Shown here piece after piece: positions 1-64,000 of a stretch of DNA of 64,000 bases. The translations under genes were made by a program, and so were the position numbers. Numbering within the stretch: the first letter of the stretch is position 1; the number at the start of each line of letters is the position of its first letter. Origin of the DNA: Escherichia phage EcNP1; sequence record NC_054910.1. The stretch is one strand, 5' to 3'. The notes under the pieces are model-generated. The model did no database searches and was not told the origin of the DNA. It was given only the letters and a program-made list of their open reading frames with translations.

Positions 1-321
1 AATTTTATACTGACGCATCGTCTGCATTGCAACAGTAAAAACTGAATTGATATAATTAATTGGGCTTGGACCGAGACCTTTTAATTTAGCAATTGAACCT
101 TTAGCAGTTAATGTAAAAGGAACAATATGCATCATTTTATCGCCCATTTTTAAATCGCGATTAGTATCACCTCCAGATGTATAGGTACATAAACGAAAGC
201 CTGGTTGTTCAATTGCGTCATCGACATGAACTGAAAAAATTTGCGGTATTTTCTTCTTTGGATTTAAGTTTGTAATCGGAAGAGTAGTATCTTCGTCAAA
301 TAATTCTGTAATGAGTTCCAT
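1..321 (-). CDS. alt: Alt ADP-ribosyltransferase, N-terminal fragment; gene continues past window start
   Basis: Minus-strand translation from ATG near 321 reads MELITELFDEDTTLPITNLNPKKKIPQIFSVHVDD with no stop before the window edge; TATAAATA late promoter just upstream; position beside gene 30 as in T4. Confidence 0.6.
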   Translation of the reverse strand, partial: MELITELFDEDTTLPITNLNPKKKIPQIFSVHVDDAIEQPGFRLCTYTSGGDTNRDLKMGDKMMHIVPFTLTAKGSIAKLKGLGPSPINYINSVFTVAMQTMRQYKI

Positions 322-344
322 CATATCCTCTCTAGTGTTTATTC

Positions 345-352
345 TATTTATA
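345..352 (-). promoter_or_regulatory. late promoter TATAAATA upstream of alt
   Basis: Plus-strand tatttata about 24 nt upstream of alt ATG; alt is a late virion protein. Confidence 0.55.
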
Positions 353-373
353 AAATTAAAGGCCCGAAGGCCT

Positions 374-562
374 TTAATAATCTAGTGGTAAGAGAGTACG
401 GTATATTTCAAACTTCGGACCTTTTTCATAGGCATCAAATGTTTCTGTAAATTTATTATAAGCATATGCATCTACAAATTCAAGAACGATTTGTGATACA
501 GAAGTAGAAACATCTCCACCTTCTTTTTGAGCAACGACAATTGTTTCTAAGTAAGCTTTCAT
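374..562 (-). CDS. hypothetical small protein (62 aa)
   Basis: ORF track; lies between ligase and alt; start overlaps ligase stop (coupled). Confidence 0.5.
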   Translation of the reverse strand: MKAYLETIVVAQKEGGDVSTSVSQIVLEFVDAYAYNKFTETFDAYEKGPKFEIYRTLLPLDY

Positions 563-2019
563 AGACCAGTTACCTCATGAAAATCACCAAATACATCCTC
601 GAATGTATTAGCTTTAGTTTTATCTTCACGTAAACGAATCGCAATTGGAAGAAATAATTTAACGTAATCAGTGCGGCCATCAGATTTTAACCAACCATTG
701 CATTCGCACTCTAGAATTTTTCCAATATAATAATTTTGGTTTTCCATAATGCGAGTACGGTCAAGTTCATGTGATTTTACACCAGCTTTATCTTTTAAAC
801 CTGAACCAGCGTTTACTTTAATTTTTCCGCATTCTGATTCAAGAATAAATCCACCTGCTTTAGTAGGGTCTTTACGGTGAGGATAAATTCCTACAATTTT
901 TAAATCAACATCAATTACTTCTTTAAATTTATAGAGATTTTTTGAACGAGCATTTTCCCACAATCCATCGGTATTTTTGAGAATAATACCTTCAAGACCT
1001 CGGTCAATATATTTTTTATAAATTACCTTAGCTTCATCTAGGTTATTTACTACCTGGTTTTCAATTAAAATTACTTTATCATATCCTGATGTCATTTGTT
1101 CTAGTTTAGAAAAACGTACATCATATTTTAAACGAAACGCCGGAAGACCGTATATTTCTACCAACGGGACATAATCCCAGACCTGAAACTTCATGCATTT
1201 GGCTTCTTTTTCAGAAATGGTTCCCTTTAAAGATTTATTGGCAATTCCATTAGAAGCAGTACGAGATTCAGCTACTTCGGCAAACTCTTTAGCTTTACTG
1301 ATTTCAGGAGCATCAAAAAGAAAATCTAGGCCTTCTGGTTCCTTTTCAACTTGCTCATGGTATACTAATTCGCCATCAATTAACACACCTTCTGGATGAA
1401 TCTGGCGGGCTTCAGCAGTCATTTTGATTAACTCTTCCTTAAGAAGATCTAATCCTAGATATTCATTACCAGCTCGCGATAAAAGACGAACATCATCTAA
1501 TTCATCGCCTCGGACTTCAGCAAAACACCGAGCTCCATCTGCTTTTAACTGCGCAAAAGCTGGAAACTTGATATTCTTACTAATGCCTTTTTCATCATAA
1601 GAACTTGCCAGCATTTGAGGTTGTTCAGGAATTAAACCTGGCCAAACTTTGTTTGCAATAGATACTGAAGCACCACATTCAAGGTCTCGCATCATAACTC
1701 GACGCAAAACTTCAACATCATCCTTTTTACCATCGGTGATATATCCAGTTAATTCCTCAATTGCTGCATTGCCAGTTAATTTCCGAGTAGCTAACGTGAA
1801 TTCAATGAAGTCAAGCATATCGGTAATAGTCAGCATTCCAAAACTCTGGGTAGCAATACCAGGTTTAGGCCATTTCTTGATATAATACTGTAACCCACGA
1901 GAATAAGTCAGACGATATACTCGTTTAAGCAATTCATTATCTTTATTCTTTTCAAGAATTGCTTGCTTCTGCTTAGTTGATCCGATAGATGCTATTTCAT
2001 TCAGAATTTTAAGAATCAT
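559..2019 (-). CDS. 30: ATP-dependent DNA ligase
   Basis: 486 aa; begins MILKILNEIASIGSTKQKQAILEKNKDNELLKRVYRL; KADGAR adenylation motif; matches recalled T4 gp30 almost throughout. Confidence 0.97.
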   Translation of the reverse strand: MILKILNEIASIGSTKQKQAILEKNKDNELLKRVYRLTYSRGLQYYIKKWPKPGIATQSFGMLTITDMLDFIEFTLATRKLTGNAAIEELTGYITDGKKDDVEVLRRVMMRDLECGASVSIANKVWPGLIPEQPQMLASSYDEKGISKNIKFPAFAQLKADGARCFAEVRGDELDDVRLLSRAGNEYLGLDLLKEELIKMTAEARQIHPEGVLIDGELVYHEQVEKEPEGLDFLFDAPEISKAKEFAEVAESRTASNGIANKSLKGTISEKEAKCMKFQVWDYVPLVEIYGLPAFRLKYDVRFSKLEQMTSGYDKVILIENQVVNNLDEAKVIYKKYIDRGLEGIILKNTDGLWENARSKNLYKFKEVIDVDLKIVGIYPHRKDPTKAGGFILESECGKIKVNAGSGLKDKAGVKSHELDRTRIMENQNYYIGKILECECNGWLKSDGRTDYVKLFLPIAIRLREDKTKANTFEDVFGDFHEVTGL

Positions 2020-2285
2020 TGCTCATCCTTCAAGGTTTGGTTTACAGCTCTATTATAAATCAATTCATCATTAAGCTCAGGCAAAGACTTATGATATGTA
2101 GTTCTAACTTTATTTCCTTGCATCCAGTGCTTGACGTAAATGAAACCTTGCTCTACACATTTTTTAAAAATTCGTTCGTCTTTTTGAGCTCGAAATTCTG
2201 GATTGCATCTAAAAAATTGATTTACGTGACCGTAATCACGTGTAGTATTACCTTCATTTTCATAAATAGTGTGAACGACAAACAT
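2016..2285 (-). CDS. hypothetical protein (30.1 position)
   Basis: 89-aa ORF, overlaps ligase start by 4 nt. Confidence 0.6.
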   Translation of the reverse strand: MFVVHTIYENEGNTTRDYGHVNQFFRCNPEFRAQKDERIFKKCVEQGFIYVKHWMQGNKVRTTYHKSLPELNDELIYNRAVNQTLKDEQ

Positions 2286-3124
2286 TAGAATGCTCCTTGA
2301 AAAATATTATCACCACTAGTAGGTCTATTATACAAATACTCTATGCCACCAGGTTTAATATAGTTCCATGTCTGAAACGGATGTGTCTGATATGGATGAT
2401 ATAGATGATTATAAGGATTTAATCCAAGCGTTCTCCAGGTAGTGTTCCAAGGAAAAGAATCGTTTTTAACCATCTTCTCAATTAAATCTTTTATAGCTTT
2501 TTCACTATCAAAACTTTCTTTATTTTCCTTCGGCGAAAAAAGCTTATTTTCTACATCATTCCATGTATAAACTCGCTGCGCAGTTTTTGGAATATTGTCA
2601 CGCTCTCCTCGAGCCATCCAATAAACTGGAACATTTAATATTTCACTCGCATGATCGCAGTGATGAGCGAGATCGTCAATATAACAAATTACGTTATATT
2701 TCTCTTTTGCCTTTTTGAACAGCTCTTCTTTTGAAGAATCATGACCACACATCATTACTTCTGAGAAGGCACCGGGAAAAAGAGCATTCAAATTAAATTG
2801 ACGATTCAACAGAGCGTCAATAGAATCACCCAATGCTGTAACAGCTACAAAATTATAATCTTCTTTTAATTTGTTAATTACACACAGGGCATCTTTATAC
2901 GGAGACAAGTAACGAATAAAATCTGAACGATTGTATTTTTCAATTAACTTGACGCCAAGTTCTTCGTCACAATTAAAGAGTTTACCTGGAGAAATAAATT
3001 TCTCATCTTGGATCATTTTTAAAATATGTTCTAATGGAAGATTATATTTTTGAGCAAAATAAGGAAGGCCTGATTGCCAGCTTAAACAAACTCCATCAAT
3101 ATCAGTTAAAATAGTTGGCTTCAT
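2285..3124 (-). CDS. hypothetical protein with HAD-like N-terminal DxDGV motif (30.2 position)
   Basis: 279 aa; N-terminus ILTDIDGVCLSW resembles HAD hydrolase motif I. Confidence 0.6.
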   Translation of the reverse strand: MKPTILTDIDGVCLSWQSGLPYFAQKYNLPLEHILKMIQDEKFISPGKLFNCDEELGVKLIEKYNRSDFIRYLSPYKDALCVINKLKEDYNFVAVTALGDSIDALLNRQFNLNALFPGAFSEVMMCGHDSSKEELFKKAKEKYNVICYIDDLAHHCDHASEILNVPVYWMARGERDNIPKTAQRVYTWNDVENKLFSPKENKESFDSEKAIKDLIEKMVKNDSFPWNTTWRTLGLNPYNHLYHPYQTHPFQTWNYIKPGGIEYLYNRPTSGDNIFQGAF

Positions 3125-3585
3125 AGAGAGTCTCTTAATAGGTTTAACACATCAATAAATTCAGCTTCGGTTAGTATTGTATCATCTTTTGTTAGACCAC
3201 TAGCCATGCTGTGCTTCAAAACTTTTCCTTTCGAGGCTTGTAATGCATCACGAAAGCCCCTGTTTTGGATCGCTGCTTCAAAATATGCATTTGTGTATAA
3301 TTCTTTCCATGCTGGAGAGTATCTTGAAAATGGAACTCCAAGCCAGAACAACGTGCCACGGTCCTGAGCTCTAGCATAAGCTCGTCCAGCTTTTTGCGCG
3401 TCCAATCCGGACATCCCAAATATACGTCTTTGCTGTTCAACATTTTTCACCTTACATCCTTGGAGGAATCCTTCGAGACCTCCAAATTGGATACCATCCA
3501 TAACGAAAGGCCATTGGGCGAAATTGCTTAATGCACATGATGGCCATCTAAAATTGCTTCTAATCTCTAGCTCAGACATTTTCAA
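3121..3585 (-). CDS. YbiA/DUF1768-like protein (30.3 position)
   Basis: 154 aa; ALSNFAQWPFVMDGIQFGGLEGFLQGCK resembles the YbiA N-glycosidase family signature. Confidence 0.6.
   Translation of the reverse strand: MKMSELEIRSNFRWPSCALSNFAQWPFVMDGIQFGGLEGFLQGCKVKNVEQQRRIFGMSGLDAQKAGRAYARAQDRGTLFWLGVPFSRYSPAWKELYTNAYFEAAIQNRGFRDALQASKGKVLKHSMASGLTKDDTILTEAEFIDVLNLLRDSL
3216..3443 (-). CDS. nested alternative-frame ORF inside 30.3 (30.3'-like)
   Basis: 75-aa ORF fully inside the previous gene in another frame; T4 annotation carries a comparable 30.3' ORF. Confidence 0.35.
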   Translation of the reverse strand: MLNSKDVYLGCPDWTRKKLDELMLELRTVARCSGLEFHFQDTLQHGKNYTQMHILKQRSKTGAFVMHYKPRKEKF

Positions 3586-3778
3586 TACTTATAATTTCAA
3601 CATCAGCCCAATGACCATAGCAAGGAAGACGAAATTCAATTGGCCAGTTAGGGTCCTTTTCTAATATAATAGACTTAACTTGCGGTTCTTCATGTTCATC
3701 GGTATACGGACCTTTATATGTTACTTTATATGTAACCTTAATGTACTGAATTCCAAAAATCTTATTAATTATATTCAT
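3572..3778 (-). CDS. hypothetical protein (68 aa)
   Basis: ORF track; tightly packed same-strand gene string. Confidence 0.5.
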   Translation of the reverse strand: MNIINKIFGIQYIKVTYKVTYKGPYTDEHEEPQVKSIILEKDPNWPIEFRLPCYGHWADVEIISIENV

Positions 3779-3972
3779 ACTAATTCCTTTAATCCATAGA
3801 TAGGAGATAATTCATCACCCATACGAAGGTCTTCATTTCCATCTACCCAGGAAACAATATAAGCTTCTTTTATTTGAACGTCTCTCCATTTAAATGGAGG
3901 TAGAACCTTAGAAATTAATCCAGGTATACCGACTCCCTTTAATTCAACAGTTTGACCTAAAAAGAATTTCAT
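3775..3972 (-). CDS. hypothetical protein (65 aa)
   Basis: ORF track; 4-nt overlap with neighbour. Confidence 0.5.
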   Translation of the reverse strand: MKFFLGQTVELKGVGIPGLISKVLPPFKWRDVQIKEAYIVSWVDGNEDLRMGDELSPIYGLKELV

Positions 3973-4310
3973 TAGAACCTCATCTGAAAACCGTGCGATT
4001 TAACATTACCGCCGCCAATGTCAGAAATGTTAATTTCACGCGCAATTGAAGGGTCAATGTCAATTTCACGATTGAGTTTAGTGATAGCTAGAGTATCACG
4101 CCCATTTACAGTACGGAACTCTAAGGGGCAGACTACATTGACGTAGTTTTTAATCGATTCACTGGTAGGTTGCAAATGAGCAGGAAGGTCTTTAGGCGCC
4201 TTAGAGAAAACTACTTCACAGAAATTTTTGCGGGTATCAAAATAAGTAGTCATAAACACAGTATTTTCCTCAGTAAGGGGCCGAAGCCCCTGTTTTATTT
4301 TAAATATCAA
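3972..4310 (-). CDS. hypothetical protein (112 aa)
   Basis: ORF track; a GGGGC-TTCG-GCCCC hairpin is encoded in codons 6-11. Confidence 0.55.
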   Translation of the reverse strand: MIFKIKQGLRPLTEENTVFMTTYFDTRKNFCEVVFSKAPKDLPAHLQPTSESIKNYVNVVCPLEFRTVNGRDTLAITKLNREIDIDPSIAREINISDIGGGNVKSHGFQMRF

Positions 4311-4665
4311 ATTCGTTAAGAACTACATCAAAGATTGCTTCAAGATGCTCAGGTTTAGCTCTGTTACTCAGAATATGACGAATCCAAGTTTTAACCAGAA
4401 GCTTACGATTAACGCCGTTCCAGCAAGGATGGGTACCTAAATCACGTTGACGAAAATCATCATCTAATGCGATTTTAAAAGAAGAACCTTCTTTCGTGAT
4501 TGAAACCGTGATGCCATTTTCAAATCGCATATAAACGTAATTAGGAGTCATATACTGTTCAATTTCGCATACTGATCCATTTTGATGTTTCCAAAGGCAG
4601 ATAGTATCAATAGAACCTGCAATACCATTAGAAACATATTTACGTTCAAAGTTGATGTAGTTCAT
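4300..4665 (-). CDS. hypothetical protein (121 aa)
   Basis: ORF track; early promoter upstream near 4703-4731. Confidence 0.55.
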   Translation of the reverse strand: MNYINFERKYVSNGIAGSIDTICLWKHQNGSVCEIEQYMTPNYVYMRFENGITVSITKEGSSFKIALDDDFRQRDLGTHPCWNGVNRKLLVKTWIRHILSNRAKPEHLEAIFDVVLNEFDI

Positions 4666-4702
4666 TTTTATTCTCCGAGATGTTTAATTGCGGTACAGGT
4701 AT

Positions 4703-4731
4703 ATAATATCATATCCTGTACCAAAGTAAAC
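4703..4731 (-). promoter_or_regulatory. early promoter
   Basis: Minus strand GTTTAC, 17-nt spacer, TATTAT. Confidence 0.5.
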
Positions 4732-4733
4732 AA

Positions 4734-5066
4734 TTATTTTACTACTTTCCAGTGCTGCATGTCAAGTTTGCCAACTTTTTTCATCTTCTCAATTAAGCGT
4801 TCTGCACGTTGGCGAGCTGTAACATAATACCATTCACCTAATTCATTTTGTTCAATTTTTCCAACGATTACTGTATTCAATTCATAAATCCAACCGGTAA
4901 AGAAATTATGAACTTGAATTGTAAAGGTGAAATCTGTTCCCATACCTTCTGTTGTTTCTACTTCAATAATATCACCTTCAACTGCCATTAAGAACCACAT
5001 AGTTTCGTTATATTCACCATTGAAACATTTAGCTTTAACCGCAGCGTTCAGATTAATCGTTTTCAT
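4734..5066 (-). CDS. hypothetical protein (110 aa)
   Basis: ORF track; early promoter upstream near 5094-5123. Confidence 0.55.
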   Translation of the reverse strand: MKTINLNAAVKAKCFNGEYNETMWFLMAVEGDIIEVETTEGMGTDFTFTIQVHNFFTGWIYELNTVIVGKIEQNELGEWYYVTARQRAERLIEKMKKVGKLDMQHWKVVK

Positions 5067-5143
5067 TTTATTCTCCTTTGTTTGTGTAAGATAATATTAT
5101 CACAAAGGAACCATACTGTAAACAACTTTGTGCAATCTTTGGA

Positions 5144-5171
5144 AAATAAAAAAGGACTCCCGAAGGAGTCC
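5144..5171 (-). terminator. rho-independent terminator (UUCG-tetraloop hairpin)
   Basis: Minus RNA GGACUCC-UUCG-GGAGUCC followed by UUUUUUAUUUU; immediately after the 58-aa ORF stop. Confidence 0.7.
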
Positions 5172-5176
5172 TCAAC

Positions 5177-5353
5177 TTATGCTTTCTGCTTACCAAAACG
5201 AGAAGCATCATCTCGAAGAACCGCACGTGCTCGGCGCATGATCTTCTCAACAGTTTGATTGATACGAGAGTTCGACCCACGCTTGTAGCCAGCGCGTTTA
5301 GAATCACCAACTTTCTTTTCAACTGCTTTCTTTGCTTTAGCTTGTTTTGCCAT
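5177..5353 (-). CDS. small basic protein (58 aa from internal ATG)
   Basis: Track ORF 5177..5395; trimmed to MAKQAKAKKAVEKK; Lys/Arg-rich; terminator immediately downstream. Confidence 0.5.
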   Translation of the reverse strand: MAKQAKAKKAVEKKVGDSKRAGYKRGSNSRINQTVEKIMRRARAVLRDDASRFGKQKA

Positions 5354-5473
5354 TATAAATTCTCTTTTAAATGAAAATGCAGGACTTATTGGCATTGCCT
5401 GCGCAAGCCCTCAAGGGGAACATAGGTTTTTGAATATTTAACGACCAGGATAACCATAAACCCGTCATCATAC

Positions 5474-5722
5474 TTACTTCAGTGTTACCACAAAGTGACG
5501 AACTGCTTTTCGTGCGGCAGAAGCCAAAGGCTTAGCATATTTAAGTTCATCTTTTTCCTGAAGCTCAGCAGCTAATGCAGTTTGAGCAGGATTCAGATGT
5601 TTGAAATAACGCAGGATTTCAAGAGCTTCGGCTTCAACATCAATAGATGCGCCATAGTTTTCGTGACCATTATTCCATGCGTTTCGTTGCAGTTCAAGAG
5701 CGTGTTGTAATTGTTTAATCAT
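5474..5722 (-). CDS. rIII: rIII lysis-inhibition accessory protein
   Basis: 82 aa, MIKQLQHALELQRNAWNNGHENYGASIDVEAEALEILRYF matches recalled T4 RIII; position between 30.x genes and 31. Confidence 0.85.
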   Translation of the reverse strand: MIKQLQHALELQRNAWNNGHENYGASIDVEAEALEILRYFKHLNPAQTALAAELQEKDELKYAKPLASAARKAVRHFVVTLK

Positions 5723-5861
5723 TTAAAAATTCTCGTTAGAGATTAAAACTCGGTAGTCACGTTCTTCTGAATTTCATCTTCTTTCGACAGATCTCTCAGT
5801 TGTAGACTACCACGTAGAATTGTTCGGTTAACTTATTATTCCGACACCCAATTCATATTAT

Positions 5862-5869
5862 TATTTATA
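5862..5869 (-). promoter_or_regulatory. late promoter TATAAATA between 31 and rIII
   Basis: Exact TATAAATA on minus strand abutting gene 31 stop. Confidence 0.45.
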
Positions 5870-6205
5870 TCACTTATAAAGACACGGAATAGCTTTATAG
5901 TGACAGGTAACGAATTTTTGTTTAATTTCTTTTGGCTGCTTAAGTCCCAGAGCTACAAAAGGATGCGGAACGTTTCGAATTTGACCAACTGGAAGAGAAG
6001 TCAAATCACCAACTTCGCAGAAACCTTCAGGAACATCAGGACCAACGGAGTGAACTACACACAGTTCAGGAACTTCACCTTGAACACGTTTACCGATAAT
6101 AAGTCCTGATTCTGTAACTTCTTCATCACCGGCTTGCGCAGGTTCAGAAACTAAAATAACGTATTCACCGACAGCACGAATTGGTAGCTGTTGTACTTCA
6201 GACAT
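5870..6205 (-). CDS. 31: co-chaperonin gp31 (GroES-like)
   Basis: 111 aa, [39 protein letters not shown] matches T4 gp31. Confidence 0.9.
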
Positions 6206-6235
6206 CGTTTTTCCTTTTTGTTAACAGATGAATTA

Positions 6236-6262
6236 ATAATAACAAATAATTCTTAAAGCATT
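6236..6262 (-). promoter_or_regulatory. MotA-dependent middle promoter for gene 31
   Basis: Minus strand AAATGCTTTA (MotA box), 12-nt spacer, then TATTAT, about 30 nt upstream of gene 31 ATG. Confidence 0.5.
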
Positions 6263-6570
6263 TATTTACCAATAAATTGAAGCAAATGCTCAACTTTCAT
6301 ACCATTAACGGAAATCAATTTGTCAATAGAAAAACCTCGCCATGCACCAAGCTCAACATCAAATACTGGAATCATATCAGTAGATTCTTTCCGAGTAGAT
6401 TCAGTCAATTTACCGGTTTGCATGGTTGGCATAAAATCGGCATCACGAGTACCTTTCATAGTACGAATAGTACCATCAGACTTTTCAAAAACTATGTTTG
6501 AAATACCCATGGACAATTTAGTTTTCAAAATTTCACGAATTGCTACTTTTTGTTCAGTTGTCAGTTTCAT
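6262..6570 (-). CDS. hypothetical protein (31.1 position)
   Basis: 102-aa ORF directly upstream of gene 31. Confidence 0.6.
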   Translation of the reverse strand: MKLTTEQKVAIREILKTKLSMGISNIVFEKSDGTIRTMKGTRDADFMPTMQTGKLTESTRKESTDMIPVFDVELGAWRGFSIDKLISVNGMKVEHLLQFIGK

Positions 6571-6807
6571 TTATTTACCTATTACAGTTTTAATATGGGT
6601 TGTTCCACGTTCTTTAAGAGTGGAAAGCAATTTTTGGCATTTTTCTAAATCAGATTTCCAACTATACGGCCTATCAATACTAGTCCAATCAGTTTTATAA
6701 TACTGTTTCCATTTAGAGAAAAAATACTTCTTATACTCTACAGCAAATGAAATGTTCTCATTAGAATAAGAACTAATTGCTGTGAGCTGTACCAAACGAA
6801 ATTTCAT
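6571..6807 (-). CDS. hypothetical protein (31.2 position)
   Basis: 78-aa ORF; stop/start overlap with cd. Confidence 0.55.
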   Translation of the reverse strand: MKFRLVQLTAISSYSNENISFAVEYKKYFFSKWKQYYKTDWTSIDRPYSWKSDLEKCQKLLSTLKERGTTHIKTVIGK

Positions 6808-7388
6808 TATTCACCACAGAATTCGTTGATATTTTCCCAGTTTAACTTATTTAAGTTTTTCTTAGGAACATTAAACACTTCAATACCTGCATTTCGCAGA
6901 ATATCATCCCAGCCAGGTTTATTTTTATCGTATGTTTCGCAATAAACCAGCTTTTTAATACCAGATTGAGCTATCGCTTTTGCGCAATCTGGGCAAGGAG
7001 AAAGTGTTACATACATAATAGCACCTTCAATTGAAGAACCGTTTCGTGCAGCAAACAAAATCGCATTTAGTTCAGCATGAATTTCATTTTTAGACGACCA
7101 TTCAGAGTGCGCGCTACGGTGTTCTTTCGCCAAGACAAAACGATCAGTTGAACCAAACGATACACATTCAGGCTTATGACCTTGAATGATAGTATGTTTA
7201 GGCTTATTCAGCAACCAGCCTTGTTCAGCAGCATAATCACAGCAATTCACACCGCCTGCAGGCGAACCGTTATATCCAGTAGAAATAATACGTCCATTCT
7301 TTTCAATTACTGCTCCTACCTTCCAGGAGCAACATTTGGATTCTTGTGATACTAAATATGCAATTTGAAGTACTGTACTCGCTTTCAT
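6807..7388 (-). CDS. cd: dCMP deaminase
   Basis: 193 aa; HAELNA and SPCPDCAKAI zinc-binding deaminase motifs; T4 Cd length. Confidence 0.95.
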   Translation of the reverse strand: MKASTVLQIAYLVSQESKCCSWKVGAVIEKNGRIISTGYNGSPAGGVNCCDYAAEQGWLLNKPKHTIIQGHKPECVSFGSTDRFVLAKEHRSAHSEWSSKNEIHAELNAILFAARNGSSIEGAIMYVTLSPCPDCAKAIAQSGIKKLVYCETYDKNKPGWDDILRNAGIEVFNVPKKNLNKLNWENINEFCGE

Positions 7389-7723
7389 TTCATAATCACC
7401 AGATAAGCAGATTTAGCAGTTTCAACACGATAAATTTCATGACGAAGTTTAGTTATACTTTTAATAACAGAACTAATTATATTCTGCCCATCTTTAAAGC
7501 GGTTTTTCTTATCAATAAAAATTGCGCCAACCATCTTTTTGTGAAGCTCAACTGGATACTTCGTCACAATAATAGCATCATACACAGAAGGATGAATACT
7601 ATTCACTAGAGTATCATTCATTAAAGTTATTCTAATGAACTGAGCTGTTTCAGAATCAAGCGCTCTATGATCGCCAGTATCATTTTCAAGACAATTATCA
7701 ATTATATCAGTTAAATTCATCAT
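7385..7723 (-). CDS. hypothetical protein (cd.1 position)
   Basis: 112-aa ORF, 4-nt overlap with cd start. Confidence 0.55.
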   Translation of the reverse strand: MMNLTDIIDNCLENDTGDHRALDSETAQFIRITLMNDTLVNSIHPSVYDAIIVTKYPVELHKKMVGAIFIDKKNRFKDGQNIISSVIKSITKLRHEIYRVETAKSAYLVIMK

Positions 7724-7956
7724 AGTACGCCATACACCCTTTGTGCTTCAACTAATCCATCAAAATCCAATTTGAGATGTGTTATTTGGTCACCATCGCC
7801 TGGATTCACAATTACTAATACTGAACGAGGAGTTTCGGTAATAACACGAACCGACGTTTCAGGAAATCGTTCAGAAACCTTATTTACCAATTCTTGAGCA
7901 AATAGTTTAACTTTTTCTTGGAATTCTTTAACAGTAATTGGTTTTTCACTTAGCAT
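7720..7956 (-). CDS. hypothetical protein (cd.2 position)
   Basis: 78-aa ORF, coupled. Confidence 0.55.
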   Translation of the reverse strand: MLSEKPITVKEFQEKVKLFAQELVNKVSERFPETSVRVITETPRSVLVIVNPGDGDQITHLKLDFDGLVEAQRVYGVL

Positions 7957-8477
7957 GTTGATCCTAGCTCCTTACTTTCAACGTTTTTAACTAATTTGAC
8001 AGAAACTAATTCAGCATCTTGAGTAATCATTACCGGACCTTCTTCATACTCTTCAAGATATTCTAGAGCTTTCTTTTTAGCTTCTTCCTTCGTATCAGTT
8101 TGAGCATAGATATAAAACATACAACCAGTAATACCTACTACTTTCCACTTAATTTCTTTATCAGTTTTAATTTCAAATTTACTAACAGAATCATCTTTTT
8201 GAACTTCTTCGAAAAAAGAATATTCTAACATATAAGCAATTGAAAATAACGGACTAACTTTATAGGATTCACCCATTACATCAACAGCTTTATACCAACA
8301 ATCATCAATTTCGCGTTTAATGCTAATAACATTTTTCGCAGGATCTATTTTTACTTTAAATGAATTTTCCCCAATAAACTGGGCAATTCGTTTATTAGCC
8401 CCGCAAGTTTCATTAAAAATATCTTTATATCCAGCTTTAAAGCGATAAACCTTATCTTCTTCAAACCATTCGCTCAT
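7950..8477 (-). CDS. hypothetical protein (cd.3 position)
   Basis: 175-aa ORF; early promoter upstream near 8509-8538. Confidence 0.55.
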   Translation of the reverse strand: MSEWFEEDKVYRFKAGYKDIFNETCGANKRIAQFIGENSFKVKIDPAKNVISIKREIDDCWYKAVDVMGESYKVSPLFSIAYMLEYSFFEEVQKDDSVSKFEIKTDKEIKWKVVGITGCMFYIYAQTDTKEEAKKKALEYLEEYEEGPVMITQDAELVSVKLVKNVESKELGSTC

Positions 8478-8508
8478 TTCAATTTCCTCATTTGTTTTTG
8501 GTAGAGCT

Positions 8509-8538
8509 ATAATATCACAACTCTACCGTAAAGTAAAC
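8509..8538 (-). promoter_or_regulatory. early promoter
   Basis: Minus strand GTTTAC, 18-nt spacer, TATTAT; upstream of the 175-aa ORF. Confidence 0.5.
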
Positions 8539-8540
8539 TA

Positions 8541-8816
8541 TTAAATTGCCTTGAATTCTGATGTCTGTGATTCAAAGCGAATATCGCCTTTGATGACTAG
8601 CTCAGCATCAAGACCGAATACGACGATGATATGCGCGGAACCTGGATACAGCGTAATTGCAATAGAATCCACTTGGTCTGGAAGCAAAGCGTTCAATACA
8701 TGAGTCACTTGAGCGTGGATTCGAAGTTCAGCTGCATTATCAAGCTTTTCAAACATGTTATTAGCGATAATTTGGCTAAACACTACTTCTACGATTTTAG
8801 AGTAAGTCGGAAACAT
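8541..8816 (-). CDS. hypothetical protein (cd.4 position)
   Basis: 91-aa ORF. Confidence 0.5.
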   Translation of the reverse strand: MFPTYSKIVEVVFSQIIANNMFEKLDNAAELRIHAQVTHVLNALLPDQVDSIAITLYPGSAHIIVVFGLDAELVIKGDIRFESQTSEFKAI

Positions 8817-8818
8817 AT

Positions 8819-9019
8819 TTACCTCACATAATTTTCTTCAAGCCAATCAATAACATCCAAAGCGTTATCAAAAATTGAACCATCTACTTTGTCTTCTGTT
8901 TCATAATCAAGAACATCTAAGCCTACTCTTCCATCTACAATAGGCCATAAACAAAATAGATATTTCTTTTCTTTTTCAATTTTATCACAAAGTCGATAAA
9001 TCTTTTCTAGATTATTCAT
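8819..9019 (-). CDS. hypothetical protein (cd.5 position)
   Basis: 66-aa ORF. Confidence 0.5.
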   Translation of the reverse strand: MNNLEKIYRLCDKIEKEKKYLFCLWPIVDGRVGLDVLDYETEDKVDGSIFDNALDVIDWLEENYVR

Positions 9020-9208
9020 AAGTTTTCCATGGTAAAGGCAGTTTAGTTTTCTTTACTGTTAGTTCAACATCAGGATTCTTTTCTCTTAATTTAAGACATT
9101 CCTCCCAAGCTCTGTTTTCACTAGTGAAAACACAAAATTGCCCATTACTAGTACCAACTAAACCGCTATTTACAATAACAATAGACCAAGTTTCATGATG
9201 CCAAGCCA

Positions 9209-9209
<1 letters not shown>
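9012..9209 (-). CDS. hypothetical protein (65 aa)
   Basis: ORF track; start abuts pseT stop. Confidence 0.45.
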
Positions 9210-10427
<1,218 letters not shown>

Positions 10428-10431
<4 letters not shown>

Positions 10432-10658
10432 TTATTTTTCTCAACCAATGATTGAATATAATCATGCAGGTCTTTAGATGCTTTACCCCACTTATTTTGA
10501 TATTCATTTTTAAGATTAGCCCGAGATTGAGCTAATAAAACGTCATTAGTTGGAGGTAAAGATTCTAATCGTTGAATCTGACGTCCATAAATCATTGCAG
10601 CCATCTCAGATTCATAAATCAATCCTTTGAGATGTTCAAATTGATGCCATGAAATCAT
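10428..10658 (-). CDS. hypothetical protein (pseT.2 position)
   Basis: 76-aa ORF, coupled. Confidence 0.55.
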
Positions 10659-10954
10659 TTACATTTATCCTCTTTTAGCTCTTGACGATAATAACATATC
10701 ATAGTTTTTTGGTCATGTACATATCGTTTTACATCATTAAGCCAAATACGAAATTCCTGGGAATCTTCAAATGGCATACCGACCCAAGCTTTACCATCAA
10801 TAACTTTAACTTGCCAAGATAGTTTAGCTTCATCGTATGACTTTATTTGCACAGGCCAATTAGGATGAACTGTTTCTTTCTTTACTTCTAGAGGCTTTGT
10901 CGAACAACCAACTAGAAGACCAATAGATAATATTACTGCTGATAGTTTAATCAT
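10655..10954 (-). CDS. predicted lipoprotein (pseT.3 position)
   Basis: 99 aa; N-terminus MIKLSAVILSIGLLVGC has signal peptide plus lipobox. Confidence 0.6.
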   Translation of the reverse strand: MIKLSAVILSIGLLVGCSTKPLEVKKETVHPNWPVQIKSYDEAKLSWQVKVIDGKAWVGMPFEDSQEFRIWLNDVKRYVHDQKTMICYYRQELKEDKCK

Positions 10955-11304
10955 TTAGAAAGGTCCTGGATGTCTTCTGCGAACTTGTTGAAGGAGTTGT
11001 TGATTTGTTTTTCAACCAATCCTGGCTTATGAGCCACCACATCCGCCTTCTTTGCATCTTTGCGCAGTTTTTCATTTTCACGCTCAATAGCAGCAATTGC
11101 CTCACGATTTTTATTATTCATCGCATCAATATAATTATACTGAATTCGCAAATTATCTAATGCTAAAGCGTTTTCATTGGCCGTTTTTGTAATTTCTACA
11201 ACAGACGTTTCTAATCTTTCAATTTTACTTTTTAAAATTAAAGAAGTTCCGCCCAATGCAATTACAATTAATAACAAGCCTGCTGTCGTATTACTTAATT
11301 GCAT
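10951..11304 (-). CDS. membrane-anchored coiled-coil protein
   Basis: 117 aa; hydrophobic N-terminal segment LLLIVIALGGTSLIL then charged helical region. Confidence 0.55.
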   Translation of the reverse strand: MQLSNTTAGLLLIVIALGGTSLILKSKIERLETSVVEITKTANENALALDNLRIQYNYIDAMNNKNREAIAAIERENEKLRKDAKKADVVAHKPGLVEKQINNSFNKFAEDIQDLSK

Positions 11305-11801
11305 AAAGTTTTAATAACCTCTACAATATCGTCTTGAGAAAGACCGTTAATTAAAATATGATGTTCAGCCGGAGATTTAGAAATTTTAAAGCATGCCTCA
11401 ACATCTTCTGCCATATCTGACGCGTTACGATTTGGATTACTAATTCCAAGACGATGTTTTCCCGTCAAAGGATTAACGATGATGTAGCATTTACAGTTGT
11501 TAATATGAACATTAGGTTGAGTCTGATTAATAAACACTTCACAATCATATTTAGCAAGCTGATTTTCTAAAAAGACTTTCATCTCCTCAACTGCATCAGG
11601 AAGCATATCACGGGCTTGCTCAAGACGACGATTTCGATATTCTTTAATGGTCGTTTTCCGCTTGACTTGCTTAGCTAAATCTTTCTTAAGATCGGTGATA
11701 TATCCAACTCGACGATTTCCTTTAAATACAGAAATCCCATCTGTAGTATCACCGTATGCTTCAACGACCATTTCAGTAGTAATAAGCTGTAAATCCATCA
11801 T
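11295..11801 (-). CDS. alc: Alc, host transcription unfoldase/terminator on dC-DNA
   Basis: 168 aa, MMDLQLITTEMVVEAYGDTTDGISVFKGNRRVGYITDL matches T4 Alc (167 aa; second ATG may be the true start). Confidence 0.85.
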   Translation of the reverse strand: MMDLQLITTEMVVEAYGDTTDGISVFKGNRRVGYITDLKKDLAKQVKRKTTIKEYRNRRLEQARDMLPDAVEEMKVFLENQLAKYDCEVFINQTQPNVHINNCKCYIIVNPLTGKHRLGISNPNRNASDMAEDVEACFKISKSPAEHHILINGLSQDDIVEVIKTLCN

Positions 11802-11830
11802 AAAGTCCTCATGTTGTGTCAGTAAGTCTA

Positions 11831-11859
11831 CTGTAACACAACATGAGGGACTTGTAAAC
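11831..11859 (-). promoter_or_regulatory. early-promoter-like element upstream of alc, inside a hairpin
   Basis: Minus strand GTTTAC, 18-nt spacer, TACAGT; the -10 sits in the loop of a 13-bp stem that contains the alc RBS. Confidence 0.4.
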
Positions 11860-11862
11860 AGC

Positions 11863-13450
<1,588 letters not shown>

Positions 13451-13477
13451 AATAAAATGGGCCTTGCGGCCCACTCC

Positions 13478-14647
13478 TTAAAAATATTTTTTAAAACTCA
13501 TCATAACTTTATCATCAACATCATTATCAATCTGTGCAACAAGGTAAGATGACAGTTCTACTTCTTGCGGCGCGGATTGAACATTATCAGAATTAAGATA
13601 TTCACGAATCCAAGGATACGGATGTTTAACCGGAGCATCGGTAATTGGGCATGGAAGACCGCACTGTTTCATACGAGATACAGTTAAGTAATCAATAAAG
13701 CTCCACATGCTATTTGTATTTAATCCAGGAACATCGCCATCTTTAAATAAATGAACTGCCCAGTCTTTTTCTTGGCGGTTAACTTCCATGAAAATATCAA
13801 CTGCTTCTTGTTCACACTCTTGAGCAATTTTAACCCATTCATCACCATCTGTGCCAAGTTGAAGTTGACGAATAATATATTGGGTGCCTTTAAGGTGTAG
13901 CTGTTCATCACGTGCAATGAACTTCATAATCTTAGCATTACCTTCCATGATTTCCATGTTTTTATGGAAGTTAAAGGTGCATGCGAAAGATACATAAAAA
14001 CGAATAGCTTCCAAGGCGTTGATTACATGCAAGCAGAGGTAAAGAGATTTCATTAATGCTCGTTTAGTACATTCAACAACTTTGCCTAACTCTTCTTTAC
14101 GAAATCCTTCTGATAAAATTCCTTCATAATCTTCAACCGCATTCTGATATTCACGAGTCTTAACTAGAACATCATCATAATAGCGACCAATGGACTCGGC
14201 ACGTTTCATAATAGCTTTATCTAATACAATCTCATCAAATACCTTTGACGGATCAGTATAAAGATTTCGCATGATATGAGTATATGAACGGCTGTGAATA
14301 GTTTCACTAAAAGTCCATGTAGCAACCCATGTATCAAGACTTGGGTCTGAAATTAATGACATAAGTACAGCAGACGGTGCACGACCCTGAATGCTATCCA
14401 AAAGTGATTGATACTTCAGATTATTAGTAAAAATATCTTGCTGATACTGAGGAAGCTTGTTAAATTGTGCAGCATCCATCATCAAGTTTACTTCTTCAGG
14501 ACGCCAGAAAAATGACAACTGCTTTTCGGTTAAATCTTCAAAAACTTTATGACGTTGAATATCGTAACGCGCAATACCAAGACCTGAACCGAAGAACATA
14601 GGTTCTTTTAAAACATCAACTGGATTTGTATTAAAAACTGTGCTCAT
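13478..14647 (-). CDS. nrdB: ribonucleotide reductase small subunit, uninterrupted
   Basis: 389-aa continuous ORF with class Ia R2 features; no intron (T4 nrdB carries a group I intron). Confidence 0.93.
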   Translation of the reverse strand: MSTVFNTNPVDVLKEPMFFGSGLGIARYDIQRHKVFEDLTEKQLSFFWRPEEVNLMMDAAQFNKLPQYQQDIFTNNLKYQSLLDSIQGRAPSAVLMSLISDPSLDTWVATWTFSETIHSRSYTHIMRNLYTDPSKVFDEIVLDKAIMKRAESIGRYYDDVLVKTREYQNAVEDYEGILSEGFRKEELGKVVECTKRALMKSLYLCLHVINALEAIRFYVSFACTFNFHKNMEIMEGNAKIMKFIARDEQLHLKGTQYIIRQLQLGTDGDEWVKIAQECEQEAVDIFMEVNRQEKDWAVHLFKDGDVPGLNTNSMWSFIDYLTVSRMKQCGLPCPITDAPVKHPYPWIREYLNSDNVQSAPQEVELSSYLVAQIDNDVDDKVMMSFKKYF

Positions 14648-14698
14648 AAATTTTCCGCTTAGTTAATAGATAGTGACTCGTCCGTGAGTCAAATTATA

Positions 14699-16963
14699 TC
14701 ATAATTTACAGGATGAACAATCTTCAGCTTTTGGAGTTTCTATTTCATAATCATCAGTACCAGAACCATCACGGGTATTATGATAATAGAAATTTTTTCC
14801 GCCAAAATACCAAAAGTACAAAAGGTCATCAATCATTACAGACATTGGAACCTTTCCTTTTGGAAAAATCTGCGGGTCATAATATGTATTCGCTGAAGCT
14901 GATTGACATACCCATTTCAGCATAATAGCTACTTGCGTAAGATAAGGTTTATTACCTTTCTTAGCTAATTTCCATGTATAATCATAGAGGTCTATGTTAT
15001 GTTCAATATTGGGCACGACTTGATTAAAGGAACCCTCTTTTGATTCTTTAACCGAGACTGGTCCACGTGGAGGCTCGATACCGTTTGTACTGTTAGAAAC
15101 TTGGGAAGATGACTCACATGGCATAAGTGCTGATAATGTGCTATTACGGATGCCAAAGAGCTTAAGGTCTTCCCGCAGCGACGACCAGTCACAAACGTAT
15201 TTTGGAGCTGCGATTTGGTCAATCTTTTTATTGTACCAGTCGATAGGTAATTCGCCTCGAGACCAACGAGTGTCTGAATAATATTCGCAAGGTCCTTTTT
15301 CTTTGGCGAGCTTAATGGATGCTTTGATGAGTCCATACTGTAATCTCTCAAATAGTTCATGTGTTAAATCGTTAGCATCTTCATAAGAAGCAAAGTTACT
15401 TGCCAGCCAAGCTGCATAGTTAGTAACACCTACACCAAGATTTCGACGCTTTTTAGCTTTTTCTGCTTCAGGAACTGGATATCCTTGGTAATCCAAAAGA
15501 TTATCAAGAGCGCGAACTTGAACTTCTGCTAATTCATTAATTTTATCTTGGTCTTGCCAATCGAAGTTATCCAACACAAATGCAGATAACGTACACAATC
15601 CAATTTCAGCATCAGGGCTATTCACATCATTTGTTGGAATAGCAATTTCACAACACAAGTTACTCTGACGAATAGGTGCCTTTTCACGAATAAATGGAGT
15701 ATAGTTATTCGTATTATCAATGAACTGCACATAAATCCTTGCTGTTCCTGAACGTTCAGTCATGAGTAATTCAAACAGTTCACGTGCTTTAATACGCTTT
15801 TTACGAATATTAGGGTCTTTTTCTGCGGCTTCATACAATTCACGGAAACGGTCTTGGTCTTTAAAATAAGAATAATAAAGTTCGCCACCCATTTCATGCG
15901 GACTGAACAAAGTAATGTAATCATTCTTTCCGAATCGTTCCATCATTAGGTCATTCAGCTGGACGCCATAATCCATATGACGGATACGGTTTTCTTCTAC
16001 ACCTTTGTTATTTTTCAAAACGAGAAGATTTTCAACTTCCAAATGCCAAATAGGATAATAAGCAGTAGCAGCGCCGCCACGAATTCCACCCTGTGAACAT
16101 GATTTAACAGCAGTCTGAAAATGTTTCCAAAAAGGAATAACACCAGTATGACGCACTTCACCTGTGCCAATCTTAGAACCTTCGGCACGAATCATACCAA
16201 CGTTAATGCCGATTCCAGCTCGTTTGGAGATATATTCAACAATTGAAGCAGAAGCTTTGTTAATAGACTTCAGCGAATCACCTGCTTCAATAACAACGCA
16301 TGAACTAAACTGTCGAGTTGGAGTACGACATCCAGCCATAATAGGAGTTGGCAGTGAAATCTGTCGAGTAGATACTGCTTCATAAAAACGAATAACATGT
16401 TTTAATCTGTCAACAGGTTCATCTTGATGCAATGCCATTCCAATAGTCATAAATGCAAACTGCGGAGTTTCATAAATTTGACCAGTGGTTTTATCTTTAA
16501 CGAGATATTTTTCTTTTAATTGCATCGCCCCGGAATAAGTAAATTCCATATCCCGCTCGTGCTTAATTTTTGATTCTAAAAATGTAATTTCTTCTGCTGA
16601 ATATTTTGACAACAGTTCAGGGTCGTATTTACCTTCATTTACACAGTAAGAAATATGGTCAATAAATGAACGCGGTTCATACTGTCCGTAAACATGCTTA
16701 CGAAGAGCAAACATTAAACAGCGAGCGGCTACGTATTGATAATCAGGCTCTTCAACTGAAATAGAATTCGCAGCAGCCTTAATGACAATAGTCTGAATGT
16801 CGTCAGTTGTCATTCCATCACGGAGATATGATTTAATATTTTCATATAATTCATAAGGATCTACAGATGTTCCTTCAGCTGCCCAAGATAAAACTTTAAT
16901 AATTTTTTGCGGGTAAAAGCTCTGAGAAACACCACTACTTTTGATAACATTAATTAATTGCAT
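14699..16963 (-). CDS. nrdA: ribonucleotide reductase large subunit
   Basis: 754 aa, ATP-cone N-terminus and catalytic NLCCEI-type region; T4 NrdA length. Confidence 0.95.
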   Translation of the reverse strand: MQLINVIKSSGVSQSFYPQKIIKVLSWAAEGTSVDPYELYENIKSYLRDGMTTDDIQTIVIKAAANSISVEEPDYQYVAARCLMFALRKHVYGQYEPRSFIDHISYCVNEGKYDPELLSKYSAEEITFLESKIKHERDMEFTYSGAMQLKEKYLVKDKTTGQIYETPQFAFMTIGMALHQDEPVDRLKHVIRFYEAVSTRQISLPTPIMAGCRTPTRQFSSCVVIEAGDSLKSINKASASIVEYISKRAGIGINVGMIRAEGSKIGTGEVRHTGVIPFWKHFQTAVKSCSQGGIRGGAATAYYPIWHLEVENLLVLKNNKGVEENRIRHMDYGVQLNDLMMERFGKNDYITLFSPHEMGGELYYSYFKDQDRFRELYEAAEKDPNIRKKRIKARELFELLMTERSGTARIYVQFIDNTNNYTPFIREKAPIRQSNLCCEIAIPTNDVNSPDAEIGLCTLSAFVLDNFDWQDQDKINELAEVQVRALDNLLDYQGYPVPEAEKAKKRRNLGVGVTNYAAWLASNFASYEDANDLTHELFERLQYGLIKASIKLAKEKGPCEYYSDTRWSRGELPIDWYNKKIDQIAAPKYVCDWSSLREDLKLFGIRNSTLSALMPCESSSQVSNSTNGIEPPRGPVSVKESKEGSFNQVVPNIEHNIDLYDYTWKLAKKGNKPYLTQVAIMLKWVCQSASANTYYDPQIFPKGKVPMSVMIDDLLYFWYFGGKNFYYHNTRDGSGTDDYEIETPKAEDCSSCKL

Positions 16964-17280
16964 AAGTCCTCAACTTGAAAATCGTCTTTAAACAATCGGT
17001 TAACTATATGAGCTATTATATCACCATGACACGGCTTTGGTTTACATGTGCATCCTAGCCTCATTCCACGTAAAGGCTCTAAATGTGCTTTAGTTATTTC
17101 TCCGGATTTAATTCGACGTATAAAATCTTTTTTGAATAATTCAATGGCAGCCTCCCGGCTGCCAGCATCTTTACCGACGTAATTTCCCCAAAATGTACCA
17201 CGGTGAATATTAACATCAAAGTCGGATTTATATTTATTCACTACCTGGCATAGACGGCCCGCGCGGTGATAATTCGTCAT
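16954..17280 (-). CDS. hypothetical protein with Cys/His cluster (nrdA.1 position)
   Basis: 108 aa; [13 protein letters not shown]; overlaps nrdA start by 10 nt. Confidence 0.55.
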
Positions 17281-17497
17281 ATTGTTTTTCCGTTAAAACA
17301 GTAATATCATAGTAACAATCTGAAGAAGTTTTAACTGTAGAAATTTTATTATCAAAATACTCACGAGTCATTTTATGAGTATAATATTTTTTGCCGTAAA
17401 TGATAATAGGCTGATTTGGTCCTGGAACTTCTAACTCACTTGGATTAGGAAGTGTAAAAAGAACTACACCAGAAGTATCTTTAAATCGTAAAATCAT
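17234..17497 (-). CDS. hypothetical protein (87 aa)
   Basis: ORF track; between td and nrdA. Confidence 0.5.
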
Positions 17498-17520
17498 ATA
17501 TCCTCACAATTAATAATTAA

Positions 17521-18380
17521 TTACACCGCCATTTTTCCTTTAATAGGAGGGTGTGATTCGTAACCTTTAAGAACGAAATCTTTAGGCCTGAGTTTAAGAA
17601 CATATTCCAATTGTTCTTTAGTAGAAAGATAGCGGAATTTATAAGGCAATCCGCCTATTACCAGTTCACAAAGCTCTTTAGGTTCACGACGCAAAATTTC
17701 TTTACATTGTTCTACGTGATTCATATAAATATGAGTATTACCGCCAGAAAATATCAAATCTCCTGGAATAAGATTACACATCTTAGCTACAATATGAACT
17801 AATGCAGCATATGATGCAATATTAAATGGAAGACCGAGGAAAACATCTACCGAACGTTGATACCACTGCAAATCCAAATAGCCATTACGCACATTAAACT
17901 GATAGAACATATGACAAGGCGGTAATGCCATATATTTAAGTTCAGCTGGATTCCATGCAGAAACAATTTGACGCCTATCATTTGGTAGTTTTTTAATACG
18001 ATCAACAACTTCTATAATTTGGTCTACACCGCCAAAATCACGCCATTGTTTTCCATAAATTGGACCAAGTTCACCACTATGATATCCTAAATCTTTTGCT
18101 TGATTTTCGTAATTTTCATCCCAGACTGTTTTGCCTTGAATTAATGAATCATGTTGAATTAATCGCAAATCATTGACATTTATGCTTCCCGATAAAAACC
18201 AAAGGAGCTCAGCAATGCAAGCTTTCCAGGCGAGCTTCTTAGTTGTTACTGCAGGAAAACCTTTACTTAAATCCCAGCGCAATTTAGTACCAAACAAAGC
18301 AATTGTTCCTGTGCCTGTTCGGTCATCGGTTTCGTAACCATTTTCCAGGATATCTTTAATTAAAAATTGGTATTGTTTCA

Positions 18381-18381
<1 letters not shown>
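17521..18381 (-). CDS. td: thymidylate synthase, uninterrupted
   Basis: Track ORF starts at TTG; ATG at 18381 gives MKQYQFLIKDILENGYETDDRTGTGT, 286 aa as in T4 TS; no intron or I-TevI. Confidence 0.95.
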
Positions 18382-19410
<1,029 letters not shown>

Positions 19411-19418
19411 ATTATCTC

Positions 19419-19754
19419 CTAATATAAAGGATCGGGAACATATCCACTGGCTTTAATCATTTTAATTAACGTTAACATTCCTTTATTAACTGCTCGTGAG
19501 ATTTCATCAAAAACTTCATCACTAAAAAGTTCTAACACGCCCTTCTGAACTTTTAATTTACAGCCAACAATTTCGTCATCGCCTATAGTAAATTCGTTTC
19601 CGCCAATTCCACCAAAAAACTTAATTGCACCAGTCAACTGTCTTCCACGAGAATATGGGTCGTGTGATAAAGTAATATGAGTCACCCCAGGTACAGTTTT
19701 AAATTGGCAACGGATGTTTACTTGGGCAATTCCAGTTACGTGAATGTCAGACAT
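19419..19754 (-). CDS. hypothetical protein (111 aa)
   Basis: ORF track. Confidence 0.55.
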   Translation of the reverse strand: MSDIHVTGIAQVNIRCQFKTVPGVTHITLSHDPYSRGRQLTGAIKFFGGIGGNEFTIGDDEIVGCKLKVQKGVLELFSDEVFDEISRAVNKGMLTLIKMIKASGYVPDPLY

Positions 19755-19764
19755 AATATTTTCC

Positions 19765-20007
19765 TCAAACAGACTTTTTCACAATTTTCCAATCAGCTTT
19801 AAACTGATCGACGTCAGAATGATAAATCCAGAATCCTGCGCTTTCTCCATCCTCATAAAGAGGGCATCCATCACATTCATCTTCCCATCCCATATCACGT
19901 AAAAGATGTTCAGCTTTTTCAACGAGTTCAGAATCTTTACCGATGATATTAAAATACCATTTACCTCTAACTTCTGAATCTTTGATGCTCTGGCGTTGTA
20001 ATCTCAT
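19765..20007 (-). CDS. hypothetical protein (80 aa from internal ATG)
   Basis: Track ORF 19765..20106 would span an early promoter; trimmed to MRLQRQSIKDSEVRGKWYF. Confidence 0.45.
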   Translation of the reverse strand: MRLQRQSIKDSEVRGKWYFNIIGKDSELVEKAEHLLRDMGWEDECDGCPLYEDGESAGFWIYHSDVDQFKADWKIVKKSV

Positions 20008-20065
20008 TTTTATTCTCCTCAGTAATTGATAGGGTAATAGTATCACACTACTACCCAGAAGTAAA

Positions 20066-20467
20066 CTACTTTTTGAAAGTTTTTCGCAAAAGTTCAATGA
20101 TTTCATCTACATTGTTTTCGTCTACAATGCAGTGAATTTTTGTTACGCCAGAAATCTTATCTTCGACTTCATCTTCTTCAGAAGTTGGTTCTTTATACTC
20201 GCGGAAACAATAAAACTCTTCTTCACTAAGTTCAAAATAATCATTACCCATACCATCATCATTATAGATTTCGCCATTAGCACAAATGATTTCAGTTACA
20301 TAATCAAAGCCATCTAAACTTGATACTGATTTAACTTCAAACCAACCACCATTTTCTTGAATGATGCCGACCATATTAGCATTTGATGAACTAATATCAA
20401 TGAAAGATTTAATACGATGTGGATTTAACTCATATTTTTTGCCGATTTCCATTTTGATTTTCCTCAT
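20066..20467 (-). CDS. hypothetical acidic protein (133 aa)
   Basis: ORF track. Confidence 0.55.
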   Translation of the reverse strand: MRKIKMEIGKKYELNPHRIKSFIDISSSNANMVGIIQENGGWFEVKSVSSLDGFDYVTEIICANGEIYNDDGMGNDYFELSEEEFYCFREYKEPTSEEDEVEDKISGVTKIHCIVDENNVDEIIELLRKTFKK

Positions 20468-20497
20468 TTTGATAGGGGCTTGACAGCCCCTTGATAA

Positions 20498-20725
20498 TTA
20501 TTGTTCAATCAGTCCCATGTAAAATTCTGCGTCTTCAGCATCCATACCATCACAATATTCATTAGCCATAAAGCGGGTGAGGTCTTCAAGAGGACCTTCA
20601 ATAACAATTTGAATGCTCCAAAACTTAGAATCTTGCACACTTGTAATACTAAGTTCAGGATAACGATTACGAATAATTTCTTCAATATACTCAAAATCAA
20701 CGATGTCAATATCAACTTTAGCCAT
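20498..20725 (-). CDS. hypothetical acidic protein (75 aa)
   Basis: ORF track; first gene after the gene 32 terminator and an early promoter. Confidence 0.55.
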
Positions 20726-20768
20726 ATTATTTTCCTCTTTAATCGTCAGCAGTATTGCCGATAGTTGT

Positions 20769-20798
20769 ATAGTACCATGGAAGAACAGGGATGTAAAC
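20769..20798 (-). promoter_or_regulatory. early promoter downstream of the gene 32 terminator
   Basis: Minus strand A/T-rich upstream region, GTTTAC, 18-nt spacer, TGGTACTATAC. Confidence 0.5.
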
Positions 20799-20822
20799 TG
20801 TTTTGTGAAAAAATTTTTGAAA

Positions 20823-20848
20823 TAAAAAAGGGGACCTCTAGGGTCCCC
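20823..20848 (-). terminator. rho-independent terminator downstream of gene 32
   Basis: Minus RNA GGGGACCC-UAGA-GGUCCCC followed by UUUUUUAUUU. Confidence 0.7.
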
Positions 20849-20870
20849 AATTAATTAGTAATATAATCTA

Positions 20871-21779
20871 TTAAAGGTCATTCAAAAGGTCATCCAGGTC
20901 CGTGTCATCAGCACTAGATGAACTGCTAGAGCTTGAGCTCATAAAATCATCTTCAGTTTTTGTTTTGAAGTCATCAACATTGAATGCATCCAAATCATCA
21001 GCAACTTTATCAGCTTTCTTAGCAGCAGTTGCTGCGGCACCACCCATAGCAGCAGTTCCCATAACTTGACTGAACTTAGTGCTCAGTTCTTCAAACGATT
21101 TGAATTTATCTTTAGAAGTCATTTCAGAAAGGTCAACCATCTGTTCAAACAGTTCTTTCTGGAAAGATTCATCATCAATGTTTGGAATCGCAGATTGATT
21201 CAGGAATTTAGATTCGTCGTAGTTACTAAAACCAGAAACTTGTTTAACTTTCAGTACAAAGTTAGCACCTTCCCACGGACAAGTTACATCAACTGGGGTT
21301 TCACCCATTTCAACATCAACTGCAATCATTGCGTTGATTTTATCCCAGATTTTCTTACCGAAACGATATTTAAATACTTTACCTTCATTTTCTGGAGCAG
21401 CTGGGTCTTTTACTACAAGAATGTTAGCCCAGTAAGAAGTTTTACGTTTAACAAGACCGTACTCTTTATTGTCAGTGTTATACAAATCATTTTTACTGAT
21501 GTACTGACATACTGGACAAGAATCGTAATCACCGTGGGTAGATGAACAGTTTTCAATATACCATTTACCATTTTTCTTGAAACCGTGATTTACAAGAATT
21601 GCGAATGGTGCTTGTTCATCATTTTTAGACGGAAGAAAACGAATTACTGCTTGACCGTTACCCGCATTATCGAGTTTCAGTTTCCACTCGCCTTTATCTT
21701 CAGAAGAAAAACCACCTTTATTTCCAGCCAGTTTAGCCATTTGTGCAGCGAGTTCAGCAGTAGATTTACGTTTAAACAT
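20871..21779 (-). CDS. 32: single-stranded DNA-binding protein gp32
   Basis: 302 aa, [40 protein letters not shown], acidic Ser-rich C-terminus; matches T4 gp32. Confidence 0.97.
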
Positions 21780-21850
21780 TTTTATTTCCTTTTTAATTTA
21801 ATTAACAGTTGGTGCTATGACGATGTATGACCTCATAGCTGGTCAGTGAG
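21780..21850 (-). promoter_or_regulatory. gene 32 autoregulatory translational operator
   Basis: mRNA leader ...UUAAUUAAAUUAAAAAGGAAAUAAAA-AUG with UUAAA repeats, preceded by a structured segment, as described for T4 gene 32. Confidence 0.55.
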
Positions 21851-21862
21851 ATAATTATAATC

Positions 21863-21870
21863 TATTTATA
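21863..21870 (-). promoter_or_regulatory. late promoter TATAAATA upstream of gene 32
   Basis: Exact TATAAATA on minus strand about 85 nt upstream of gene 32 ATG. Confidence 0.5.
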
Positions 21871-21878
21871 ATAAGCAA

Positions 21879-22532
21879 TTAATACTTGCAAGATTTCACA
21901 GTTTCAATGAAAACACTTTTGGCTTTCTGTGAATCAATATTTAAAATTTTTCTATAAGCCTTTAACTTTATAGAATAATTATTCCAGACTAAATTATCAG
22001 TCTGTTCATCATGTTTATCAATTATATTTAAAAACGAATCAAGCAAGATAAACGTCTCAAACGAAATTATATTCGATTGAAGTAGTTTAAAAATATAACT
22101 TGATTGAACTTTTGGATTATACTCAAAGATTTCTTTAAAAGCAGAAACTTCAACTTTTTTACTAAAATAATAAATGTTGCGAATATCTTCTTCAAACTTA
22201 AATTTAATTTGCTTTAAGCGTCCAATATATTCACGATAAAATACAAGTGCATCAGCGTCAGAGATGTCACCAATCCAAGCATCTTGGTTAGCAACAAGAT
22301 TGCTTATAAAGATTAAAGCAAGTTCCTTTAATTTATATTTTTCTGATAACTTCTGGAAAAAATACTTATCCCTTCGCTTTTGATAAGCGGCATCAGACAC
22401 CCGCATGCACCAATTATACTTAATTACATCATACTTTCCATTCATATGTTGTTTTATCATTAAGTATAATTTATAAACTGATTTACCATCAATGTATCTT
22501 TCACCACCAGCAGGCATGCGGAGTTTAATCAT
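21879..22532 (-). CDS. 59: helicase loader gp59
   Basis: 217 aa, MIKLRMPAGGERYIDGKSVYKLYLMIKQHMNGKYD; T4 gp59 length and sequence. Confidence 0.93.
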   Translation of the reverse strand: MIKLRMPAGGERYIDGKSVYKLYLMIKQHMNGKYDVIKYNWCMRVSDAAYQKRRDKYFFQKLSEKYKLKELALIFISNLVANQDAWIGDISDADALVFYREYIGRLKQIKFKFEEDIRNIYYFSKKVEVSAFKEIFEYNPKVQSSYIFKLLQSNIISFETFILLDSFLNIIDKHDEQTDNLVWNNYSIKLKAYRKILNIDSQKAKSVFIETVKSCKY

Positions 22533-22867
22533 AATAGAAAATCTAATGTATTAGTTTTTTCACAACGAACAACAGAAGGACGTAAAAGATTTTCGTCAAT
22601 AGCTTCTGACTGAATTTTTTCAATTATACCCGAAGGAATAAATTTAGCAAATTGAGTTTCAGGAATAGAATTTTCTTCCAAGAATGCTGTTGTAGCTTCA
22701 AGATAACTCATTCCAAACTCTTCTACCATTTTTTCGATAATAAATCCATTTTCTTGGCGGTCAAGAAGCTTTGCTATTTCATCCTTTTCTTTCTTAATTG
22801 AAAGTTCTTTTTCTGAAAGACCGGTCTCATCGACCGGACGAATATCATTTAGAGAAAACTGTGTCAT
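22529..22867 (-). CDS. 33: late transcription co-activator gp33
   Basis: Track ORF trimmed to MTQFSLNDIRPVDETGLSEKELSIKKEKDE (112 aa) as in T4 gp33. Confidence 0.9.
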   Translation of the reverse strand: MTQFSLNDIRPVDETGLSEKELSIKKEKDEIAKLLDRQENGFIIEKMVEEFGMSYLEATTAFLEENSIPETQFAKFIPSGIIEKIQSEAIDENLLRPSVVRCEKTNTLDFLL

Positions 22868-23114
22868 AAAGTTCAACTACCTCTTCAGTTTCAGCTTCAA
22901 ACACATCACGGTTATCTTTATGATACAAAGCTAACAGACGATTAAACATCTTACCATCAACGCCAAGTTCATCTTTGGCGCGAATTCGAATATCTTTAAT
23001 CAATTCATTATAACCAGAAATTTTCAGTTTATGATCAGATGCTTCTTTAATAAATTTAGCCAAGTCTTCGCCATGGATAGCTTCATCAAATTCAACCATT
23101 TCTTTTTTAGCCAT
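22845..23114 (-). CDS. dsbA: double-stranded DNA-binding protein DsbA
   Basis: 89 aa, MAKKEMVEFDEAIHGEDLAKFIKEASDHKLK; matches T4 DsbA. Confidence 0.9.
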   Translation of the reverse strand: MAKKEMVEFDEAIHGEDLAKFIKEASDHKLKISGYNELIKDIRIRAKDELGVDGKMFNRLLALYHKDNRDVFEAETEEVVELYDTVFSK

Positions 23115-23122
23115 TATTCACC

Positions 23123-24040
23123 TCAAAATTCATTAATGCTATTAGTTAATTTAGAAAGACCCGCTTTTACAAAATATGAATAAATTTTGCCACGCGGTGG
23201 TAATTTATATGAATTATAGTAATTCACAATGTTTGAAGCAATATTATCAGGAATATAATCAAAATCAATTAGAACTAAATTTTCCTTATATCGATTATAT
23301 TCAGATTCAGTGAGAAGCGCCTTAGCTTGCTCACGGTCATTAGCAATAGCTTCAACAATAGAAGTTTTCATTGAAGGAGTTCGTTCACCTTCAACTCTGG
23401 TAAACCAAAAGTCAGATCGTACTTTAACTGAAGCGACGTTATCCTTTTTATCACCCTTAAGAATTTTAGTCATGCAGTCAATTTCAGCAGAACCGCTTTT
23501 AATTTTAACCCATTTCTTGTGCATCGGTGACCATTGCTTAACATTTGGATACTTATGAAGTTGGGTAAAGTCACCATCCGATGAAATGATTAAAATCTTA
23601 TGTCCTTCTAAAGAAAACTTTTTAACAAGAACAGCAATGTGATCATCTGCTTCATACTTATCAATATCCATAACAATGTATGGCATATAAGCTTTCAATT
23701 CATCTATAACTTTATGACTGGATTCAAAATAACCTTCCCAGTCCCAAGTAGATTCTTCTCGCGCTTTTCCACGGTTTTTCTTATAGTAATAAGCGAAATC
23801 ACGACGCCAGTATCCAGATTTCGCGTTATCGATACACAGTATAATTTTAGTGTATCCAAGAGTTTTTGCTTTTTTGACATTAAACTTAATTGAGTTCAAT
23901 ATCAAATGACGAACCATTGATAAATTAATTTTTTCTTTATCTGGGAAGTTTACCAAAGCAGTTGAAAGCGCAATTTGACTAAAGTCAATTAAGCAAATTC
24001 CTTCTTTGTAATCTTCATCCAGCATCATTTCTAAATCCAT
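23123..24040 (-). CDS. rnh: RNase H (5'-3' exonuclease, FEN-like)
   Basis: Track ORF trimmed to MDLEMMLDEDYKEGICLIDFSQ (305 aa) as in T4 RNase H. Confidence 0.93.
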   Translation of the reverse strand: MDLEMMLDEDYKEGICLIDFSQIALSTALVNFPDKEKINLSMVRHLILNSIKFNVKKAKTLGYTKIILCIDNAKSGYWRRDFAYYYKKNRGKAREESTWDWEGYFESSHKVIDELKAYMPYIVMDIDKYEADDHIAVLVKKFSLEGHKILIISSDGDFTQLHKYPNVKQWSPMHKKWVKIKSGSAEIDCMTKILKGDKKDNVASVKVRSDFWFTRVEGERTPSMKTSIVEAIANDREQAKALLTESEYNRYKENLVLIDFDYIPDNIASNIVNYYNSYKLPPRGKIYSYFVKAGLSKLTNSINEF

Positions 24041-24070
24041 ATGAACCTCGTTCAATTAGTGAGATTTCTA

Positions 24071-24099
24071 TTATATACCATCCGAATCTTAAAGTAAAC
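24071..24099 (-). promoter_or_regulatory. early promoter for rnh
   Basis: Minus strand GTTTAC, about 16-nt spacer, TGGTATATAAT; back-to-back with the gene 34 late promoter. Confidence 0.55.
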
Positions 24100-24102
24100 A
24101 AG

Positions 24103-24110
24103 TATAAATA
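24103..24110 (+). promoter_or_regulatory. late promoter TATAAATA for gene 34
   Basis: Exact TATAAATA about 35 nt upstream of gene 34 ATG. Confidence 0.6.
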
Positions 24111-24144
24111 CTTATTATTGAAAACACAATAGGAGCCCGGGAGA

Positions 24145-27100
24145 ATGGCCGAGATTAAAAGAAAGTTCAGAGCAGAAGACGGTCTGGACGCAGGTGGCGA
24201 TAAAATAATCAACGTAGCTTTAGCTGATCGTACCGTAGGAACTGACGGTGTTAACGTTGATTACTTAATTCAAGAAAACACAGTTCAACAATATGATCCA
24301 ACTCGTGGATATTTAAAAGATTTTGTAATCATTTATAATAATCGTTTTTGGGCAGCAACGGATAATATTCCAAAACCTGCTGGAAGTTTTAATAGAATTC
24401 GTTGGAAAGCATTACGTACTGATGCCGTATATACAACCGTATCATCTGGACCATATCAATTAAAATCCGGAGAAGCAATTTCAGTAGATACATCAGTTGG
24501 TAATGACATTGAGTTTAATTTACCACCTTCTCCGCTTGATGGAGAAACCGTAATAATTCAAGATATTGGTGGAAAACCTGGTATAAATCAGGTTAAAATA
24601 AATTCTTCAAATCAGAGTATTGTTAATTTTAGAGGTGAACAAGTACGTTCAGTTCTAATGACTCATCCAAAGTCACAGATGATATTCATTTTTAATAATC
24701 GTTTGTGGCAAATGTATGTTGCTGATTATAGCAGAGAAGCTGCGATTGTTACTCCATCGACTGCATATCAAGCACAATCTAATGATTTTATCGTGCGTAG
24801 ATTTACTTCCGCTGCGCCGATTAATATTAAACTTCCGAGATTTGCTAATCATGGCGATATTATTAATTTCGTTGATTTAGATAAATTAAATCCACTTTAT
24901 CATACAATTGTCACGACATATGATGAAACAACTTCAGTACAAGAAGTTGGAACTCATTCTATTGAAGGCCGTACATCAATTGACGGTTTCTTGATGTTTG
25001 ATGATAATGAAAAATTATGGAGATTGTTTGACGGGGATAGTAAAGCACGTTTACGCATTATAACAACTAATTCTAATATTCGTCCAAATGAAGAAGTTAT
25101 GGTATTTGGTGCGAATAACGGAACAGCCCAAACAATTGAACTTCAACTTCCAACCGATATTTCCATTGGTGATACTGTTAAAATTTCCATGAATTACATG
25201 AGAAAAGGACAAACAGTTAAAATCAAAGCTGCCGGTGAAGATAAAATTGCTTCTTCAGTTCAATTGCTGCAATTCCCAAAACGTTCAGAATATCCGCCTG
25301 AAGCTGAATGGGTGACTGTCCAAGAATTAGTTTTCAATGGTGAAACTAATTATGTTCCGGTTTTACAACTTGCTTATATAGAAGATTCTGACGGAAAATA
25401 CTGGGTTGTACAACAAAACGTTCCAACGGTTGAAAGAGTCGATTCTTTAAATAATTCTACTAGAGCAAGATTAGGCGTAATTGCTTTAGCTACACAAGCT
25501 CAAGCTAACGTCGATTTAGAAAATTCTCCACAAAAAGAATTAGCAATTACACCAGAAACATTAGCTAACCGTACTGCTACAGAAACTCGTAGAGGTATCG
25601 CAAGAATAGCAACTACTGCTCAAGTGAATCAGAACACCACATTCTCTTTTGCTGATGATATTATCGTCACTCCTAAAAAGCTGAATGAAAGAACTGCTAC
25701 AGAAACTCGTAGAGGTGTTGCTGAAATTGCTACACAGCAAGAAACTAATGCAGGTACTGATGATACTACAATCATCACTCCTAAAAAGCTTCAAGCTCGT
25801 CAAGGTTCTGAATCATTATCTGGTATTGTAACCTTTGTATCTACTGCAGGAGCTACTCCAGCTTCTAGTCGTGAATTAAATGGTACAAATGTTTATAATA
25901 AAAACACTAATAATTTAGTTGTTTCGCCTAAAGCTTTGGATCAGTATAAAGCTACTCCAACGCAACAAGGTGCAGTAATTTTAGCAGTTGAAAGTGAAGT
26001 AATTGCTGGACAAAGCCAAGAAGGATGGGCAAATGCGGTTGTAACGCCAGAAACGTTACATAAAAAGACATCAACTGATGGAAGAATTGGTTTAATCGAA
26101 ATTGCTACGCAAAGTGAAGTTAATACAGGAACTGATTATACTCGTGCAGTCACTCCTAAAACTTTAAATGACCGTAAAGCAACTGAAAGTTTAAGTGGTA
26201 TAGCTGAAATTGCTACGCAAGTTGAATTCGACGCAGGCGTCGACGATACTCGTATCTCTACACCATTAAAAATTAAAACTAGATTTGATAGTACTGATCG
26301 TACTTCTGTTGTTGCTCTATCTGGATTAGTTGAATCAGGAACTCTCTGGGACCATTATACCCTTAATATTCTTGAAGCAAATGAGACACAACGTGGTACA
26401 CTTCGTGTAGCTACACAAGTTGAAGCTGCTGCAGGAACATTGGATAATGTTCTAATAACTCCTAAAAAGCTTTTAGGTACTAAATCTACCGAATCGCAGG
26501 AAGGTGTTATTAAAGTTGCAACTCGGTCTGAAACTGTAGCTGGAACGTCAGCAAATACTGCTGTATCTCCAAAAAATTTAAAATGGATTGTGCAGAGTGA
26601 ACCTACTTGGGCAGCTACTACTGCGATAAGAGGTTTTGTTAAAACCTCATCTGGTTCAATTACGTTCGTTGGTAATGATACAGCGGGTTCTACGCAGGAC
26701 TTAGAACTATATGAGAAAAATAACTATGCAGTATCACCATATGAATTAAACCGCGTATTAGCAAATTATTTGCCGTTAAAAGCAAAAGCTGTAGATAGTA
26801 ATTTATTAGATGGTTTAGATTCACTCCAGTTCATTCGTAGGGATATTGCGCAGACGGTTAATGGTTCACTAACCTTAACGCAACAAACGAATCTGAGTGC
26901 CCCTCTTGTATCATCTAGTACTGCTACGTTTGGTGGATCAGTTTCGGCAAATAGTACATTAACTATTTCTAATACTGGAACGGCAACTCGTCTGATTTTT
27001 GAGAAAGGACCTCAAACTGGGACGAACCCAGCTCAAACGATGACAGTCAGAGTGTGGGGAAATCAATTCAGCGGTGAATCGGACACAACACGTTCTACTG

Positions 27101-28014
27101 TATTTGAAGTTAGTGATGAAACGTCTAGTCACTTTTATTCTCAGCGTAATAAAGCTGGTAATATAACATTTAATATCAATGGTACAGTAACACCGATAAA
27201 TGTGAATGCTTCAGGCACATTGAATGTGAATGGCGTAGCAACATTCGGCAGTTCGGTTACTGCTAATGGCGAATTTATCAGTAAATCATCGAATGCTTTT
27301 AGAGCAATAAACGGTGATTATGGATTCTTTATTCGTAATGATGGTGCTAACACCTATTTTATGCTTACTGCATCGGGTGATCAGACCGGTGGATTTAATG
27401 GATTACGTCCTTTAACTATTAATAATGCATCTGGTCAAGTAACGATTGGTGAAAGCTTAATCATTGCCAAAGGTGCTACTATAAGTTCAGGTGGTTTAAC
27501 TGTTAACTCGAGAATTCGTTCTCAGGGTACTAAAACCTCTGATTTATATACCCGTGCGCCAACATCTGATACTGTAGGATTCTGGTCAATCGATATTAAT
27601 GATTCAGCCACTTATAACCAGTTCCCGGGTTATTTTAAAATGGTTGAAAAAACTAATGAAGTGACTGGACTTCCATACTTAGAACGTGGCGAAGAAGTTA
27701 AATCTCCTGGTACATTGACTCAGTTTGGTAACACACTTGATTCGCTTTACCAAGATTGGATTACTTATCCAACTACCCCAGAAGCACGTACCACTCGCTG
27801 GACACGTACATGGCAGAAAACCAAAAACTCTTGGTCAAGTTTTGTTCAGGTATTTGACGGAGGTAACCCTCCTCAACCTTCAGATATAGGAGCGATCCCA
27901 TCTGATAATGGAATAATAGGTAATCTTACTATTCGCGATTTCTTGCGAATTGGTAATGTTCGCATTATTCCTGACCCAGTGAATAAAACTGTTAAATTTG
28001 AGTGGATTGAATAA
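24145..28014 (+). CDS. 34: long tail fibre proximal subunit gp34
   Basis: 1289 aa (T4 gp34 length), MAEIKRKFRAEDGLDAGGDKIINVALADRTVGTDG; TATAAATA late promoter upstream. Confidence 0.95.
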   Translation: MAEIKRKFRAEDGLDAGGDKIINVALADRTVGTDGVNVDYLIQENTVQQYDPTRGYLKDFVIIYNNRFWAATDNIPKPAGSFNRIRWKALRTDAVYTTVSSGPYQLKSGEAISVDTSVGNDIEFNLPPSPLDGETVIIQDIGGKPGINQVKINSSNQSIVNFRGEQVRSVLMTHPKSQMIFIFNNRLWQMYVADYSREAAIVTPSTAYQAQSNDFIVRRFTSAAPINIKLPRFANHGDIINFVDLDKLNPLYHTIVTTYDETTSVQEVGTHSIEGRTSIDGFLMFDDNEKLWRLFDGDSKARLRIITTNSNIRPNEEVMVFGANNGTAQTIELQLPTDISIGDTVKISMNYMRKGQTVKIKAAGEDKIASSVQLLQFPKRSEYPPEAEWVTVQELVFNGETNYVPVLQLAYIEDSDGKYWVVQQNVPTVERVDSLNNSTRARLGVIALATQAQANVDLENSPQKELAITPETLANRTATETRRGIARIATTAQVNQNTTFSFADDIIVTPKKLNERTATETRRGVAEIATQQETNAGTDDTTIITPKKLQARQGSESLSGIVTFVSTAGATPASSRELNGTNVYNKNTNNLVVSPKALDQYKATPTQQGAVILAVESEVIAGQSQEGWANAVVTPETLHKKTSTDGRIGLIEIATQSEVNTGTDYTRAVTPKTLNDRKATESLSGIAEIATQVEFDAGVDDTRISTPLKIKTRFDSTDRTSVVALSGLVESGTLWDHYTLNILEANETQRGTLRVATQVEAAAGTLDNVLITPKKLLGTKSTESQEGVIKVATRSETVAGTSANTAVSPKNLKWIVQSEPTWAATTAIRGFVKTSSGSITFVGNDTAGSTQDLELYEKNNYAVSPYELNRVLANYLPLKAKAVDSNLLDGLDSLQFIRRDIAQTVNGSLTLTQQTNLSAPLVSSSTATFGGSVSANSTLTISNTGTATRLIFEKGPQTGTNPAQTMTVRVWGNQFSGESDTTRSTVFEVSDETSSHFYSQRNKAGNITFNINGTVTPINVNASGTLNVNGVATFGSSVTANGEFISKSSNAFRAINGDYGFFIRNDGANTYFMLTASGDQTGGFNGLRPLTINNASGQVTIGESLIIAKGATISSGGLTVNSRIRSQGTKTSDLYTRAPTSDTVGFWSIDINDSATYNQFPGYFKMVEKTNEVTGLPYLERGEEVKSPGTLTQFGNTLDSLYQDWITYPTTPEARTTRWTRTWQKTKNSWSSFVQVFDGGNPPQPSDIGAIPSDNGIIGNLTIRDFLRIGNVRIIPDPVNKTVKFEWIE

Positions 28015-28022
28015 GAGGTATT

Positions 28023-29138
28023 ATGGAAAAATTTATGGCAGAGTTTGGACAAGGATATGTCCAAACGCCATTTTTATCGGAAAGTAATTCAGTAAGATAC
28101 AAAATAAGCATAGCGGGTTCTTGCCCGCTTTCTACAGCAGGACCATATGTTAAATTTCAGGATAACCCTGTCGGAAATCAAACATTTAGTGCAGGTCTTC
28201 ATTTAAGAGTTTTTGACCCTTCAACAGGAGCATTAGTTGATAGTAAGTCATATGCTTTTTCTACTTCAAATAATACTACATCAGCTGCTTTTGTTAGTTT
28301 CATGAATTCTTTGTCAAACAATAGACTTGTTGCTATATTAACTAGCGGAAAGGTTAATTTTCCTCCTGAAGTGGTATCTTGGTTAAGGGGAGCAGGAACT
28401 TCAGTTTTTCCATCAGATTCAGTATTGTCAAGATTTGACGTATCATATGCTGCTTTTTATACTTCTTCTAAAAGAGCTATTGCATTAGAGCATGTTAAAC
28501 TAAGTAATAGAAAAAGCACAGATGATTATCAAACTATTTTAGATGTTGTATTTGATAGTTTAGAAGACGTCGGAGCTACGGGATTTCCTAAAAGAACATA
28601 TGAAAGTGTCGAGCAATTTATGTCAGCGGTTGGTGGAACTAATAACGAAATTGCGCGATTGCCAACTTCAGCTGCTATAAGTAAACTTTCTGACTATAAT
28701 TTAATTCCTGGTGATGTTCTTTATCTTAAAGCACAGTTATATGCTGATGCTGATTTACTTGATCTTGGAACTACAAACATATCCATTCGTTTTTATGATG
28801 CATCAAATGGTTATATTTCCTCTACCCAAGCTGAATTTACTGGGCAAGCTGGGTCTTGGGAATTAAAGGAAGATTATGTAGTTGTTCCTGAAAATGCAGT
28901 CGGATTTACTATATATGCGCAGAGAACTGCTCAAGCTGGTCAAGGAGGAATGAGGAATTTAAGCTTTTCTGAAGTATCAAGAAATGGCGGCATTTCAAAA
29001 CCTGCCGAATTTGGCGTCAACGGTATTCGCGTTAATTATGTCTGTGAATCGGCTTCACCTCCAGATATAATGGTACTTCCTACACAAGCCTCTTCTAAAA
29101 CTGGCAAAGTGTTTGGGCAAGAATTTAGAGAAGTTTAA
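28023..29138 (+). CDS. 35: long tail fibre hinge protein gp35
   Basis: 371 aa, position and size match gp35. Confidence 0.9.
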   Translation: MEKFMAEFGQGYVQTPFLSESNSVRYKISIAGSCPLSTAGPYVKFQDNPVGNQTFSAGLHLRVFDPSTGALVDSKSYAFSTSNNTTSAAFVSFMNSLSNNRLVAILTSGKVNFPPEVVSWLRGAGTSVFPSDSVLSRFDVSYAAFYTSSKRAIALEHVKLSNRKSTDDYQTILDVVFDSLEDVGATGFPKRTYESVEQFMSAVGGTNNEIARLPTSAAISKLSDYNLIPGDVLYLKAQLYADADLLDLGTTNISIRFYDASNGYISSTQAEFTGQAGSWELKEDYVVVPENAVGFTIYAQRTAQAGQGGMRNLSFSEVSRNGGISKPAEFGVNGIRVNYVCESASPPDIMVLPTQASSKTGKVFGQEFREV

Positions 29139-29143
29139 ACTGA

Positions 29144-29170
29144 GGGAGCCTTTGGGTTCCCTTTTTCTTT
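29144..29170 (+). terminator. terminator-like hairpin after gene 35
   Basis: Imperfect stem GGGAGCC-UUUG-GGUUCCC followed by UUUUUCUUU, between gene 35 stop and the gene 36 late promoter. Confidence 0.5.
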
Positions 29171-29177
29171 ATAAATA
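29170..29177 (+). promoter_or_regulatory. late promoter TATAAATA for gene 36
   Basis: Exact TATAAATA about 24 nt upstream of gene 36 ATG, right after a terminator-like hairpin. Confidence 0.6.
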
Positions 29178-29200
29178 ATATTAAAATAAAGGGGCATATA

Positions 29201-29851
29201 ATGGCTGATTTAAAAGTAGGTTCAACTGTGGGTGGATCTGTCATTTGGCATCAAGGAAATTTTCCATTGAATTCAGCCGGTGACGATGTACTCTACAAAT
29301 CATTTAAAATATATTCAGAATATAATAAACCGCAGGCAGCTGATAACGATTTCGTTTCTAAAGCTAATGGTGGTACTTACACCGGTCCAATTACTATTAA
29401 TTACGGGGTAAATAGTTATCTTCAATTAAGTAATAATGAAACCCCTATCCGAATTCGTTCTGGTGGCGGCACCGGTAATACTCTTGTAATTGGTGGATCT
29501 TCTGGTGGTATTAGTTTTAGACCTGCAGGTAGTGAAATCACTACTGGACAAATTACTATTACGCCAGAAGGTTTGACAACATTCACCAAAGCTGTAAAGG
29601 CTCCATCTGTAACTGTTACATCTACTCCTTCCGCAGCATCAGATGCTACTCGTAAAGATTATGTTGATGGAGCAATAAATACTGTTACAGCAAATGCAAA
29701 CTCTAGAGTGTTACGATCTGGTGACACCATGACAGGAAATTTAACTGCGCCAAACCTTTTTTCACAGAATCCTGCATCTCAACCTTCACACGTTCCACGA
29801 TTTGACCAAATCGTAATTAAGGATTCTGTTCAAGATTTCGGCTATTATTAA
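29201..29851 (+). CDS. 36: long tail fibre distal connector gp36
   Basis: 216 aa, [38 protein letters not shown]; late promoter at 29170. Confidence 0.92.
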
Positions 29852-29859
29852 GAGGACTT

Positions 29860-32844
29860 ATGGCTACTTTAAAACAAATACAATTTAAAAGAAGCAAAAC
29901 TGCAGGTCAACTTCCTGCCGCTTCAGTATTAGCCGAAGGTGAATTGGCTATTAATTTAAAAGATAAAACAATTTTCACAAAAGATGACTCAGGCAATGTT
30001 ATAGAATTAGGTTTAAAATATGGAGGAACAATTGATGGTTCTTTAACTGTTAATGGAAATATAATTGGAAATTTAACAGGTAACGCTGCAACTGCAACCA
30101 AATTAAAAACAGCACGAAAAATTAATGGTATATCCTTTGATGGGTCAAAAGATATCACGCTAACTCCATCCGACATAAATGTCAATAGCACAACGTTTAT
30201 AAAAAATAACGGCGAATTACCTGTTGATGCTAATTTAGATACGTATGGGCCTGTTGAAGAATATCTTGGAGTTTGGTCGAAAGCAACTTCAACCAACGCT
30301 CAACCAGCAAATAAATTTCCAGAAGACAATGCTGTAGGTGTGCTAGAAGTATTTGTGGCCGGTCAATTTGCTGGTACTCAGAGATATACAACTAGATACG
30401 GAAATGTTTATATTCGTTCCTTGACTGCTACATGGAACGGAGTAAATGGTCCGTGGAGTGTGTGGCGAAATATTCAATCTGGTACTCGTCCACTGTCAAC
30501 AACAATTGATCTTAATGATCTAGGAGGCGCTGAACACTTTGGTTTGTGGCGAAATAGTTCAAATTCCATTGCTACATTTGACAGAAATTTCCCAGAAGAG
30601 GGGTCGTCAGCTCAAGGTCTTTTGGAAGTATATGAAGGTGGAAACTATTCTCGTACACAAAGATATACAACCAGATTTGGTGTTGTTTATACTCGTTGTC
30701 TTGCTGCCGCGTGGGATTCTACTGCGCCTAAATGGGGACCGTGGCAACAAGTCGGTAATGTCACACCAGCGACTTTTTATGATGGAGATCTGAATGATTT
30801 TAAAACTCCTGGGTTATATAATATTTTAGGCACTGATGCCGTTATTAATTGTCCTACAGGCGAAGGTTTACCAGCCGTTATTGTTGGTTTGCTGGAAGTT
30901 AAACAGCGTGCTTCTGGTGGTGCTATTTTCCAAAAATTTACTACTGCCGGAACAGGTGCAACTACCCGCGATCGTATTTTTGAGCGCGCATATACCGGCG
31001 GTGTGTGGGGTGAATGGAACGAAGTATACACATCTTATTCTCTACCAATTACTTTGGGTATGGGCGGTATTAAATCTAACTTAGCAGAGTTAGACTGGCA
31101 AACATTTGATTTTGTTCCTGGTAGTATGTTTAGCGTTCCTTTGAACAAAATAAAGAACATGCCAGCTAATATGGATTGGGGTACGATTGACGGAAACTTA
31201 ATTATGTTTTCTGTTGGTCCTAGCGAGCACACCAGCACAGGACGTACTGTTCAGGTTTGGCGTGGTACTGTATCCCAGACAAACTACCGTTATTTTGTCG
31301 TTCGTGTATTCGGTAATTCAGGAAATAGAACTTGCACAGTTCGTCGCGTTGTTCTTGAAGATGGTCGCCACAAATGGACAGCGCAACAAGATTTTAATGG
31401 CGCAGTTAACTTCGGTGCTCCTACCAATTTTAACTCTACTGTTAACCTTAATAACACTACCACTTTTAAAACAGAAGTTAAATTTCGCTCATTGAATGCA
31501 TTCCGTATGTATGGCGGAAAATTTGGTACAATTTTCCGTAATGATGGAGAGAGTCTTTATATTCTTTCCACCGACGAAGATGACCAAGATGGAAACTTTA
31601 ATACAAATAGACCTTTCCGTTATGAATTGAGAACTGGCGATGTTACTTTAGGCGGTACTAGTGGTGCTAACGTTTTAAAATTAAAACGTGATTCTCTCAC
31701 CGCATTTTTTGGCGGTGATATTAACATGAAAGGCGTGCTGACTTTTGACGCCGGACGTTTAGGATCACGAGATTATTTTAAATTTAACCATTGGGGTGAT
31801 AGTAATAATGCGCGTGATAACATTATTCAGTTAGAAGACAGCAAAGGCGCTCATTTTTCCACTGAACGTACTTTAGCGACTGGTGCAATTAAGACTAAAT
31901 TTTTTGGTGAAATTGAATCCGATGGTAAATTGGTTATTAAACGTCCGGGTGATTCTATTGTATTATCAACAACTGCTAGTAATTCTTTGCATATTCGTGG
32001 TGACATAGACGGGACTGGTAACTGGTATATTGGTAAGGGTGGTGCTGATAATGGATTAGCGTTATATAGTTATGCTACTAATGCTGGTGTATACATTACA
32101 AACGCAGGAGATATCACGCTAAGTCCAAAAGGCGTCGAAATGGCTCATGTTAATAACGTTCGATTATATGTTCATGGTGAACGTTGGACTGCTAGTCAAC
32201 CAGGTGATTGGGGTAGTCAGTGGCAAGTGGAAGCGCCAATATTCGTCGATCATGGTTATGTTTCACAGGATTGTTATTATCCAATTATTAAAGGAAGAAG
32301 TGTAATCACCAATCAAGGGTTTGTAACTGCCGTCGATCTTGGTATTCGTCGTGTCAATAACAATTGGGGACAAGCAATTATTCGTGTTGGATCTGCGGAG
32401 GCATCGCCAGCGGCTGGACACCCTAACGCGGTATTTGAATTTCATTACGACGGTACTTTCTATTCTCCTGGTAATGGTAACTTTAACGATGTGTATATTC
32501 GTTCCGATGGTCGACTTAAGATCAATAAAGAAGAGTTAGAAAACGGAGCACTTGAAAAAGTTTGCCGACTGAAAGTTTATATTTACGATAAAGTTAAGTC
32601 TATTAAAGACCGTAGTGTTATTAAACGTGAAGTTGGTATTATTGCTCAGGACCTTGAAAAGGAATTACCGGAAGCTGTATCTAAAGTTGAAGTTGATGGA
32701 TCTGATGTTCTGACAATTTCTAACTCTGCTGTGAATGCTCTTTTAATTAAGGCTATTCAGGAAATGAGTGAAGAAATTAAAGAATTGAAAACGCCTTTCT
32801 TCACTAAAATTGCTCGCAAAATTAGTAATTATTTTAAATTCTAA
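29860..32844 (+). CDS. 37: long tail fibre distal subunit gp37 with C-terminal chaperone-like domain
   Basis: 994 aa; N-terminus [39 protein letters not shown] as gp36/gp37 family; C-terminal ~113 aa with SDGRLK motif. Confidence 0.92.
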
Positions 32845-32848
32845 CAAC

Positions 32849-32866
32849 AAGGGGCTTTGCCCCTTT
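32849..32866 (+). other. short GC hairpin between genes 37 and 38
   Basis: AGGGGC-UUU-GCCCCU followed by UUUGGAG and the gp38 ATG; weak terminator or RNA stability element. Confidence 0.4.
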
Positions 32867-32876
32867 GGAGAAAATT

Positions 32877-33677
32877 ATGGCAGTAGTTGGTGTTCCCGGC
32901 TGGATTGGAAGTTCATCCGTAAATGAAACAGGACAACGATGGATGAGTCAAGCGGCTGGTCAATTAAGATTGGGTGTTCCTTGCTGGATGAGCCAATTCG
33001 CCGGACGCTCAAGAGAGATTATTCATACCGTAACAGCAAACCATAACTTTAATGGTCAATGGTTCCGTGATAGGTGCTTTGAAGCTGGCGGTGCACCCAT
33101 TGTATTCAATATTGTTGGTGATATCGTTTCTTATTCTAAAGATGTGCCACTTTTCTTTATGTATGGGGATACGCCTAATGAATATGTTGTTCTTAATATT
33201 CATGGTGGTGTTCATATGTGGGGTCGTGGTGGTAATGGTGGATACACTCACTCAGGAGGCGACGGTAACGGTACACAAGGCGGTCATGTTATTCAAAATG
33301 ATATCGGTGGACGGCTTCGTATTTGGAACTACGGTGTTATAGCTGCTGGGGGTGGCGGCGGCGGTGGTATTGCATATCGTCCACACTCAGGGGCAAACTG
33401 GCAAGATATCGGTGGCGGCGGCGGTCGACCTTTCGGTGGTGCTGGCGGTGGCGGTTATTCCGGTGGTGCTGCTTCGTATGAAGGTCCGGGTGGTGGTTAT
33501 GACTATGGTAACGCACACTCCGGCGCAGGTGGTAATGCTGGTGCTGCTGGTCAGAATGCATGGTCTGACGGCGGTAAAGTTCTTAAAGTTGGTGTTGGTG
33601 GTGCGTCTGGTCATGCAGTGTTTGGGTCTTCTCCAACTTGGGGTGCTGTTGGAACAATTTACGGACCAAGAGTATAA
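32877..33677 (+). CDS. 38: T2-type receptor-binding adhesin gp38 (glycine-rich motifs)
   Basis: Track ORF starts at TTG; ATG at 32877 with GGAG RBS gives [13 protein letters not shown]; conserved N-domain then Gly-rich motifs ([28 protein letters not shown]) as in T2/T6 gp38. Confidence 0.9.
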
Positions 33678-33682
33678 TTTGA

Positions 33683-33690
33683 ATAAATAT
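33683..33690 (+). promoter_or_regulatory. late-promoter-like AATAAATA upstream of t
   Basis: 7/8 match to TATAAATA about 18 nt upstream of holin ATG. Confidence 0.35.
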
Positions 33691-33707
33691 CCTTAAAAGG
33701 AGGGTCT

Positions 33708-34364
33708 ATGGCAGCACCTAGAATATCATTTTCGCCCTCTGATATTCTGTTGGGTGTTCTAGATCGCTTGTTCAAAGATAATGCTACCGGGAAAGTTCTT
33801 GCTTCCCGGGTAGCTGTCGTAATTCTTTTGTTTATAATGGCGATTGTTTGGTATAGGGGAGATAGTTTCTTTGAGTACTATAAGCAATCAAAGTATGAAA
33901 CATACAGCGAAATTATTGAAAAGGAAAGAAATGCACGCTTTGAATCTGTCGCCCTGGAACAACTCCAGATAGTTCATATATCATCTGAGGCAGACTTTAG
34001 TGCGGTGTATTCTTTCCGCCCTAAAAACTTAAACTATTTTGTTGATATTATAGCATATGAAGGAAAATTACCTTCAACAATAAGTGAAAAATCACTTGGA
34101 GGATATCCTGTTGATAAAACTATGGATGAATATGCAGTTCATTTAAATGGACGTCATTATTATTCCGACTCAAAATTTGCTTTTTTACCAACTAAAAAGC
34201 CTACTCCCGAAATAAATTACATGTACAGTTGTCCATATTTCAATTTGGATAATATCTATGCTGGAACAATAACCATGTACTGGTATAGAAATGATCATAT
34301 AAGTAATGACCGCCTTGAATCAATATGTTCTCAGGCGGCCAGAATATTAGGAAGGGCTAAATAA
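33708..34364 (+). CDS. t: holin T
   Basis: 218 aa, MAAPRISFSPSDILLGVLDRLFKDNATGKVLASRVAVVILLFIMAIVWYRGDSF; T4 holin length and single TM. Confidence 0.95.
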   Translation: MAAPRISFSPSDILLGVLDRLFKDNATGKVLASRVAVVILLFIMAIVWYRGDSFFEYYKQSKYETYSEIIEKERNARFESVALEQLQIVHISSEADFSAVYSFRPKNLNYFVDIIAYEGKLPSTISEKSLGGYPVDKTMDEYAVHLNGRHYYSDSKFAFLPTKKPTPEINYMYSCPYFNLDNIYAGTITMYWYRNDHISNDRLESICSQAARILGRAK

Positions 34365-34637
34365 TTATTTGTTTGTATACATTTCTAGATATCGATATAC
34401 ACCCTCAAAACCCTCATTGAATTCGTCGATGAGGGTTTTCTTATCTTCTTGGGTTAATTCAGAAACAATTTTACGGAATGAATTCTGATTTAACTTTCTA
34501 CCTTCATATGTTACTCCAATCTCATTCAGAAATGCAATAAAATTAGCACGATTCTCAACAATATCTTCTCTGGAAAATTTAATCAAAATAGACGCAACAG
34601 TAATAATTTCACGAACTGTATCAATGTTTTTATTCAT
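34365..34637 (-). CDS. asiA: anti-sigma70 factor AsiA
   Basis: 90 aa, MNKNIDTVREIITVASILIKFSREDIVENRANFIAFLNEIG; matches T4 AsiA. Confidence 0.95.
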   Translation of the reverse strand: MNKNIDTVREIITVASILIKFSREDIVENRANFIAFLNEIGVTYEGRKLNQNSFRKIVSELTQEDKKTLIDEFNEGFEGVYRYLEMYTNK

Positions 34638-34645
34638 TAACTATA

Positions 34646-34801
34646 CCACTCAATTAGTTGACTTTATTATAATATCATCAGACACTTGATTTGTAAACTG
34701 GTCTGTGTTATTTTCTTCAAAAATTTTTTCTGCGAATTCCTTGAACGACTCGCGTTCCTGAGCTACATTATGCTCGATTACCATTTCAAGATTATGACTC
34801 A
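34646..34801 (-). CDS. possible small ORF (about 51 aa) between arn and asiA
   Basis: Read by eye: MSHNLEMVIEHNVAQERESFKEF...; ATG overlaps arn stop; below ORF-track size cut-off; contains the asiA promoter. Confidence 0.35.
34668..34698 (-). promoter_or_regulatory. early promoter for asiA
   Basis: Minus strand GTTTAC, about 18-nt spacer, TATTAT/TATAAT. Confidence 0.5.
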
Positions 34802-35077
34802 TTCGAAATAATCTTCAATTTCGTAATCATGGACGTAAATCATTATAGTTTTTAATACATCATCAATACTTTTTCCTGGAGCTGGAATTACGTAAAAATA
34901 TCCTGCTTTTGAGAGGTCTTTATAAGTTCCAACCAAGAAATCATTATTCTCGAGATGTAGTTCTTCAACTAATTCATTAACAATTGAGTGGTATAAATTT
35001 GGTAGAAGCTTATATAGCTTTTCTAGAATATCAATTTTGATTGTATATTGAACCACAGATTGAGAATCAATAATCAT
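34799..35077 (-). CDS. arn: Arn anti-restriction nuclease (McrBC inhibitor)
   Basis: 92 aa, MIIDSQSVVQYTIKIDILEKLYKLLPNLYHSIVNELVEEL; matches T4 Arn. Confidence 0.9.
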   Translation of the reverse strand: MIIDSQSVVQYTIKIDILEKLYKLLPNLYHSIVNELVEELHLENNDFLVGTYKDLSKAGYFYVIPAPGKSIDDVLKTIMIYVHDYEIEDYFE

Positions 35078-35160
35078 AGACCTTCCCCTTATGTTTCTGT
35101 TTGCGATTAGATTCTTTAAACGCTTTCTTCTTATCCTTATGGACAGAAGCTTTATTAAAA

Positions 35161-35379
35161 TTATGTTTTGCGACTAAATTGTTCATAGTGCTGAATTACC
35201 TCTCTTAAACATTTGCATGTGAATGAAAACTTTTTAGCTACACCACATTCAAATATATGTTCTCTTAAATCACGTGTGTCAGTATATCCCATCTCAACAA
35301 TAAAATGCCGTATTAGATTTTTATCTTTATCATTGAGAGAGTTAAAATAATCGGATTTTGAATTAATTTCCCTGGCCAA
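35161..35379 (-). CDS. hypothetical protein (72 aa)
   Basis: ORF track; Cys-containing small protein. Confidence 0.5.
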   Translation of the reverse strand: MAREINSKSDYFNSLNDKDKNLIRHFIVEMGYTDTRDLREHIFECGVAKKFSFTCKCLREVIQHYEQFSRKT

Positions 35380-35659
35380 ATTGAATCACCTTCAGTTGAC
35401 GTTTTAGTTCTTTTATCATTTCTTCGTTCATCGCAATATAAAGATCACGTAAAGCAGGTTTTAGCATTCCATTTATTGGGGAACTAAATGGACATACATA
35501 ATCTTTTCCTACGAGCTTTTTAGTGAATTCCATATTACAGAACTGAAATGCCGGCTCATTGGCATAAATTCCCCATTTGGTTGACATCATTTTATTGGCA
35601 TATTCCAATGCTTGGATTTGATTCATAATTCCATCAATTTGAAACTTTTTAATATTCAT
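35363..35659 (-). CDS. hypothetical protein (98 aa)
   Basis: ORF track. Confidence 0.55.
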   Translation of the reverse strand: MNIKKFQIDGIMNQIQALEYANKMMSTKWGIYANEPAFQFCNMEFTKKLVGKDYVCPFSSPINGMLKPALRDLYIAMNEEMIKELKRQLKVIQFGQGN

Positions 35660-36120
35660 TAGTAAAGGTCCTCAGAGTAAAGTTCTTTTTCACTACCGCC
35701 ACGTTCAATACGTACTTGTCCAGCGTAAGTTGCAATAATCATTGCTTCTTCGCGGGTCCAATAATTACTATATTGGTCAATAAATCCTTGGTCATCATCA
35801 CAAACTTGTTGAGTAACTAATTGAGGTTTAACTACATCTAAAACTTCTGCCATATCTTTAGAATAATGACGAGCACCTGGAATAACAAGAGTTCGTCCAT
35901 CTTTTAATTTAAAACGGTTGGCTGCGCAAACAATTCGTCGTTGATATTTTTGATTTTCGTCCCAATATGCAGACTGCCAACAAATTTCAGGAACTTCATC
36001 TAAAACATTTTGTTCTGTGTATTCACCACTGTAAGAAGCTAATTTAGCAGCCAAACTTTCTGGGGTCTCACGTGACAAAGCTTTATCTAACAGAGCTAAA
36101 CGTTCTTTAAAAGTTTTCAT
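35659..36120 (-). CDS. hypothetical protein (153 aa)
   Basis: ORF track; coupled. Confidence 0.55.
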
Positions 36121-36446
36121 TTAAACCATCCTTTAATACGCTGCCACAAAGTTTTCTGTTGAGCTTTGTTAACACCAATTGAGCGAATAACTGGTTGAGA
36201 TTCCTGGAATTCTTTATAATCAGCAAGGTAAATTTCGTAAGCTGAATCTGTAAAGGAACTTATCGCTGCCATGAAATTATTGCGAATACCTACTGGAGCA
36301 TCTTTACTTTCACGAATAATCATGTATTTGCCAGTCTTAATCTTTACGATGGTTCCAAGATAAGCTCCATGGTACCAGATATCCCACCCCTCTTGAGTGG
36401 GTTCTGCACAACGACGAAGTTCATTGATAATTTCTAACTTGTTCAT
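36117..36446 (-). CDS. hypothetical protein (109 aa)
   Basis: ORF track; coupled, directly upstream of motA. Confidence 0.55.
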
Positions 36447-36456
36447 TATTTATTCC

Positions 36457-37092
36457 TCACAGTTCAGATGCTACGGTGATTACAGCTTCAATGTTTTCTG
36501 CCGAGCGTTTAATGTCAAGATACACATTACCATTTTTAGCGATTTTACATGACATTCCGATATCAGTAAATTTCTGAATATGATGTTCCATCATTTTGTA
36601 TCCAAAAATTCGCATATTTCCATTGTTGTTAATTTCAAAATTACGAATTCCGTGAGTGCGTTTTTCTAAAATAGCAAGATAGTTACTACGATAAGTTTCA
36701 ACCTTTTTAAGAACAAATCCATTTTCATCTAAAAGTTTTAGCATGAGGTCTTTATCTTCTTCCATATCGGAAGTAATCTCGCGAGCTTTACGAGTTGCTC
36801 GTTTTTTCAGCAGTTCCGGAGCATTTTCCTGCGCGTATAAAGTTGCTGCATTTGAAATAATATCCTGAGCTTCACCAGTAATGATTAATCCATCACCAGA
36901 TTTCTCCACCAGGCCTTTTTTAATCAATACCCCAATATTACTATTAACTACTGCATTACCTAAATCTGGATGCACCTCACGAACTTCTGCAGCTGTAATG
37001 AAATCTTTCTTAGCAATGGTAATTAAAATCGCAGCAGTTTTTTCATTCAGAACATCGTTAGAAGCTTTGATGATGTAAGTTACTTTAGACAT
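36457..37092 (-). CDS. motA: middle-transcription activator MotA
   Basis: 211 aa, MSKVTYIIKASNDVLNEKTAAILITIAKKDFITAAEVREV; matches T4 MotA. Confidence 0.95.
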   Translation of the reverse strand: MSKVTYIIKASNDVLNEKTAAILITIAKKDFITAAEVREVHPDLGNAVVNSNIGVLIKKGLVEKSGDGLIITGEAQDIISNAATLYAQENAPELLKKRATRKAREITSDMEEDKDLMLKLLDENGFVLKKVETYRSNYLAILEKRTHGIRNFEINNNGNMRIFGYKMMEHHIQKFTDIGMSCKIAKNGNVYLDIKRSAENIEAVITVASEL

Positions 37093-37133
37093 TTTCTAAT
37101 CTCCGTAATTCTGTATCAGTAGTTGATAGTTGT

Positions 37134-37163
37134 ATAGTACCACAGTATGCTTTGGTTGTAAAC
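37134..37163 (-). promoter_or_regulatory. early promoter for motA
   Basis: Minus strand AAAATTTTTTCACAAAACGGTTTACA, 18-nt spacer, TGGTACTATAC; same cassette as at 20769 and 40990. Confidence 0.55.
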
Positions 37164-37185
37164 CGTTTTGTGAAAAAATTTTAAA

Positions 37186-37213
37186 ATAAAAAAGGGAGAG
37201 CCGAGGCTCTCCC
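37186..37213 (-). terminator. rho-independent terminator upstream of the motA promoter
   Basis: Minus RNA GGGAGAGCC-UCG-GCUCUCCC followed by UUUUUUAUUUU. Confidence 0.7.
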
Positions 37214-37218
37214 TAAAA

Positions 37219-37368
37219 TTACTGCATGACTGTGATAACTGTCATGATAACACGTTGAATGCCGAACGCAAGAAGACCTCCTGCTACAGCTGGAACAACA
37301 CCTAAACCCGCCAGTAAAATGCCACCGGATACTAATGCAGCGCTTGTAATACCTATGAATGGACTCAT
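37219..37368 (-). CDS. small hydrophobic Gly-rich membrane peptide (49 aa)
   Basis: Read by eye: MSPFIGITSAALVSGGILLAGLGVVPAVAGGLLAFGIQRV...; ATG overlaps gene 52 stop; terminator hairpin right after its stop. Confidence 0.45.
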   Translation of the reverse strand: MSPFIGITSAALVSGGILLAGLGVVPAVAGGLLAFGIQRVIMTVITVMQ

Positions 37369-38693
37369 TTGATTTCCTCTAAATCTTTGGTGTATTCTGT
37401 AACTACATCAGTAGTTTTCCAATATTCGTTTTCTTCTTTCTTAGCTTTAGCTTCTTCAGCAAGTTTCTTTGCTTCGTCGGAAGTCATATGAAAAATATTC
37501 ATTCCGACTAGTTTATCAACATAAGAAGAATACATATCAATTTTAGAAAGTTCTTCGGTCAGTTCTTTGCGAGTTTTACCTTGTACAACAATTTCACCTG
37601 AAATTACTTTCTTAATGAAATGTGCCTTGGCAAAGGCTAAACGAAATGCTGATTCAGTTTCTTTGATTTTGTTATCAATTCGTTTTTGGACATAAGTTTT
37701 ACGAACTTCAACGAAGTCTTTGATTAAATCAACTACGTTATCGTAAACTTGTAGCTTTCCTTTCTCGTTGATGACTGTAATATTTTGGGAACGACGCTCA
37801 ATCAACCCGAAGTCTTTCATGATTTTTGCATGGCGTTCTTCTTCGTTATCACTCAAAGAGTATTCTTTGCGGAATTTAACTTTAAAGCCAAAACCATGCT
37901 CACCACAAGCATCATCCCATGTAATGAAGCCTTTATCTTCAAGCGGGTCTAAGATTTTACTCACATAAGTTTCACGATCATACTTATACGGAATCTCAGT
38001 GATATTCATTTGAGTTCGTGAAGTAAACTTGTACGTTCCACGAATTTCATATTGGCCATCAATTTCAACGACTTCACCACGAAATTCTGGAAATTCTACC
38101 TTCGGTTTAGTTACTTTCTTTCCTTGAAGAGCTTGTAGTACAGCTTTCTTGACAGAAGAAACACTATGAGGAAGAATGTAAGTTGCATAACCAGTTGCAA
38201 TACCGGAAACACCATTAAGAAGAACAGTAGGAATAATAGGCAAATAGAAAGCAGGAGGAATGTGTTCTTTATCTTGATGTACCGGAGCATATTCAGTATC
38301 TTTATATACGTTATAGAAATTTTTACTTACACGAGCAAAAATATAACGACTCGCCGCTGCTTTTTGAACGGTACGAGAACCAAAGTTTCCTTGACCATCT
38401 AACAAAGGAAAGTTATTATTCCAAGTGTTAGCCATCAAAGCCCCCGCATCTTGTGCAGAGTTTTCACCATGATGATATCCAAGGTCAGCTACACCACCTG
38501 CAATAGAAGCAAGTTTGTGAAACTTATCTTTATTTCCTCGCGCCAAATCAAGAGCTCGAGCAATAACAAATCGTTGAACTGGCTTAAATCCATCAATCAT
38601 ATTTGGAATAGCACGATTTTCAACCGTGTACATAGCATAAGCCAGTGCTTCATTATCAATGATACTTTTTAAATCGCGATTATTCAGTTGCAT
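37365..38693 (-). CDS. 52: DNA topoisomerase II medium subunit gp52
   Basis: 442 aa, MQLNNRDLKSIIDNEALAYAMYTVENRAIPNMIDGFKPVQRF; GyrA-like N-terminus; T4 gp52 length. Confidence 0.95.
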   Translation of the reverse strand: MQLNNRDLKSIIDNEALAYAMYTVENRAIPNMIDGFKPVQRFVIARALDLARGNKDKFHKLASIAGGVADLGYHHGENSAQDAGALMANTWNNNFPLLDGQGNFGSRTVQKAAASRYIFARVSKNFYNVYKDTEYAPVHQDKEHIPPAFYLPIIPTVLLNGVSGIATGYATYILPHSVSSVKKAVLQALQGKKVTKPKVEFPEFRGEVVEIDGQYEIRGTYKFTSRTQMNITEIPYKYDRETYVSKILDPLEDKGFITWDDACGEHGFGFKVKFRKEYSLSDNEEERHAKIMKDFGLIERRSQNITVINEKGKLQVYDNVVDLIKDFVEVRKTYVQKRIDNKIKETESAFRLAFAKAHFIKKVISGEIVVQGKTRKELTEELSKIDMYSSYVDKLVGMNIFHMTSDEAKKLAEEAKAKKEENEYWKTTDVVTEYTKDLEEIK

Positions 38694-38697
38694 AAAT

Positions 38698-38838
38698 TTA
38701 CCATACTAGTGAATGTAGTGCCATAATAACATCAGAAATGAAAAGCACGACTTGAATTAATCCGAACATTACTCCATAATATAGCGCTACCAATAAAGTA
38801 GCAAGGGCTAATGAATAGCCCAAGATTTTCTTAATCAT
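38698..38838 (-). CDS. small hydrophobic peptide (46 aa)
   Basis: Read by eye: MIKKILGYSLALATLLVALYYGVMFGLIQVVLFISDVIMALHSLVW; immediately upstream of gene 52. Confidence 0.4.
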   Translation of the reverse strand: MIKKILGYSLALATLLVALYYGVMFGLIQVVLFISDVIMALHSLVW

Positions 38839-38989
38839 TGGTAGATAACAACACAAATGTTAAATATGCACACATACCCTGGGCTAAAGCTTGTGAAAAC
38901 ACACTGCTAGCATCGATACAGATAGTTAAAACACATGCTACTATCCAACAAATAAATGAAATAACTCCTAATAATTTTGCGATATTCAT
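38831..38989 (-). CDS. small hydrophobic peptide (52 aa), possibly ac-like
   Basis: Read by eye: MNIAKLLGVISFICWIVACVLTICIDASSVFSQ...; T4 has the 51-aa membrane protein Ac near here; assignment tentative. Confidence 0.4.
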   Translation of the reverse strand: MNIAKLLGVISFICWIVACVLTICIDASSVFSQALAQGMCAYLTFVLLSTND

Positions 38990-38996
38990 ATTTTCC

Positions 38997-39077
38997 TCAC
39001 TGGCGTCCGAAGACGCCTTTAGTTTTAAGATTGTTACGATAGAACTGCATTACATGTTCGTTATGGAAATTACTCAT
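38997..39077 (-). CDS. stp: Stp peptide (26 aa, activator of host Prr anticodon nuclease)
   Basis: Read by eye: [26 protein letters not shown], matching recalled T4 Stp; ATG overlaps ndd stop. Confidence 0.75.
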
Positions 39078-39532
39078 TAATATGCCTGCAAAACAAATTT
39101 AAAGTTATCAGCCAACATACGATTCATTTCTTCAAGCGTTTGATACTCAGAATGATGATTACGAGTAAACGCTAAAGCTAACTGACCTTTTCCAAATCCC
39201 GTCGTCAGAGGTTTCATCTTAGAAGCAGGTAGATAAAATACCGTGTATGGAACATTGTTATTTGCAATAGTACGCGCAAGCTGAGATCGACGCTGGCGAA
39301 TATGACTTAGAACTGCACTGAATCCTTGCTTAGAACGCTGATTACCTACATAAAATCGCGCAGATACACACGGACTATCAAATGGACCACCAAATTTGCT
39401 TACTAAAAAGTAAAATCCAGGGTTAGACAAAATGTCTTTATGTGGAGTTCCAAAAACCCATTCACCGCCTTTGATTGTACCAATAACAGTTGCGCCTGCA
39501 TTATTCAAATCAGTAACAGTCATATATTTCAT
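39077..39532 (-). CDS. ndd: nucleoid disruption protein Ndd
   Basis: 151 aa, [49 protein letters not shown]; matches T4 Ndd. Confidence 0.9.
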
Positions 39533-39591
39533 GTTATTTTCCTCTAATTATTTTCTACTCCAAGGCCGCATGAATACACACGGCCGATAAA

Positions 39592-39807
39592 TTAATCGTC
39601 GCAGTCGACGCTCAATTCCCAGAACTCTTCTACAGTATAAGTTTTAGTATCATTTTCAATACAGAAACGTTCATTACTGTTATTTGCTAAAGTAGCGTTA
39701 ACTGTCATTTTCTCGCTAGTGCTTTTAAGAGGTGAAATACGAATTAACTGATCACCATTATCTAAACAGAAAATTTCACCGACCTTTACATCTTTAAAAA
39801 TTTTCAT
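39592..39807 (-). CDS. hypothetical protein (71 aa)
   Basis: ORF track; GAGGTGA RBS. Confidence 0.5.
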   Translation of the reverse strand: MKIFKDVKVGEIFCLDNGDQLIRISPLKSTSEKMTVNATLANNSNERFCIENDTKTYTVEEFWELSVDCDD

Positions 39808-39815
39808 AATTCACC

Positions 39816-39923
39816 TCAAGGAGTATAAAATCCAAACGCAGTTGTTGACCATCCCATCCAGTATGGGAAATTTGCACCAATGTAAAACATAAGAATATAA
39901 AACCAAATGCTTAGTAAATTCAT
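39816..39923 (-). CDS. mini hydrophobic peptide (35 aa)
   Basis: Read by eye: MNLLSIWFYILMFYIGANFPYWMGWSTTAFGFYTP; ATG overlaps upstream ORF stop (TAATG). Confidence 0.4.
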   Translation of the reverse strand: MNLLSIWFYILMFYIGANFPYWMGWSTTAFGFYTP

Positions 39924-40120
39924 TATTTTACACCATTCCAAATTGTTTCAACCACAGATTTTAAGCCATTTTGATGAATGTCCATTCCGACAACCGTCAT
40001 CAAATAGATTCCAACCACAACTGAACCCAAGGCGAAAATCAGCCAGAAAATGAATAAAGCTGGAAAAATATTATCGAAAAACCATTCAATAAATGTAAAA
40101 GCACTACGTTTACGCTTCAT
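39923..40120 (-). CDS. small membrane protein (65 aa from internal ATG)
   Basis: Track ORF 39923..40141 trimmed to MKRKRSAFTFIEWFFDNIFPALFIFWLIFALGSVVVGIYL; GAGGAAA RBS. Confidence 0.5.
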   Translation of the reverse strand: MKRKRSAFTFIEWFFDNIFPALFIFWLIFALGSVVVGIYLMTVVGMDIHQNGLKSVVETIWNGVK

Positions 40121-40127
40121 ATTTTCC

Positions 40128-40241
40128 TCACATAAATCCAAAGTAAGCGTTTAATACATCAATCATTAAAACGATTGGGAATATACTCAAAACTACTAGT
40201 ATTATAACTACATTCCATATAGCTTTAACAATCTTTTTCAT
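40128..40241 (-). CDS. mini hydrophobic peptide (37 aa)
   Basis: Read by eye: MKKIVKAIWNVVIILVVLSIFPIVLMIDVLNAYFGFM; GGAGGA RBS; first gene after an early promoter. Confidence 0.4.
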   Translation of the reverse strand: MKKIVKAIWNVVIILVVLSIFPIVLMIDVLNAYFGFM

Positions 40242-40269
40242 TTTCTGTTCCTCCGTAGTTGATAGAGTA

Positions 40270-40299
40270 ATAATACCACAGAGGAACAGTCTTGTAAAC
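40270..40299 (-). promoter_or_regulatory. early promoter in the ndd-denB mini-ORF cluster
   Basis: Minus strand A10 tract, GTTTAC, 17-nt spacer, TGGTATTATTA. Confidence 0.5.
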
Positions 40300-40310
40300 A
40301 ACTTTTTTTT

Positions 40311-40409
40311 TTAAAAATATTCGTAATAAATGTGAATACCAATCACCACTGCCGAAACTTGCGCAACCCACCACGCACAAGCAATAAGTACAGAATTCAA
40401 AATTTTCAT
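40311..40409 (-). CDS. mini hydrophobic peptide (32 aa)
   Basis: Read by eye: MKILNSVLIACAWWVAQVSAVVIGIHIYYEYF; ATGA overlap with upstream mini-ORF. Confidence 0.4.
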   Translation of the reverse strand: MKILNSVLIACAWWVAQVSAVVIGIHIYYEYF

Positions 40410-40492
40410 AATAACCTCATCACAAAAGTAAATGTTAAACAAATTAATGGAATACTAATTAACCAAACGAAACACCACCATAATGAACTCAT
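40406..40492 (-). CDS. mini hydrophobic peptide (28 aa)
   Basis: Read by eye: MSSLWWCFVWLISIPLICLTFTFVMRLL; ATGA overlap with the 90-aa ORF stop. Confidence 0.4.
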   Translation of the reverse strand: MSSLWWCFVWLISIPLICLTFTFVMRLL

Positions 40493-40761
40493 AGTTCAAT
40501 CTCAGCGATTTTCATTTCATTACTATTAATAGCCGCTTTAAGACTATCTGAAAGAATTACATTCCAGTGGTCATTCATATGACCATTAACTAAGCGTGTA
40601 ATTTCTTCGGGAGTTGAAAAATAAGGCGTATCAGACTCCCAGTGCGATAGTCCCAAGCGAGTATAAATCATACCTTCATCATCGATAGAATATTCAACTG
40701 ACACAAACTCATCAGTTATTTTATGTTTAGCGTAATAAAATTTAAATTTCATTTTACTCAA
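40489..40761 (-). CDS. hypothetical protein (90 aa)
   Basis: ORF track; coupled. Confidence 0.55.
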   Translation of the reverse strand: MSKMKFKFYYAKHKITDEFVSVEYSIDDEGMIYTRLGLSHWESDTPYFSTPEEITRLVNGHMNDHWNVILSDSLKAAINSNEMKIAEIEL

Positions 40762-41063
40762 TAATCCGCTAAAAGATCGACAATTGCATCACGAAGACAC
40801 TTATTCGCAATACGTTTAAGAGCAATTTCAGTTTCTGGAGCATTTTGAATAATCATTGAATTCAATTCAGCCTCAGCAAACTGAAGTTCTTTAACTAATT
40901 CAGCTTTATATTTTCCTTGCCCTTTCTTAGCTTTTGCTCGTTTTAATTCAGCTGTAGTAAACATTTTATTCTCCAAATCCGTATCAGTTGATAGTTGTAT
41001 AGTACCACAGTCCTTGTGGTATGTAAACTGTTTTGTGAAAATTTTTAAATGGAAAGATACCAT
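40758..41063 (-). CDS. hypothetical protein (101 aa)
   Basis: ORF track; early promoter upstream. Confidence 0.5.
   Translation of the reverse strand: MVSFHLKIFTKQFTYHKDCGTIQLSTDTDLENKMFTTAELKRAKAKKGQGKYKAELVKELQFAEAELNSMIIQNAPETEIALKRIANKCLRDAIVDLLADY
40990..41019 (-). promoter_or_regulatory. early promoter
   Basis: Minus strand GTTTACA, spacer, TGGTACTATAC; copy of the 37134 cassette. Confidence 0.5.
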
Positions 41064-41602
41064 CCGCTGTAGTTGCTTTTTCTTACAACCTTACGAAGGT
41101 CTTCTCTATCACCGATGAACTTCGGAGTGTACTGGATGACACCTGGATGAATTTCTTTAGTGTTGAATATAATTATACAGTCAGCGACTTGATGATTTAG
41201 AATGGGCCCTAGATTTATTCCAGAACCGTATGGATACTCTCCGCTGCATCCGGTTGTTACCGAAATCCAACGTGAGTCAGTTTGATGTGTTTTGACTTCT
41301 ACACGAAGCCCGCAGTATTTTGGATGCGCCAGTACATCCCACGCATATGTATACGGGTCATTAACATCCTCTTGGCCTTTGTTAACATACCCGCTTAGCC
41401 AATCTGCTACAAAAAACTCTGCGTACACCGCGATACGGCATCTTTCGATAACTTCTGCTTTATCCTGATTTGGATTTTGTTTTAAAGAGTATCTTGCTGT
41501 ATCAGCAATTTTGACCTTCATTTCACTAGTCAAGTCACTGTTCGATAGGGTAAATGTCGGAATCTGAAATAGTCTCTGTAAACCCGGATTCGTTTTCTGC
41601 AT
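41045..41602 (-). CDS. denB: endonuclease IV
   Basis: 185 aa (T4 EndoIV length), MQKTNPGLQRLFQIPTFTLSNSDLTSEMKVKIADTARY; position between ndd cluster and rIIB. Confidence 0.8.
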   Translation of the reverse strand: MQKTNPGLQRLFQIPTFTLSNSDLTSEMKVKIADTARYSLKQNPNQDKAEVIERCRIAVYAEFFVADWLSGYVNKGQEDVNDPYTYAWDVLAHPKYCGLRVEVKTHQTDSRWISVTTGCSGEYPYGSGINLGPILNHQVADCIIIFNTKEIHPGVIQYTPKFIGDREDLRKVVRKSNYSGWYLSI

Positions 41603-41855
41603 TTAGACTTTCCTTTTTACCGCTGAGATAAGCGTTATATACTTTAAGAGTACCATAATAAATTCTGTCATTTTCATCTAAAGACTCACGGTCGAGTTCC
41701 TTTTTATCCATGACTATAACATCATTACAGTAAAGAAACCCAAGTTTTTCGTGACCAAACTCAAATTTATTGCAGTACACAATATTAGCGTGATGATTTC
41801 CGTGTAGATTAATCTCTTTTATGTCGGAATCACCGATATTCATACAATAAATCAT
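41535..41855 (-). CDS. hypothetical protein (106 aa)
   Basis: ORF track; 3' end overlaps denB start by 68 nt in another frame. Confidence 0.45.
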   Translation of the reverse strand: MIYCMNIGDSDIKEINLHGNHHANIVYCNKFEFGHEKLGFLYCNDVIVMDKKELDRESLDENDRIYYGTLKVYNAYLSGKKESLNAENESGFTETISDSDIYPIEQ

Positions 41856-41891
41856 AATTTCCCTTAAAACAAAAGGGCCGAAGCCCTTATT

Positions 41892-42086
41892 TTATTTGAA
41901 TTGTGCAATTCTTTTCTCTAAACAATCTGCGTAAGATTTCATTGAGATAAATTGTGAAAGCAACAGTTCTTGTTCAACTTCATTAATCGTTATAAACTTT
42001 GTGCTTTCTAAAAATTTGCTCAGTGCATTAATTTTGAGCATTAATTGATCGTATTCTTCTTTTACTCGTGCTTGATAACCTAACAT
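41892..42086 (-). CDS. hypothetical protein (64 aa)
   Basis: ORF track; flanked by GGGCUUCGGCCC hairpins. Confidence 0.5.
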   Translation of the reverse strand: MLGYQARVKEEYDQLMLKINALSKFLESTKFITINEVEQELLLSQFISMKSYADCLEKRIAQFK

Positions 42087-42114
42087 AATTTTCCTTAGTT
42101 AAGGGCCGAAGCCC

Positions 42115-43053
42115 TTATTTGAATTGTTCAGTAACGTCTTCAATTACTTCGTATTGGCAGGTACGCATTTTAGCATCGTTGTAATCAATCGGAATTGATA
42201 CTACATCGCGAGGATGTACTTTAACTTTTACAACTCGGCTGGTTGAACTGCCAAAGTGACGAATATAAGATTTAGAACACACATGCAGACCACGAGAACA
42301 AGTTTGTGTATCATCGTCATTCACACGAGTACGTGGCATTTTAACTACTTTGCCAGGACTGTTATCAAAAGTATTTGAATGACAGTCAAAGTAATTACTG
42401 CGAACTACTTTCCAAGCATAGAAGTAACCGTCTTCTGTAATTTCAATATCGTTTGCTACCAAGAAATCAAAGAGTCGAGATACCGCTTTTTGGCTCGGGT
42501 TTTCCAACAGATTTTCCAAGAACGGAAAATAAAATTCAAAGTTTTCACCTTTTTCCATCGAATCGAGAATACGATCAACTAAACCAGACCGCAATTCAAT
42601 ATTTTGATAGAACAAGCTTCCACCTTCAATTCGAACATCACCGGAAATATATTTTTCAACAGCGCGACGAACGTTAATTTTTTGCGCTGCTTCTTCCAAT
42701 TTATCTGCAACAAGCAGATTAAGAATTTCCTGGAAGTTTGAATGAGTATTAGGAGTTGCGTTATAAGTTACACCGTCAACAGTAATTGAAATGAATTTTT
42801 TAGATGCATTCCAAATAATGTCAGATTTAGCAACTGGAGCAATAGCTGCATCACTCTTAACTGTAACTGTAATGTCACCGCTAATGGTAACTTTGGAGCG
42901 CTCAGCTTCTTCAGCATTTTTCAAAACACGACGGATTGTGTCCACCGATACACCTTGCCAATCAGCCAATTCCTGTTGGGTATAATTACCGCTTGAATAC
43001 AATTTAACAATTTCAGCTTGTTCGTTTTTGGTCAGGCATTTAATATTGTACAT
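42115..43053 (-). CDS. rIIB: rIIB rapid-lysis/exclusion protein
   Basis: 312 aa, MYNIKCLTKNEQAEIVKLYSSGNYTQQELADWQGVSVDTIRRVLK; matches T4 rIIB. Confidence 0.95.
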   Translation of the reverse strand: MYNIKCLTKNEQAEIVKLYSSGNYTQQELADWQGVSVDTIRRVLKNAEEAERSKVTISGDITVTVKSDAAIAPVAKSDIIWNASKKFISITVDGVTYNATPNTHSNFQEILNLLVADKLEEAAQKINVRRAVEKYISGDVRIEGGSLFYQNIELRSGLVDRILDSMEKGENFEFYFPFLENLLENPSQKAVSRLFDFLVANDIEITEDGYFYAWKVVRSNYFDCHSNTFDNSPGKVVKMPRTRVNDDDTQTCSRGLHVCSKSYIRHFGSSTSRVVKVKVHPRDVVSIPIDYNDAKMRTCQYEVIEDVTEQFK

Positions 43054-43064
43054 AATTTTCCTTA

Positions 43065-45242
43065 TTAGGCCGCAAGGGCCTTCATAGTTTTAGCGATTTG
43101 GGAAACTTCATCATCACTTAAAGAATTGCGATAACCGATGAAGTCGGAAACAATACGGAATTTCTTGGTAAACTCAGCAACCATTTTATCACTGTTTTTT
43201 GAAGCATTATTTGATAATACATCAAAAAGATTAGTTACCGTCCAGATGTCATGACCGATGGTATCTTTTCCACCGTTGAAATATACACCCTGTAATGAAC
43301 TAACCATATTAGCGAGTCGTGTATATTCTTCGGAAACTTCATCTACACTGAAGTACTTCATCATAAAATCTAACTCAGGATACTTGATAATTTTATCAAT
43401 ATATCGTTTAGCTGAACTTGAATAACCTACATACTTATCATAATCTACATCATCAAAAGCATCTACATATAAATCACGCAAAGTTTCAAAAATACATTGA
43501 CACTGACCAAGTTCTTTTACCTTTTTCTGTAAAAGTGGACGAATAACATAAAATTCATTAATGCCAATAAGATTAGCCATACGAGTCAAAATACTCGTAG
43601 ATGGATGACAAAGCGATGTAGTACCATCCATAGAGAAAATATCAGAACGATGCATGTATGCTACATAACCAGTAATTTCATCTGCTTCTGATGTGAGCGT
43701 AAACAATTCCTCTTTTTCCCAGCGCCCGTCTTTAATTTCAAACTTAAATGCAGTAGCAGTTTTAGGACGAGGAGCTGTACTTTTTACTGCCTTTGGAATA
43801 TAACTTTTAACTAAAGCTTCAATTTCTGACAGATAATGAATGTTAACTTCATCACTTTCAAACATTGCGATAATATCAGGAAGCAAATCAATCTGCGATT
43901 CTACTTCCGGATTAATAAACAGAAGACGCTCATTGTGATGAATATTCAAAGTGTTATTAAATTCACTATCATCTAATGCACGTGCTAATCCACGGACAAT
44001 ATTAACACGATTTTTAATATTATCAATGACGATATTAATTTTTGTTGTGTTAATACCAAACAGACGATAACTTGATGCAACGGCTGAAGTTTCATGGCTT
44101 TGCTTAATGCGTTTCAGTCGAGGGTCAAGATTTACTTCATACACAACCCCTGCATTGCATAACTTACTATCAGGCTCAAACATGCTTTGCATCTTCTTAT
44201 ATGACAGATTTTTAGTCGTGAATTTGACCGAATTACTAATCATATAATCTCGAGCAGAATATCCCATCTTCATCAATTCACGGTATGTATGACGAGGAGA
44301 TGTAGATTCTTTAAATCGTTTTACATCTTCATTGAATGCCTTCTCACTAAGCTCTTTAACACGCTCAATAATATTTTTACGAGTACGATCATCTAGTGAA
44401 AGAGCCTCACGCGATGGAGCAATATCAAGTGAACCCATTGGAAACTTAATATAATTCACTTCATTGCGAATGCTTAACCAGTTACGGTCTCTAATAACAC
44501 CATCGATAGGATAAACAATACCGCCATAGATAGCGTACAATCCACCACGATCTGGCCAGTATCTTTCTGGATTTACACCGTAATAGTCATCAAAATCCGG
44601 AAAATAATCAATTTCGCGGTCAAGACCATTAATGATAGCCAAATCTTTGAATGGTCGCATGATATAAGAAACTTCATAAGCAAAGTTTCTAAAGTCTTTT
44701 TCTTCAACTGGAACTACGATTTCAATACCAGTTTTATCATCTGGATCCATTTCTTTTACGAATGTAGGTTTAATCTGCGGACCATCACCATCCATGTAAG
44801 CTACATAACCGCGAATTTCACCTTTATGGTACGAAGTAATACTAAACGTATCAGTATAACTAAACGGAGATTTAGAACCTAAACCAAATCCACCAATGAA
44901 ATCGTTAGATTCAGCCTTAGATGAACTGAAGTATGAATTATACAACCCAGGAGAATTATCATCACCCTGAATATCAAAATCGCTCATACCCGGACCAAAA
45001 TCTCGGCAAACAAATCGCGGATCTAATCGTCCTGGAACTTGAATGATAAATTTTTCAGGATTTCCATTGAGAGCATGGGCATCAATCATGTTGGTAATCA
45101 ATTCACGTACTACTGCGCGAATCTTGTTTGTGTACAAATCAGATGATAGAATTTTAAATACTTTAGGAGATGCTGTGATGCTAAATGCTTTTGATTTAGA
45201 ACCATTACCAAGAATTGTTTCTTTTTCAGTGGTGATAATCAT
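43065..45242 (-). CDS. rIIA: rIIA rapid-lysis/exclusion protein
   Basis: 725 aa, [40 protein letters not shown]; matches T4 rIIA. Confidence 0.95.
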
Positions 45243-45252
45243 AATTTCCTCA

Positions 45253-45456
45253 TTAATTCATATTGCGTTTAATAACTTCAGCAACTTCTAGTAGTTCATC
45301 TTTAGTTGCGGTGTCGGATTGAATTTTATCTCTAATATCCTTAAAGCGGTTTTTAAACTCTTCGGCTTCTCCCATATCGAAAAAGCGTTGAATGATTCTA
45401 TATTCTCGATGAACTGCTTTATCAAAAAGTTCTAAATTTACTCTATATGATTTCAT
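45253..45456 (-). CDS. hypothetical protein (rIIA.1 position)
   Basis: 67-aa ORF immediately upstream of rIIA. Confidence 0.55.
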
Positions 45457-45481
45457 TTCAATATCCTCATTTGCCCAATTA

Positions 45482-45512
45482 ATTATACCACATCCTTGTG
45501 GTAAAGTAAACT
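45482..45512 (-). promoter_or_regulatory. early promoter upstream of rIIA.1/rIIA
   Basis: Minus strand GTTTAC, 17-nt spacer, TGGTATAAT (perfect extended -10). Confidence 0.6.
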
Positions 45513-47331
45513 ATTGGCTCATCCATTCTTTACGAAGGTCAGCATTATCTCCCATGAGCATTTCAAAAAGCTCTTTCCAGTTCTCAGGAAGTTTAACAAC
45601 ATCATATACTGGGTTTTGAATCATCTCACGATATTCAGATTTTTCCAAAGAGCCAAGTCCCTTAATATAACGGATGCTATGTTTAGGTAGAGCATCTTTA
45701 GCACTCTCATATTCAGCGACTGTATAAAACCATTCTTGTTTTTTACCGACCTGAGCGATGATTACAGGAGTTTTGACAAAGCGAATTCTTCCTTGTTCAA
45801 ACAGTTCTGGCCAATTACTAAAAAATCCGAGCAGAGAAGGATAAATGCTTCCTAGACCATCATGGTCAGCATCAGTCATAATAGCAATATTATGATAATT
45901 CAAGTTTTCGGCTTTTTCACCAAGAACTAATCCAGTGATTGCGCAAATATCAAACAGCTCTTTGTTTTTAAGCATATCAGCATATGACATACCCCAGCTG
46001 TTAAGAACTTTACCACGCAATGGATAACCGCCATGAAGTTCTTTATCACGAACATCAATAAGATATCCGATAGCAGAATCACCCTCAGTCAAGAAAAGAG
46101 TAGTGTCAGCATCTTTACCACAAAGATTCGCTTTAATATGTTTATGAACCTTAGCTTTAGAGGCCTTTTTAGCTGCTTTAGTTTCTGCTGCTTTTTCTGC
46201 CGCCAATTTACGAGCCAAGGCAGCTTCAATGATTGGCATTAAAATTGCTTCATTATTTAAAATAGCACGTGAAATCTTTTTAGCATCAAGCTGAATATGA
46301 CTACGAATTTCACCAAATGGAGAAGTCAAACGCTCTTTAGTTTGAGAATCAAATCGCATGTTTTTCATATCACGAACAAACATAACGATAGTCAAACATT
46401 CTTTAACACGTGCTTTAGTTACATCAATTTTGAATTTACGTTTGATTTGTGGAATAAGGTCTTCACAAATATCATCCATAACACAATCAATATGATGGCC
46501 ACCATTCTTGGTATGAATGTTATTGACGTATGTTAATTGACGAAAACCATCCGGTGAACGACCGACCGCAATAGAACAATTTTCTTGTTCTTGAACGATA
46601 GCATGTTCATCATATTGGCGTGCATATTTCTTAAAATTACCCTGAACCTTTTTACCATTAAAGGTAAATTGAATATCAGGATAAACTACTGCAAGTGTCT
46701 GGAGACGATCCAGTGTAATGTCAAGATAAACTTGAGATAGCTCATTAGTTTCAAATGACATAAAATCAGGAATAAAAGTAACGCGAGTTCCTTTCCATTT
46801 TCCAGGAATATCTTCCCATGATTTATTTTCCATGCCATTCGAGCAGCGAACTACAATATTATTTTGACCGTCGCCAGTTTCACCGACAAACATCACAGAA
46901 AAAATGTTAGTTAAACTAGAACCAACACCGTTCATACCGCCAGTGACGCGTTCTTTATCATCACCAAAGTTACCACCTGCTTTTGGAATAGTCCATGCAG
47001 CAACAGGACCAGGAATTTCTTCACCGGTAGGTGTTTTAACCATCGCCTGTGGAATACCACGACCGTTATCTTCAACTGTTACTTGATTGTTTTTGATAGT
47101 AACATTAATTTTATTTGCGAATTTAAACTTAGTACGAATACCTTCATCTACTGAGTTATCAATAATTTCATCAATAAGCTTAACAAGACCAGGTACATAC
47201 TGAACACTTTCCCATTTACCAAACAGAAAGCGCTCATGCATTTCATTAGCAGAAGAGCCAATATACATGCCGCTACGCTTTTTGATATGTTCAATATCGC
47301 TCAGAATTTTAATTTCATTCTTAATCATCAC
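45511..47331 (-). CDS. 39: DNA topoisomerase II large subunit, uninterrupted
   Basis: 606 aa, (M)MIKNEIKILSDIEHIKKRSGMYIGSS GHKL ATPase plus TOPRIM region continuous to the C-terminus; equals T4 gp39 plus gp60 in one ORF. Confidence 0.93.
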   Translation of the reverse strand: MMIKNEIKILSDIEHIKKRSGMYIGSSANEMHERFLFGKWESVQYVPGLVKLIDEIIDNSVDEGIRTKFKFANKINVTIKNNQVTVEDNGRGIPQAMVKTPTGEEIPGPVAAWTIPKAGGNFGDDKERVTGGMNGVGSSLTNIFSVMFVGETGDGQNNIVVRCSNGMENKSWEDIPGKWKGTRVTFIPDFMSFETNELSQVYLDITLDRLQTLAVVYPDIQFTFNGKKVQGNFKKYARQYDEHAIVQEQENCSIAVGRSPDGFRQLTYVNNIHTKNGGHHIDCVMDDICEDLIPQIKRKFKIDVTKARVKECLTIVMFVRDMKNMRFDSQTKERLTSPFGEIRSHIQLDAKKISRAILNNEAILMPIIEAALARKLAAEKAAETKAAKKASKAKVHKHIKANLCGKDADTTLFLTEGDSAIGYLIDVRDKELHGGYPLRGKVLNSWGMSYADMLKNKELFDICAITGLVLGEKAENLNYHNIAIMTDADHDGLGSIYPSLLGFFSNWPELFEQGRIRFVKTPVIIAQVGKKQEWFYTVAEYESAKDALPKHSIRYIKGLGSLEKSEYREMIQNPVYDVVKLPENWKELFEMLMGDNADLRKEWMSQ

Positions 47332-47356
47332 TTATCCTCGTTTGGTTTCGGGAATA

Positions 47357-47381
47357 TTATACTCCAGTAATCATAAAGCTA
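47357..47381 (-). promoter_or_regulatory. middle-promoter-like element upstream of gene 39
   Basis: Minus strand TAGCTTTA (MotA-box-like, one mismatch), 12-nt spacer, then TATAAT. Confidence 0.35.
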
Positions 47382-47397
47382 AAGGCCCGAAGGCCTT

Positions 47398-47667
47398 TTA
47401 TTTAAAACGGATAGTCGAATCCTTGAAGAATAGACCAGAACATACTGTTCCTTCTACTTTCTGCCCGGTAGGTCCAATAGCACGAAATCCAGTGTGTTGG
47501 AAATCATTTTCAGAGCAACCGAACCAATTATATCCAGTGATTTCAATATTAGTAAAACCACTTGAAGACAAAACTTTGGTTGCATTATCGGCATCAGTAC
47601 ATCCTACTAAAGATACTGCTAATACTAATGCCGCGATAGAACGATTAACATATTTCATAATTTTCAC
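47398..47667 (-). CDS. predicted lipoprotein (89 aa)
   Basis: N-terminus MKIMKYVNRSIAALVLAVSLVGC has signal peptide plus lipobox. Confidence 0.6.
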   Translation of the reverse strand: MKIMKYVNRSIAALVLAVSLVGCTDADNATKVLSSSGFTNIEITGYNWFGCSENDFQHTGFRAIGPTGQKVEGTVCSGLFFKDSTIRFK

Positions 47668-48041
47668 TTAAATTTAATGGCTTGAAGGAGACTAATAATT
47701 CTCAAGCGACTTCTTTCATCTTTAACTGTAAAAGAAAGAGGGTCACCAGATTTCATAGTGATGGTGCATCCAAAATCAAAATCTTCTGTAACTTCTTCGA
47801 ATAGGTCAAATTCTTCATCATAAATTAGAACATTACTCTGAAAACTGTGAAGAATTTTTCCATCATTTCCAGATGCTGTACTAATCATTGTAACATTATT
47901 ACCCTTCATATCTTCAACGATAAATTCGCCTGTAGATATTACATTACTAATAGAACCATTCCTATAAATAGCAGAAAATAGATATTTCTTTTCTTCACCT
48001 TCGCGAATGCGATATTTCTTACCGATTTTAAACATAATCAT
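47664..48041 (-). CDS. hypothetical protein (125 aa)
   Basis: ORF track; coupled. Confidence 0.55.
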   Translation of the reverse strand: MIMFKIGKKYRIREGEEKKYLFSAIYRNGSISNVISTGEFIVEDMKGNNVTMISTASGNDGKILHSFQSNVLIYDEEFDLFEEVTEDFDFGCTITMKSGDPLSFTVKDERSRLRIISLLQAIKFK

Positions 48042-48214
48042 CCTTTAAGTAAGTCGTAAAATCCACCATTCACATGCTTAGGAGCAGAAGGCCGACGAGT
48101 AGACAAACGATGACATTTAGGGCAAACATCATTTTCTCGTTCAGAAATCTTTTTAATTTTTTCATATTCATGCCCGCAATCTTCGGATTGGCATTTATAA
48201 TCATACATTGGCAT
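48038..48214 (-). CDS. zinc-ribbon mini-protein (58 aa)
   Basis: Read by eye: MPMYDYKCQSEDCGHEYEKIKKISERENDVCPKCHRLSTRRP...; two CxxC pairs; stop overlaps downstream ATG. Confidence 0.45.
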   Translation of the reverse strand: MPMYDYKCQSEDCGHEYEKIKKISERENDVCPKCHRLSTRRPSAPKHVNGGFYDLLKG

Positions 48215-48216
48215 AA

Positions 48217-48636
48217 TTATTCCTTAAAGTGTGCTTTCAACATCTGATACAAGGACCATGCCTGTTCATTATTTTCAATAGTAACTTTCATTACCGGGAA
48301 TTCTGTGAAATCTTCTATTTGTTCTTGCTCTTCCTGCTCTTGTTCTTCAGCAGCCTGATATGGATTTTCCACTTCATCAAAGAACCTAGCTTCACTTTTT
48401 GAAAGCCAAATAAAGTCTTCATCCAAAACATCTTTACCAGAAGATAGTACTAAATTTCCAGTAGATGACAAAATTTTAATAGGACGCCCAAGAGCGTCCA
48501 CATCTAAAATTTTAAAAGGATACATTCGTAAACGTCGCGCATAGATTCCGTTATCAGTATGGTCTTTAATAAAATTTTCTTGAGCTTGTTTATTTTTAAA
48601 TTGATACCATTTATTAACTTCAAATTTAATAGCCAT
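48217..48636 (-). CDS. hypothetical protein (139 aa), goF position
   Basis: ORF track; acidic [10 protein letters not shown] stretch; assignment by position and size only. Confidence 0.5.
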
Positions 48637-48851
48637 TAATAAATTTCCTTCCAGTAAGTTGTGCCATCTTCAGTAATTTCACGAAATACACCGTAAATTG
48701 GCTGTTTATCACCAACCTTTTCATACACATAAACCGAAGTCAAGTGAGTAAACTTAACGGTATGTTCCTTTTGAACCACTACCAAATCTGGATCGAATAA
48801 TACATCTTCAAATTCGTCATTAGTGCAGTTCTGAACAATTTTACGTTTCAT
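48636..48851 (-). CDS. hypothetical protein (71 aa), cef position
   Basis: ORF track; size equals T4 Cef; assignment by position and size only. Confidence 0.5.
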
Positions 48852-48864
48852 TACAATTTCCTCA

Positions 48865-49146
48865 TTAATTGAACAGTGGAGCGATGCGTTTCAGAAGAGT
48901 AGCAGCACCTTTGGCAAATTTTACATCATGAAAAACAGTTTCTTCTTCCGTTACAACACGAACTTTAATGTTTTCACAATCCCAATTTTTGCGAACAATC
49001 TTCAAAAGCTGCAGTAAATCTTTACATTCAGCAATATCGATAACACACCCACGAGAATCTTCCATTATCGCACGATAACCGTAAGCCATACCATAATCGT
49101 TGAAAGATTGCTCGATGATAATTAAGTTTTCCATTTTATTCTCCAA
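48865..49146 (-). CDS. hypothetical protein (93 aa)
   Basis: ORF track. Confidence 0.5.
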   Translation of the reverse strand: MENKMENLIIIEQSFNDYGMAYGYRAIMEDSRGCVIDIAECKDLLQLLKIVRKNWDCENIKVRVVTEEETVFHDVKFAKGAATLLKRIAPLFN

Positions 49147-49231
49147 GTTGTTTTCTGTATCAGTAGTTGATATTGATATAGTACCATAATCAACTACTGA
49201 TGTATATAGTTTTATGAAAAAATTTTAAACT

Positions 49232-49720
49232 TTATGCATAGAGAGCTTTGCTATAGTGTTTAATCCAACTTTCAGGAATGACTTTGTATGTTCCTAAAAA
49301 TACCACGTTATACAACTTAACGCCATCTTCTACCCACTGATCGGTAATGTATGCGCACATAGCACGAGTATAAACAGCCGCTCCATCATCTTTGATAAAT
49401 TTAAATTCACAAGGAGAAACGAACTTAATAGCCTGACCGAGTTTCCACTTAAAATCTACACCTACATGTGAAGTATCAATCGTTTCAATTCCTTTAGCAG
49501 GAACAGCTTTCAAAAACGCAGATTCAAGAAATTTCGCACGAACATAGCCAAACTGAGGTTTAGACTTTCCATCTTTAGGAATGATACGCACTTTTACTTC
49601 AGAATCTTCATCTTTAACGCCATGTTTAAGCTGAATGCTTACAATTTCGACCAATTTTCCTGCTGCTTTAGAACGGGATTTATCAGATACACGAGCAATT
49701 TCACCAATATTAATAATCAT
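49232..49720 (-). CDS. MotB-like protein (162 aa)
   Basis: Size and position match T4 MotB; C-terminal ITDQWVEDGVKLYNVV motif shared with the next ORF. Confidence 0.55.
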   Translation of the reverse strand: MIINIGEIARVSDKSRSKAAGKLVEIVSIQLKHGVKDEDSEVKVRIIPKDGKSKPQFGYVRAKFLESAFLKAVPAKGIETIDTSHVGVDFKWKLGQAIKFVSPCEFKFIKDDGAAVYTRAMCAYITDQWVEDGVKLYNVVFLGTYKVIPESWIKHYSKALYA

Positions 49721-49765
49721 AGTTATCTCTCACTTGTTAAAAAGATTTTATACTCCACGGGACCA

Positions 49766-49794
49766 TTATACTCTGGTCCCAAGAGTTTGTAAAC
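49766..49794 (-). promoter_or_regulatory. early promoter upstream of the MotB-like gene
   Basis: Minus strand GTTTAC, 17-nt spacer, TATAAT, flanked by GGGACC/GGTCCC inverted repeat. Confidence 0.55.
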
Positions 49795-49796
49795 TA

Positions 49797-50336
49797 TTAA
49801 TTTAAAATAGCTACCACTGCACTACGAGGTACTACACTAAAATCACCTGCATGAACAACGTTCAGAAGTTCAACACCATCTTCAATCCACTGGTCTGTTA
49901 CCCAACCACAGACCGAAATAAATGGAGTCTTGATAGCTACCGCACGAGTCAAAAGGTCAGTAGGATCGCATTCTTGGAAGAGGATGAACTCTGCTTCAAA
50001 GACTATAGTTTTAATTACTTCATCATTATCTAAACGGTGTACTCGAATCACGTAAGCTTTATTCTTATCATGCCAGTTACTTTTTGAAAAGCTTTTAACC
50101 ACAAACTCGCCTTCACCAAAAACATTAGTCAATGCTTTATAACCCAAATTTAGTTCAGTAGTTTTAATTTCAGTTTCAACCAGTTTGTAGATTTTGCCGA
50201 TTTCAATAGCGGTAGTCATAGTAGGTTCCTTAATTTCCAGTGGTTTAACAGGGCATACATAAGTGCTTACAACATCAAAATCAATCAGTTTAGCTACCGG
50301 ATTCGGTGTGTATTCAGGATTATAATTAAATTTCAT
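49797..50336 (-). CDS. paralog of the MotB-like protein (179 aa)
   Basis: C-terminal VTDQWIEDGVELLNVV aligns with the 162-aa neighbour. Confidence 0.55.
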   Translation of the reverse strand: MKFNYNPEYTPNPVAKLIDFDVVSTYVCPVKPLEIKEPTMTTAIEIGKIYKLVETEIKTTELNLGYKALTNVFGEGEFVVKSFSKSNWHDKNKAYVIRVHRLDNDEVIKTIVFEAEFILFQECDPTDLLTRAVAIKTPFISVCGWVTDQWIEDGVELLNVVHAGDFSVVPRSAVVAILN

Positions 50337-50338
50337 AA

Positions 50339-50878
50339 TTATCTCATTTCAATAAAATCTACGAGTTCAGCATGGGATTTGCGGAACATTACTTGGTGTC
50401 CACCAATGACAACTTGATCATCTGGCACTTCGTATACAGCAAGATAAAATCCTTTAGAAGATAATTCTTCACGCTCTTCTCGTGTGAACCATCTCATCAT
50501 ATCATATTCGCTAGCGAAAGCAAAATGATAAAGAGCTATAAACCATCCTGGAATATGATATTCTACTCCAACATAATCTTTCTTGAACTTAGTATTAATT
50601 ACTATATTAGCGTTTTTAACTAATAGTTTATCTTCGTGTGGTAAAGGAATTCTTTTATTATTATCGCTATGATGCATAAAATTAGGTCTGTCATAACCTA
50701 CGTGTAATAGCCACTCTTCGCTCCATGAATCTATTATACTCCTGTACGGCGTTATTTGAACACAAAGATTTCGACGTATTGTTATAGCATCTTCATAATC
50801 AAGAATACTAAACGATGACTCAACACGATAAATTTTCATTTTATTATCCTCAGTAGCTATGGTGTTATAATACCACAA
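50339..50878 (-). CDS. hypothetical protein (179 aa)
   Basis: ORF track; directly upstream of dexA. Confidence 0.55.
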   Translation of the reverse strand: MWYYNTIATEDNKMKIYRVESSFSILDYEDAITIRRNLCVQITPYRSIIDSWSEEWLLHVGYDRPNFMHHSDNNKRIPLPHEDKLLVKNANIVINTKFKKDYVGVEYHIPGWFIALYHFAFASEYDMMRWFTREEREELSSKGFYLAVYEVPDDQVVIGGHQVMFRKSHAELVDFIEMR

Positions 50879-50902
50879 CTAACCGAGGAAGTAAACAACT
50901 TT

Positions 50903-51586
50903 TTATCGTTTTGTTGGAAGAGATAGAGGATCGCATTCTTCCTCTGACGGAGCATCTTCAAGACCCATAGCATATCGCAAAGCATACTTCATCATCAGGA
51001 TGTCTTTCGCACAGTCATGAATAGAATCATGTGCAACGAATCCATCCAAAGTTCCCTTTGGAAGAGGACACGTGGTCATATCACGAACAAGGAGAAGTGC
51101 TTCAATTCTGGTACGAATATCACGCTGATTCCAGAATTTACATGGTTCTAACTTAAATGTGTCAAGCTCATTCTCAGAAACGCCATTAAGACGTTGAATA
51201 TCACGAATGAGATCGACTAAAATTGGAAAATCAAACGACATTCCACGGCACCAGCCATGAGATTTCCAAGGATCGATGTTATGTGCATTGATGTAATCAT
51301 TAAATTTTACAATACCATCGATAGTGCTTACATCTTCATCTGATGATGCAATATTTTTTCGAGCTTCAGGAGACTGATTTTTCCACCATTCAATAGTGCT
51401 TTTAGTAAAAAGACGATGTCCTTTTTGGCTTTTTAAATCAAACTTGATTTTAATGCCGCGTGAAACTAATTCATCGAATGTTTCAACTACTTCTGGATTA
51501 GGGTCAAAGGCAATAACAGCCAAATCAATAACAGCTGCCTTTTCACCGCTTCCCATTGTTTCAAAATCTATAATAAAATCAAACAT
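50903..51586 (-). CDS. dexA: exonuclease A (DEDD 3'-5' exonuclease)
   Basis: 227 aa, MFDFIIDFETMGSGEKAAVIDLAVIAF; DEDD motif I; T4 DexA length. Confidence 0.9.
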   Translation of the reverse strand: MFDFIIDFETMGSGEKAAVIDLAVIAFDPNPEVVETFDELVSRGIKIKFDLKSQKGHRLFTKSTIEWWKNQSPEARKNIASSDEDVSTIDGIVKFNDYINAHNIDPWKSHGWCRGMSFDFPILVDLIRDIQRLNGVSENELDTFKLEPCKFWNQRDIRTRIEALLLVRDMTTCPLPKGTLDGFVAHDSIHDCAKDILMMKYALRYAMGLEDAPSEEECDPLSLPTKR

Positions 51587-51861
51587 TAAATTTTCCTCGC
51601 TAAATCACGAATTTGACCTACAGTATAATCTTGGATATAAACTTTATTAATGGGCTCATCAATAAATTTTGCCATAGATTCAATATCTTTTTGTATCTCT
51701 TCAAGACTGTATACTATCTTTAAAGCTTTTTCGCGAATAGTAACATTATCAAGTCCTGAATTTTCTTGAATGACAGCTTTAACATTTGCCATAAGAGATT
51801 TAAACTGATGCAAACTTAATTCAATCATTAATAACCGCCTTATAAAGATGGCTAATTTCAC
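51586..51861 (-). CDS. hypothetical protein (91 aa)
   Basis: ORF track; coupled to dexA. Confidence 0.5.
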   Translation of the reverse strand: MKLAIFIRRLLMIELSLHQFKSLMANVKAVIQENSGLDNVTIREKALKIVYSLEEIQKDIESMAKFIDEPINKVYIQDYTVGQIRDLARKI

Positions 51862-52066
51862 CTAAAACATAATCACTGATTGTAACAGTTTTCACTTCAC
51901 CGCAAAAGAATTCTAATGCAATCAAATCTCGTTCAATTTCTTCCAATTGAAGCATTAACTTTCCCGATTCAATTTTCACGTTTTTGCGATTTTTACTATA
52001 AGCTATTTCATAAATTTCGCTCACTTTATCTTGAAGTAGATAAAACTGGTCTTTAGTTATTTCCAC
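51821..52066 (-). CDS. hypothetical protein (81 aa)
   Basis: ORF track. Confidence 0.45.
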   Translation of the reverse strand: MEITKDQFYLLQDKVSEIYEIAYSKNRKNVKIESGKLMLQLEEIERDLIALEFFCGEVKTVTISDYVLGEISHLYKAVIND

Positions 52067-52087
52067 GAATAGCTTCCTCGAATTTAA

Positions 52088-53407
52088 TCATACGTAAAAC
52101 ACATCATAACGACCACGAGTGACACCAACATAAAGAAGCTGCTGAGCTAGTTCAGCATCTGCATAATGGATACAAGGCGTATAGATAAAAGCACGGTCTA
52201 CAGACATGCCCTGAGCTTTATGGAATGTTGATGCAGGAAGTGCTTTCACTTTACTAAACTGCGATTTAGCATCCCAAAAATCACTCCACGGAGCTTTTCC
52301 ACCTTTATTCCAATTTTTATAAGTTTCTGCCGTTTTACCTAAAAATAAGTTAAACTTATACAGCTCTTCATCAGATGAAATTATTTTAATCTTTTCACGA
52401 TAATATTCATCATCGCCGTAAGTTTCTACTGTTAAATCCCAATGACGAATTAGATATTCTCCAGAAACACCACGAGCTTTAACAAACGTCGATGTATACT
52501 CTGCTTCTATAATACGAACTAATTGTCCATTATTAAAAATAATTTCTGACACAGGCTTTCCATCAATTTTATATGTTTTAATTAATGGTTCCTGCATTAC
52601 AATAATTTCACCAACGATAAAATCTTTATCAGTTTCAAAAATCTTTTTGCGAATAATGCTATTTAACTTATCAACAGATTTATTCGTAAATGCCATTACA
52701 CGATTTTCAAACAAATCATCTAGTGATTTTACGATTGAAAAATAATTTACCATAAAATCGCGTAAAGCGGTATCACCAGTAAATCCACGTACTCCATGCC
52801 CGTCAACAACTTTATCATAAATCCACTTACCGTTGCGAACATCAGTAGCTACATCAATAATAGGAGCATTACTGCGTTTAACTTCAGTGAGTTCACACTG
52901 ATAAAAATCTTTGTGCGTAAAGAATGGACTGATATAAGCAGTGTTTTCTCCTGGGTCAACAGGTCTAATTTGCTTATTATCGCCTATTCCAATTATAGTA
53001 CACCAAGGTGGAATAGTTGAAAGCAGAATTTTAAATAGCTTTCTATCGTACATTGACACTTCGTCGCAGATTAATACTCTACATTTAGCCAAATCCGGTA
53101 CTTCTTTTTGTTCAAAAAGAACGTTTTCTTCATATGTTACTGGGTTAATTTTAAGAATACTGTGAATAGTACTCGCTTCTTTCCCTGATAGTTTTGAAAG
53201 AATCTTTTTAGCTGCATGTGTAGGAGCTGCTAAAATAATGCCAGTTTCGCCTGTAGATATTAAAGCTTCAATGATGAACTTGGTAAGAGTAGTCTTACCG
53301 GTACCAGCAGGTCCATTAATAGTTACATGATGTTTCTTTTCTTTAATAGCCCTCATAACGATGTTAAAGGCATTTTTCTGGCCTTCAGTCAAATCATCAA
53401 ATGTCAT
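52088..53407 (-). CDS. dda: Dda DNA helicase (SF1B)
   Basis: 439 aa, MTFDDLTEGQKNAFNIVMRAIKEKKHHVTINGPAGTGKTT Walker A; T4 Dda length. Confidence 0.95.
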   Translation of the reverse strand: MTFDDLTEGQKNAFNIVMRAIKEKKHHVTINGPAGTGKTTLTKFIIEALISTGETGIILAAPTHAAKKILSKLSGKEASTIHSILKINPVTYEENVLFEQKEVPDLAKCRVLICDEVSMYDRKLFKILLSTIPPWCTIIGIGDNKQIRPVDPGENTAYISPFFTHKDFYQCELTEVKRSNAPIIDVATDVRNGKWIYDKVVDGHGVRGFTGDTALRDFMVNYFSIVKSLDDLFENRVMAFTNKSVDKLNSIIRKKIFETDKDFIVGEIIVMQEPLIKTYKIDGKPVSEIIFNNGQLVRIIEAEYTSTFVKARGVSGEYLIRHWDLTVETYGDDEYYREKIKIISSDEELYKFNLFLGKTAETYKNWNKGGKAPWSDFWDAKSQFSKVKALPASTFHKAQGMSVDRAFIYTPCIHYADAELAQQLLYVGVTRGRYDVFYV

Positions 53408-53715
53408 CGTAAATTCCCTGCAATTGGTATACTAACAATACGCCCAGTATCTAAAATTCGTCGATATAATCTTTGTGTGTCTACATCAGGCTTAACATGT
53501 TTAACTTCTATTTTATTAAACCAAAACTTGCGTGGAGTCTCGACTAATCTCGGAATTCCCATACCTAAAGCTAGTCGATACTGATCTTTAAGAGTTGTAA
53601 ATACTTTATCAGCAATCTCCCTTTCAAAAAATACAGCAGGACGATGTTCATCAAGAGGAACAGGCACCGCAAATCCATCTTTATCTCTATACACTATCGC
53701 ATATACATAAAACAT
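53404..53715 (-). CDS. hypothetical protein (dda.1 position)
   Basis: 103-aa ORF, coupled. Confidence 0.55.
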   Translation of the reverse strand: MFYVYAIVYRDKDGFAVPVPLDEHRPAVFFEREIADKVFTTLKDQYRLALGMGIPRLVETPRKFWFNKIEVKHVKPDVDTQRLYRRILDTGRIVSIPIAGNLR

Positions 53716-53716
53716 A

Positions 53717-54463
53717 TTATCCTCGGATAAGTTTAAAAATTGAACAATTTAGCGGGTATCCTCTTTTCAGTTTAAGTTTATCAATAAAAGACAAATTTTG
53801 ATACCGCTCTACACCTTGAATAATTTTATCACACATATCATATTGCATTTCTGCTTCTGACAATTTTTTCACAGTTTTCCAATCCGAGCCTTTAAGAAGA
53901 ACGTTTAGTTTAACAACTTCAGCGCCTTCTGCTATACGAGAACCATCAATACGAGCTTTAAGTGCTATAATCGTTAGCTTAACGTCAGAAGTTTGTTTTG
54001 ATTTAGAAAGCTGAGAAATATGCTCAATTCGGTTTTCACGTTTTTTCTGTATAGCTTTAATTTGATTATAAGTCTTTTTGATTTTAGCCCATTTCTTTTC
54101 ATCTAAATTTAGTTTATGAACTTTTTTCGCAGATGAACGACCAATTCGCAAAGCAAATAAATCACGCTTTTCAATCAACTCTTCTAAAGTATAATCAGAA
54201 CGAAATGTATTATACTTTTTCTTTACTGCAATAACATTCCCTTTAATGTATCCAACGTTATTATCAAAACGTTCTAACGATAATTTCTCTCCTTCAATAC
54301 GATTATCAAAAGGTTCTCCTGAGTAAGCGCAAACTTTCTGATCTAAAATGTTCTTAATGTAATTGAAGTCTAAGTTAAAATCTTTAGAACGTCTTTTAGC
54401 TGATGCCTGAGTGTGCTCTAAACGACGTGTAATTTTACGAATTTGATTTTTAGACAGTTTCAT
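53717..54463 (-). CDS. srd: Srd-like protein (tentative)
   Basis: 248 aa, very basic; position between dda.1 and modA and size fit T4 Srd; sequence not independently recalled. Confidence 0.55.
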   Translation of the reverse strand: MKLSKNQIRKITRRLEHTQASAKRRSKDFNLDFNYIKNILDQKVCAYSGEPFDNRIEGEKLSLERFDNNVGYIKGNVIAVKKKYNTFRSDYTLEELIEKRDLFALRIGRSSAKKVHKLNLDEKKWAKIKKTYNQIKAIQKKRENRIEHISQLSKSKQTSDVKLTIIALKARIDGSRIAEGAEVVKLNVLLKGSDWKTVKKLSEAEMQYDMCDKIIQGVERYQNLSFIDKLKLKRGYPLNCSIFKLIRG

Positions 54464-54578
54464 ATTTTTCTCACGGACGGGTAACTACTTATACTATAAC
54501 ATTTTTACTTCAGCTTGTAAACAACTTTATGAAAAATGCTTTAAAACTTTCATGGTATAATGAATCTAAGTCCTTCCA

Positions 54579-55181
54579 TTATAGATTAAATCCTTCAAAA
54601 TCAAGAGTATAGATAGTGTATGTTGAATACTTTTTATACTCATATCTATCTGCAATTCTAAATACACTTCCAGCTGGTATCATTACTTCTTGTTCATCTG
54701 AAACTAATTCCATATTACGATAGCGATGGCTATCTGGAAATTTAAAACTCGGACTATATTCTTTACAACGTAAAGCTTTTATAGCATACTCCTGGAAATT
54801 AAATACCATAGGAGCTTTGAATTCAAAAATAACTTGCGTGTTGTATTCTAATCCAGAAGCAAAATGCAGAGCTATATTTTTATCATATGAAGCTGATACT
54901 ACTTTATCAAATGTAATAATATCAATTCCTTGATTTAATACCTGCTTAGTCTCAACTGGAACACCTCTCCAAAGAGGTTTATCGTTTGGAACCAAACGAG
55001 ATTTGATTATTTCATTTAACCAAGAATGATCGTCTGGCTTATTAGTAATACAATGAATTAAAAGTTCAATTTCAGATAAATTAAATCCTTCAGAAAGTAA
55101 TTCTTCACGAATAGAAGCACGCACCGATGCATCCATTGATTTGATTTTAAAATCTTTTAATTGCATTGCTGAATATTTCAT
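54579..55181 (-). CDS. modA: ADP-ribosyltransferase ModA
   Basis: 200 aa; R (PLWRG), S-x-S (SAS) and EQEVMIP motifs; T4 ModA length. Confidence 0.9.
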   Translation of the reverse strand: MKYSAMQLKDFKIKSMDASVRASIREELLSEGFNLSEIELLIHCITNKPDDHSWLNEIIKSRLVPNDKPLWRGVPVETKQVLNQGIDIITFDKVVSASYDKNIALHFASGLEYNTQVIFEFKAPMVFNFQEYAIKALRCKEYSPSFKFPDSHRYRNMELVSDEQEVMIPAGSVFRIADRYEYKKYSTYTIYTLDFEGFNL

Positions 55182-55801
55182 TCAACTACCTCAATATCAT
55201 ACACTTTAAATGTTCCAAATGAATCGTGTAATTTTTCTTTTGAAATAGAAGTTATTTTATACTTTCCAATTGGAATCATCCATTCTTGTTCACGTACAAT
55301 CATCATTAAGTTATCAGTACGTTCTGAATCTAATCCATCAGTATCTTCATATGTATACTTAAACTCAGTATTAGGAGAAGAAAGTATAATATCGCTGATA
55401 TGGTCAGAGTAATTAAAAGCTTTATCAGTTTTTAAGCGAAATATTATTTCAGTGGAATATTCAACATAAGAAAAACCGCATGCTGTGTGCAAACTAGTAG
55501 TAAATGAATCTACTCTGTTCGTTGAAAACACTTCTCCAACTTGTAAATCTTTAATGAGTTCTTTTGTCGATTTTGATATACCACGATATAACTGATAAGG
55601 TGATTCAGTTAAATGCTTTTTAACGATTTTATTCAACTGCCGATGAAGAGCTTCATTCTTTTTGGCTTCCATACATTGCCAAAGAACTGACTGTTCAAAG
55701 TCAGTAAATTTTTCACAGACCTTTTTATACATATCATATTGAAAATCAACACTTTCAGCTTTTATAGATAACTGTTCAACATCTGCAAGATTAATAATCA
55801 T
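55178..55801 (-). CDS. modB: ADP-ribosyltransferase ModB
   Basis: Track ORF trimmed to MIINLADVEQ (207 aa); YRG, STN and EQEWMIP motifs parallel ModA. Confidence 0.85.
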   Translation of the reverse strand: MIINLADVEQLSIKAESVDFQYDMYKKVCEKFTDFEQSVLWQCMEAKKNEALHRQLNKIVKKHLTESPYQLYRGISKSTKELIKDLQVGEVFSTNRVDSFTTSLHTACGFSYVEYSTEIIFRLKTDKAFNYSDHISDIILSSPNTEFKYTYEDTDGLDSERTDNLMMIVREQEWMIPIGKYKITSISKEKLHDSFGTFKVYDIEVVE

Positions 55802-55868
55802 GATAGCCTCCATATACTTCAGAAGCTATCATATCATTGTTAGGAAGGAAAGTAAACAACTTTTTGAA

Positions 55869-56051
55869 TTATTTTGCCCAGGGAGCCCAGGGCGGAGGGT
55901 CAAGATGGTATGAAGCTAGTTCTTCTAGAAGAGCATCTGGGGCTTCAATTCCATAATTCTGTAATACTATACGGTACTCTTTCTTATAATCACTAGAATC
56001 ATTCTGGATATTCGTAGAATGATTATCTTCTAACATCTCAAATAAATCCAT
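55869..56051 (-). CDS. hypothetical protein (60 aa)
   Basis: ORF track. Confidence 0.45.
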   Translation of the reverse strand: MDLFEMLEDNHSTNIQNDSSDYKKEYRIVLQNYGIEAPDALLEELASYHLDPPPWAPWAK

Positions 56052-56059
56052 ATTAATTC

Positions 56060-56542
56060 CTAGCGATAAAAACCAAAATAACGATTAGCTTCAATAATTT
56101 TTCTTTCTTCTTCGGACATTCTCCAGCGTAGTCCAACATCAAAATGAGCCCAGACCATCTTAACAAATGCATTTATATCTTTAATATCTTCAATAATGAA
56201 TGTTTTACTTTTAGAAGGTTGACCTGCTAAATTAAGTGCTAATTTAACGTTATCATCTTCAAACAGGTCAAAAAGACCATATTCATGAGCTCTTTTATAG
56301 CCTTTGATAGTTAAAGCTTCAGAAGAAGAAAATGGTGAATCAGTATTCTGCAAAATATCTTCAGTATGCTTTATAATTAGAATAACATTTTCTGGATATT
56401 TTCTTTCTTTTATATCTTTAATTAAAATATCCGGATTTTCTGCTAAAGGAATAATTAATGAGCATTTTTTATCAAGTGTATTTACTGATTTACCTTCTTT
56501 AGACATAAATTCTATTGAATAATGTTTTGCTACTTCAATCAT
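56060..56542 (-). CDS. hypothetical protein (160 aa)
   Basis: ORF track. Confidence 0.5.
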
Positions 56543-56699
56543 GTGATTTCCTCTTGCCTACTAACGGGCCGTCAGGAATTTTGTTTTCCTGGATATATTT
56601 CTCATTTTCTTCCATCATTTTACTACCGATTTTAAGAAGCAAATCCAATGCTTCATTTGCTTTAGCCTTGGCCTCTTCTAGCGTCATATCTCTGTTCAT
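56535..56699 (-). CDS. possible small ORF (54 aa)
   Basis: Read by eye: [40 protein letters not shown]...; ATGA overlap with upstream ORF stop. Confidence 0.35.
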
Positions 56700-56899
56700 G
56701 ATTTATCCCCATAGATGTCTCTCATCAATTTAAGTACTGAGCGTTCTAGTTTCTTTTCTTTCTCAGCACTAATCATTGATTTCATCCATTCTTCTGATTC
56801 ATTCTGCATTTCTTTATTTGCTTGTTCAACCCAACCATCGTCAATGTACATTGAGTTTGGTCTATTGAACCATTCAAACATTTTCTTCAGAACTTTCAT
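56696..56899 (-). CDS. hypothetical protein (67 aa)
   Basis: ORF track. Confidence 0.5.
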
Positions 56900-57371
56900 T
56901 TGTTTTACCTAAAACAACAGTAGGAGCATCATCAAATTCATGAATTTTTAGCAAATTTGGATGTAAACTATTCCATATAGAAGAAATAAAGTATGATAAA
57001 GCATCTTCACTTGCAATTATAAATTTATTTCCTTTATCTATTTTCCAGTTATATACTGAATCGTACGAATAAAAAGATAAAGGCTTATCATTATATTGTT
57101 CTGCGCTAACATTAATGTATTCGGATTTAGTAAATGCTTCAATTGCTCTAAACGGAATATTTGGTACAGTTTCAATAATACCAATCTTTTTAAGTTTTAT
57201 TTCAGCATCTTCTGGAACTGGCATTGAAACGAAATTTTCTACGAGATACATTGGGTCACAATAACCCTTATCAATCATTACTGCTACTGTAATTGGAACA
57301 TCTTTAGCAAACGACATACTATTACTGCTAATATACATTTCAAACAAAATCGCTTCCATAATTTTCCTCAA
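56874..57371 (-). CDS. hypothetical protein (165 aa)
   Basis: ORF track. Confidence 0.5.
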
Positions 57372-57700
57372 TCACAAGATGTAGATGAACAACTAGAATC
57401 ACAAGAACTTCCACATGAATCGCCCGCCCATACATGAACAGGAACATTAGTGTCATATGAATCAGAACTAGACTGTGTATTAGATGATGCAGTAGGTGTT
57501 GACCAGCGCCAAGGATTTTTATAATATTCTTGGGCTTCTTCATAAGTCATAGTAACTGCTTCTACTGTTCCATCTCCCATATAAACATATTCAACTACAG
57601 TTAAAGGAAGGTAGTCGTTTGAAATAGGAACTACACCTTCTCCAGGAGCTGTAGAGAAAAAATCCGTAAAGAAATTTTTAAACCAATTAAAGATAAACAT
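57368..57700 (-). CDS. hypothetical protein with Cys/Ser-rich C-terminal tail (110 aa)
   Basis: ORF track; C-terminus [18 protein letters not shown]. Confidence 0.5.
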
Positions 57701-57906
57701 TACAAAAAGCCTCTCTTGAATTCAACTTGCTTCTCGCCATAATCATATCGAATCTCTGCATTAAATTCGACAGAACCATCTGCGTACATCATAAATGAAT
57801 GCACAACAACTTCTGTAGACCATGGCTGCAGTTCATATTTCTTCATTACATGCCGTGAAATGATAATATCTAAATCTTCATTTGGTTTAATCCAACGATT
57901 TAACAT
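57700..57906 (-). CDS. hypothetical protein (68 aa)
   Basis: ORF track; first gene after an early promoter. Confidence 0.5.
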   Translation of the reverse strand: MLNRWIKPNEDLDIIISRHVMKKYELQPWSTEVVVHSFMMYADGSVEFNAEIRYDYGEKQVEFKRGFL

Positions 57907-57932
57907 AGTGCTCTCCTCTATAAGATAATTTT

Positions 57933-57962
57933 ATTATACCATACTCATTTTGGAAAGTAAAC
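57933..57962 (-). promoter_or_regulatory. early promoter just downstream of the soc terminator
   Basis: Minus strand GTTTAC, 18-nt spacer, TGGTATAATAA. Confidence 0.55.
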
Positions 57963-57972
57963 CGGTAAAATG

Positions 57973-57996
57973 AAAAAAGGACTCCCGAAGGAGTCC
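57973..57996 (-). terminator. rho-independent terminator downstream of soc
   Basis: Same 18-nt hairpin GGACUCCUUCGGGAGUCC as at 5154, followed by a U-run. Confidence 0.7.
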
Positions 57997-58002
57997 TTGA
58001 AA

Positions 58003-58248
58003 TTATTCACCAGTTACTTTCCACAAATCTTCGTTTGCAGCAATCCACGCAGCACGTTGATTTTCTTCATATACAGTAGTATATGCTGCTTTTTCTGAAG
58101 GGAATGTCTGGTAATGAGCGCCAGAAATTTTGTGAACGTCAGAATAAAGAGGGAAAGCTACAGAAATTTCCTTTCCTTCAATTTTCTTATTTCCATCTAA
58201 TTTCTGCTCAAACGTTTTGATATTAACATAACCGCGAGTACTAGCCAT
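58003..58248 (-). CDS. soc: small outer capsid protein Soc
   Basis: 81 aa, MASTRGYVNIKTFEQKLDGNKKIEGKEISVAFPLYSDVHK; late promoter upstream, strong terminator downstream. Confidence 0.93.
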   Translation of the reverse strand: MASTRGYVNIKTFEQKLDGNKKIEGKEISVAFPLYSDVHKISGAHYQTFPSEKAAYTTVYEENQRAAWIAANEDLWKVTGE

Positions 58249-58278
58249 GTAATTCTCCTTTTATTTAAATTACATGAT

Positions 58279-58286
58279 TATTTATA
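58279..58286 (-). promoter_or_regulatory. late promoter TATAAATA for soc
   Basis: Exact TATAAATA on minus strand about 30 nt upstream of soc ATG. Confidence 0.55.
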
Positions 58287-58330
58287 ATAATTCTCGCGGC
58301 TTTTAAGTCGTCGTTTAAATAAACGAGCTA

Positions 58331-58849
58331 TTAATAACCTCGGTCTTGACGAGCGAAGTTTTCAGCATTCTTCAGATAATAAAGTTTAAAGATTTCTTCA
58401 GCAGTAAGGCCGAGACCTTGGAACATGTTCAGAACGAAATGAAGAATATCAATCATTTCGAATTTAATTTCCAACTGGTCTTGTGGAGACAAATCAGTAA
58501 TCAGAGTTTCACGACGTTCACCATGCTGCGACTTCCAAGGCTTCCATACAGCAGATGCATCTTTTTCACCATTGCTCATACCACCAAGAGAAGTCAGAAG
58601 TTCGCGGAATTCATCGTCAATATAATCTTTCTGATTACGCAGCCAATCAACAACTTCACCTGCGGTAGCCAAATCATCAGGATGACGGTTATATTCAGGT
58701 TTATCTTTAGCTAAACGAACCTGCAGAGATTTCTGCATATCAAGCATAACTTGCAACGGGTCTTTTTCGTCACCGAGAATATCCCAGTATTCATTTTGAG
58801 CTTTATCAGCGCCTTCAATCAGTTGTGAACATTCATTAAAGTATGCCAT
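58331..58849 (-). CDS. 56: dCTP/dCDP pyrophosphatase (MazG-like)
   Basis: Track ORF 203 aa trimmed to MAYFNECSQLIEGADKAQNEYWDILGDEKD (172 aa) as in T4 gp56. Confidence 0.88.
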   Translation of the reverse strand: MAYFNECSQLIEGADKAQNEYWDILGDEKDPLQVMLDMQKSLQVRLAKDKPEYNRHPDDLATAGEVVDWLRNQKDYIDDEFRELLTSLGGMSNGEKDASAVWKPWKSQHGERRETLITDLSPQDQLEIKFEMIDILHFVLNMFQGLGLTAEEIFKLYYLKNAENFARQDRGY

Positions 58850-58920
58850 TATTTTTCCTTTCAATTCATGGGTTAGTAGATTAATTATACAATAAATATA
58901 TAAAGCAATAAGGAGGACAT

Positions 58921-59121
58921 ATGGTACAAAAATTAATGGCACTTGTTAATGCCATAAAAGGTAATAAAAAACGTATAGCTTTTACTATTTCTGCTATGAT
59001 AGGAATTTTACTTTGGAATTTTGTTTTATCGCCAGTTGCTATTGCTCATGGCGTTAGTATTCCAGTAATTACTCTTGATACATTCGTAGATTTAGCATTT
59101 GCTTTAGTTGGGTTAATTTAA
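58921..59121 (+). CDS. opposite-strand small membrane protein (66 aa)
   Basis: ORF track; AAGGAGG RBS 6 nt upstream of ATG; two predicted hydrophobic segments; convergent with gene 61. Confidence 0.45.
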   Translation: MVQKLMALVNAIKGNKKRIAFTISAMIGILLWNFVLSPVAIAHGVSIPVITLDTFVDLAFALVGLI

Positions 59122-60146
59122 ATCTTAGCATATTTAGATAGCCGCATTTTAGCCATCAACCCCTGCGCAATATTATTTTTCATATATTCCATAATTTGTT
59201 CAGGGGTTGCACCTTCCTTTCTAATCATATCATTAACATCTTTTGATTTCCAGGGAGATTTGTCCCAAAACATAACCCTTTCTCCTGCATCAACTAATTT
59301 AGTCATTCGTTTAATAGTATCAGGGTGACGAGGTTCATTATCTAAAACCCATACACGTCTATCTTTAAATGGAACAATTTCTAGGTCTAATTGACCACCT
59401 GTAATAGCTATACCATTTTCAATAAAAAGTGAATCTATGGGTCCTTCTAGAACATATACATCACCATCTTTAACTCGTTCAACACCATAGATTTTTGTTG
59501 CCTCAGGATAAGCTTTGATGGTGATATATTTTTGAGGAGCATCTTTCTTTAATGCACGTCCTTGAAAAGACTCAGCTTTTCCATTAGCATTATAAATTGG
59601 AATAACAAGACGAGGCTCAGGTATTTCCTTTTTATATGTTCCTGGTGCTATGCTATTAACTAATTTAGGCCATTCGGTTGTAAACCAAAGATATTTCCAT
59701 TTATCCTTTGGAATACAGCGAGCTTTTACGTATTTTATAATTGGATGGTCTTCCGCCAGTTTATCTAATCTAATGCATGACGGAAGAGATTTAATTATTT
59801 TCTTCTCAGGTTGTTTAGGAAGTTCTTTAGGTTTTTCTACTGGACGACTTTTACCTTTTTCTTTTCTTATTTCAAAGATATACTCACGATATAAATCAGG
59901 TTCAAACTCCTTTAAATATATTCCGATTGGTGCATGATAGTTACAGTTATAACAATGAATATTTCCTTCATTATTATCACCATAATACCATCCACGGGCT
60001 TTATTTTGGTCGGTTTTTGAATCTCCACAAACAGGGCATCTAAACCGTAATTTAAAAGTTGAACTATTATTTACTTGTGCGAATTTAGGTAAATGAGCCA
60101 ATGCACGGTATGCAAACTCATTATCAATCCAAGGTATTGATGACAT
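59118..60146 (-). CDS. 61: DNA primase gp61
   Basis: 342 aa; zinc-binding CPVCGDS...CYNC and TOPRIM region; T4 gp61 length. Confidence 0.95.
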   Translation of the reverse strand: MSSIPWIDNEFAYRALAHLPKFAQVNNSSTFKLRFRCPVCGDSKTDQNKARGWYYGDNNEGNIHCYNCNYHAPIGIYLKEFEPDLYREYIFEIRKEKGKSRPVEKPKELPKQPEKKIIKSLPSCIRLDKLAEDHPIIKYVKARCIPKDKWKYLWFTTEWPKLVNSIAPGTYKKEIPEPRLVIPIYNANGKAESFQGRALKKDAPQKYITIKAYPEATKIYGVERVKDGDVYVLEGPIDSLFIENGIAITGGQLDLEIVPFKDRRVWVLDNEPRHPDTIKRMTKLVDAGERVMFWDKSPWKSKDVNDMIRKEGATPEQIMEYMKNNIAQGLMAKMRLSKYAKI

Positions 60147-60148
60147 TT

Positions 60149-60313
60149 TTACTCTTCTTTTTCTTTAGATTCCTCTTTTTTCTTTTTAGGAATCTGTTCA
60201 GGACCTTTATTTACTACAGCACCTGACGTTGTTCCAGTGGAGATATTTTCAGGATTACCACCTGAATCTCCAGCTACCATATCTTCTTTAATAAATTCTT
60301 TATATGTTTTCAT
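60149..60313 (-). CDS. possible small hydrophilic ORF (54 aa) upstream of gene 61
   Basis: Read by eye: MKTYKEFIKEDMVAGDSGGNPENISTGTTSGAVVNKGPEQ...; stop 2 nt before gene 61 ATG. Confidence 0.35.
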   Translation of the reverse strand: MKTYKEFIKEDMVAGDSGGNPENISTGTTSGAVVNKGPEQIPKKKKEESKEKEE

Positions 60314-60314
60314 A

Positions 60315-60941
60315 TTAACCTCTATTCATAAAAGCATTAAAAATTTGGTCATCAATAGAAACATCTACTTTAGACTGTTTTTCTGATGGTAATTCATATC
60401 CACATATTACAATTTTGTGATCAATATCAAAATACACAGAAGCAATATGATTAATGATGTTTTCAGTAAAATCTAAATCAACATCAATATCTTTTTGACC
60501 GCAACCCAAAGGATAAATAATGCGAGTAATTCGATTATCTTTAACAAAGATTCCACCGACATACTCTGTGCTGCGTTTAAAGTCTACACGCCGACGAAAT
60601 GAAAAATATTCAGGCTCTTTATGAGCTCGGCTCATAGGACACAACGAGTAACTAGAATAAGAGATGTCAAATTCTACACCTTCAATATGAGCCAAAGTAT
60701 CATGATTAAACCAATTATAATCGTACGCCAAGTCCATTAGATTATAATATGTAAAAGGCACCGGATTAACATCATTAGTCACAAGCACGTAATTAGCAAC
60801 TGCTATAATTTCGTTGTTTTTAACGAATACAAACCGCGATTGATGCGAATGACCTGGACCTGCGTTTTCACGATTAATGATATAACACTGGGCACCTTTA
60901 TATTTGTACGTGTCTTTGCACTTGTGCATTTGATAAAGCAT
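60315..60941 (-). CDS. hypothetical protein (208 aa)
   Basis: ORF track; start lies in one copy of a 20-bp tandem duplication. Confidence 0.55.
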   Translation of the reverse strand: MLYQMHKCKDTYKYKGAQCYIINRENAGPGHSHQSRFVFVKNNEIIAVANYVLVTNDVNPVPFTYYNLMDLAYDYNWFNHDTLAHIEGVEFDISYSSYSLCPMSRAHKEPEYFSFRRRVDFKRSTEYVGGIFVKDNRITRIIYPLGCGQKDIDVDLDFTENIINHIASVYFDIDHKIVICGYELPSEKQSKVDVSIDDQIFNAFMNRG

Positions 60942-60975
60942 TATTCACCTACCACAAGCATTATTCACCTACCAC
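60936..60975. repeat. perfect 20-bp tandem direct duplication (AAGCATTATTCACCTACCAC x2)
   Basis: Read directly from sequence; spans the sp stop and the start of the downstream 208-aa ORF. Confidence 0.8.
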
Positions 60976-61254
60976 TTCAGCGATGATATTTTTATTATTG
61001 AAGTTTTTATCACAATACAGAACGTAATTATACTGCATTACACCACCAGACTTAAGCTGTTTTTGTACTTCAGCTTTCATTTCAGGGCGATCACGCTCAA
61101 CGATATTCATAATATCTGCTTCAATCTGAGTTTCAACCTCAGTCTGATCTGCGGTCATAGACCATTCACACAAATCTTTATCATAACCTGCCATAGCAGG
61201 CTGAGCAGTACAAGAAGCCAAAGCAAAAATTGCAGCAAAAACAAATTTTTTCAT
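60961..61254 (-). CDS. sp: Spackle periplasmic superinfection-exclusion protein
   Basis: 97 aa, signal peptide MKKFVFAAIFALASCTAQPAMA then GYDKDLCEWSMTADQTEVETQIEADIMNIV; matches recalled T4 Sp. Confidence 0.8.
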   Translation of the reverse strand: MKKFVFAAIFALASCTAQPAMAGYDKDLCEWSMTADQTEVETQIEADIMNIVERDRPEMKAEVQKQLKSGGVMQYNYVLYCDKNFNNKNIIAEVVGE

Positions 61255-61311
61255 GATAATCTCCTCAGTAGTTTATGTTTATATAGTATCTCAATTTCCA
61301 ACAAAAGTAAA

Positions 61312-61566
61312 CTATTTTATTTCCTCAAGTTCGTTAATCAATAAAAGTTCTCTGACGCTAAAAACAAAGAAAAATGTGTTCCCATCAACCAGAGCATGAC
61401 CGCTAATAGAACACCCTCTGCGGAATTTAGAAACTTCACAATCTAGAACTGTAAAGGGTTTTAATCCTATGACTTTAGCTGTGCGTCTATTCAGTTCACA
61501 ACCACTTGCGAATTTTTCCAAATCTTCTTCTGATTTAAACTGATATTCTCTATTAACTAGCATCAT
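61312..61566 (-). CDS. hypothetical protein (84 aa)
   Basis: ORF track; early promoter upstream. Confidence 0.5.
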   Translation of the reverse strand: MMLVNREYQFKSEEDLEKFASGCELNRRTAKVIGLKPFTVLDCEVSKFRRGCSISGHALVDGNTFFFVFSVRELLLINELEEIK

Positions 61567-61595
61567 TTTCTTTTCTCCGCGATTAGCTGATAGAA

Positions 61596-61627
61596 TTACT
61601 ATAACACAACTCTATCAGCTTGTAAAC
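61596..61627 (-). promoter_or_regulatory. early promoter
   Basis: Minus strand GTTTACAAGCTGA..., TATAGT -10, flanked by a 10-bp inverted repeat AGCTGATAGA/TCTATCAGCT. Confidence 0.5.
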
Positions 61628-61650
61628 TACTATTTTACTAGCATCAATAA

Positions 61651-61914
61651 CTATTTCTCTAACTTGGCGATTTTACGAAAGTATCTTTTGCATTGACGAA
61701 TCTGTCGCTTCGTAGGGCGCACAGCAAACTTAATAAATTCCACTCGACCAAATGGAGGGCTTTCTTCTGCTGGAATATCTAATACTAATTCCCACGTATC
61801 TGCGATAAGTGCTTTGAATTGAGTATTTTTCCTGACGTTATACGGAGTAGGTTTAAATAAAACGATATGCATATTATCCTCGGCAATCCACTTCGCATAC
61901 TTTCTTGTCATCAA
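61651..61914 (-). CDS. hypothetical protein (87 aa; internal ATG at about 61872 possible)
   Basis: ORF track; 5' end overlaps dmd by 41 nt, so the true start may be the internal MHIVLF. Confidence 0.45.
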   Translation of the reverse strand: MMTRKYAKWIAEDNMHIVLFKPTPYNVRKNTQFKALIADTWELVLDIPAEESPPFGRVEFIKFAVRPTKRQIRQCKRYFRKIAKLEK

Positions 61915-62056
61915 TGAAAGCTTTAACTAGTGCTTTATTAACTTCAGCATATTGAGTAGTAGCCCATTGAACGTCATCTTTCATCATTGTGATTTCTTTA
62001 GTAAACATGCTTTCATTCTTAAACCACCCCATAAAAACTACCTTTACCAATTCCAT
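61874..62056 (-). CDS. dmd: Dmd antitoxin (discriminator of mRNA degradation)
   Basis: 60 aa, MELVKVVFMGWFKNESMFTKEITMMKDDVQWATTQYAEVNK; matches recalled T4 Dmd. Confidence 0.7.
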   Translation of the reverse strand: MELVKVVFMGWFKNESMFTKEITMMKDDVQWATTQYAEVNKALVKAFIDDKKVCEVDCRG

Positions 62057-62087
62057 AACAATCTCCTCATTTAACCAACAAGACTAC

Positions 62088-62115
62088 TATACCATAGTCT
62101 TGTCAGCTTGTAAAC
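62088..62115 (-). promoter_or_regulatory. early promoter for dmd
   Basis: Minus strand GTTTACAAGCTGA..., TATAGT -10, with 9-bp inverted repeat ACAAGACTA/TAGTCTTGT. Confidence 0.5.
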
Positions 62116-63542
62116 TAAAATTTTAATTCATTTGCCAAAGCATCTAATTGAGCTCGAGCCGATTCATTTCTTTGATAGCGGTTCTGTTCAGCCTGAATCT
62201 GCTGTGAACCTGCTACTTCGTTCACTTCAGTTGGAGTAGAATCTTGCTCAATTTCTACCCATTTCTGATTTCCTTTTTGAACACCCATCAAAAACTTATT
62301 CCATTTATTCTTATCACCATATCGTGATTTGATTTGCTTAATGAGTTGTTGTTCAGCAGCTGCTAACTCCTCGGTTTCAATGACCGCAAGCATAAAATCG
62401 GCTGTTGCTGGAAGACCGGCAGATTCTGCAATATCGCTCATGTTAACATCAGAAGAATCCCAAGCTTGCTTACCAACTTGTGCTGCGGTCCAAAGAACAG
62501 TTTCGGTTTCAACAGCCAGAGCACGCAATTCCTCTGCGATAGCTTTAACAGTTGTGTAACTATTTTCTGAATAAACTCTGATGCGACAAGATTTACAAAT
62601 ACCTAGATAGTCAACAATAATGATTGTTGGAACAAAATTCTTCTTGAGCTTTAATTCGTTTAAAAGCGATCGAAATGTATTAGCGTCTGCTCCACCAGTA
62701 GGATACTGTTTAACGATTAAACGTCCAAGAGTAGATTTCTCACGCCATTTTTCCATTTTTCCTTTATATTCAGCGTAAGAAATATGCCCATCATCAATGT
62801 CATCAAGAGAAACATCAAGCATATTAGCGTCAATACGCTTAGCACAAACTTCTTCTGCCATTTCCATGGAAATGTAAAGAACATTATGTCCGAGCTGCAA
62901 ATAATCTGCTGCTAATGAACACAATCCTAATGACTTACCAACGTTAACACCAGCCATTAAAACGTTCAGTGTTCCAGTTTCAGCTCCGCCTTTAGTAATT
63001 TTATTTAGAATTTTGAGTCTAAATGGAACCTTACGAGCTTTATTCATATAAGATAGCCAACGTGCTTCGTAGTCATCCATCCAATCATGACCAACGTAGC
63101 TATCAAATGAAATTGATAATGCTTGGCGCATGATGTCAGGAATAGCACCTACATCTGGCATTTTCTTATTTCGTTTTTCCGGAGGAAGCTCAGCATTAGT
63201 TTGAATTTCAATTATTTTAGACGTAGCATTAAACATCGCCCTTTGCTGAACATATTTTTCTGTTTCTTTTACTAACCAGCTGTGGTCTTCTGGAGAATCG
63301 GTTAGTTTCGAAATAAGTGTTTTTACACCAGAATATTCTGTTTCAGTAAATGAACTATTTTCTAATGCAACATTTAACGCATTAATAGATGGAACGCTAT
63401 GGTACTCATTAACATGAGATTTAATTAATTTGAATGTATTTTTAGCTGGACCACTTTCAAAATATTCTAAATCCATATATGGCCAAACTTTTGAAAAATA
63501 AGCTTGATCAAATATGAGATGAGAAAGAATAATTTCTACCAC
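62115..63542 (-). CDS. 41: replicative DNA helicase gp41
   Basis: 475 aa; Walker A GVNVGKS, DnaB-like; T4 gp41 length. Confidence 0.95.
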   Translation of the reverse strand: MVEIILSHLIFDQAYFSKVWPYMDLEYFESGPAKNTFKLIKSHVNEYHSVPSINALNVALENSSFTETEYSGVKTLISKLTDSPEDHSWLVKETEKYVQQRAMFNATSKIIEIQTNAELPPEKRNKKMPDVGAIPDIMRQALSISFDSYVGHDWMDDYEARWLSYMNKARKVPFRLKILNKITKGGAETGTLNVLMAGVNVGKSLGLCSLAADYLQLGHNVLYISMEMAEEVCAKRIDANMLDVSLDDIDDGHISYAEYKGKMEKWREKSTLGRLIVKQYPTGGADANTFRSLLNELKLKKNFVPTIIIVDYLGICKSCRIRVYSENSYTTVKAIAEELRALAVETETVLWTAAQVGKQAWDSSDVNMSDIAESAGLPATADFMLAVIETEELAAAEQQLIKQIKSRYGDKNKWNKFLMGVQKGNQKWVEIEQDSTPTEVNEVAGSQQIQAEQNRYQRNESARAQLDALANELKF

Positions 63543-63551
63543 ACTTACTCC

Positions 63552-63896
63552 TTAAAAGAATTTAAATTTTTTCTTTGACCTTTTATTAAATGCATCTTGT
63601 AGTTGCATTGTAATACATTTTTCTACATGAGGAGCTAACTCAGCTTTTCTTTCTTGGTCAAGAACAGCAAAGTCCATTACGACTTTTCCATCAACCCAAT
63701 TTAATTTTGTCACATATACAATGTGTGTAGAACCGTCTTCTAGTTTAATGACAATCTCCTGGATAACATTTTCCATAGCAGATTTAATTATCTTAAGAGA
63801 TTCATTAAAAAGACGTTCTTTTCTTTCTTCTTCCCCCTCCGAAGAGGGGGATTCATCGATAGTCTCTAGATCTAAATCTAAATCATCTTTATTCAT
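63552..63896 (-). CDS. 40: gp40 head-vertex assembly chaperone
   Basis: Track ORF starts at GTG; ATG giving MNKDDLDLDLETIDES overlaps uvsX stop; position between uvsX and 41. Confidence 0.7.
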   Translation of the reverse strand: MNKDDLDLDLETIDESPSSEGEEERKERLFNESLKIIKSAMENVIQEIVIKLEDGSTHIVYVTKLNWVDGKVVMDFAVLDQERKAELAPHVEKCITMQLQDAFNKRSKKKFKFF

Positions 63897-64000
63897 TAAA
63901 TTCTTCCATATCACTTAACTGATCTAGGTCAGTTTCTAAATCAGCTGCTGATTTACTTTTACTTTCTGGAGATTTAAATTTTTCAACCTTTGAGTTAATC
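63889..64000 (-). CDS. uvsX: UvsX recombinase, C-terminal fragment; gene starts beyond window end
   Basis: Minus-strand reading ends ...PESKSKSAADLETDLDQLSDMEEFNE then stop, the acidic UvsX tail; position upstream of 40. Confidence 0.6.
   Translation of the reverse strand, partial: INSKVEKFKSPESKSKSAADLETDLDQLSDMEEFNE

Follow-up and report, generated by a model that had tools for sequence, protein, structure and literature searches.

Gene 39 and the topoisomerase subunit that it encodes

We analyzed a 64,000-nt stretch of the genome of Escherichia phage EcNP1 (NC_054910.1), which we call the window, and examined a long open reading frame (ORF) on its minus strand together with the features that bear on it:

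45511..47328, minus strand: gene 39, GyrB-like large subunit of the phage's type IIA DNA topoisomerase; one unbroken frame of 605 aa and a stop
47329..47339, minus strand: translation start context, with the Shine-Dalgarno sequence GAGGA at 47339..47335, an in-frame TAA at 47334..47332, GTG at 47331..47329, and then ATG at 47328
46882..47190, minus strand: GHKL ATPase domain, aa 47-149 (PF02518 HATPase_c, E 2e-9)
46177..46581, minus strand: transducer domain, aa 250-384 (PF00204 DNA_gyraseB, E 1.5e-13)
45853..46101, minus strand: TOPRIM domain, aa 410-492 (PF01751 Toprim, motifs, and alignment to solved enzymes)
45517..45774, minus strand: C-terminal TOPRIM-associated domain, aa 519-604 (PF16898 TOPRIM_C, E 4e-7), encoded by gene 60 in T4
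45847..45910, minus strand: 64-nt stretch that is swapped for a 1,117-nt cassette in T4-type phages; gene nt 1419-1482, codons 473-494 (blastn against T4)
45855..45856, minus strand: point equivalent to the coding gap of T4 gene 60, between Gly491 (GGT) and Leu492 (CTA); no insert
37365..38693, minus strand: gene 52, GyrA-like breakage-reunion subunit, 442 aa (PF00521 DNA_topoisoIV, E 1.6e-76)

The ORF listing gave a single minus-strand ORF at 45511..47331, counted as 606 aa from GTG and without a break; the chance of 606 sense codons in a row is ∼2e-21 at the local base composition. A preliminary description of this DNA had reported one uninterrupted gene 39 ORF of 606 aa, and the length holds for the GTG-started ORF but not for the protein. 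The GTG at 47331 is merely the first in-frame start codon past the TAA stop and lies 3 nt from the Shine-Dalgarno sequence, compared with 6 nt for the ATG at 47328. The sequence of the start context is the same in T4 and T6, and the ATG is the annotated start in T4, T2, and T6 as well as residue 1 of the solved T6 protein. Due to the Shine-Dalgarno spacing, these annotations, and the first residue of the T6 structure, the true start is almost certainly ATG 47328, which would give a CDS of 45511..47328 (1,818 nt) and a product of 605 aa. A scan of 45200..47800 for promoter and terminator consensus sequences returned sites no more common than in shuffled sequence.

Pfam identified four successive domains on one polypeptide, HATPase_c, DNA_gyraseB, Toprim, and TOPRIM_C, and the protein matched PHROG 543, "DNA topoisomerase II large subunit," with an E value of 2e-295. 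The ATPase domain carries an N-box (EIIDNSVDE, 54-62), a G1 box (DNGRGIP, 87-93), and a G2 box (GGMNGVGSS, 130-138), and the transducer domain carries the QTK loop with its lysine (SQTKERL, 328-334). Taken alone, the Toprim match was below threshold (17.5 bits against a cut-off of 23.1); the region nevertheless aligns, residue by residue, to the solved topoisomerase II structures of T6 and T4 and to further type IIA enzymes. The TOPRIM motifs all lie on the same ORF: the catalytic Glu in LTEGDSA (413-419), PLRGKVLN (436-443), and DADHDG (486-491), with the DxDxD motif at residues 486-490. The ATPase, QTK, Toprim-Glu, and DxD motifs are thus all intact, and by its sequence gp39 is the B-type (ATPase plus TOPRIM) subunit of a type IIA DNA topoisomerase.

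The same ATPase/transducer/TOPRIM architecture is found in cellular GyrB, in ParE, and, among eukaryotes, in the N-terminal half of Topo II. Over its full length, gp39 aligned significantly with human Topo II alpha and beta (E about 1e-59) and also with ParE and GyrB; compared with these cellular B modules, gp39 is much shorter and lacks the GyrB-type insertion. In phmmer searches against the PDB, gp39 resembled eukaryotic Topo II more closely than gyrase in sequence, and the same relationship has been published (PMC11461880).

The probable partner of gp39 is the product of gene 52, which in EcNP1 is colinear with T4 gene 52 at 163876..165204. The phage enzyme would relax DNA and is not known to supercoil it. 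We propose that gp39 would pair with gp52 in a (gp39)2(gp52)2 enzyme with two kinds of subunit, as in T2 and T6. ATP-dependent strand passage by gp39 and gp52 is predicted from the identity of gp39 to its T6 and T2 counterparts (603 to 604 of 605 residues). The T6 two-subunit topoisomerase II is active, and its structure is equivalent to that of the three-subunit T4 enzyme (PMC11461880).

Comparison with T2, T6, and the split gene of T4

Gene 39 of EcNP1 is colinear with gene 39 of both T2 and T6, being 1,818 nt long in all three phages with zero indels. The T2 gene (AP018813.1, 2447..4264) has 96.0% DNA identity to that of EcNP1 (72 of 1,818 nt differ, almost all synonymously), and 604 of 605 residues are the same, the lone substitution being F70 in EcNP1 versus L70 in T2. 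For T6, the DNA identity is 96.1% (71 of 1,818 nt differ) and 603 of 605 residues are the same, with D173 and Q526 in EcNP1 versus T173 and H526 in T6. The neighbors of the gene in T2 are also those in EcNP1, with rIIA and rIIA.1 downstream and 39.1 upstream, and EcNP1 and T6 both have an RB32ORF005c-like extra ORF between 39.1 and 39.2. T6 gp39 has been solved by cryo-EM and X-ray (PDB 8ylu, 8yo1, and others; PMC11461880) and has the domain order seen in EcNP1, in a two-subunit enzyme with gp52. Against the PDB, phmmer returned a full-length match of gp39 to T6 gp39 (8ylu_C, 1,385 bits), whereas the T4 gp39-gp60 fusion (8yo3_C) aligned as two blocks on either side of a stretch present only in T4. 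On these alignments, EcNP1 gene 39 belongs to a Tequatrovirus (T-even) phage and has the unsplit T2/T6-type arrangement, the latter as the preliminary description had proposed.

In the T4 reference (NC_000866, 2458..5328), the same region encodes gp39 and gp60 with a cassette containing MobA and the 50-nt bypass. The earlier account of T4, with an insert between the two genes and the bypass in gene 60, agrees with the T4 annotation and sequence. Residues 1 to 473 of EcNP1 gp39 correspond to residues 1 to 473 of T4 gp39 (98.5%, blastp), and residues 472 to 605 correspond to residues 27 to 160 of T4 gp60 (95.5%, E 7e-96, blastp). The C terminus is therefore related to gp60 as had been suggested, but over 134 residues rather than ∼160. 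The last 43 residues of T4 gp39 and residues 1 to 26 of T4 gp60 are encoded by the cassette and have no counterpart in EcNP1. The T4 split had also been placed between the ATPase and TOPRIM parts; these parts do share one ORF in EcNP1, but the split lies within TOPRIM and separates the catalytic Glu motif (LTEGDSA) from the DxDxD motif.

At the nucleotide level, T4 has 1,117 nt (3910..2794) where EcNP1 has 64 nt. The breakpoints determined by blastn are 45911/45910 and 45847/45846; on either side, 47660..45911 matched T4 5661..3911 (95.3%) and 45846..45203 matched T4 2793..2150 (98.3%), and the T4 flanking genes and upstream regulatory sequence are almost identical to those of EcNP1. The T4 cassette comprises a 43-aa C-terminal extension of gp39 (CTE), a mobA pseudogene, 60.1, a 26- to 30-aa N-terminal extension of gp60 (NTE), homR, and the 50-nt gap. 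T4 homR is a recoded, diverged version of the segment that the cassette replaces; the 64-nt interior of EcNP1 had only 76% identity to it (blastn). These boundaries agree with the published map of the MobA element, in which insertion follows aa 466 to 473, 64 nt are deleted, and homR is 67 to 81% identical (bioRxiv 10.1101/2022.08.31.505936). In the same study, phages of the T4 clade are described as having 9 additional homR nucleotides following the gap, and a 64-nt deletion is also reported for HY01.

At the gap, T4 reads GAT GGA TAG, then 50 nt, then GGA TTA, with take-off at GGA-TAG and landing at GGA. At the site matching codons 46/47 of T4 gene 60, EcNP1 reads GAT GGT CTA GGA AGC without a break (D490, G491, L492, G493, S494), and there is no 50-nt gap, stop, frameshift, or take-off GGA plus stop at this point.

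Cassette searches and the frequency of the unsplit gene

We searched the window for any part of the T4 cassette. Intact MobA, an HNH homing endonuclease (272 aa, from T4T), had no tblastn match in the 64 kb better than E 3.7, and the T4 CTE (43 aa) and NTE (30 aa) produced only chance tblastn matches in the window (E ≥ 0.27), none of them in gene 39. The full T4 insert DNA had no blastn match above 17 nt, the 50-nt gap sequence had just chance matches of 9 to 13 nt, and a query of homR plus the gap gave chance-level matches only across the whole window. One of the gap's segments, GCCTTCGGGC, matched 47385..47394 over 10 nt, but this is just a UUCG-tetraloop hairpin motif that both sequences share. 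Further, mismatches to T2, T6, and T4, counted per 100 nt, were evenly spread along the gene, and no conversion tract was visible around the junction. The absence of the gene 60 split, of the bypass, and of the mobile insertion, all claimed previously, was thus borne out by the continuous minus-strand ORF and by the empty searches for MobA, CTE, NTE, and bypass sequence.

To place the unsplit state among relatives, we used a 201-nt query spanning the junction. The junction was contiguous, as in EcNP1, in 451 of the 493 phage records that contain it (about 91%), and one of the 451 was 100% identical across the query. A cassette-only query found the cassette in just 43 records, in agreement with the 42 partial matches to the junction query. 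Counts of records with at least 80% coverage of 3.1-kb or 1.8-kb megablast queries were rejected as unsplit counts, since coverage of a long query bridges gaps of up to 500 nt plus half the query length, and T4-type records with a 1.1-kb insert are merged. Phages not named T4 also carry the cassette, including HY01, HY03, vB_EcoM_112, and several Salmonella phages.

The best match for gene 39 elsewhere in the sequence collection was 98.6%, and the window had no close full-length relative, the best being about 94 to 95% identical over 25 kb. Compared with T4, 87.9% of the window aligned at 94.1% identity, the adhesin gp38 is of the T2/T6 type, and all six T4 intron and homing-endonuclease insertions were absent from the corresponding interval. 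Five of these are mobile insertions other than the gene 39 cassette; they are cleanly absent, and the nrdB and td ORFs are intact and continuous. The phage is therefore non-T4, as had been stated, but the unsplit state, being common to 451 of 493 related records, is weak as a marker: it rules out the laboratory T4 lineage and gives no specific T2 or T6 placement.

Origin of the unsplit state and its implications

The unsplit gene 39 is the ordinary state and the T4 split with its bypass insert is the exception, as is already known: knowledge of the single gene of T2/T6 type goes back decades, and the structure of its product has been determined (PMC11461880), and the T4 split has been explained as a MobA homing-endonuclease cassette with its own bypass element (bioRxiv 10.1101/2022.08.31.505936). 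In T4-type phages, this cassette cuts the gene inside TOPRIM into 39 and 60, places extension peptides on both halves, and inserts a 50-nt gap that needs ribosome bypass. The best explanation for EcNP1 is that gene 39 is uninvaded, the ∼1.1-kb cassette of T4 and a minority of its relatives probably never having been received. We assign a probability of about 0.96 to the reading that 45511..47328 is an intact, uninvaded T-even gene 39 encoding a 605-aa GyrB-like subunit paired with gp52.

The MobA/bypass cassette could instead have been present in an ancestor of EcNP1 and then been removed cleanly through recombination or gene conversion with an uninvaded relative, leaving a scar-free revertant with the same present function. 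T-even phages have mosaic genomes and undergo free recombination, the window has no close relative at full length, and cassette loss with re-fusion is seen in a clade of Aeromonas phages (bioRxiv 10.1101/2022.08.31.505936). We nonetheless consider this history unlikely. Documented "hit and run" alleles retain CTE and NTE coding scars, none of which occur in EcNP1; the gene has exactly the length of its T2 and T6 counterparts; the 64-nt target has parental-type sequence, near that of T2 over 81 nt and distant from T4 homR; and the even mismatch density leaves no conversion tract by the junction. Moreover, with ∼91% of relatives unsplit, a gene that was never invaded is the parsimonious reading. 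It is important to note that a perfectly clean replacement of the cassette would be traceless.

Two other explanations appear very improbable. Were the contiguity an artefact, with a T4-split genome whose insert was collapsed or lost in assembly, the same junction would not be expected in 451 independent records, one of them identical over 201 nt; the 64 nt that the cassette would delete are also present in parental form, and the clean absence of five further T4 mobile insertions, with nrdB and td intact, is a biological pattern. The ORF might also be open but decaying, an inactive relic in a phage that leans on host gyrase. General T4 genetics lends this some plausibility, as T4 does not strictly require its topoisomerase genes: mutants have a DNA-delay phenotype, and some can use host gyrase. 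Against it, gp39 differs from its T2 and T6 counterparts by only 1 to 2 aa despite ∼4% DNA divergence, nearly all changes being synonymous, which indicates strong purifying selection on gene 39; the catalytic motifs and gp52 are intact as well.

For annotation, the uninvaded gene 39 should be labeled "DNA topoisomerase II large subunit," 605 aa from ATG, with no gene 60 or recoding to seek. Should EcNP1 be a revertant or a naive recipient, the identity and function of the gene would be unchanged.

The window also contains what appears to be the homing target itself. The 81-nt segment 45840..45920 (gene nt 1409-1489) is the same as in T2 at 80 of 81 positions, and the one mismatch falls on the 5' border of the 64-nt stretch. 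T2 is the recipient that was nicked experimentally (Bonocora 2011, as told in bioRxiv 10.1101/2022.08.31.505936). The 64-nt stretch 45847..45910 is thus a predicted MobA homing target in intact form, with a putative nick site near 45876 that we placed from the second-hand description of Bonocora 2011. Because this target is intact and the 81-nt segment around it is almost the same as in T2, EcNP1 is a predicted MobA recipient: in mixed infection with a MobA-positive phage, it would be nicked at the 64-nt target and gain the cassette. If EcNP1 is a true naive recipient, the phage, with no T4-type homing endonuclease in these 64 kb, would be useful for studies of MobA homing and marker exclusion.

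Gene 39 and its partner subunit

The gene for the GyrB-like large subunit of the phage topoisomerase occupies a single ORF on the minus strand (45511..47331), 606 amino acids (aa) long when counted from GTG. At the base composition of this locus, stops should come roughly once in 13 codons, and a run of 606 open codons would arise by chance with a probability of ∼2e-21. The GTG is the first possible start behind an in-frame TAA (coding-strand order, GAGGA-TAA-GTG-ATG), and its Shine-Dalgarno spacing is only 3 nt, versus 6 nt for the ATG at 47328. The equivalent ATG is the annotated start in T4, T2, and T6, and the solved T6 protein starts there too. Because spacing, annotation, and solved protein all favor the ATG, we place gene 39 at 45511..47328, with a product of 605 aa; the preliminary description was right that the frame is uninterrupted but gave its length as 606 aa. 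Residue numbers here count from this ATG, except for Pfam and PDB query positions, which count from GTG. Four domains follow one another along the single polypeptide.

Pfam domains of the gene 39 product
aa 48-150, HATPase_c
aa 251-385, DNA_gyraseB
aa 411-493, Toprim (sub-threshold)
aa 520-605, TOPRIM_C

PHROGs identified the product as "DNA topoisomerase II large subunit" (E value, 2e-295), and the catalytic motifs of type IIA B subunits are all intact (N-box, G1, and G2 of the ATPase; QTK loop; LTEGDSA with the Toprim Glu; PLRGK; and the DADHDG acidic cluster). Among solved structures, chain C of 8ylu matched over the full length (1385 bits), while an engineered T4 gp39-gp60 fusion, 8yo3, matched in two blocks (query 2-474 to 1-473 and query 473-606 to 543-676). 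These are the T6 and T4 topoisomerase II entries, respectively; the enzyme has two subunits (gp39 and gp52) in T2 and T6 and three in T4 alone (PMC11461880). The GyrA-like partner is also present:

37365..38693, gp52 (PF00521; E value, 1.6e-76)

The window thus encodes an intact two-gene (39 and 52) type IIA topoisomerase, with a large subunit 99.7 to 99.8% identical to proteins of established activity and structure. The enzyme would be an ATP-dependent, DNA-relaxing (gp39)2(gp52)2 tetramer supporting phage DNA replication.

The proposed T2/T6-like arrangement was borne out by alignment: gene 39 of T2 and T6 has the same length (1818 nt), no indels, and ∼96% DNA identity. One residue differs from T2 (F70 here, L70 in T2) and two differ from T6 (D173 versus T173 and Q526 versus H526). 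That ∼70 nucleotide changes yield just 1 or 2 aa changes indicates that the gene is under strong purifying selection.

The T4 insertion site and the MobA cassette

In T4, a 1117-nt MobA homing-endonuclease insert (the cassette) splits gene 39 into genes 39 and 60. The window matched T4 on both sides of this insert (47660..45911 to T4 5661..3911, 95.3%; 45846..45203 to T4 2793..2150, 98.3%; blastn), and between the blocks lie 64 nt in the window (45910..45847) versus 1117 nt in T4 (3910..2794). A 46-nt stretch of the T4 segment resembles the 64 nt, at only 76% identity. Identity to T4 stops past codon Ala473 (GC|C here, GC|G TTT GAA in T4) and restarts at ATT TAT CCT (Ile495). According to bioRxiv 10.1101/2022.08.31.505936, the MobA element inserts after aa 466-473, deletes ∼64 nt of the parental gene, carries a diverged copy of the deleted segment (homR, 67 to 81% identical), and includes a 50-nt gap, past which the T4 clade has 9 more homR nucleotides. 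Our breakpoints agree with this anatomy in detail. The point equivalent to the gap (45856/45855, between Gly491 [GGT] and Leu492 [CTA]) has no insert and no take-off GGA plus stop.

At the protein level, window residues 1-473 are 98.5% identical to T4 gp39 1-473, and residues 472-605 are 95.5% identical to gp60 27-160 (E value, 7e-96). The C terminus is thus clearly homologous to gp60, over 134 residues rather than the ∼160 first suggested, and the result that would have refuted the preliminary reading (a C terminus unrelated to gp60) was not obtained. The T4 split is real, but it is not at the ATPase/TOPRIM boundary, where it had been placed; it falls within TOPRIM, separating the catalytic Glu from the DxDxD cluster.

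Neither intact MobA (272 aa, from phage T4T) nor the cassette-encoded extensions of gp39 (43 aa) and gp60 (30 aa) had a better-than-chance match in the 64 kb (tblastn), and the 50-nt gap, homR plus gap, and the whole T4 insert gave chance-level matches at most (blastn). With gene 39 continuous, these results uphold the claim that there is no gene 60 split and no bypass element. Over the 81-nt segment that contains the target (45840..45920), the window and T2 are distinguished by a single base. As described in bioRxiv 10.1101/2022.08.31.505936, MobA reportedly introduces a nick into T2 DNA ∼20 nt upstream of the point where the gap would lie and converts T2 to the split form. Given this near-identity, gene 39 here would be expected to be a susceptible homing site, with a nick near 45876.

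Frequency of the unsplit allele and alternative explanations

Of 50,697 phage records, 43 contain cassette DNA; they are T4 strains and relatives (e.g., RB55, RB59, HY01, HY03, vB_EcoM_112, and several phages of Salmonella). When the junction was queried with a 201-nt sequence, 451 of 493 records (∼91%) gave an unbroken match across it, and the remaining 42 matched on one side only; therefore, the unsplit gene is the rule and T4 the exception. Coverage figures of larger queries were unusable as unsplit counts because pieces within ∼1.4 to 2 kb of each other are merged.

That the unsplit gene is an assembly artifact is contradicted by its junction, which is shared with hundreds of independent records, and decay of the gene is contradicted by the near absence of nonsynonymous change. 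An earlier cassette, later lost without a scar, is unlikely and finds no support: gene 39 bears no trace of the gp39 C-terminal or gp60 N-terminal extension, its 64-nt segment has the parental sequence type, and we saw no conversion tract. The uninterrupted gene 39 is real, and the preliminary interpretation is correct but for three small details. The unsplit form is the ordinary, already described state of the gene.

Other differences from T4

The description of the phage as "non-T4" is supported beyond this locus by sequence divergence, gp38 type, an RB32ORF005c-like ORF shared with T6, and absent mobile insertions. Corresponding T4 intervals aligned over 87.9% of the window length at 94.1% identity, and no record in the collection was closer than ∼94 to 95% over 25 kb. 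Gp38 (32865..33677, plus strand; PF05268 and PF21721) is a T2/T6-type receptor-binding adhesin, not the T4-type assembly chaperone, which was unmatched in the window. Gp37 lies at 29860..32844 (plus strand); its distal half and all of gp38 (30015..33682) did not match T4 DNA. The window also lacks each of the six insertions, introns or homing endonucleases, that T4 has in the corresponding interval.

T4 mobile insertions absent from the window
13478..14647, nrdB intron with I-TevIII (nrdB a continuous ORF)
14647..14703, nrdB.1 and mobE
17521..18393, td intron with I-TevI (td a continuous ORF)
21842..21878, segG
gene 39, mobA cassette
58287..58367, segF

The missing MobA cassette is one case of a general lack of T4 mobile endonucleases in the window, a picture consistent with the literature on T2-like phages (Virol J 2010, PMC2988022).

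Gene 56 (dCTPase, 58331..58942), only ∼175 nt from gene 61 (region 58331..59118), has diverged unusually far from its T4 counterpart (73% aa, 77% nt). T4 dam (DNA adenine methyltransferase, T4 16846..17625) had no match anywhere in the window (tblastn); the gene may lie in another part of the genome or be absent.

Immediately upstream of gene 39 (47340..47400, minus strand), a GGCC-TTCG-GGCC tetraloop hairpin is followed by AGCTTTA, 12 nt, and TATAAT, an arrangement that we take to resemble a T4 MotA-dependent middle promoter. The region is nearly identical in T4 and T6, and a sigma-70 scan did not detect this candidate promoter. A 125-aa ORF between 39.1 and 39.2 (47664..48041, minus strand; phrog_622, function not assigned) has weak similarity to goF-family PHROGs; T6 has a counterpart annotated as RB32ORF005c-like, whereas T4 lacks it. 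A 175-aa ORF (7950..8477, minus strand) lies in a 519-nt segment (7956..8474) unmatched by the T4 cd.2-cd.3 region at the nucleotide level. The motB.1/motB.2 region (49797..50336 and 50339..50878, both minus strand) is also unlike T4, with only 46 residues of T4 motB.1 matching there. A 179-aa ORF there has a motB-like C-terminal segment (PF17613; E value, 2.7e-8), and a similar ORF in T6 is annotated "C-terminus similar to motB."

Follow-up and report, generated by a model that had tools for sequence, protein, structure and literature searches.

Bacteriophage T4 carries two genes, 31 and 39.2, whose products retool the host chaperonin GroEL for the folding of phage proteins. The two products are unrelated in sequence. 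As described in PMC5153855, Gp31 takes the place of GroES as chaperonin lid, and Gp39.2 (NwgI) shifts the conformational equilibrium of GroEL. According to the same account, T4 39.2 encodes a peptide of 58 amino acids (aa), genetic and biochemical data suggest that GroEL is moved toward an open conformation, and this open form binds GroES and Gp31, that is, both the host and the phage cochaperonin. Growth of a T4 39.2 deletion mutant is described there as entirely blocked when the host carries specific groEL mutations (PMC5153855). The summary of T4 39.2 and GroEL in PMC4396842 is the same; suppression of groEL/groES alleles is likewise reported for the T4 protein, and both articles give Ang and Georgopoulos (Genetics 2012;190:989) as the primary source of the NwgI work.

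A second point of comparison is the FmdB family of zinc ribbons (PF09723; TIGR02605, CxxC_CxxC_SSSS). Its members share an N-terminal MPxYxYxC signature, two pairs of metal ligands with some 17 residues between them and, further on, an (A/S)P...GGF/W-Y motif. The canonical first knuckle is CxxC, and several longer members of the family (for example P0026, P0035 and P0045) extend into a long Ser/Lys/Glu-rich tail.

Identity and coding status of the 58-codon ORF

The DNA analysed here is a stretch of 64,000 nucleotides (the window). On its minus strand lies an ORF that ends in a TGA at 48040..48038 and translates to MPMYDYKCQSEDCGHEYEKIKKISERENDVCPKCHRLSTRRPSAPKHVNGGFYDLLKG (58 aa; Table 1). The initial annotation had placed a 58-aa gene at this position, and both its coordinates and its translation were reproduced exactly. 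Over the 1.6 kb that surround the ORF, identity to many Tequatrovirus genomes is 95-97% (97% to IME340), and the window is, as judged from its sequence, that of a T4-like phage (Tequatrovirus).

The ORF product is 81% identical over its full length to Gp39.2 of T4T, a resequenced T4 (HM137666; MPLYDYKCQSKDCAKEYEKIKKISERDTDVCPDCHRLAVRLVSAPKHVNGGFYDLLKG, 58 aa), and 92% identical to the 59-aa Gp39.2 of RB69, the closest named allele. In T4, T4T and RB69, 39.2 lies directly downstream of goF, exactly as in the window, and in all of them it is set between goF and gene 39; more distant homologs adjoin gene 39 in RB49 (Krischvirus) and RB43 (Pseudotevenvirus). Because of its identity to the T4T and RB69 proteins and its position next to goF and gene 39, the ORF is assigned as the ortholog of T4 gene 39.2 (Gp39.2, NwgI). 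It is an already known gene, experimentally characterised in T4, and not a discovery. RB69 39.2 was reportedly the first clone to emerge from the GroEL selection. The locus had been called unannotated, which holds for an ORF track with a 60-aa cut-off and for that track only: hundreds of GenBank and RefSeq relatives annotate 39.2, under the names gp39.2, 'FmdB-like transcriptional regulator', 'zinc ribbon domain protein' or 'hypothetical protein'.

Table 1. Features of the 39.2 locus and of gene 31 in the window
Feature	Position	Strand	Description and basis
39.2 ortholog (NwgI)	48038..48214	minus	ATG start, 58 codons plus TGA; FmdB-family zinc ribbon
First predicted zinc knuckle, C8-QSED-C13 (Cx4C)	48176..48193 (codons 8-13)	minus	CxxC in canonical members
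Second predicted zinc knuckle, C31-PK-C34 (CxxC)	48113..48124 (codons 31-34)	minus	Sequence and alignment
Shine-Dalgarno-like AAGGA of 39.2	48221..48225	minus	6 nt before the ATG, within the last goF codons
goF (comC-alpha), upstream neighbour	48217..48636	minus	139 aa; 83% identical to T4T goF
39.2/downstream junction, AAA-GGA-TGA-TT-ATG	48033..48046	minus	Sequence and relatives
Downstream goF-like gene	47664..48035 (125-aa ORF, 47664..48041)	minus	About 123 aa from the conserved ATG; phrog_622
Gene 31, GroES-like cochaperonin	5873..6205	minus	Putative functional partner; tblastn with T4 Gp31

T4 Gp39.2 resembles the window protein in its length (58 aa in T4T), in its Cx4C...CxxC ligands and in an identical C-terminal SAPKHVNGGFYDLLKG. 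It differs at 11 of 58 positions, and the substitutions are clustered at residues 11, 14-15, 27-28, 33 and 38-42. As in the window, goF precedes 39.2 in T4 and the two genes meet at a TAA-TT-ATG junction; in T4, however, 39.1 comes next after 39.2, whereas a goF-like gene of about 123 aa intervenes in the window. RB69 Gp39.2 (RB69ORF006c, NP_861696; Mosigvirus) ends in KKG, one residue longer than the window protein, which ends in KG, and in RB69, as in the window, the next gene is of the downstream type (RB69ORF005c, its homolog). T4-like phages carry 39.2 alleles of two classes, namely GH..STRRP, the type of RB69 and the window, and AK..AVRLV, the type of T4.

The T4 reference record (NC_000866 / AF158101) carries a truncated 39.2 product of 45 aa, in place of the 58 aa given by resequenced T4 genomes. 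Over positions 5560..5900, NC_000866 shows only 95.9% identity to the remaining T4 genome records, all of which differ from it here (T4T, KJ477684-6, MT984581 and others); those among them that annotate 39.2 give it 177 nt. The reference also shortens 39.1, to 65 aa from the 86 aa of T4T. This stretch of the reference derives from the 1992 entry M89919, and the short versions of 39.2 and 39.1 probably reflect sequencing errors inherited from it.

The length of the ORF is not in itself evidence for a gene, because shuffling the window (35.5% G+C) 50 times gave on average about 56 ORFs that reached 58 aa, and about 30 when an ATG start was required. An antisense ORF of 57 aa, moreover, overlaps 39.2 at 48074..48247, and both observations would suit a chance ORF in AT-rich DNA with no gene at the locus. 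Against this, the antisense ORF is only 40 aa long in the T4 reference sequence, and the Shine-Dalgarno and start of 39.2 are conserved. Of the 553 stop-to-stop frames in the window that reach 40 aa, only 1 carries the cysteine pattern C(2-4)C-(12-22)-CxxC. A tblastn search with the 39.2 protein returned relatives in 884 phage records, 850 of which cover at least 80% of the query, with E = 3e-33 for identical copies in other Tequatroviruses. Among eight alleles (28 pairs, Nei-Gojobori method) dN/dS was 0.01-0.13, at synonymous divergences from 0.1 to saturation (dS also given as about 0.5 to above 2), which is the pattern left by purifying selection on a translated frame. The T4 deletion mutant, as described in PMC5153855, has a phenotype. 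The chance reading, to which we give practically no credence, is ruled out by the 884 relatives, the dN/dS pattern and the Pfam match, which together with the NCBIfam match exceeds curated cut-offs. By these measures the 39.2 ORF is a real, strongly conserved small gene, and an example of a functional gene missed by a 60-aa ORF cut-off.

The FmdB-type zinc ribbon: conservation and predicted fold

The 39.2 protein matched Pfam PF09723 (Zn_ribbon_8) with 45.7 bits against a gathering score of 34.4 (E = 6.7e-12) and NCBIfam TIGR02605 (FmdB family zinc ribbon) with 44.9 bits against a cut-off of 31.3, in both cases over residues 1-41; it is also matched by phrog_1076. These scores bear out the earlier proposal of a small zinc-ribbon gene, and the protein is, on profile evidence, a member of the FmdB zinc-ribbon family. 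Its N-terminus, MPMYDYKC, fits the family signature, its four cysteines are C8, C13, C31 and C34, and the downstream (A/S)P...GGF/W-Y motif of the family is present. The protein stops soon after GGFY, in contrast to the longer members with their extended tails. Two CxxC pairs separated by 17 residues had been proposed. The separation is as proposed and the second pair is indeed CxxC (CPKC), but the first is a Cx4C (CQSEDC), two residues longer than the canonical knuckle.

This spacing is a recurrent variant. All 56 distinct relatives compared retain two Cys/His ligand pairs, arranged as CxxC/CxxC in 25, CxxC/CxC in 7, Cx4C/CxxC in 6 and CxxH/CxxC in 5, with a few other spacings in addition. 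The Cx4C/CxxC relatives are all of the T4/RB69 type, to which the window protein belongs, and CxxH/CxxC is the RB49 type; variants of the first pair across the family comprise Cx1C, Cx2H and Cx4C. In an alignment of 46 sequences M1, Y4, C8 and C34 are invariant, and P2, Y6, C13 and G51 nearly so. Each of 14 diverse relatives drawn from phage genomes and IMG/VR contigs matches PF09723. A word-indexed protein search returned 7 protein clusters, and a profile search with 14 diverse relatives returned 68, every one of them with PF09723. Loss of the cysteines or of the reading frame in close relatives had been named in the initial annotation as the outcome that would speak against the gene; both are kept. 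Frameshifted relatives amount to only two database entries, P0005 and P0007, in which the frame breaks after C31-P32. These entries come from Shigella phage vB_SsoM_113 and Salmonella phage Manna, respectively; each is 47 aa long, runs into an overlapping frame and ends in ...VIVCLLVGLLLLSM, and the frameshifts are either assembly errors or natural knock-outs.

An AlphaFold2 model of the window protein, computed from the 46-sequence alignment, reached a mean pLDDT of 69.7 and a pTM of 0.41, with values of 73-76 over residues 1-40 and 54-61 in the tail. In this model, which is of moderate confidence, three short strands are placed at residues 3-8, 16-20 and 37-40, an arrangement that a zinc ribbon would be expected to show. 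Foldseek comparison of the model with the PDB gave no significant fold match (best E = 0.6, TM about 0.5). Among the top neighbours were zinc-binding modules (the MCM N-terminal domain, S27e and Sir2) and small proteins such as aRF1, RNA polymerase subunit P, Elf1 and RbpA, all below significance. A sequence search of the PDB for a solved relative likewise found none, the best hit being ribosomal protein bL31 at E = 0.78. Family membership predicts a zinc-ribbon fold, and the model is compatible with it. On this prediction residues 1-40 make up a small sheet of three strands, C8/C13 together with C31/C34 would hold one zinc ion, and the C-terminal tail, which bears the conserved motif APKHVNGGFYDLL, is predicted to be flexible.

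Probable GroEL modulation by the 39.2 product and competing proposals

T4 Gp31 aligned with the window by tblastn over 111 of 111 residues at 100% identity (E = 2e-71). With a gene 31 identical to that of T4, the partner machinery is therefore present in the window. By analogy with its T4 ortholog, the window protein very probably does the same job as NwgI, namely GroEL modulation. It would act on host GroEL and shift it toward the open conformation that binds GroES and Gp31, as orthology with T4 suggests. Folding that depends on GroEL and Gp31, for example that of the major capsid protein, could then proceed in hosts whose GroEL binds cochaperonins poorly. The phage would need the gene on particular groEL variants but not on standard hosts, and the gene would serve as an accessory for host range and fitness. 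For the window allele itself we infer zinc binding, early co-expression and GroEL modulation.

A common product name in the databases implies a different role, namely binding of the zinc ribbon to DNA or to RNA polymerase with an effect on host or phage transcription early in infection. 'FmdB-like transcriptional regulator' is the product name on T4 NP_049623, on the RB69, RB49 and RB43 proteins and on many relatives; phrog_1076 bears the same label, and RbpA, archaeal RNA polymerase subunit P and Elf1 are among the weak fold neighbours of the model, at TM values of about 0.4-0.5. The label, however, was taken over from the family name and has no experimental basis, and we know of no more than a proposed regulatory role for the founding FmdB protein. 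The fold matches fall short of significance (E of at least 0.6), and within the 58 residues Pfam recognises the zinc ribbon only and no DNA-binding domain; Pfam, the PDB sequence search and Foldseek together revealed no DNA- or RNA polymerase-binding domain in the 39.2 protein. In the accounts of PMC5153855 and PMC4396842, as far as they extend, the only direct genetics and biochemistry reported for T4 point to GroEL. The database label stands at odds with this sole experimental evidence, and we consider a transcriptional role very unlikely.

A zinc-ribbon adaptor could alternatively have a main target that is not GroEL, or not GroEL only, such as the topoisomerase gp39/gp52 or some other host protein, with the effect on GroEL being secondary. 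Adjacency to gene 39 is a recurrent feature of 39.2 homologs, seen in Tequatrovirus, Mosigvirus, Krischvirus and Pseudotevenvirus, and the T4 record says of gene 31 that it 'also affects topoisomerase'. Overproduced T4 Gp39.2 reportedly kills the host, an effect that would be in keeping with further targets. Gene order is nevertheless broadly conserved in this T4-like region, so that the linkage need not be functional, and the published phenotypes are, in the account of PMC5153855, specific to particular groEL mutant hosts. We regard a different principal target as unlikely.

If GroEL modulation is the function, a candidate for the contact site is the tail of the protein, APKHVNGGFYDLLKG, whose Gly-Gly-hydrophobic stretch might bind the groove of the GroEL apical domain in the manner of the GroES and Gp31 mobile loops. 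The GroES mobile loop reads ..AGGIVLTG.., and the Gp31 loop, taken from the Gp31 sequence matched in the window, reads ..ESGLIIGK..; the resemblance of the tail to these loops was judged by eye. The zinc ribbon would then be a scaffold only, and the two allele classes, exchanged as a mosaic block, would tune the contact to different host chaperonins. The GGF/WY motif of the tail is common to the whole FmdB family and so is not phage-specific, and the odds of this mode of binding appear small. If true, mimicry by the tail would supply a mechanism for NwgI and perhaps the first function for the large FmdB family.

Gene order, junctions and local mosaicism

The minus-strand order around the locus is cef, goF, 39.2, the goF-like ORF, 39.1, 39, rIIA.1 and rIIA, in agreement with the earlier placement of the ORF in a gene 39-proximal cluster. 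On the same strand rIIA encodes 725 aa, gene 39 606 aa and cef 71 aa; cef matches Pfam T4_Cef at E = 5.5e-35, and beyond it lie motB-region genes and dexA. The goF stop codon, TAA at 48217..48219, is followed by TT and then by the 39.2 ATG, and the TTTAAGGAATAAT(T/A)ATG junction upstream of 39.2 is conserved in T4T, RB69, IME340 and IMG/VR relatives.

At the downstream junction the last two sense codons of 39.2 provide the AAGGA Shine-Dalgarno of the next gene. The conserved start of this gene is the ATG at 48035..48033, 2 nt past the 39.2 stop, where the IME340 RefSeq CDS begins. An ATG two bases past the stop is shared by the window with IME340, L005, L018, T4T and RB69-type relatives; in relatives L011, L013 and L020 the next ATG lies 5 to 6 bases past the stop. 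A second, in-frame ATG at 48041..48039 forms an ATGA with the 39.2 stop and is the start of the listed 125-aa ORF. Translational coupling had been ascribed to this overlap. The overlap exists in the window, but the nearest relatives lack the overlapping ATG (GGG-TGA in IME340, GGG-TAA in L005 and GGA-TAA in L018). Because it is absent from the closest relatives, the overlap is taken to be incidental, and coupling through the ATGA was rejected as a route. Translational coupling or re-initiation at the 39.2/downstream junction is plausible from the tight stop-NN-ATG packing of the genes.

A scan of 47200..49400 found 7 promoter-like sites compared with 9.2 in shuffled sequence, which is no excess, and a terminator scan over the same interval found none. 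No dedicated promoter signal rises above the shuffles, and 39.2 is likely co-transcribed with the upstream early genes. The packed minus-strand run cef-goF-39.2-(goF-like gene)-39.1-39 points to early expression, with each Shine-Dalgarno in this putative early run sitting in the end of the preceding gene.

The downstream goF-like ORF is 38% identical to RB69 ORF005c (E = 7e-24) and is absent from T4 and T4T, in which 39.1 directly follows 39.2. It shares phrog_622 with goF. Pairwise BLASTP of the 125-aa ORF against goF was not significant (E = 1.2), so the kinship of the two rests only on the shared PHROG profile. In some Tequatrovirus records the match to the T4 segment is split in two and extends over about 715 bp, compared with 341 bp, which suggests that the downstream gene is a presence/absence polymorphism in Tequatrovirus.

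The genes flanking 39.2 are T4-like. Window gp39 has 98.5% identity to its T4 counterpart across the first 473 residues and 79% identity to that of RB69, cef is 97% identical to T4T as against 65% to RB69, and 39.1 is 94% identical to T4T; goF is intermediate, with 69% identity to RB69. The 39.2 allele, despite these flanks, is nearer RB69 than T4T. Because an RB69-like 39.2 is set between T4-like cef, 39.1 and gp39, the pattern points to a local mosaic exchange at 39.2 that included the downstream goF-like gene.

Several further features of the neighbourhood were observed. Gene 39 (45511..47331, minus strand), encoding the topoisomerase II large subunit, is a single unsplit ORF of 606 aa in the window; the insertion in T4 gene 39, with mobA, 60.1 and gene 60 (50-nt translational bypass), is absent here. 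39.1 (47398..47667, minus strand) is listed with 89 aa from a GTG, and its relatives start at MKY.. and are 86 aa long. The N-terminus of 39.1, ..RSIAALVLAVSLVGC.., resembles a lipoprotein signal peptide with a lipobox and is missing from the 65-aa version in the T4 reference. Upstream of a 93-aa ORF (48865..49146), an intergenic inverted repeat occupies 49159..49201, with 20-nt arms that are 85% complementary and a 3-nt loop. Just upstream of this repeat on the minus strand lies a promoter-like sequence, GTTTAA-16 nt-TATATA, and the two may represent an early promoter with an RNA hairpin behind it.

Follow-up and report, generated by a model that had tools for sequence, protein, structure and literature searches.

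The motB Locus and Its Gene Pair

The window analyzed here, a stretch of 64,000 nucleotides from Escherichia phage EcNP1 (NC_054910.1), derives from a Tequatrovirus. Positions 48800-51000 are 99.5% identical to Escherichia phage vB_EcoM-G28 and match 679 phage records, nearly all of which are T4-like phages of Escherichia, Shigella, Yersinia, and Salmonella. In this region, two genes encoding proteins of 162 and 179 residues lie 76 bp apart on the minus strand, placed exactly as in a preliminary description of the window and containing the peptides quoted there (Table 1). The minus strand carries, in order of window position, a GoF-like 125-aa ORF, a zinc-ribbon ORF, goF, cef, a 93-aa ORF, and motB, followed by the 179-aa ORF, a motB.2-like ORF, dexA, two small ORFs, and dda. 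The corresponding order in T4 is goF, cef, motB, motB.1, motB.2, dexA, dexA.1, dexA.2, and dda, relative to which the GoF-like 125-aa ORF and the 93-aa ORF are extra. Gene order relative to T4 thus assigns the pair to the early, non-essential cef-dexA region of T4-type genomes; in this T4-like phage, the 162-aa gene is motB and the 179-aa gene occupies the motB.1 position.

Table 1. Features of the motB region of the window, with the homologous T4 segment in the last line. Positions are those of the window unless another record is named; residue numbers are those of the encoded proteins.
Feature	Position	Strand	Basis or remark
GoF-like 125-aa ORF	47664..48041	-	phrog_622, E 1e-28; phrog_2333, E 1.6e-4; T4 has 39.1 and 39.2 there
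93-aa ORF between cef and motB	48865-49146	-	phrog_3720
motB, 162 aa	49232..49720 (stop codon included)	-	ORF; Pfam PF17613 over residues 1-162, E 5.1e-108
MotB C-domain, residues 90-162, predicted five-stranded barrel, type A (FKW...TDQWVEDGVKLYN)	49235..49453	-	AF2, hhalign
Shared-module core in MotB, residues 120-151	49268..49363	-	BLASTP, tblastn
MotB N-terminal KOW-like/SH3-like barrel, residues 1-67, net charge +5	49520..49720	-	
Promoter-like site directly 5' of motB, between both genes	49765..49793	-	TTTACA-17 nt-TATAAT, 11/12 matches
Gene at the motB.1 position, 179 aa	49797..50336 (stop codon included)	-	ORF; phrog_2333, E 2e-81; position relative to T4
C-domain of the 179-aa protein, residues 124-179, predicted five-stranded barrel, type B (DPTDLL...TDQWIEDGVELLN)	49800..49967	-	AF2, hhalign
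Shared-module core in the 179-aa protein, residues 141-172	49821..49916	-	BLASTP, tblastn
LSm-like/SH3-like barrel of the 179-aa protein, GoF family, residues 44-123	49968..50207	-	AF2, hhalign, Foldseek
N-terminal leader of the 179-aa protein, residues 1-41, predicted disordered	50214..50336	-	pLDDT < 50
DFDVVSTY motif of the 179-aa protein, residues 19-26	50259-50282	-	Conserved, within the leader
Frameshift region in T4	NC_000866.4 7199-7399		Homologous to window 49800-49920

The 162-aa ORF is identified as MotB by its gene order relative to T4, by its match to the Pfam family PF17613 (motB; 358.5 bits over residues 1-162, against a curated cutoff of 25 bits), and by 153/162 identical residues (94%) over the full length of T4 MotB. 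It resembles the T4 protein (PF17613; gene motB, T4p011) in position and two-domain layout, with nine substitutions and nothing else of note setting the two apart, and it possesses the KOW-like N-domain with a VSxxSRSKxAG motif that characterizes the MotB family. The 179-aa protein also scores above the PF17613 cutoff, with 34.3 bits at residues 141-174 only (profile positions 120-153). A motif check found no KOW motif in it and hhalign gave no N-terminal alignment to MotB; without the KOW N-domain, it is a member of the MotB family only by virtue of its C-domain. Searches retrieved 197 homologues of the 179-aa protein at E ≤ 0.001. Among the 120 matches listed, identities range from 72 to 98% and nearly all alignments are full-length, and all listed homologues except one carry a precomputed PF17613 match. 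Database entries annotate the protein as "motB-like" or as a "transcriptional regulator". A sequence search of the PDB with both proteins returned nothing significant (best E 0.63).

The promoter-like site between the two genes is the top-scoring promoter-like match of the scanned region. An inverted repeat, GGGACC/GGTCCC, encloses its -10 hexamer in the loop, and the promoter-like sequence is also conserved in T4; a promoter role is suggested by the sequence. Repeated intergenic sequences flank these early genes, with 72-79% identity among copies within the window. The intergenic sequence downstream of motB (49132-49229), which contains an inverted repeat of ~12 bp (CAGTAGTTGATA...TATCAACTACTG), has similar copies at 37109-37185, 40962-41049, and 20760-20817, and that at 50833-50904 has similar copies at 20008-20074 and 40235-40307. 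These repeats probably serve early transcription units as common promoter, terminator, or processing elements.

The Shared C-Terminal Domain

The C-termini of the two proteins align with statistics well beyond chance. BLASTP pairs residues 120-151 of MotB with residues 141-172 of the 179-aa protein without a gap (17/32 identical, 25/32 positive, E 1e-11), and hhalign of the corresponding families, represented by alignments of 35 MotB sequences and 21 relatives of the 179-aa protein, pairs MotB 94-157 with residues 129-178 at a probability of 99.1% (E 9.2e-19, 51 aligned columns). Cross-matches among PHROG families run in both directions, with MotB 82-152 matching phrog_2333 (E 1.9e-10) and residues 124-177 of the 179-aa protein matching phrog_1671 (E 1.5e-16). 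Six-frame tblastn of the whole 64-kb window retrieved two copies of the module only, at E 3.6e-9 and 5.2e-9 with the full-length queries and at E of about 1e-10 to 3e-10 with C-domain queries; no third copy was found in this search, every remaining match having E > 0.4. At the sequence level, homology thus extends beyond the 27-residue motif and spans the entire C-terminal domain, which comprises ~55-70 residues and constitutes the C-terminal half of PF17613. Relative to MotB, the 179-aa protein displays a deletion of 11-13 residues in the first hairpin of this domain. Family alignments show D, W, E, G, and N as the invariant residues, arranged in an acidic core of the form [ST]D-x-W-x-E-[DE]-G ... 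L-x-N-[VI]-V.

The C-domain profile also matched four long proteins of 567-921 aa (P0243, P0249, P0250, and P0252) at E values between 1.8e-10 and 4.7e-4. These are tail-fibre-like proteins in which many GYATEQWVxxKxYLT repeats match only profile positions ~2-27, in several stretches each, by way of their likeness to the TDQWVED motif, and the similarity was judged to be a short-motif resemblance rather than homology.

Recombination is very active in T4-type phages, and close neighbors on one strand could exchange sequence, such that the C-terminal similarity might have been kept or made by recent gene conversion rather than inherited through old common descent. A comparison of nucleotides and third codon positions largely refutes this scenario: the two modules give no match to each other in blastn, their cores are identical at only 53 of 96 nt (55%), and the third codon base is the same in only 8 of the 17 identical residues. 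Moreover, each of the two types of C-domain is conserved across many phages with a fixed signature, KLYN for the type found in MotB (type A, which starts with FKW) and ELLN for that of the 179-aa protein (type B, which starts with DPTDLL). Recent conversion is therefore very improbable, and the low nucleotide and third-base identity instead indicates that the duplication is old and has not been homogenized.

In the AF2 model of MotB (mean pLDDT 81.7), a five-stranded N-domain (residues 8-67) is connected by a disordered linker (70-86) to a five-stranded C-domain, while the model of the 179-aa protein (mean pLDDT 73.4) consists of a disordered leader (1-41), an N-domain (45-123), and a C-domain. 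The C-domain strands are predicted at 97-109, 115-131, 134-141, 144-149, and 153-156 in MotB (pLDDT about 90) and at 132-136, 141-152, 155-162, 165-170, and 174-178 in the 179-aa protein. Both C-domains display the same strand pattern, with a two-residue turn between β3 and β4 and a short helical turn before β5. These two elements are marks of SH3-like meander barrels and not of OB-folds. From the models, the shared domain is predicted to be a five-stranded SH3-like (Tudor/KOW-like) meander β-barrel. This assignment is well supported but not proven, because the fold-search output does not say which domain aligned. Tandem Tudor and tandem KOW small-barrel proteins, such as the tandem Tudor of 53BP1 and KOW6-KOW7 of Spt5, share only 8-17% identity, and the likeness is one of fold alone, with no aromatic-cage or methyl-lysine logic implied.

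[quoted passage not shown] Were this correct, the shared module would be a cold-shock-like nucleic-acid-binding domain and the DNA-binding part of both proteins. The DNA binding of MotB described in the same paper (PMC7827196) would fit such a role, and viral eIF5A-like proteins also appear among the Foldseek matches of the 179-aa model (E about 5e-3). The strand and turn pattern of the predicted structures nevertheless supports an SH3-like barrel better than the OB-fold, which we consider unlikely.

That the two proteins have C-terminal homology is not new. Patterson-West et al. reported in 2021 a conserved C-terminal domain common to MotB and MotB.1, whose N-terminal regions differ, noted that one gene may derive from duplication of the other, and listed categories with other N-domains (PMC7827196). 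The shared domain and the duplication idea are therefore real but already known; protein family databases also reflect the link between MotB and MotB.1, and no new question is opened. The modest additions made here are the SH3-like fold call, an order of evolutionary events, and a warning about a frameshift in the T4 reference sequence, which could aid the design of experiments on host-takeover proteins that are still poorly understood.

Different N-Terminal Domains and the Origin of the Pair

The N-terminal halves of MotB and the 179-aa protein do not align, whether by BLASTP or by hhalign of the families, and the preliminary description was right to call them unrelated-looking. They are different domains: that of MotB is a basic KOW-like barrel in which the VSxxSRSKxAG motif is conserved, and in the 179-aa protein a disordered leader precedes an LSm-like barrel of the GoF family. 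AF2 places strands of the latter barrel at 49-52, 78-85, 94-101, 107-113, and 120-123 and a helix at 60-73 (pLDDT 75-87), which reads as four to five strands with an inserted helix. Its relationship to the GoF-like 125-aa ORF, located 2 kb away, is detected by hhalign (probability 94.3%, E 9.6e-8) and by tblastn (E 0.004). T4 MotB.1 (P39415) emerges as a further relative from Foldseek of the 179-aa model, with E 4e-6 and a TM-score of 0.60 (normalized to the target); a profile match of the 179-aa family to the GoF proper of the window (139 aa) was negative. [quoted passage not shown] 2025, PMC12152347). The LSm-like N-domain of MotB.1 was thus already described in that study, which does not report RNA-related activity for wild-type members of the family (PMC12152347). 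The N-domain of the 179-aa protein, as modeled, is alike in having a bent five-stranded sheet with a helix.

The closest counterpart of the 179-aa gene in T4 is motB.1 (T4p012; P39415), located directly upstream of motB at the same locus; in the scheme of Patterson-West et al. (2021; PMC7827196), proteins of this type make up Categories 2 and 4. The two proteins possess the same type B C-domain (DPTDLL...GWVTDQWIEDGVELLNVVHAG...) and the same class of LSm-like N-domain, but the LSm-like domains have diverged too far for BLASTP, which aligned residues 111-151 only, and T4 MotB.1 is devoid of the 41-residue disordered leader with its DFDVVSTY sequence. Within the leader of the 179-aa protein, this sequence represents a conserved motif, D-x-D-[VIL]-x-S-[MT]-Y, after which comes a stretch that includes proline. 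In relatives, KOW-type proteins included, the same motif occurs at other positions, ahead of the LSm domain or immediately in front of DPTDLL. It could represent a short linear motif for interaction or what is left of a linker. The linker of MotB itself (ETIDTSHVGVDFKW) was considered as a degenerate DxDVxSMY plus DPTDLL segment, but the resemblance was too weak.

An exhaustive profile search with the shared core yielded only 30 cluster representatives at 50% identity, and in all small proteins carrying the module, it is located at the C-terminal end or within about 50 residues of it. In phage genomes, tblastn of the core retrieved 1683 places in 779 records; most genomes therefore carry two copies, and some carry one or three. 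We classified 248 family members by the type of C-domain (A or B) and of N-domain (KOW or non-KOW). Type A C-domains are joined to a KOW N-domain in 106 of 113 cases; the KOW motif is absent in the other 7, of which those listed are either short fragments or belong to the most divergent members. Of the members with a type B C-domain, 126 have a non-KOW N-domain and 9 a KOW one. The KOW plus type B protein is the product of the sole motB gene, at one place per genome, in T4-like phages that are more distant, namely Klebsiella Marfavirus and phages of Edwardsiella, Kosakonia, Enterobacter, and Pectobacterium. A neighbor-joining tree of the core separates types A and B and places the KOW-bearing type B sequences basal to the LSm-bearing ones; because this tree was built from 34 columns without bootstrap and was midpoint-rooted, the order of events drawn from it is tentative.

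Taken with the homology of the C-domains and the adjacency of the genes, the occurrence of one, two, or three tandem copies in related phages supports the local duplication that the preliminary description proposed. The divergence that it envisaged afterward leaves the N-terminal difference unexplained. Under plain duplication and sequence divergence, both N-termini would descend from one ancestral N-domain and have drifted beyond recognition, a history with which the adjacency of the genes, the varying tandem copy number among relatives, and the broad SH3-like/LSm-like class of small five-stranded β-barrels to which both N-domains belong are all compatible. However, the N-domain of the 179-aa protein is detectably homologous to the GoF-like ORF (by hhalign and by PHROG cross-match) and not to the N-domain of MotB, and it contains an inserted helix that is absent from MotB. 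Type B C-domains carrying an unmistakable MotB-type KOW N-domain exist, and relatives with one or two LSm domains, together with the mobile DxDVxSMY motif, point to domain shuffling. Plain divergence is thus decidedly improbable. With GoF-like homology on one side and an outgroup KOW N-domain on a motB.1-type C-domain on the other, the N-terminus of the 179-aa protein has probably been replaced rather than diverged.

The best overall explanation, in which we place good confidence, combines homologous C-domains, different N-domains, duplication with N-domain replacement, and the putative roles considered below. An ancestral motB gene would have encoded a KOW domain, a linker with a DxDVxSxY motif, and a C-domain, and would have undergone tandem duplication. 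The MotB copy would have retained the KOW domain while its C-domain became the derived type A, in which the first hairpin is longer. In the second copy, the conservative type B C-domain would have persisted, and an LSm-like domain of the GoF paralog family, which is encoded nearby, would have taken the place of the KOW domain.

Further arrangements of these domains occur in other phages. In RB5 (KM606995), three family members are encoded in tandem at positions 2183-3595 of the retrieved stretch. One is motB.1, of 145 aa, with LSm plus type B; the other two, motB of 157 aa and a second, short MotB of 139 aa, both have KOW plus type A. Duplication at the motB locus is therefore recurrent. Some relatives display two LSm domains (P0232) or an extra N-domain (P0229). 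A 43-aa protein (P0245) consists of the N-terminus of MotB.2 (MKIYRVESSFSILDYED) fused to the last 26 residues of a motB.1-type C-domain. Its junction corresponds to the joining of about position 50838 of the window to about position 49880, which implies that two 'ED' codon pairs bound a deletion in some phage; P0245 resembles a 29-aa peptide of RB69 noted in PMC7827196.

Function of the Pair and the T4 Reference motB.1

According to a 2018 paper on the protein, MotB reportedly roughly doubles burst size. T4 MotB binds DNA tightly and non-specifically, improves phage fitness, and copurifies with the host proteins H-NS and StpA when DNA is present, and its overexpression alters H-NS-dependent repression (PMC7827196). 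The "poorly defined function" of the preliminary description is consequently true only in part, since experiments have established MotB as a DNA-binding protein without sequence specificity and as one that copurifies with H-NS/StpA. Deletion of MotB.1 left the burst size unchanged, and an RNA reporter assay showed no effect of MotB.1 (PMC12152347).

In the window, MotB has a pI of 9.3, and the 179-aa protein has a pI of 5.0, with 4.3 for its C-domain. Across the 248 family members, C-domains are acidic on average in both types, and the net charge of MotB homologues, ranging from -14 to +7, is not uniformly basic. Because the C-domains are on average acidic and their invariant residues are D, W, E, G, and N, it is conceivable, although we advance it only tentatively, that the shared barrel serves for structure or for protein contacts and that MotB binds DNA mainly via its KOW domain and type A lysines. 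In this mechanism, MotB would contact DNA mainly through the basic KOW domain together with lysines specific to the type A C-domain, while the invariant acidic core of the shared domain would serve as the structural or protein-contact module. The acidic 179-aa protein could then reach the same partner, or MotB itself, through the shared module, with its LSm-like domain supplying a different, possibly RNA-related, specificity.

A more specific role, in which the acidic C-barrel is a docking or oligomerization module rather than a nucleic-acid-binding one and mediates either MotB-MotB.1 pairing or contact with a common host partner (H-NS/StpA), is speculative and in our view unlikely. If it were true, an acidic MotB.1-type protein would modulate or redirect the action of MotB on the nucleoid, and the conserved DxDVxS(M/T)Y motif of the disordered leader would act as a short linear motif recognized by a host protein. 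A corollary is that the published functional tests of T4 MotB.1 may have used a product truncated within the shared domain, in which case the absent phenotype would be uninformative.

The possibility of truncation arises from the T4 reference sequence. In NC_000866/AF158101, motB.1 encodes 119 aa and ends just after TDQWI, inside the shared C-domain. The reference contains one extra G, reading TGGATTGGAAGA where the window, ECO4, and CM8 read TGGATTGAAGA, and the frame after the frameshift continues with EDGVELLNVVHAGEYSVVPRSAVVAILN. T4 'wild' (KJ477684) possesses an intact motB.1 ORF of 143 aa, and thirteen other records of T4, T4T, RB55, and RB59 differ from the reference by one position, with a span of 130 nt against 131 nt, so the extra base is absent from them as well. 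At the nucleotide level, the frameshift is private to the classical reference sequence, only AF158101 and NC_000866 carrying the insertion. Kim et al. 2025 give MotB.1 as 13.8 kDa and do not mention a frameshift or truncation (PMC12152347); the synthetic constructs of that study, if designed on reference coordinates, would be missing the final 28 residues of this domain, the one shared with MotB. In practice, users of the T4 genome should be aware that the reference motB.1, with its product of 119 aa and 13.8 kDa, is frameshifted, and that other T4 sequences encode a protein of 143 aa.

Follow-up and report, generated by a model that had tools for sequence, protein, structure and literature searches.

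The plus strand between genes 56 and 61 of Escherichia phage EcNP1 (NC_054910.1) carries an open reading frame of 66 codons that is a genuine protein-coding gene under purifying selection at the level of the protein. Our analysis of this frame within a 64,000-nucleotide stretch of the genome (the window, whose first letter is position 1) leads us to conclude, with a probability of roughly 0.8, that it is the orthologue of dam.1, a genuine and narrowly distributed gene of the T-even phages, which would encode an inner-membrane protein of about 66 residues and is most likely expressed late. The evidence that carries this conclusion is comparative: the frame keeps its position and strand across genera, its codons change as those of a coding sequence do, and a candidate late promoter accompanies its start codon in lineages between which the surrounding DNA can no longer be aligned.

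A plus-strand reading frame among minus-strand genes

The frame runs uninterrupted from an ATG start through 66 codons to a TAA stop and fills most of the 268-bp gap between genes 56 and 61 (Table 1). Its stop codon, at 59119-59121, overlaps that of gene 61, at 59118-59120 on the minus strand, and the two coding sequences have 4 nt in common; on the other side of the locus, soc adjoins the far end of gene 56. In annotated relatives it is the sole plus-strand gene of the locus, all of its neighbours being encoded on the minus strand. An earlier note on this DNA, made from the sequence alone, had described just such an arrangement, with a plus-strand frame of 66 residues between genes 56 and 61, opposed to a run of minus-strand genes and ending over the gene 61 stop, and in each of these respects it was right. 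It had also pointed to a near-perfect ribosome binding site, and the AAGGAGG is indeed there, although the spacer that separates it from the ATG is 4 nt long (ACAT) and not the 6 nt that had been given. The core of this Shine-Dalgarno sequence, GGAGG or GGAG, occupies the same place in most lineages, with only TGGAG in the Dhakavirus NC-G.

Table 1. Coordinates of the reading frame, its signals and its neighbours (window positions)
Feature	Position	Strand	Basis
Gene 56 (dCTPase), divergent upstream neighbour	58331..58849	-	context
Predicted MotA-dependent middle promoter of gene 56	58884..58907	-	consensus; alignment with T4, RB69, VR7 and K65
Candidate gp55-type late promoter, AATAAATA, A at -13	58891..58898	+	sequence; gene t parallel; conservation
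Shine-Dalgarno sequence AAGGAGG, 4 nt 5' of the ATG	58910..58916	+	sequence
dam.1-type coding sequence, 66 aa (MVQKLMALVNAIKGNKKRIAFTISAMIGILLWNFVLSPVAIAHGVSIPVITLDTFVDLAFALVGLI), phrog_2024 member	58921..59121	+	ORF list; phrog_2024 match; T4T orthologue; dN/dS
Terminator-like hairpin (8 bp) and T-run, in codons 2-12 of the reading frame	58926..58955	-	scan; folding
Gene 61 (DNA primase), convergent neighbour, 4 nt in common with the end of the reading frame	59118..60146	-	context

The window phage is a Tequatrovirus, and this region is 98% identical to that of phages ECO4 and 132. Relative to T4 it is without segF in the interval between soc and gene 56 (58249-58330) and without dam in the interval between gene 56 and the reading frame (58850-58920); in some close relatives (LH2, WL-3, GRNsp7, P8 and BMB16) an HNH or homing endonuclease or dam is inserted in this interval. 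When 58850-59121 was shuffled with its dinucleotides preserved, an ATG-started frame of at least 66 residues appeared in any of the frames in 29 of 5000 shuffles. The decisive evidence that the frame did not arise by chance is its conservation.

A catalogued family confined to T-even-type phages

A tblastn search with the product matched 691 phage records at E <= 1e-3, and in 684 of these the match extends over 80% of the product or more. The gene was found, with its place and strand unchanged, in Tequatrovirus (T4, T6, T4T), Mosigvirus (RB69, F31, PhAPEC2), Gaprivervirus (VR7, P896) and Dhakavirus (NC-G), at about 30% identity in Karamvirus (CkP1) and in Klebsiella phage K65_evo9, and in two further metagenomic lineages, so that synteny on this strand extends over at least six genera of Tevenvirinae. 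The place characteristic of phrog_2024/Dam.1, with gene 56 (or dam) on one side and gene 61 on the other, both of them encoded on the opposite strand, is occupied in the window as well as in T4T, RB69, VR7, NC-G, F31, K65, CkP1 and the metagenomic contigs. According to distribution searches the family does not extend beyond enterobacterial T-even-type phages: among 1.84 billion representative proteins a profile search returned only six clusters, and a scan of IMG/VR for the locus only seven loci.

Although the earlier note had treated the frame as a new gene, it is already widely annotated. The product matches phrog_2024, a PHROG family with no assigned function, at E=1.9e-30 (residues 2-66 against profile positions 1-65 of 65), and the same PHROG is matched by the Klebsiella-phage orthologue, the Karamvirus orthologue and a paralogue in VR7 (E=1e-23, 2e-22 and 3e-25). 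The gene is named dam.1 in T4T (HM137666) and RB69ORF029w, RB32ORF030w and VR7ORF033w in other records, an identical protein is annotated in IME339, KIT06 and Lv5cm, and in most records, which amount to hundreds of genomes, the product is labelled a "hypothetical protein". The frame is thus a catalogued gene. It is nonetheless missing from the annotation of the T4 reference (NC_000866), where an intact 66-residue frame lies between dam and gene 61 (record 17738..17938; locus extract 2739..2939), and likewise from that of KJ477684 ('T4 wild'; intact frame at locus extract 2514..2714). Our literature search, which extended to T4 ribosome profiling, transcript start sites and antisense RNA, found no mention of the gene, the sole published statement that it turned up being a transmembrane prediction for RB69ORF029w (PMC1524935 supplement). 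We set aside the label 'putative head morphogenesis protein' in the T6 record, which derives from a similarity note and stands equally on the unrelated product of gene 61.1.

In the Gaprivervirus VR7 the gene is immediately followed by a tandem paralogue that the record does not annotate (locus extract 1701..1970, 89 residues, starting MGTLFYQIWKLTSKKDKK...WNLLVVPIAATQGVHLP...). This paralogue is the phrog_2024 member just mentioned and extends 72 nt antisense into gene 61; in P896 a paralogue of the VR7 type is reduced to a truncated remnant (locus extract 1709..1804).

Selection acts on the encoded protein

Nei-Gojobori dN/dS ratios lie between 0.10 and 0.40 for independent pairs inside three genera. 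Between genera synonymous sites are saturated, but the protein motifs are kept and the frame stays open. As a control, all six frames were compared, and the annotated plus frame 0 gave 69 synonymous and 40 nonsynonymous differences (Sd and Nd), with pN/pS of 0.11-0.30; no other frame surpassed it, either in the aggregate or in the majority of pairs. Over codon positions 1, 2 and 3 the variable sites are distributed as 8/2/13, 7/0/14 and 6/3/11, and the indels, of 3 residues in OE5505 and of 1 residue between genera, are all in frame. The check that the earlier note had proposed, of conservation and codon substitution among relatives, came out in favour of a gene. The deletion in OE5505 (locus extract 1501..1692; AMV/AMI) falls where the transmembrane helix begins.

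Disruptions are rare among the approximately 20 loci sampled for comparison. In T6 (NC_054907, locus extract 3001-3003) ATT replaces the ATG, and the annotated product is a shorter one that begins at Met6; in ECCR664 (OL631257, a sparsely annotated record of 134 kb; extract about 1454-1650) a frameshift follows KGNKRK and represents either a real loss or a sequencing error. Because of these two cases the gene may be dispensable.

The minus strand carries signals of its own here, and they have to be weighed against a coding reading. The predicted middle promoter of gene 56 consists of a MotA box, TGCTTTA (58907..58901), an 11-nt spacer and a -10 element, TATAAT (58889..58884). In alignments it corresponds to P(M) 16.53, a mot-box/-10 promoter of the T4 annotation, and to the predicted RB69 middle promoter Pm:16038 (PMC1524935). 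T4 records place oriA here, with the gene 56 transcript as its primer RNA, and the predicted promoter would be the equivalent of the one that primes T4 oriA. Since dam is absent from the window phage, this promoter directly overlaps, back-to-back and within a 71-bp spacer, both the leader of the reading frame and its candidate late promoter. Just inside the frame, the terminator-like hairpin on the minus strand is likely to serve as a terminator for gene 61 transcripts, to judge from its sequence; a terminator is annotated there in Yersinia phage fPS-65. The hairpin folds in the window and in T4, that is, in Tequatrovirus only, and is absent from Mosig-, Gapriver-, Dhaka- and Karamvirus and from Klebsiella phage K65.

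One could therefore imagine that the frame has no function and is merely kept open by the elements that surround and enter it, namely the gene 56 middle promoter (oriA), the minus-strand terminator and the end of gene 61. The promoter does overlap the leader with both its MotA box and its -10 element, in Tequatrovirus the hairpin does occupy codons 6-12, and the T4 reference annotation does omit the frame. The non-coding elements, however, span at most the first ~35 nt of a frame of 201 nt, and the hairpin is not found outside Tequatrovirus, whereas in three genera the substitutions in the remainder of the frame favour third positions, with dN/dS far below 1. The frame is still open in lineages whose synonymous divergence has reached saturation, and in VR7 there is a tandem paralogue. 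We regard a non-functional frame as highly improbable and continue with the reading of the frame as a protein-coding gene.

A candidate late promoter that tracks the start codon

Upstream of the frame lies the motif AATAAATATATAAAG (58891-58905), which the earlier note had likened to a late promoter. Its first part, AATAAATA, is found 22 nt before the ATG and, placed at -13 to -6, would give a predicted start at about 58904 and a leader of 17 nt. Compared with late-gene boxes of the TATAAATA type it has a single deviation, the A at -13. This is the commonest variant of TATAAATA, present in 9 of the 50 T4 late promoters listed (PMC2988020), and A or T at -13 is common among T4 relatives (PMC1524935); variant late promoters are used in vitro and some of them in vivo, although their in-vivo strength is not known (PMC2988020). 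The window offers a parallel in the holin gene t, which has AATAAATA at 33682-33689 on the plus strand, 18 nt before its ATG, rather than the canonical TATAAATA.

The heptamer ATAAATA is depleted in the window, with 15 copies on both strands against 35 +/- 6 expected and at least 15 in every shuffle, and the full TATAAATA is not (8 copies against 8.9 expected); the depletion of ATAAATA is compatible with selection against stray late promoters. On the plus strand, four of its nine copies sit 18-34 nt before frames led by a Shine-Dalgarno sequence: genes 34, 36 and t, and the frame considered here.

The box can be followed in relatives. In six lineages (the window, T4, RB69/F31, VR7/P896, K65 and the metagenomic lineage L024) NATAAATA precedes the start by 12-24 nt, and it keeps this place though the surrounding DNA is unalignable between lineages and, in T4, dam is interposed. 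The base at -13 varies: T4 has GATAAATA and VR7 and K65 have CATAAATA, G or C being rarer deviations, and the canonical T is present in no lineage. CkP1 and the metagenomic lineage L026 have one-off variants only, no recognisable late box was seen upstream of the frame in NC-G, and a published HMM scan of RB69 called no late promoter at this site. What stands of the earlier likeness to a late promoter thus stands by comparison, with AATAAATA as an A(-13) variant, with the parallel in gene t and with the kept position of NATAAATA. The box moves with the start codon from one lineage to the next, which makes expression late in infection likely.

We also considered whether ATAAATA is the mere complement of the spacer of the gene 56 middle promoter and rejected this, as its offset to that promoter varies between genera and as the T4 middle promoter is about 1 kb away with the box still 12-24 nt from the start of the frame. 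A sigma-70-like plus-strand promoter was not found in the intergenic region upstream of the frame, the only upstream match on that strand being a weak 9-of-12 site inside gene 56.

A transcript that may run on into gene 61

A candidate late promoter on the plus strand, facing gene 61, raises the question of whether RNA or protein is the selected product. The earlier note had offered an antisense regulator as one of its possibilities, and in its strongest form this would be a late antisense RNA that starts at AATAAATA, runs into gene 61 and beyond it and silences primase mRNA late in infection, the frame itself being incidental. The window is arranged in a manner that would permit it: the two coding sequences share their last nucleotides, no plus-strand hairpin follows the stop of the frame here or in RB69, and the plus strand is without a terminator-like site for about 4.5 kb, so that a late transcript would run antisense into gene 61. 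In T4, moreover, there are several sites of which each strand is transcribed at a time of its own (PMC2988020).

The arrangement is, however, not a conserved one. A plus-strand terminator hairpin with a U-run lies right after the stop in NC-G and in L026, and more weakly in K65, and in Gaprivervirus (VR7 and P896) the frame and gene 61 are 109-207 bp apart, with a paralogue in that interval; on account of these terminators and of the Gaprivervirus spacer, read-through into gene 61 is not a shared property of the family. Purifying selection, in contrast, acts on codons and is specific to the plus frame, and amino-acid motifs survive at 30-50% identity where the DNA is unalignable. A cis-antisense RNA should overlap its target in a conserved way and be free of coding constraint, and the locus has neither feature; nor was there an Rfam match in 57500-60500. 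Taken together, the codon constraint and the unconserved antisense arrangement argue that the protein is the selected product, and an incidental frame within a regulatory RNA seems to us quite improbable. As a conserved function, antisense regulation is accordingly unsupported, with codons that are constrained and a plus-strand terminator directly after the frame in three lineages, and in Tequatrovirus and Mosigvirus the transcript may have an antisense effect of a secondary kind.

A predicted inner-membrane protein

The protein that is under selection is hydrophobic throughout residues 17-66. Kyte-Doolittle analysis divides this region into stretches at about residues 19-42 and 45-66, in agreement with the two hydrophobic segments of the earlier note, but the AlphaFold2 model, built from an alignment of eight sequences (mean pLDDT 74.5), bears out only the first of these as a helix of membrane length: its helices are at 2-13, 16-42 and 52-62, with a loop before the last, and the C-terminal one is short. 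For the RB69 orthologue a transmembrane segment at 21-41 has been predicted (RB69ORF029w; PMC1524935 supplement). Five basic residues precede the long helix (K4, K13, K16, K17 and R18), and the only charges after it are the conserved acidic D53 and D57; such a distribution suggests, by the positive-inside rule, that the protein would insert with its N-terminus inside and its C-terminus outside. A core, W-N-[FY]-x3-P-x4-[HN]-G-x3-P-x3-[LF]-[DE], is conserved across all genera in our alignments, and the window protein conforms to it. Purifying selection, synteny and a predicted transmembrane helix with a positive N-terminal flank together uphold the view, held already in the earlier note, that this is a gene for a small membrane protein.

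Searches for relatives of assigned function returned none in Pfam, NCBIfam, PDB sequences or BFVD. Pfam gave nothing significant for the window protein and four divergent members, NCBIfam gave nothing, the PDB sequence profile returned only the transmembrane helices of NqrE (E=0.023), which we read as a compositional match, and a BFVD fold search gave family members only at E<1.

A small, very hydrophobic product with a charged end, probably made late from a promoter variant that it has in common with gene t, naturally brings to mind a holin or a lysis protein of the pinholin type, and UniProt indeed names the OE5505 orthologue 'Holin'. That name is without detectable support. The family does not match the holin families of Pfam, NCBIfam or PHROG, the nearest approach to one being phrog_11161, which a single divergent member hit at E=0.31; in BFVD, holin-named matches appeared only at E>5, where family members alone fell below 1. 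The locus is no lysis cassette either, as its flanks are the dCTPase and primase genes and an endolysin or spanin gene does not adjoin it, and the window already has the canonical T4 holin t (218 residues, MAAPRISF...). With a single membrane-length helix in the AlphaFold model as well, we give very little credence to a holin or pinholin, and keep to the reading of a small inner-membrane protein of another kind.

Discussion

The picture that emerges is of a probable late gene read against the direction of its neighbours. In the model that we favour, RNA polymerase carrying gp55 would start at the variant box AATAAATA and produce a message whose 17-nt leader bears a strong Shine-Dalgarno sequence. 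The basic, amphipathic N-terminus of the product (KGNKKR) would remain in the cytoplasm, a single long transmembrane helix would bear the W-N-[FY]...P...[HN]-G motif, and a hydrophobic, acidic tail of ~24 residues ([LF]-[DE]-x2-V) would either be placed on the periplasmic side or dip back into the membrane.

Insertion into the membrane, its topology, late timing and any function in the envelope are what we infer. With low confidence, we would guess at a non-essential accessory of the inner membrane that acts late in infection, for example in the modulation of lysis or lysis inhibition or of superinfection; the roles in exclusion or lysis timing that the earlier note had put forward are speculation. 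It is tempting to go further and to imagine that Dam.1 is an unrecognised late inner-membrane part of T-even envelope control, concerned perhaps with lysis timing by holin T and RI or with late superinfection and expressed from an A(-13) promoter of the gene t type, and that the mRNA, which is unterminated in Tequatrovirus and Mosigvirus, could there also silence primase mRNA in antisense; as a whole, this proposal is rather unlikely. Were it true, the locus would have escaped notice since the T4 reference record never annotated the gene.

That omission has a bearing whatever the function proves to be. T4 is the reference phage of molecular biology, and since its RefSeq record omits the gene, omics studies and screens that use this annotation would not report it. 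The frame would add one small membrane protein to the late programme of the T-even phages, and its surroundings illustrate how 71 bp suffice for two promoters placed back-to-back, the predicted middle promoter, equivalent to the one that makes the T4 oriA primer, and the candidate late promoter. The find is a modest one, since hundreds of genomes already list the gene under the label "hypothetical protein".

Among known genes, the nearest are the dam.1 orthologues themselves, which have a similar length (63-69 residues), lie likewise with gene 56 (or dam) on one side and gene 61 on the other, and are oriented opposite to these two. T4T dam.1, RB69ORF029w, RB32ORF030w and VR7ORF033w are orthologous to the window gene, with an identity of 92% to the T4 copy and of about 50% to those of RB69 and VR7, and the Klebsiella-phage and Karamvirus copies are more distant, at about 30% identity to the window protein. 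The T4 copy lies behind dam, whereas the window copy, in a phage in which dam and segF are absent, abuts the middle promoter of gene 56, back-to-back with it; otherwise a few conservative substitutions set the window copy apart.

The second comparison is with T4 late genes that have A at -13, such as t, and here the likeness is in the placing of AATAAATA on the plus strand, 18-22 nt before an ATG led by a Shine-Dalgarno sequence. The late transcription of gene t is established, whereas that of the dam.1 orthologue is deduced from its sequence. Finally, the product resembles in kind the small accessory proteins of the T4 inner membrane, Imm, Ac and the RI antiholin, which have fewer than 100 residues and one or two hydrophobic helices, are non-structural and are restricted to T-even phages. 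The likeness is one of kind only, and goes with no detectable similarity in sequence. There is also a difference in how the genes are disposed: those for Imm, Ac and RI lie on the early strand, whereas the dam.1 orthologue lies on the opposite strand, behind a promoter of the late type.

Follow-up and report, generated by a model that had tools for sequence, protein, structure and literature searches.

The junction of the genes sp and adfA in Escherichia phage EcNP1 (NC_054910.1) carries a perfect 20-bp tandem duplication which is present in independent read sets, is rare among phages and leaves both ORFs intact. In the window, by which we mean the whole stretch of 64,000 nucleotides that was analyzed, the unit AAGCATTATTCACCTACCAC stands twice on the plus strand, at 60936-60955 and again at 60956-60975, in direct orientation and without any spacer. 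With a probability that we place at about 0.7, this is a young and tolerated duplication of the sp/adfA coupling junction, near-neutral in its effect, which would be translated as a relay and which lies in a mosaic block. Mutations of this kind are ordinary; what makes it mildly interesting is its position immediately before an anti-defence gene.

Structure of the duplicated junction

A perfect 20-bp tandem duplication at this place had been claimed in a previous sequence-only reading of the same DNA, and it was borne out by direct reading, by TRF and by an exact-periodicity scan. The two copies are 100% identical and number exactly 2.0. TRF ranked the array as the top tandem repeat of the window (period 20, 2.0 copies, 100% matches, score 80), and the scan returned it as the sole perfect tandem duplication with a period of at least 10 in the 64 kb. 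The periodicity does not extend into the neighbouring bases: it ends at exactly 40 bp, and the flanks differ (a/c, a/t), leaving zero flanking microhomology. A search for the 20-mer with at most 3 mismatches gave these two sites and no other in the window, while in 100 dinucleotide-preserving shuffles its mean number of matches was 0.02 and none of the 100 reached two. The copies are adjacent and direct, the relatives are single-copy and the repeat is present in the DNA itself, as in a simple tandem duplication. The duplication is real and no chance event. One further short repeat, a perfect 8-bp unit in 2.25 copies (CCATTTTT, plus strand), was observed inside gene 41 at 62745-62762 of the window; as it is also kept in Escherichia phage 235Ecol030PP (L051 19838-19855), it is old coding sequence and no recent duplication.

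The window comes from a T4-like phage (Tequatrovirus); of 50,697 phage records, that of phage P922 matches it best, with 97.4% identity over 12 kb. On the minus strand the genes follow the T4 order, namely 41, dmd, a DUF7279 (61.4/tifA-family) ORF, an 84-aa ORF, sp, 61.2, 61.1 and 61. The neighbour of sp, which had been left without a name in the sequence-only reading, is adfA: the 208-aa ORF matches Pfam PF23813 AdfA with E=2e-134 over profile positions 1-211 of 211, and the name also stands in the annotation of PV390659.2. T4 gene 61.2 is now called adfA, and the dmd-tifA-adfA region has been termed an anti-toxin-antitoxin island (PMC9391042). The coordinates of the junction elements and of their surroundings are provided in Table 1.

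Table 1. Coordinates of the elements of the sp/adfA junction and of its surroundings in the window.
Feature	Coordinates	Strand	Description
adfA (T4 gene 61.2, anti-DarT factor A)	60315..60941	-	208 aa, MLYQMHK..., full length, intact; Pfam PF23813 AdfA
Downstream copy	60936..60955	-	SD2 AGGTGA 60945-60950; mini-ORF stop TAA 60941-60943; adfA ATG 60939-60941; overlap TAATG
Mini-ORF	60941..60961	-	ATG CTT GTG GTA GGT GAA TAA = MLVVGE-stop, 6 codons, made by the duplication
Upstream copy GTGGTAGGTGAATAATGCTT	60956..60975	-	Last four sp codons (VVGE); sp stop TAA 60961-60963
SD1 AGGTGA; ATG1	60965-60970; 60959-60961	-	In the upstream copy; ATG1 overlaps the sp stop as TAATG
sp (spackle, T4 gene 61.3)	60961..61254	-	97 aa, periplasmic; Pfam PF25676 T4_Spackle E=9e-45; named after the T4 annotation
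Promoter-like site	61598..61626	-	TTTACA-17-TATAGT with TG, 10/12, upstream of the 84-aa ORF; consensus match only
Mismatch-free block, window against DRR827172_97264 and DRR827190_1311	60505..61800		About 1.3 kb, holds the duplication; flanks about 2-5% diverged

On the coding (minus) strand the 40 bases read GTGGTAGGTGAATAATGCTT followed directly by GTGGTAGGTGAATAATGCTT, and the duplicated unit extends from 14 nt upstream of the ATG to 3 nt past it. As had been stated from the letters, a stop, a ribosome-binding site and a start were copied together: the upstream copy ends sp (GTG GTA GGT GAA TAA, VVGE-stop), and the downstream copy starts the next gene (MLYQMHK). The C-terminus and the stop of sp are unaltered by the duplication, and both ATGs are preceded, 3 nt upstream, by an identical AGGTGA Shine-Dalgarno (SD) sequence. 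The 6-codon mini-ORF MLVVGE-stop, also foreseen in that reading, does lie at 60961-60941. The mini-ORF shares bases with the sp stop where it begins and with the adfA start where it ends; given the unit of 20 nt and the -1 overlap, it re-reads the copied tail of sp in the same register. The rebuilt order is sp-TAATG-[MLVVGE]-TAATG-adfA, with sp and adfA both intact, and the ORFs are co-directional, as in coupled pairs, with TAATG at sp/mini-ORF and again at mini-ORF/adfA. It must be noted for annotation that gene callers would put 20 nt between sp and adfA and leave out the 6-codon ORF.

In addition, TAATGCTTTA (60939-60948, minus strand), formed by the downstream copy and the next bases of adfA, fits the MotA-box consensus WWWTGCTTYA of T4 middle promoters. 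A MotA-box middle promoter at the junction was rejected, as no TAnnnT was seen by eye 11-13 nt downstream and the fit is probably due to chance. The upstream copy does not rebuild the box (TGCTTGT).

Upstream of sp, between it and the DUF7279 gene, lies the uncharacterised 84-aa ORF (61312-61566, minus strand), which belongs to the proposed anti-toxin-antitoxin island and matched no Pfam family. T4 lacks this ORF, sp directly following 61.4 there, and many relatives have it, e.g., P922 and loci L060 and L068. The promoter-like site upstream of it may act as an early promoter, giving a transcript that would comprise the 84-aa ORF, sp, the mini-ORF and adfA. A second promoter-like site (TTTACA-17-TATAGT with an upstream TG, 10/12) was observed at 62086-62114 on the minus strand, upstream of dmd. 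Both sites resemble T4 early promoters, the total of such sites in the region being no higher than in shuffles. No terminator-like sites were found between the 84-aa ORF, sp and adfA.

Occurrence among related phages

In T4 (NC_000866) the junction has a single copy, ...GTG GTA GGT GAA TAA, the ATG of adfA beginning on the last A of the sp stop, so that the coding sequences overlap by 1 nt. The comparison with the homologous junction that had been proposed in the sequence-only reading thus gave one copy with the TAATG overlap in T4 and in T6. In the full-length matches listed, a 400-nt junction query spans 380 bases of the record. A 60-nt query matched 204 phage records, with 40 record bases in every match listed, and the matches listed include T4 (NC_000866, AF158101 and several resequenced stocks), T6, RB55, RB59 and PST. 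The T4 100-mer of the single-copy junction was located in 491 phage records at 492 places, only one of the 491 having it at two places, while the bare 40-mer with two copies had no match among the 50,697 phage records. Base-level alignment showed the single-copy junction to be near-invariant across 16 loci.

The 24- to 31-mers of the duplication junction were absent from IMG/VR, where only two contigs hold the junction and the search has little power, and the duplication-junction pattern was absent from JGI metagenome contigs and GTDB genomes. When IMG/VR was scanned with a 15-mer for contigs matching twice, 46 loci came up, almost all of them chance matches in unrelated viruses. An 18-bp duplication beside one IMG/VR match (L022) was discarded, since it belongs to an unrelated virus whose ORFs share nothing with the sp/adfA locus.

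The nearest single-copy haplotype is that of vB_EcoM_P8, which is identical to the window over 60838-61152 except for the duplication, and this identity around the junction fits a young event. The copy-number states seen are one (491 records) and two (the window and the phage in two Logan runs described below). Since the junction is single-copy in T4, in T6 and in every other phage record matched, the 20-bp duplication is derived and evolutionarily young, in agreement with the recency that had been proposed for it.

Independent carriers and the shared block

The exact AdfA protein of the window was found in four contigs of public assemblies, and the two listed are Logan assemblies of the runs DRR827172 and DRR827190. 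These contigs, DRR827172_97264 and DRR827190_1311 (L065 and L066), carry the identical 40-mer, and in them sp ends 20 nt before the adfA start. Their mutual identity over 8.8 kb is 100%. Against the window it is 97.6%, with 129 mismatches in 5.7 kb, and they therefore come from a different phage. No literature on the DRR8271xx runs was found. Given that a second genome background carries the same duplication, a private mutation of the window phage was rejected. As to conservation across relatives, which the sequence-only reading had counted against a recent event, the allele is indeed shared with this second background (97.6% identity in the flanks, 0 mismatches over about 1.3 kb), but the 491 records are single-copy.

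The worry that the duplication might be an artefact of assembly did not survive this finding. In its specific form, contigs or circular ends would have been joined without trimming an overlap of k-1 = 20 bases. A de Bruijn graph with k=21 would leave a 20-bp overlap, and exactly 2.0 copies, perfect identity and the lack of microhomology are what such a join would produce. Logan assemblies, on the other hand, use k=31, a length at which no k-mer repeats within the 40-bp two-copy array, so that the path through it must be supported by reads. The identical 40-mer was assembled from two other, independent runs, from a phage that is 2.4% diverged in the flanks, and the 129 mismatches rule out one mis-finished sequence as the common source of the Logan contigs and the window. 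Furthermore, if such an overlap were placed at random, every ORF would be spared at no more than about 11% of positions. An artefact is therefore extremely unlikely.

The window and the two contigs share a block without any mismatch that holds the duplication (Table 1). Judged from this distribution of mismatches, the allele lies within a mosaic segment, 60505-61800, that was recently exchanged or is shared between at least two lineages. The duplication would thus cleanly mark a mosaic block, about 1.3 kb long, that Tequatrovirus lineages have exchanged. Another contig, having the exact gp41 of the window (L067, SRR29888910), presents a single-copy junction and a different arrangement upstream of sp, which underlines the mosaicism of the region.

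Origin and placement of the duplication

The T4 duplications and deletions that have been described form at microhomologies of 2-10 bp (PMC9391042). At the breakpoints of the 20-bp duplication the direct repeat amounts to 0 bp, and hence classical slipped mispairing is unsupported. The slippage that had been suggested in the sequence-only reading does not hold in the form of slippage between short repeats, as flanking microhomology is zero and no convincing near-repeat was seen by eye. The duplication would rather have originated from non-homologous breakpoints, for example by template switching or by fill-in and ligation of staggered breaks, and not from microhomology-mediated exchange.

The tolerance of the genome to such events was modelled on an inferred ancestor, i.e., the window minus one copy, with 109 ORFs and 92% coding. 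A 20-bp tandem duplication leaves all ORFs uninterrupted at 10.9% of the positions of this ancestor. A stop, a leader of at least 12 nt and a start are copied together at 0.44% of positions, the observed event included. The allele survived because it sits in the small fraction of positions where a duplication breaks nothing, a placement to be expected once purifying selection has acted on random duplications.

Predicted consequences for translation

At the doubled junction, ribosomes ending sp, or 30S subunits loading at SD1, would translate MLVVGE; they would terminate at the second TAATG and could re-initiate on adfA. SD2 could also recruit ribosomes directly, and by either route AdfA would still be made. 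If c is the efficiency of re-initiation, the share of AdfA synthesis that depends on sp would pass from about c to about c squared. In addition, two identical initiation sites located 20 nt apart should partly occlude each other, and the net yield of AdfA could shift modestly in either direction. According to a review on translational coupling, TAATG (-1 spacing) is enriched among overlapping co-directional gene pairs (PMC12548453); 11 gene junctions of the window are of the TAATG type and 19 of the ATGA type. Any effect of the duplication on coupling or on AdfA dosage is one that we infer from the arrangement of these signals.

Thermodynamic folding gave a mean unpaired probability of the SD of 0.28 with one copy, vs. 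0.33 and 0.36 with two copies. The minimum free energy (MFE) was -25.0 kcal/mol with two copies and -19.2 kcal/mol with one, the new junction adding one modest predicted stem. A switch of RNA structure was discarded, since the SD and the AUG are similarly accessible whether one or two copies are folded.

It could be argued that the duplication was selected for altering AdfA dosage, or for uncoupling adfA from sp, by means of a second ribosome-loading site and a leader cistron. Dosage changes by tandem amplification are selected at the neighbouring dmd-tifA, in the anti-toxin-antitoxin island (PMC9391042). The presence of the allele in two diverged backgrounds within an identical block would be compatible with recombinational spread, and the engineered bicistronic (BCD) elements have the same architecture, in which the leader ORF contains an SD and overlaps the next gene as TAATG; the added predicted stem might be counted on the same side. 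We nevertheless consider this adaptive explanation unlikely. The allele is absent from the 491 catalogued relatives, and two carriers with one identical block represent a single origin and no evidence of selection. Moreover, sp was already an upstream coupled cistron in the ancestral arrangement, so that the expected gain is small, and the predicted SD accessibility is essentially unchanged.

Taken alone, the duplication is a minor structural polymorphism whose kind is well understood. The one-copy and two-copy junctions make up a natural pair for studying TAATG re-initiation in series and the dependence of adfA on sp. Given its location before a counter-defence gene, in a region selected for dosage, a measurable effect on escape from DarTG would interest the phage-defence field.

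A possible second duplication and the variability downstream of sp

The record of Escherichia phage 235Ecol030PP (PP355091.1) presents a perfect 141-bp tandem duplication across the sp/adfA junction, at 18096-18377 of the record (L002 769-1050). It has exactly 2.0 copies and no microhomology, sp and adfA are full-length, and a truncated N-terminal AdfA ORF of 41 aa, annotated as hypothetical, stands ahead of the intact adfA. A search for homologues of this 41-aa ORF returned none, the query probably being too short for the word index, and in the literature no paper that mentions the phage was found. Like the 20-bp case, the 141-bp case spans the sp stop and the adfA start, is perfect, consists of two copies and lacks microhomology; its unit belongs to a different haplotype and has different endpoints, one boundary lying 9 nt from that of the 20-bp unit. 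In the 148 kb scanned of 235Ecol030PP it is the only perfect tandem duplication with a period of at least 10. In about 155 kb of other fetched loci (about 111 kb of them T4-like), no perfect duplication with a period of at least 10 was found besides the carriers L065 and L066. It must be considered that PP355091.1 was rotated to the T4 start and that 141 is the default largest k of MEGAHIT. The 141-bp duplication is a candidate from one record, and it may be the untrimmed overlap of a circular contig. Its junction was absent from IMG/VR and JGI contigs.

Phages with an Sp identical to that of the window have, after the sp stop, either adfA (208 aa, -1 overlap), a 118-aa AdfA-like ORF (+12 nt) or no gene before 61.1 (+12 nt). 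This variation was read at about 1490-1510 in loci L070, L072, L073, L074, and L077, and at 2460-2480 in locus L059. Given that the sequences diverge right after GGTGAATAAT, a mosaic or cassette boundary lies at the sp stop. An additional arrangement was observed in the contig k141_28541 of ENA ERZ27230253 (L058 1842-2832), with two AdfA-family ORFs in tandem after sp, of 210 and then 118 aa, and with sp and the first adfA 1 nt apart. In the ENA scaffold ONAT22-1...scaffold_791 (L063 2688-2787), a 100-N gap falls exactly at the expected sp/adfA, suggesting that metagenome assemblies break at this variable locus.

Two duplications at one junction, the second of them a candidate, raise the question of whether breakage or recombination occurs preferentially at the sp stop/adfA start, which would make it a mutational hotspot with recurrent duplications. 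The different haplotype of the 141-bp event and its boundary only 9 nt away would fit such a site, as would the fact that each array is the only perfect duplication with a period of at least 10 in its genome (64 and 148 kb scanned) and that a mosaic boundary coincides with the slot immediately behind the sp stop. This is, however, quite unlikely: the second event comes from a single rotated record, with 2.0 copies, no microhomology and a length equal to the largest k of an assembler; its junction was not recovered in IMG/VR or in JGI contigs, and only 1 of the 491 records has the T4 junction 100-mer at two places. A chance coincidence of the two events has a probability of roughly a few percent, which is not negligible. 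A combined explanation, with sp/adfA as a recurrent and selected target of small duplications (20 and 141 bp) that would retune or uncouple AdfA translation through a leader cistron, appears very unlikely. If true, it would be the nucleotide-scale counterpart of the kilobase dmd-tifA "accordion" amplifications against toxin-antitoxin defences.

Comparison with known systems

The closest arrangement to the doubled junction is the ancestral sp/61.2 (adfA) junction of T4 and the Tequatroviruses, with which it shares the genes, their order, the AGGTGA within the last codons of sp and the TAATG overlap. With respect to that junction, 20 bp are doubled here, the sp stop and the adfA start come to lie 17 nt apart, and a MLVVGE mini-cistron is interposed. 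In relation to termination-reinitiation at -1 TAATG overlaps, both junctions of the array would fit the known pattern, the difference being that two of them stand in series, 20 nt apart.

The synthetic BCD elements also consist of a short leader with its own SD and ATG, a downstream SD placed inside the leader and a TAATG overlap. All of these are found here, as SD1 and ATG1 of the leader, SD2 inside the mini-ORF (60941-60961) and the overlap with adfA. Unlike BCD elements, the present leader is natural, was born from a duplication, has only 6 codons and would itself be coupled upstream to sp.

Finally, the T4 rII duplications and the dmd-tifA "accordion" (Srikant et al., 2022; PMC9391042) are head-to-tail as well, and the latter concerns the same neighbourhood (dmd, tifA/61.4, sp, and adfA). 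The rII and dmd-tifA events range from hundreds of bp to kb, comprise whole genes and have 2-10 bp of microhomology, whereas the duplication described here is of 20 bp, comprises no gene and has 0 bp.
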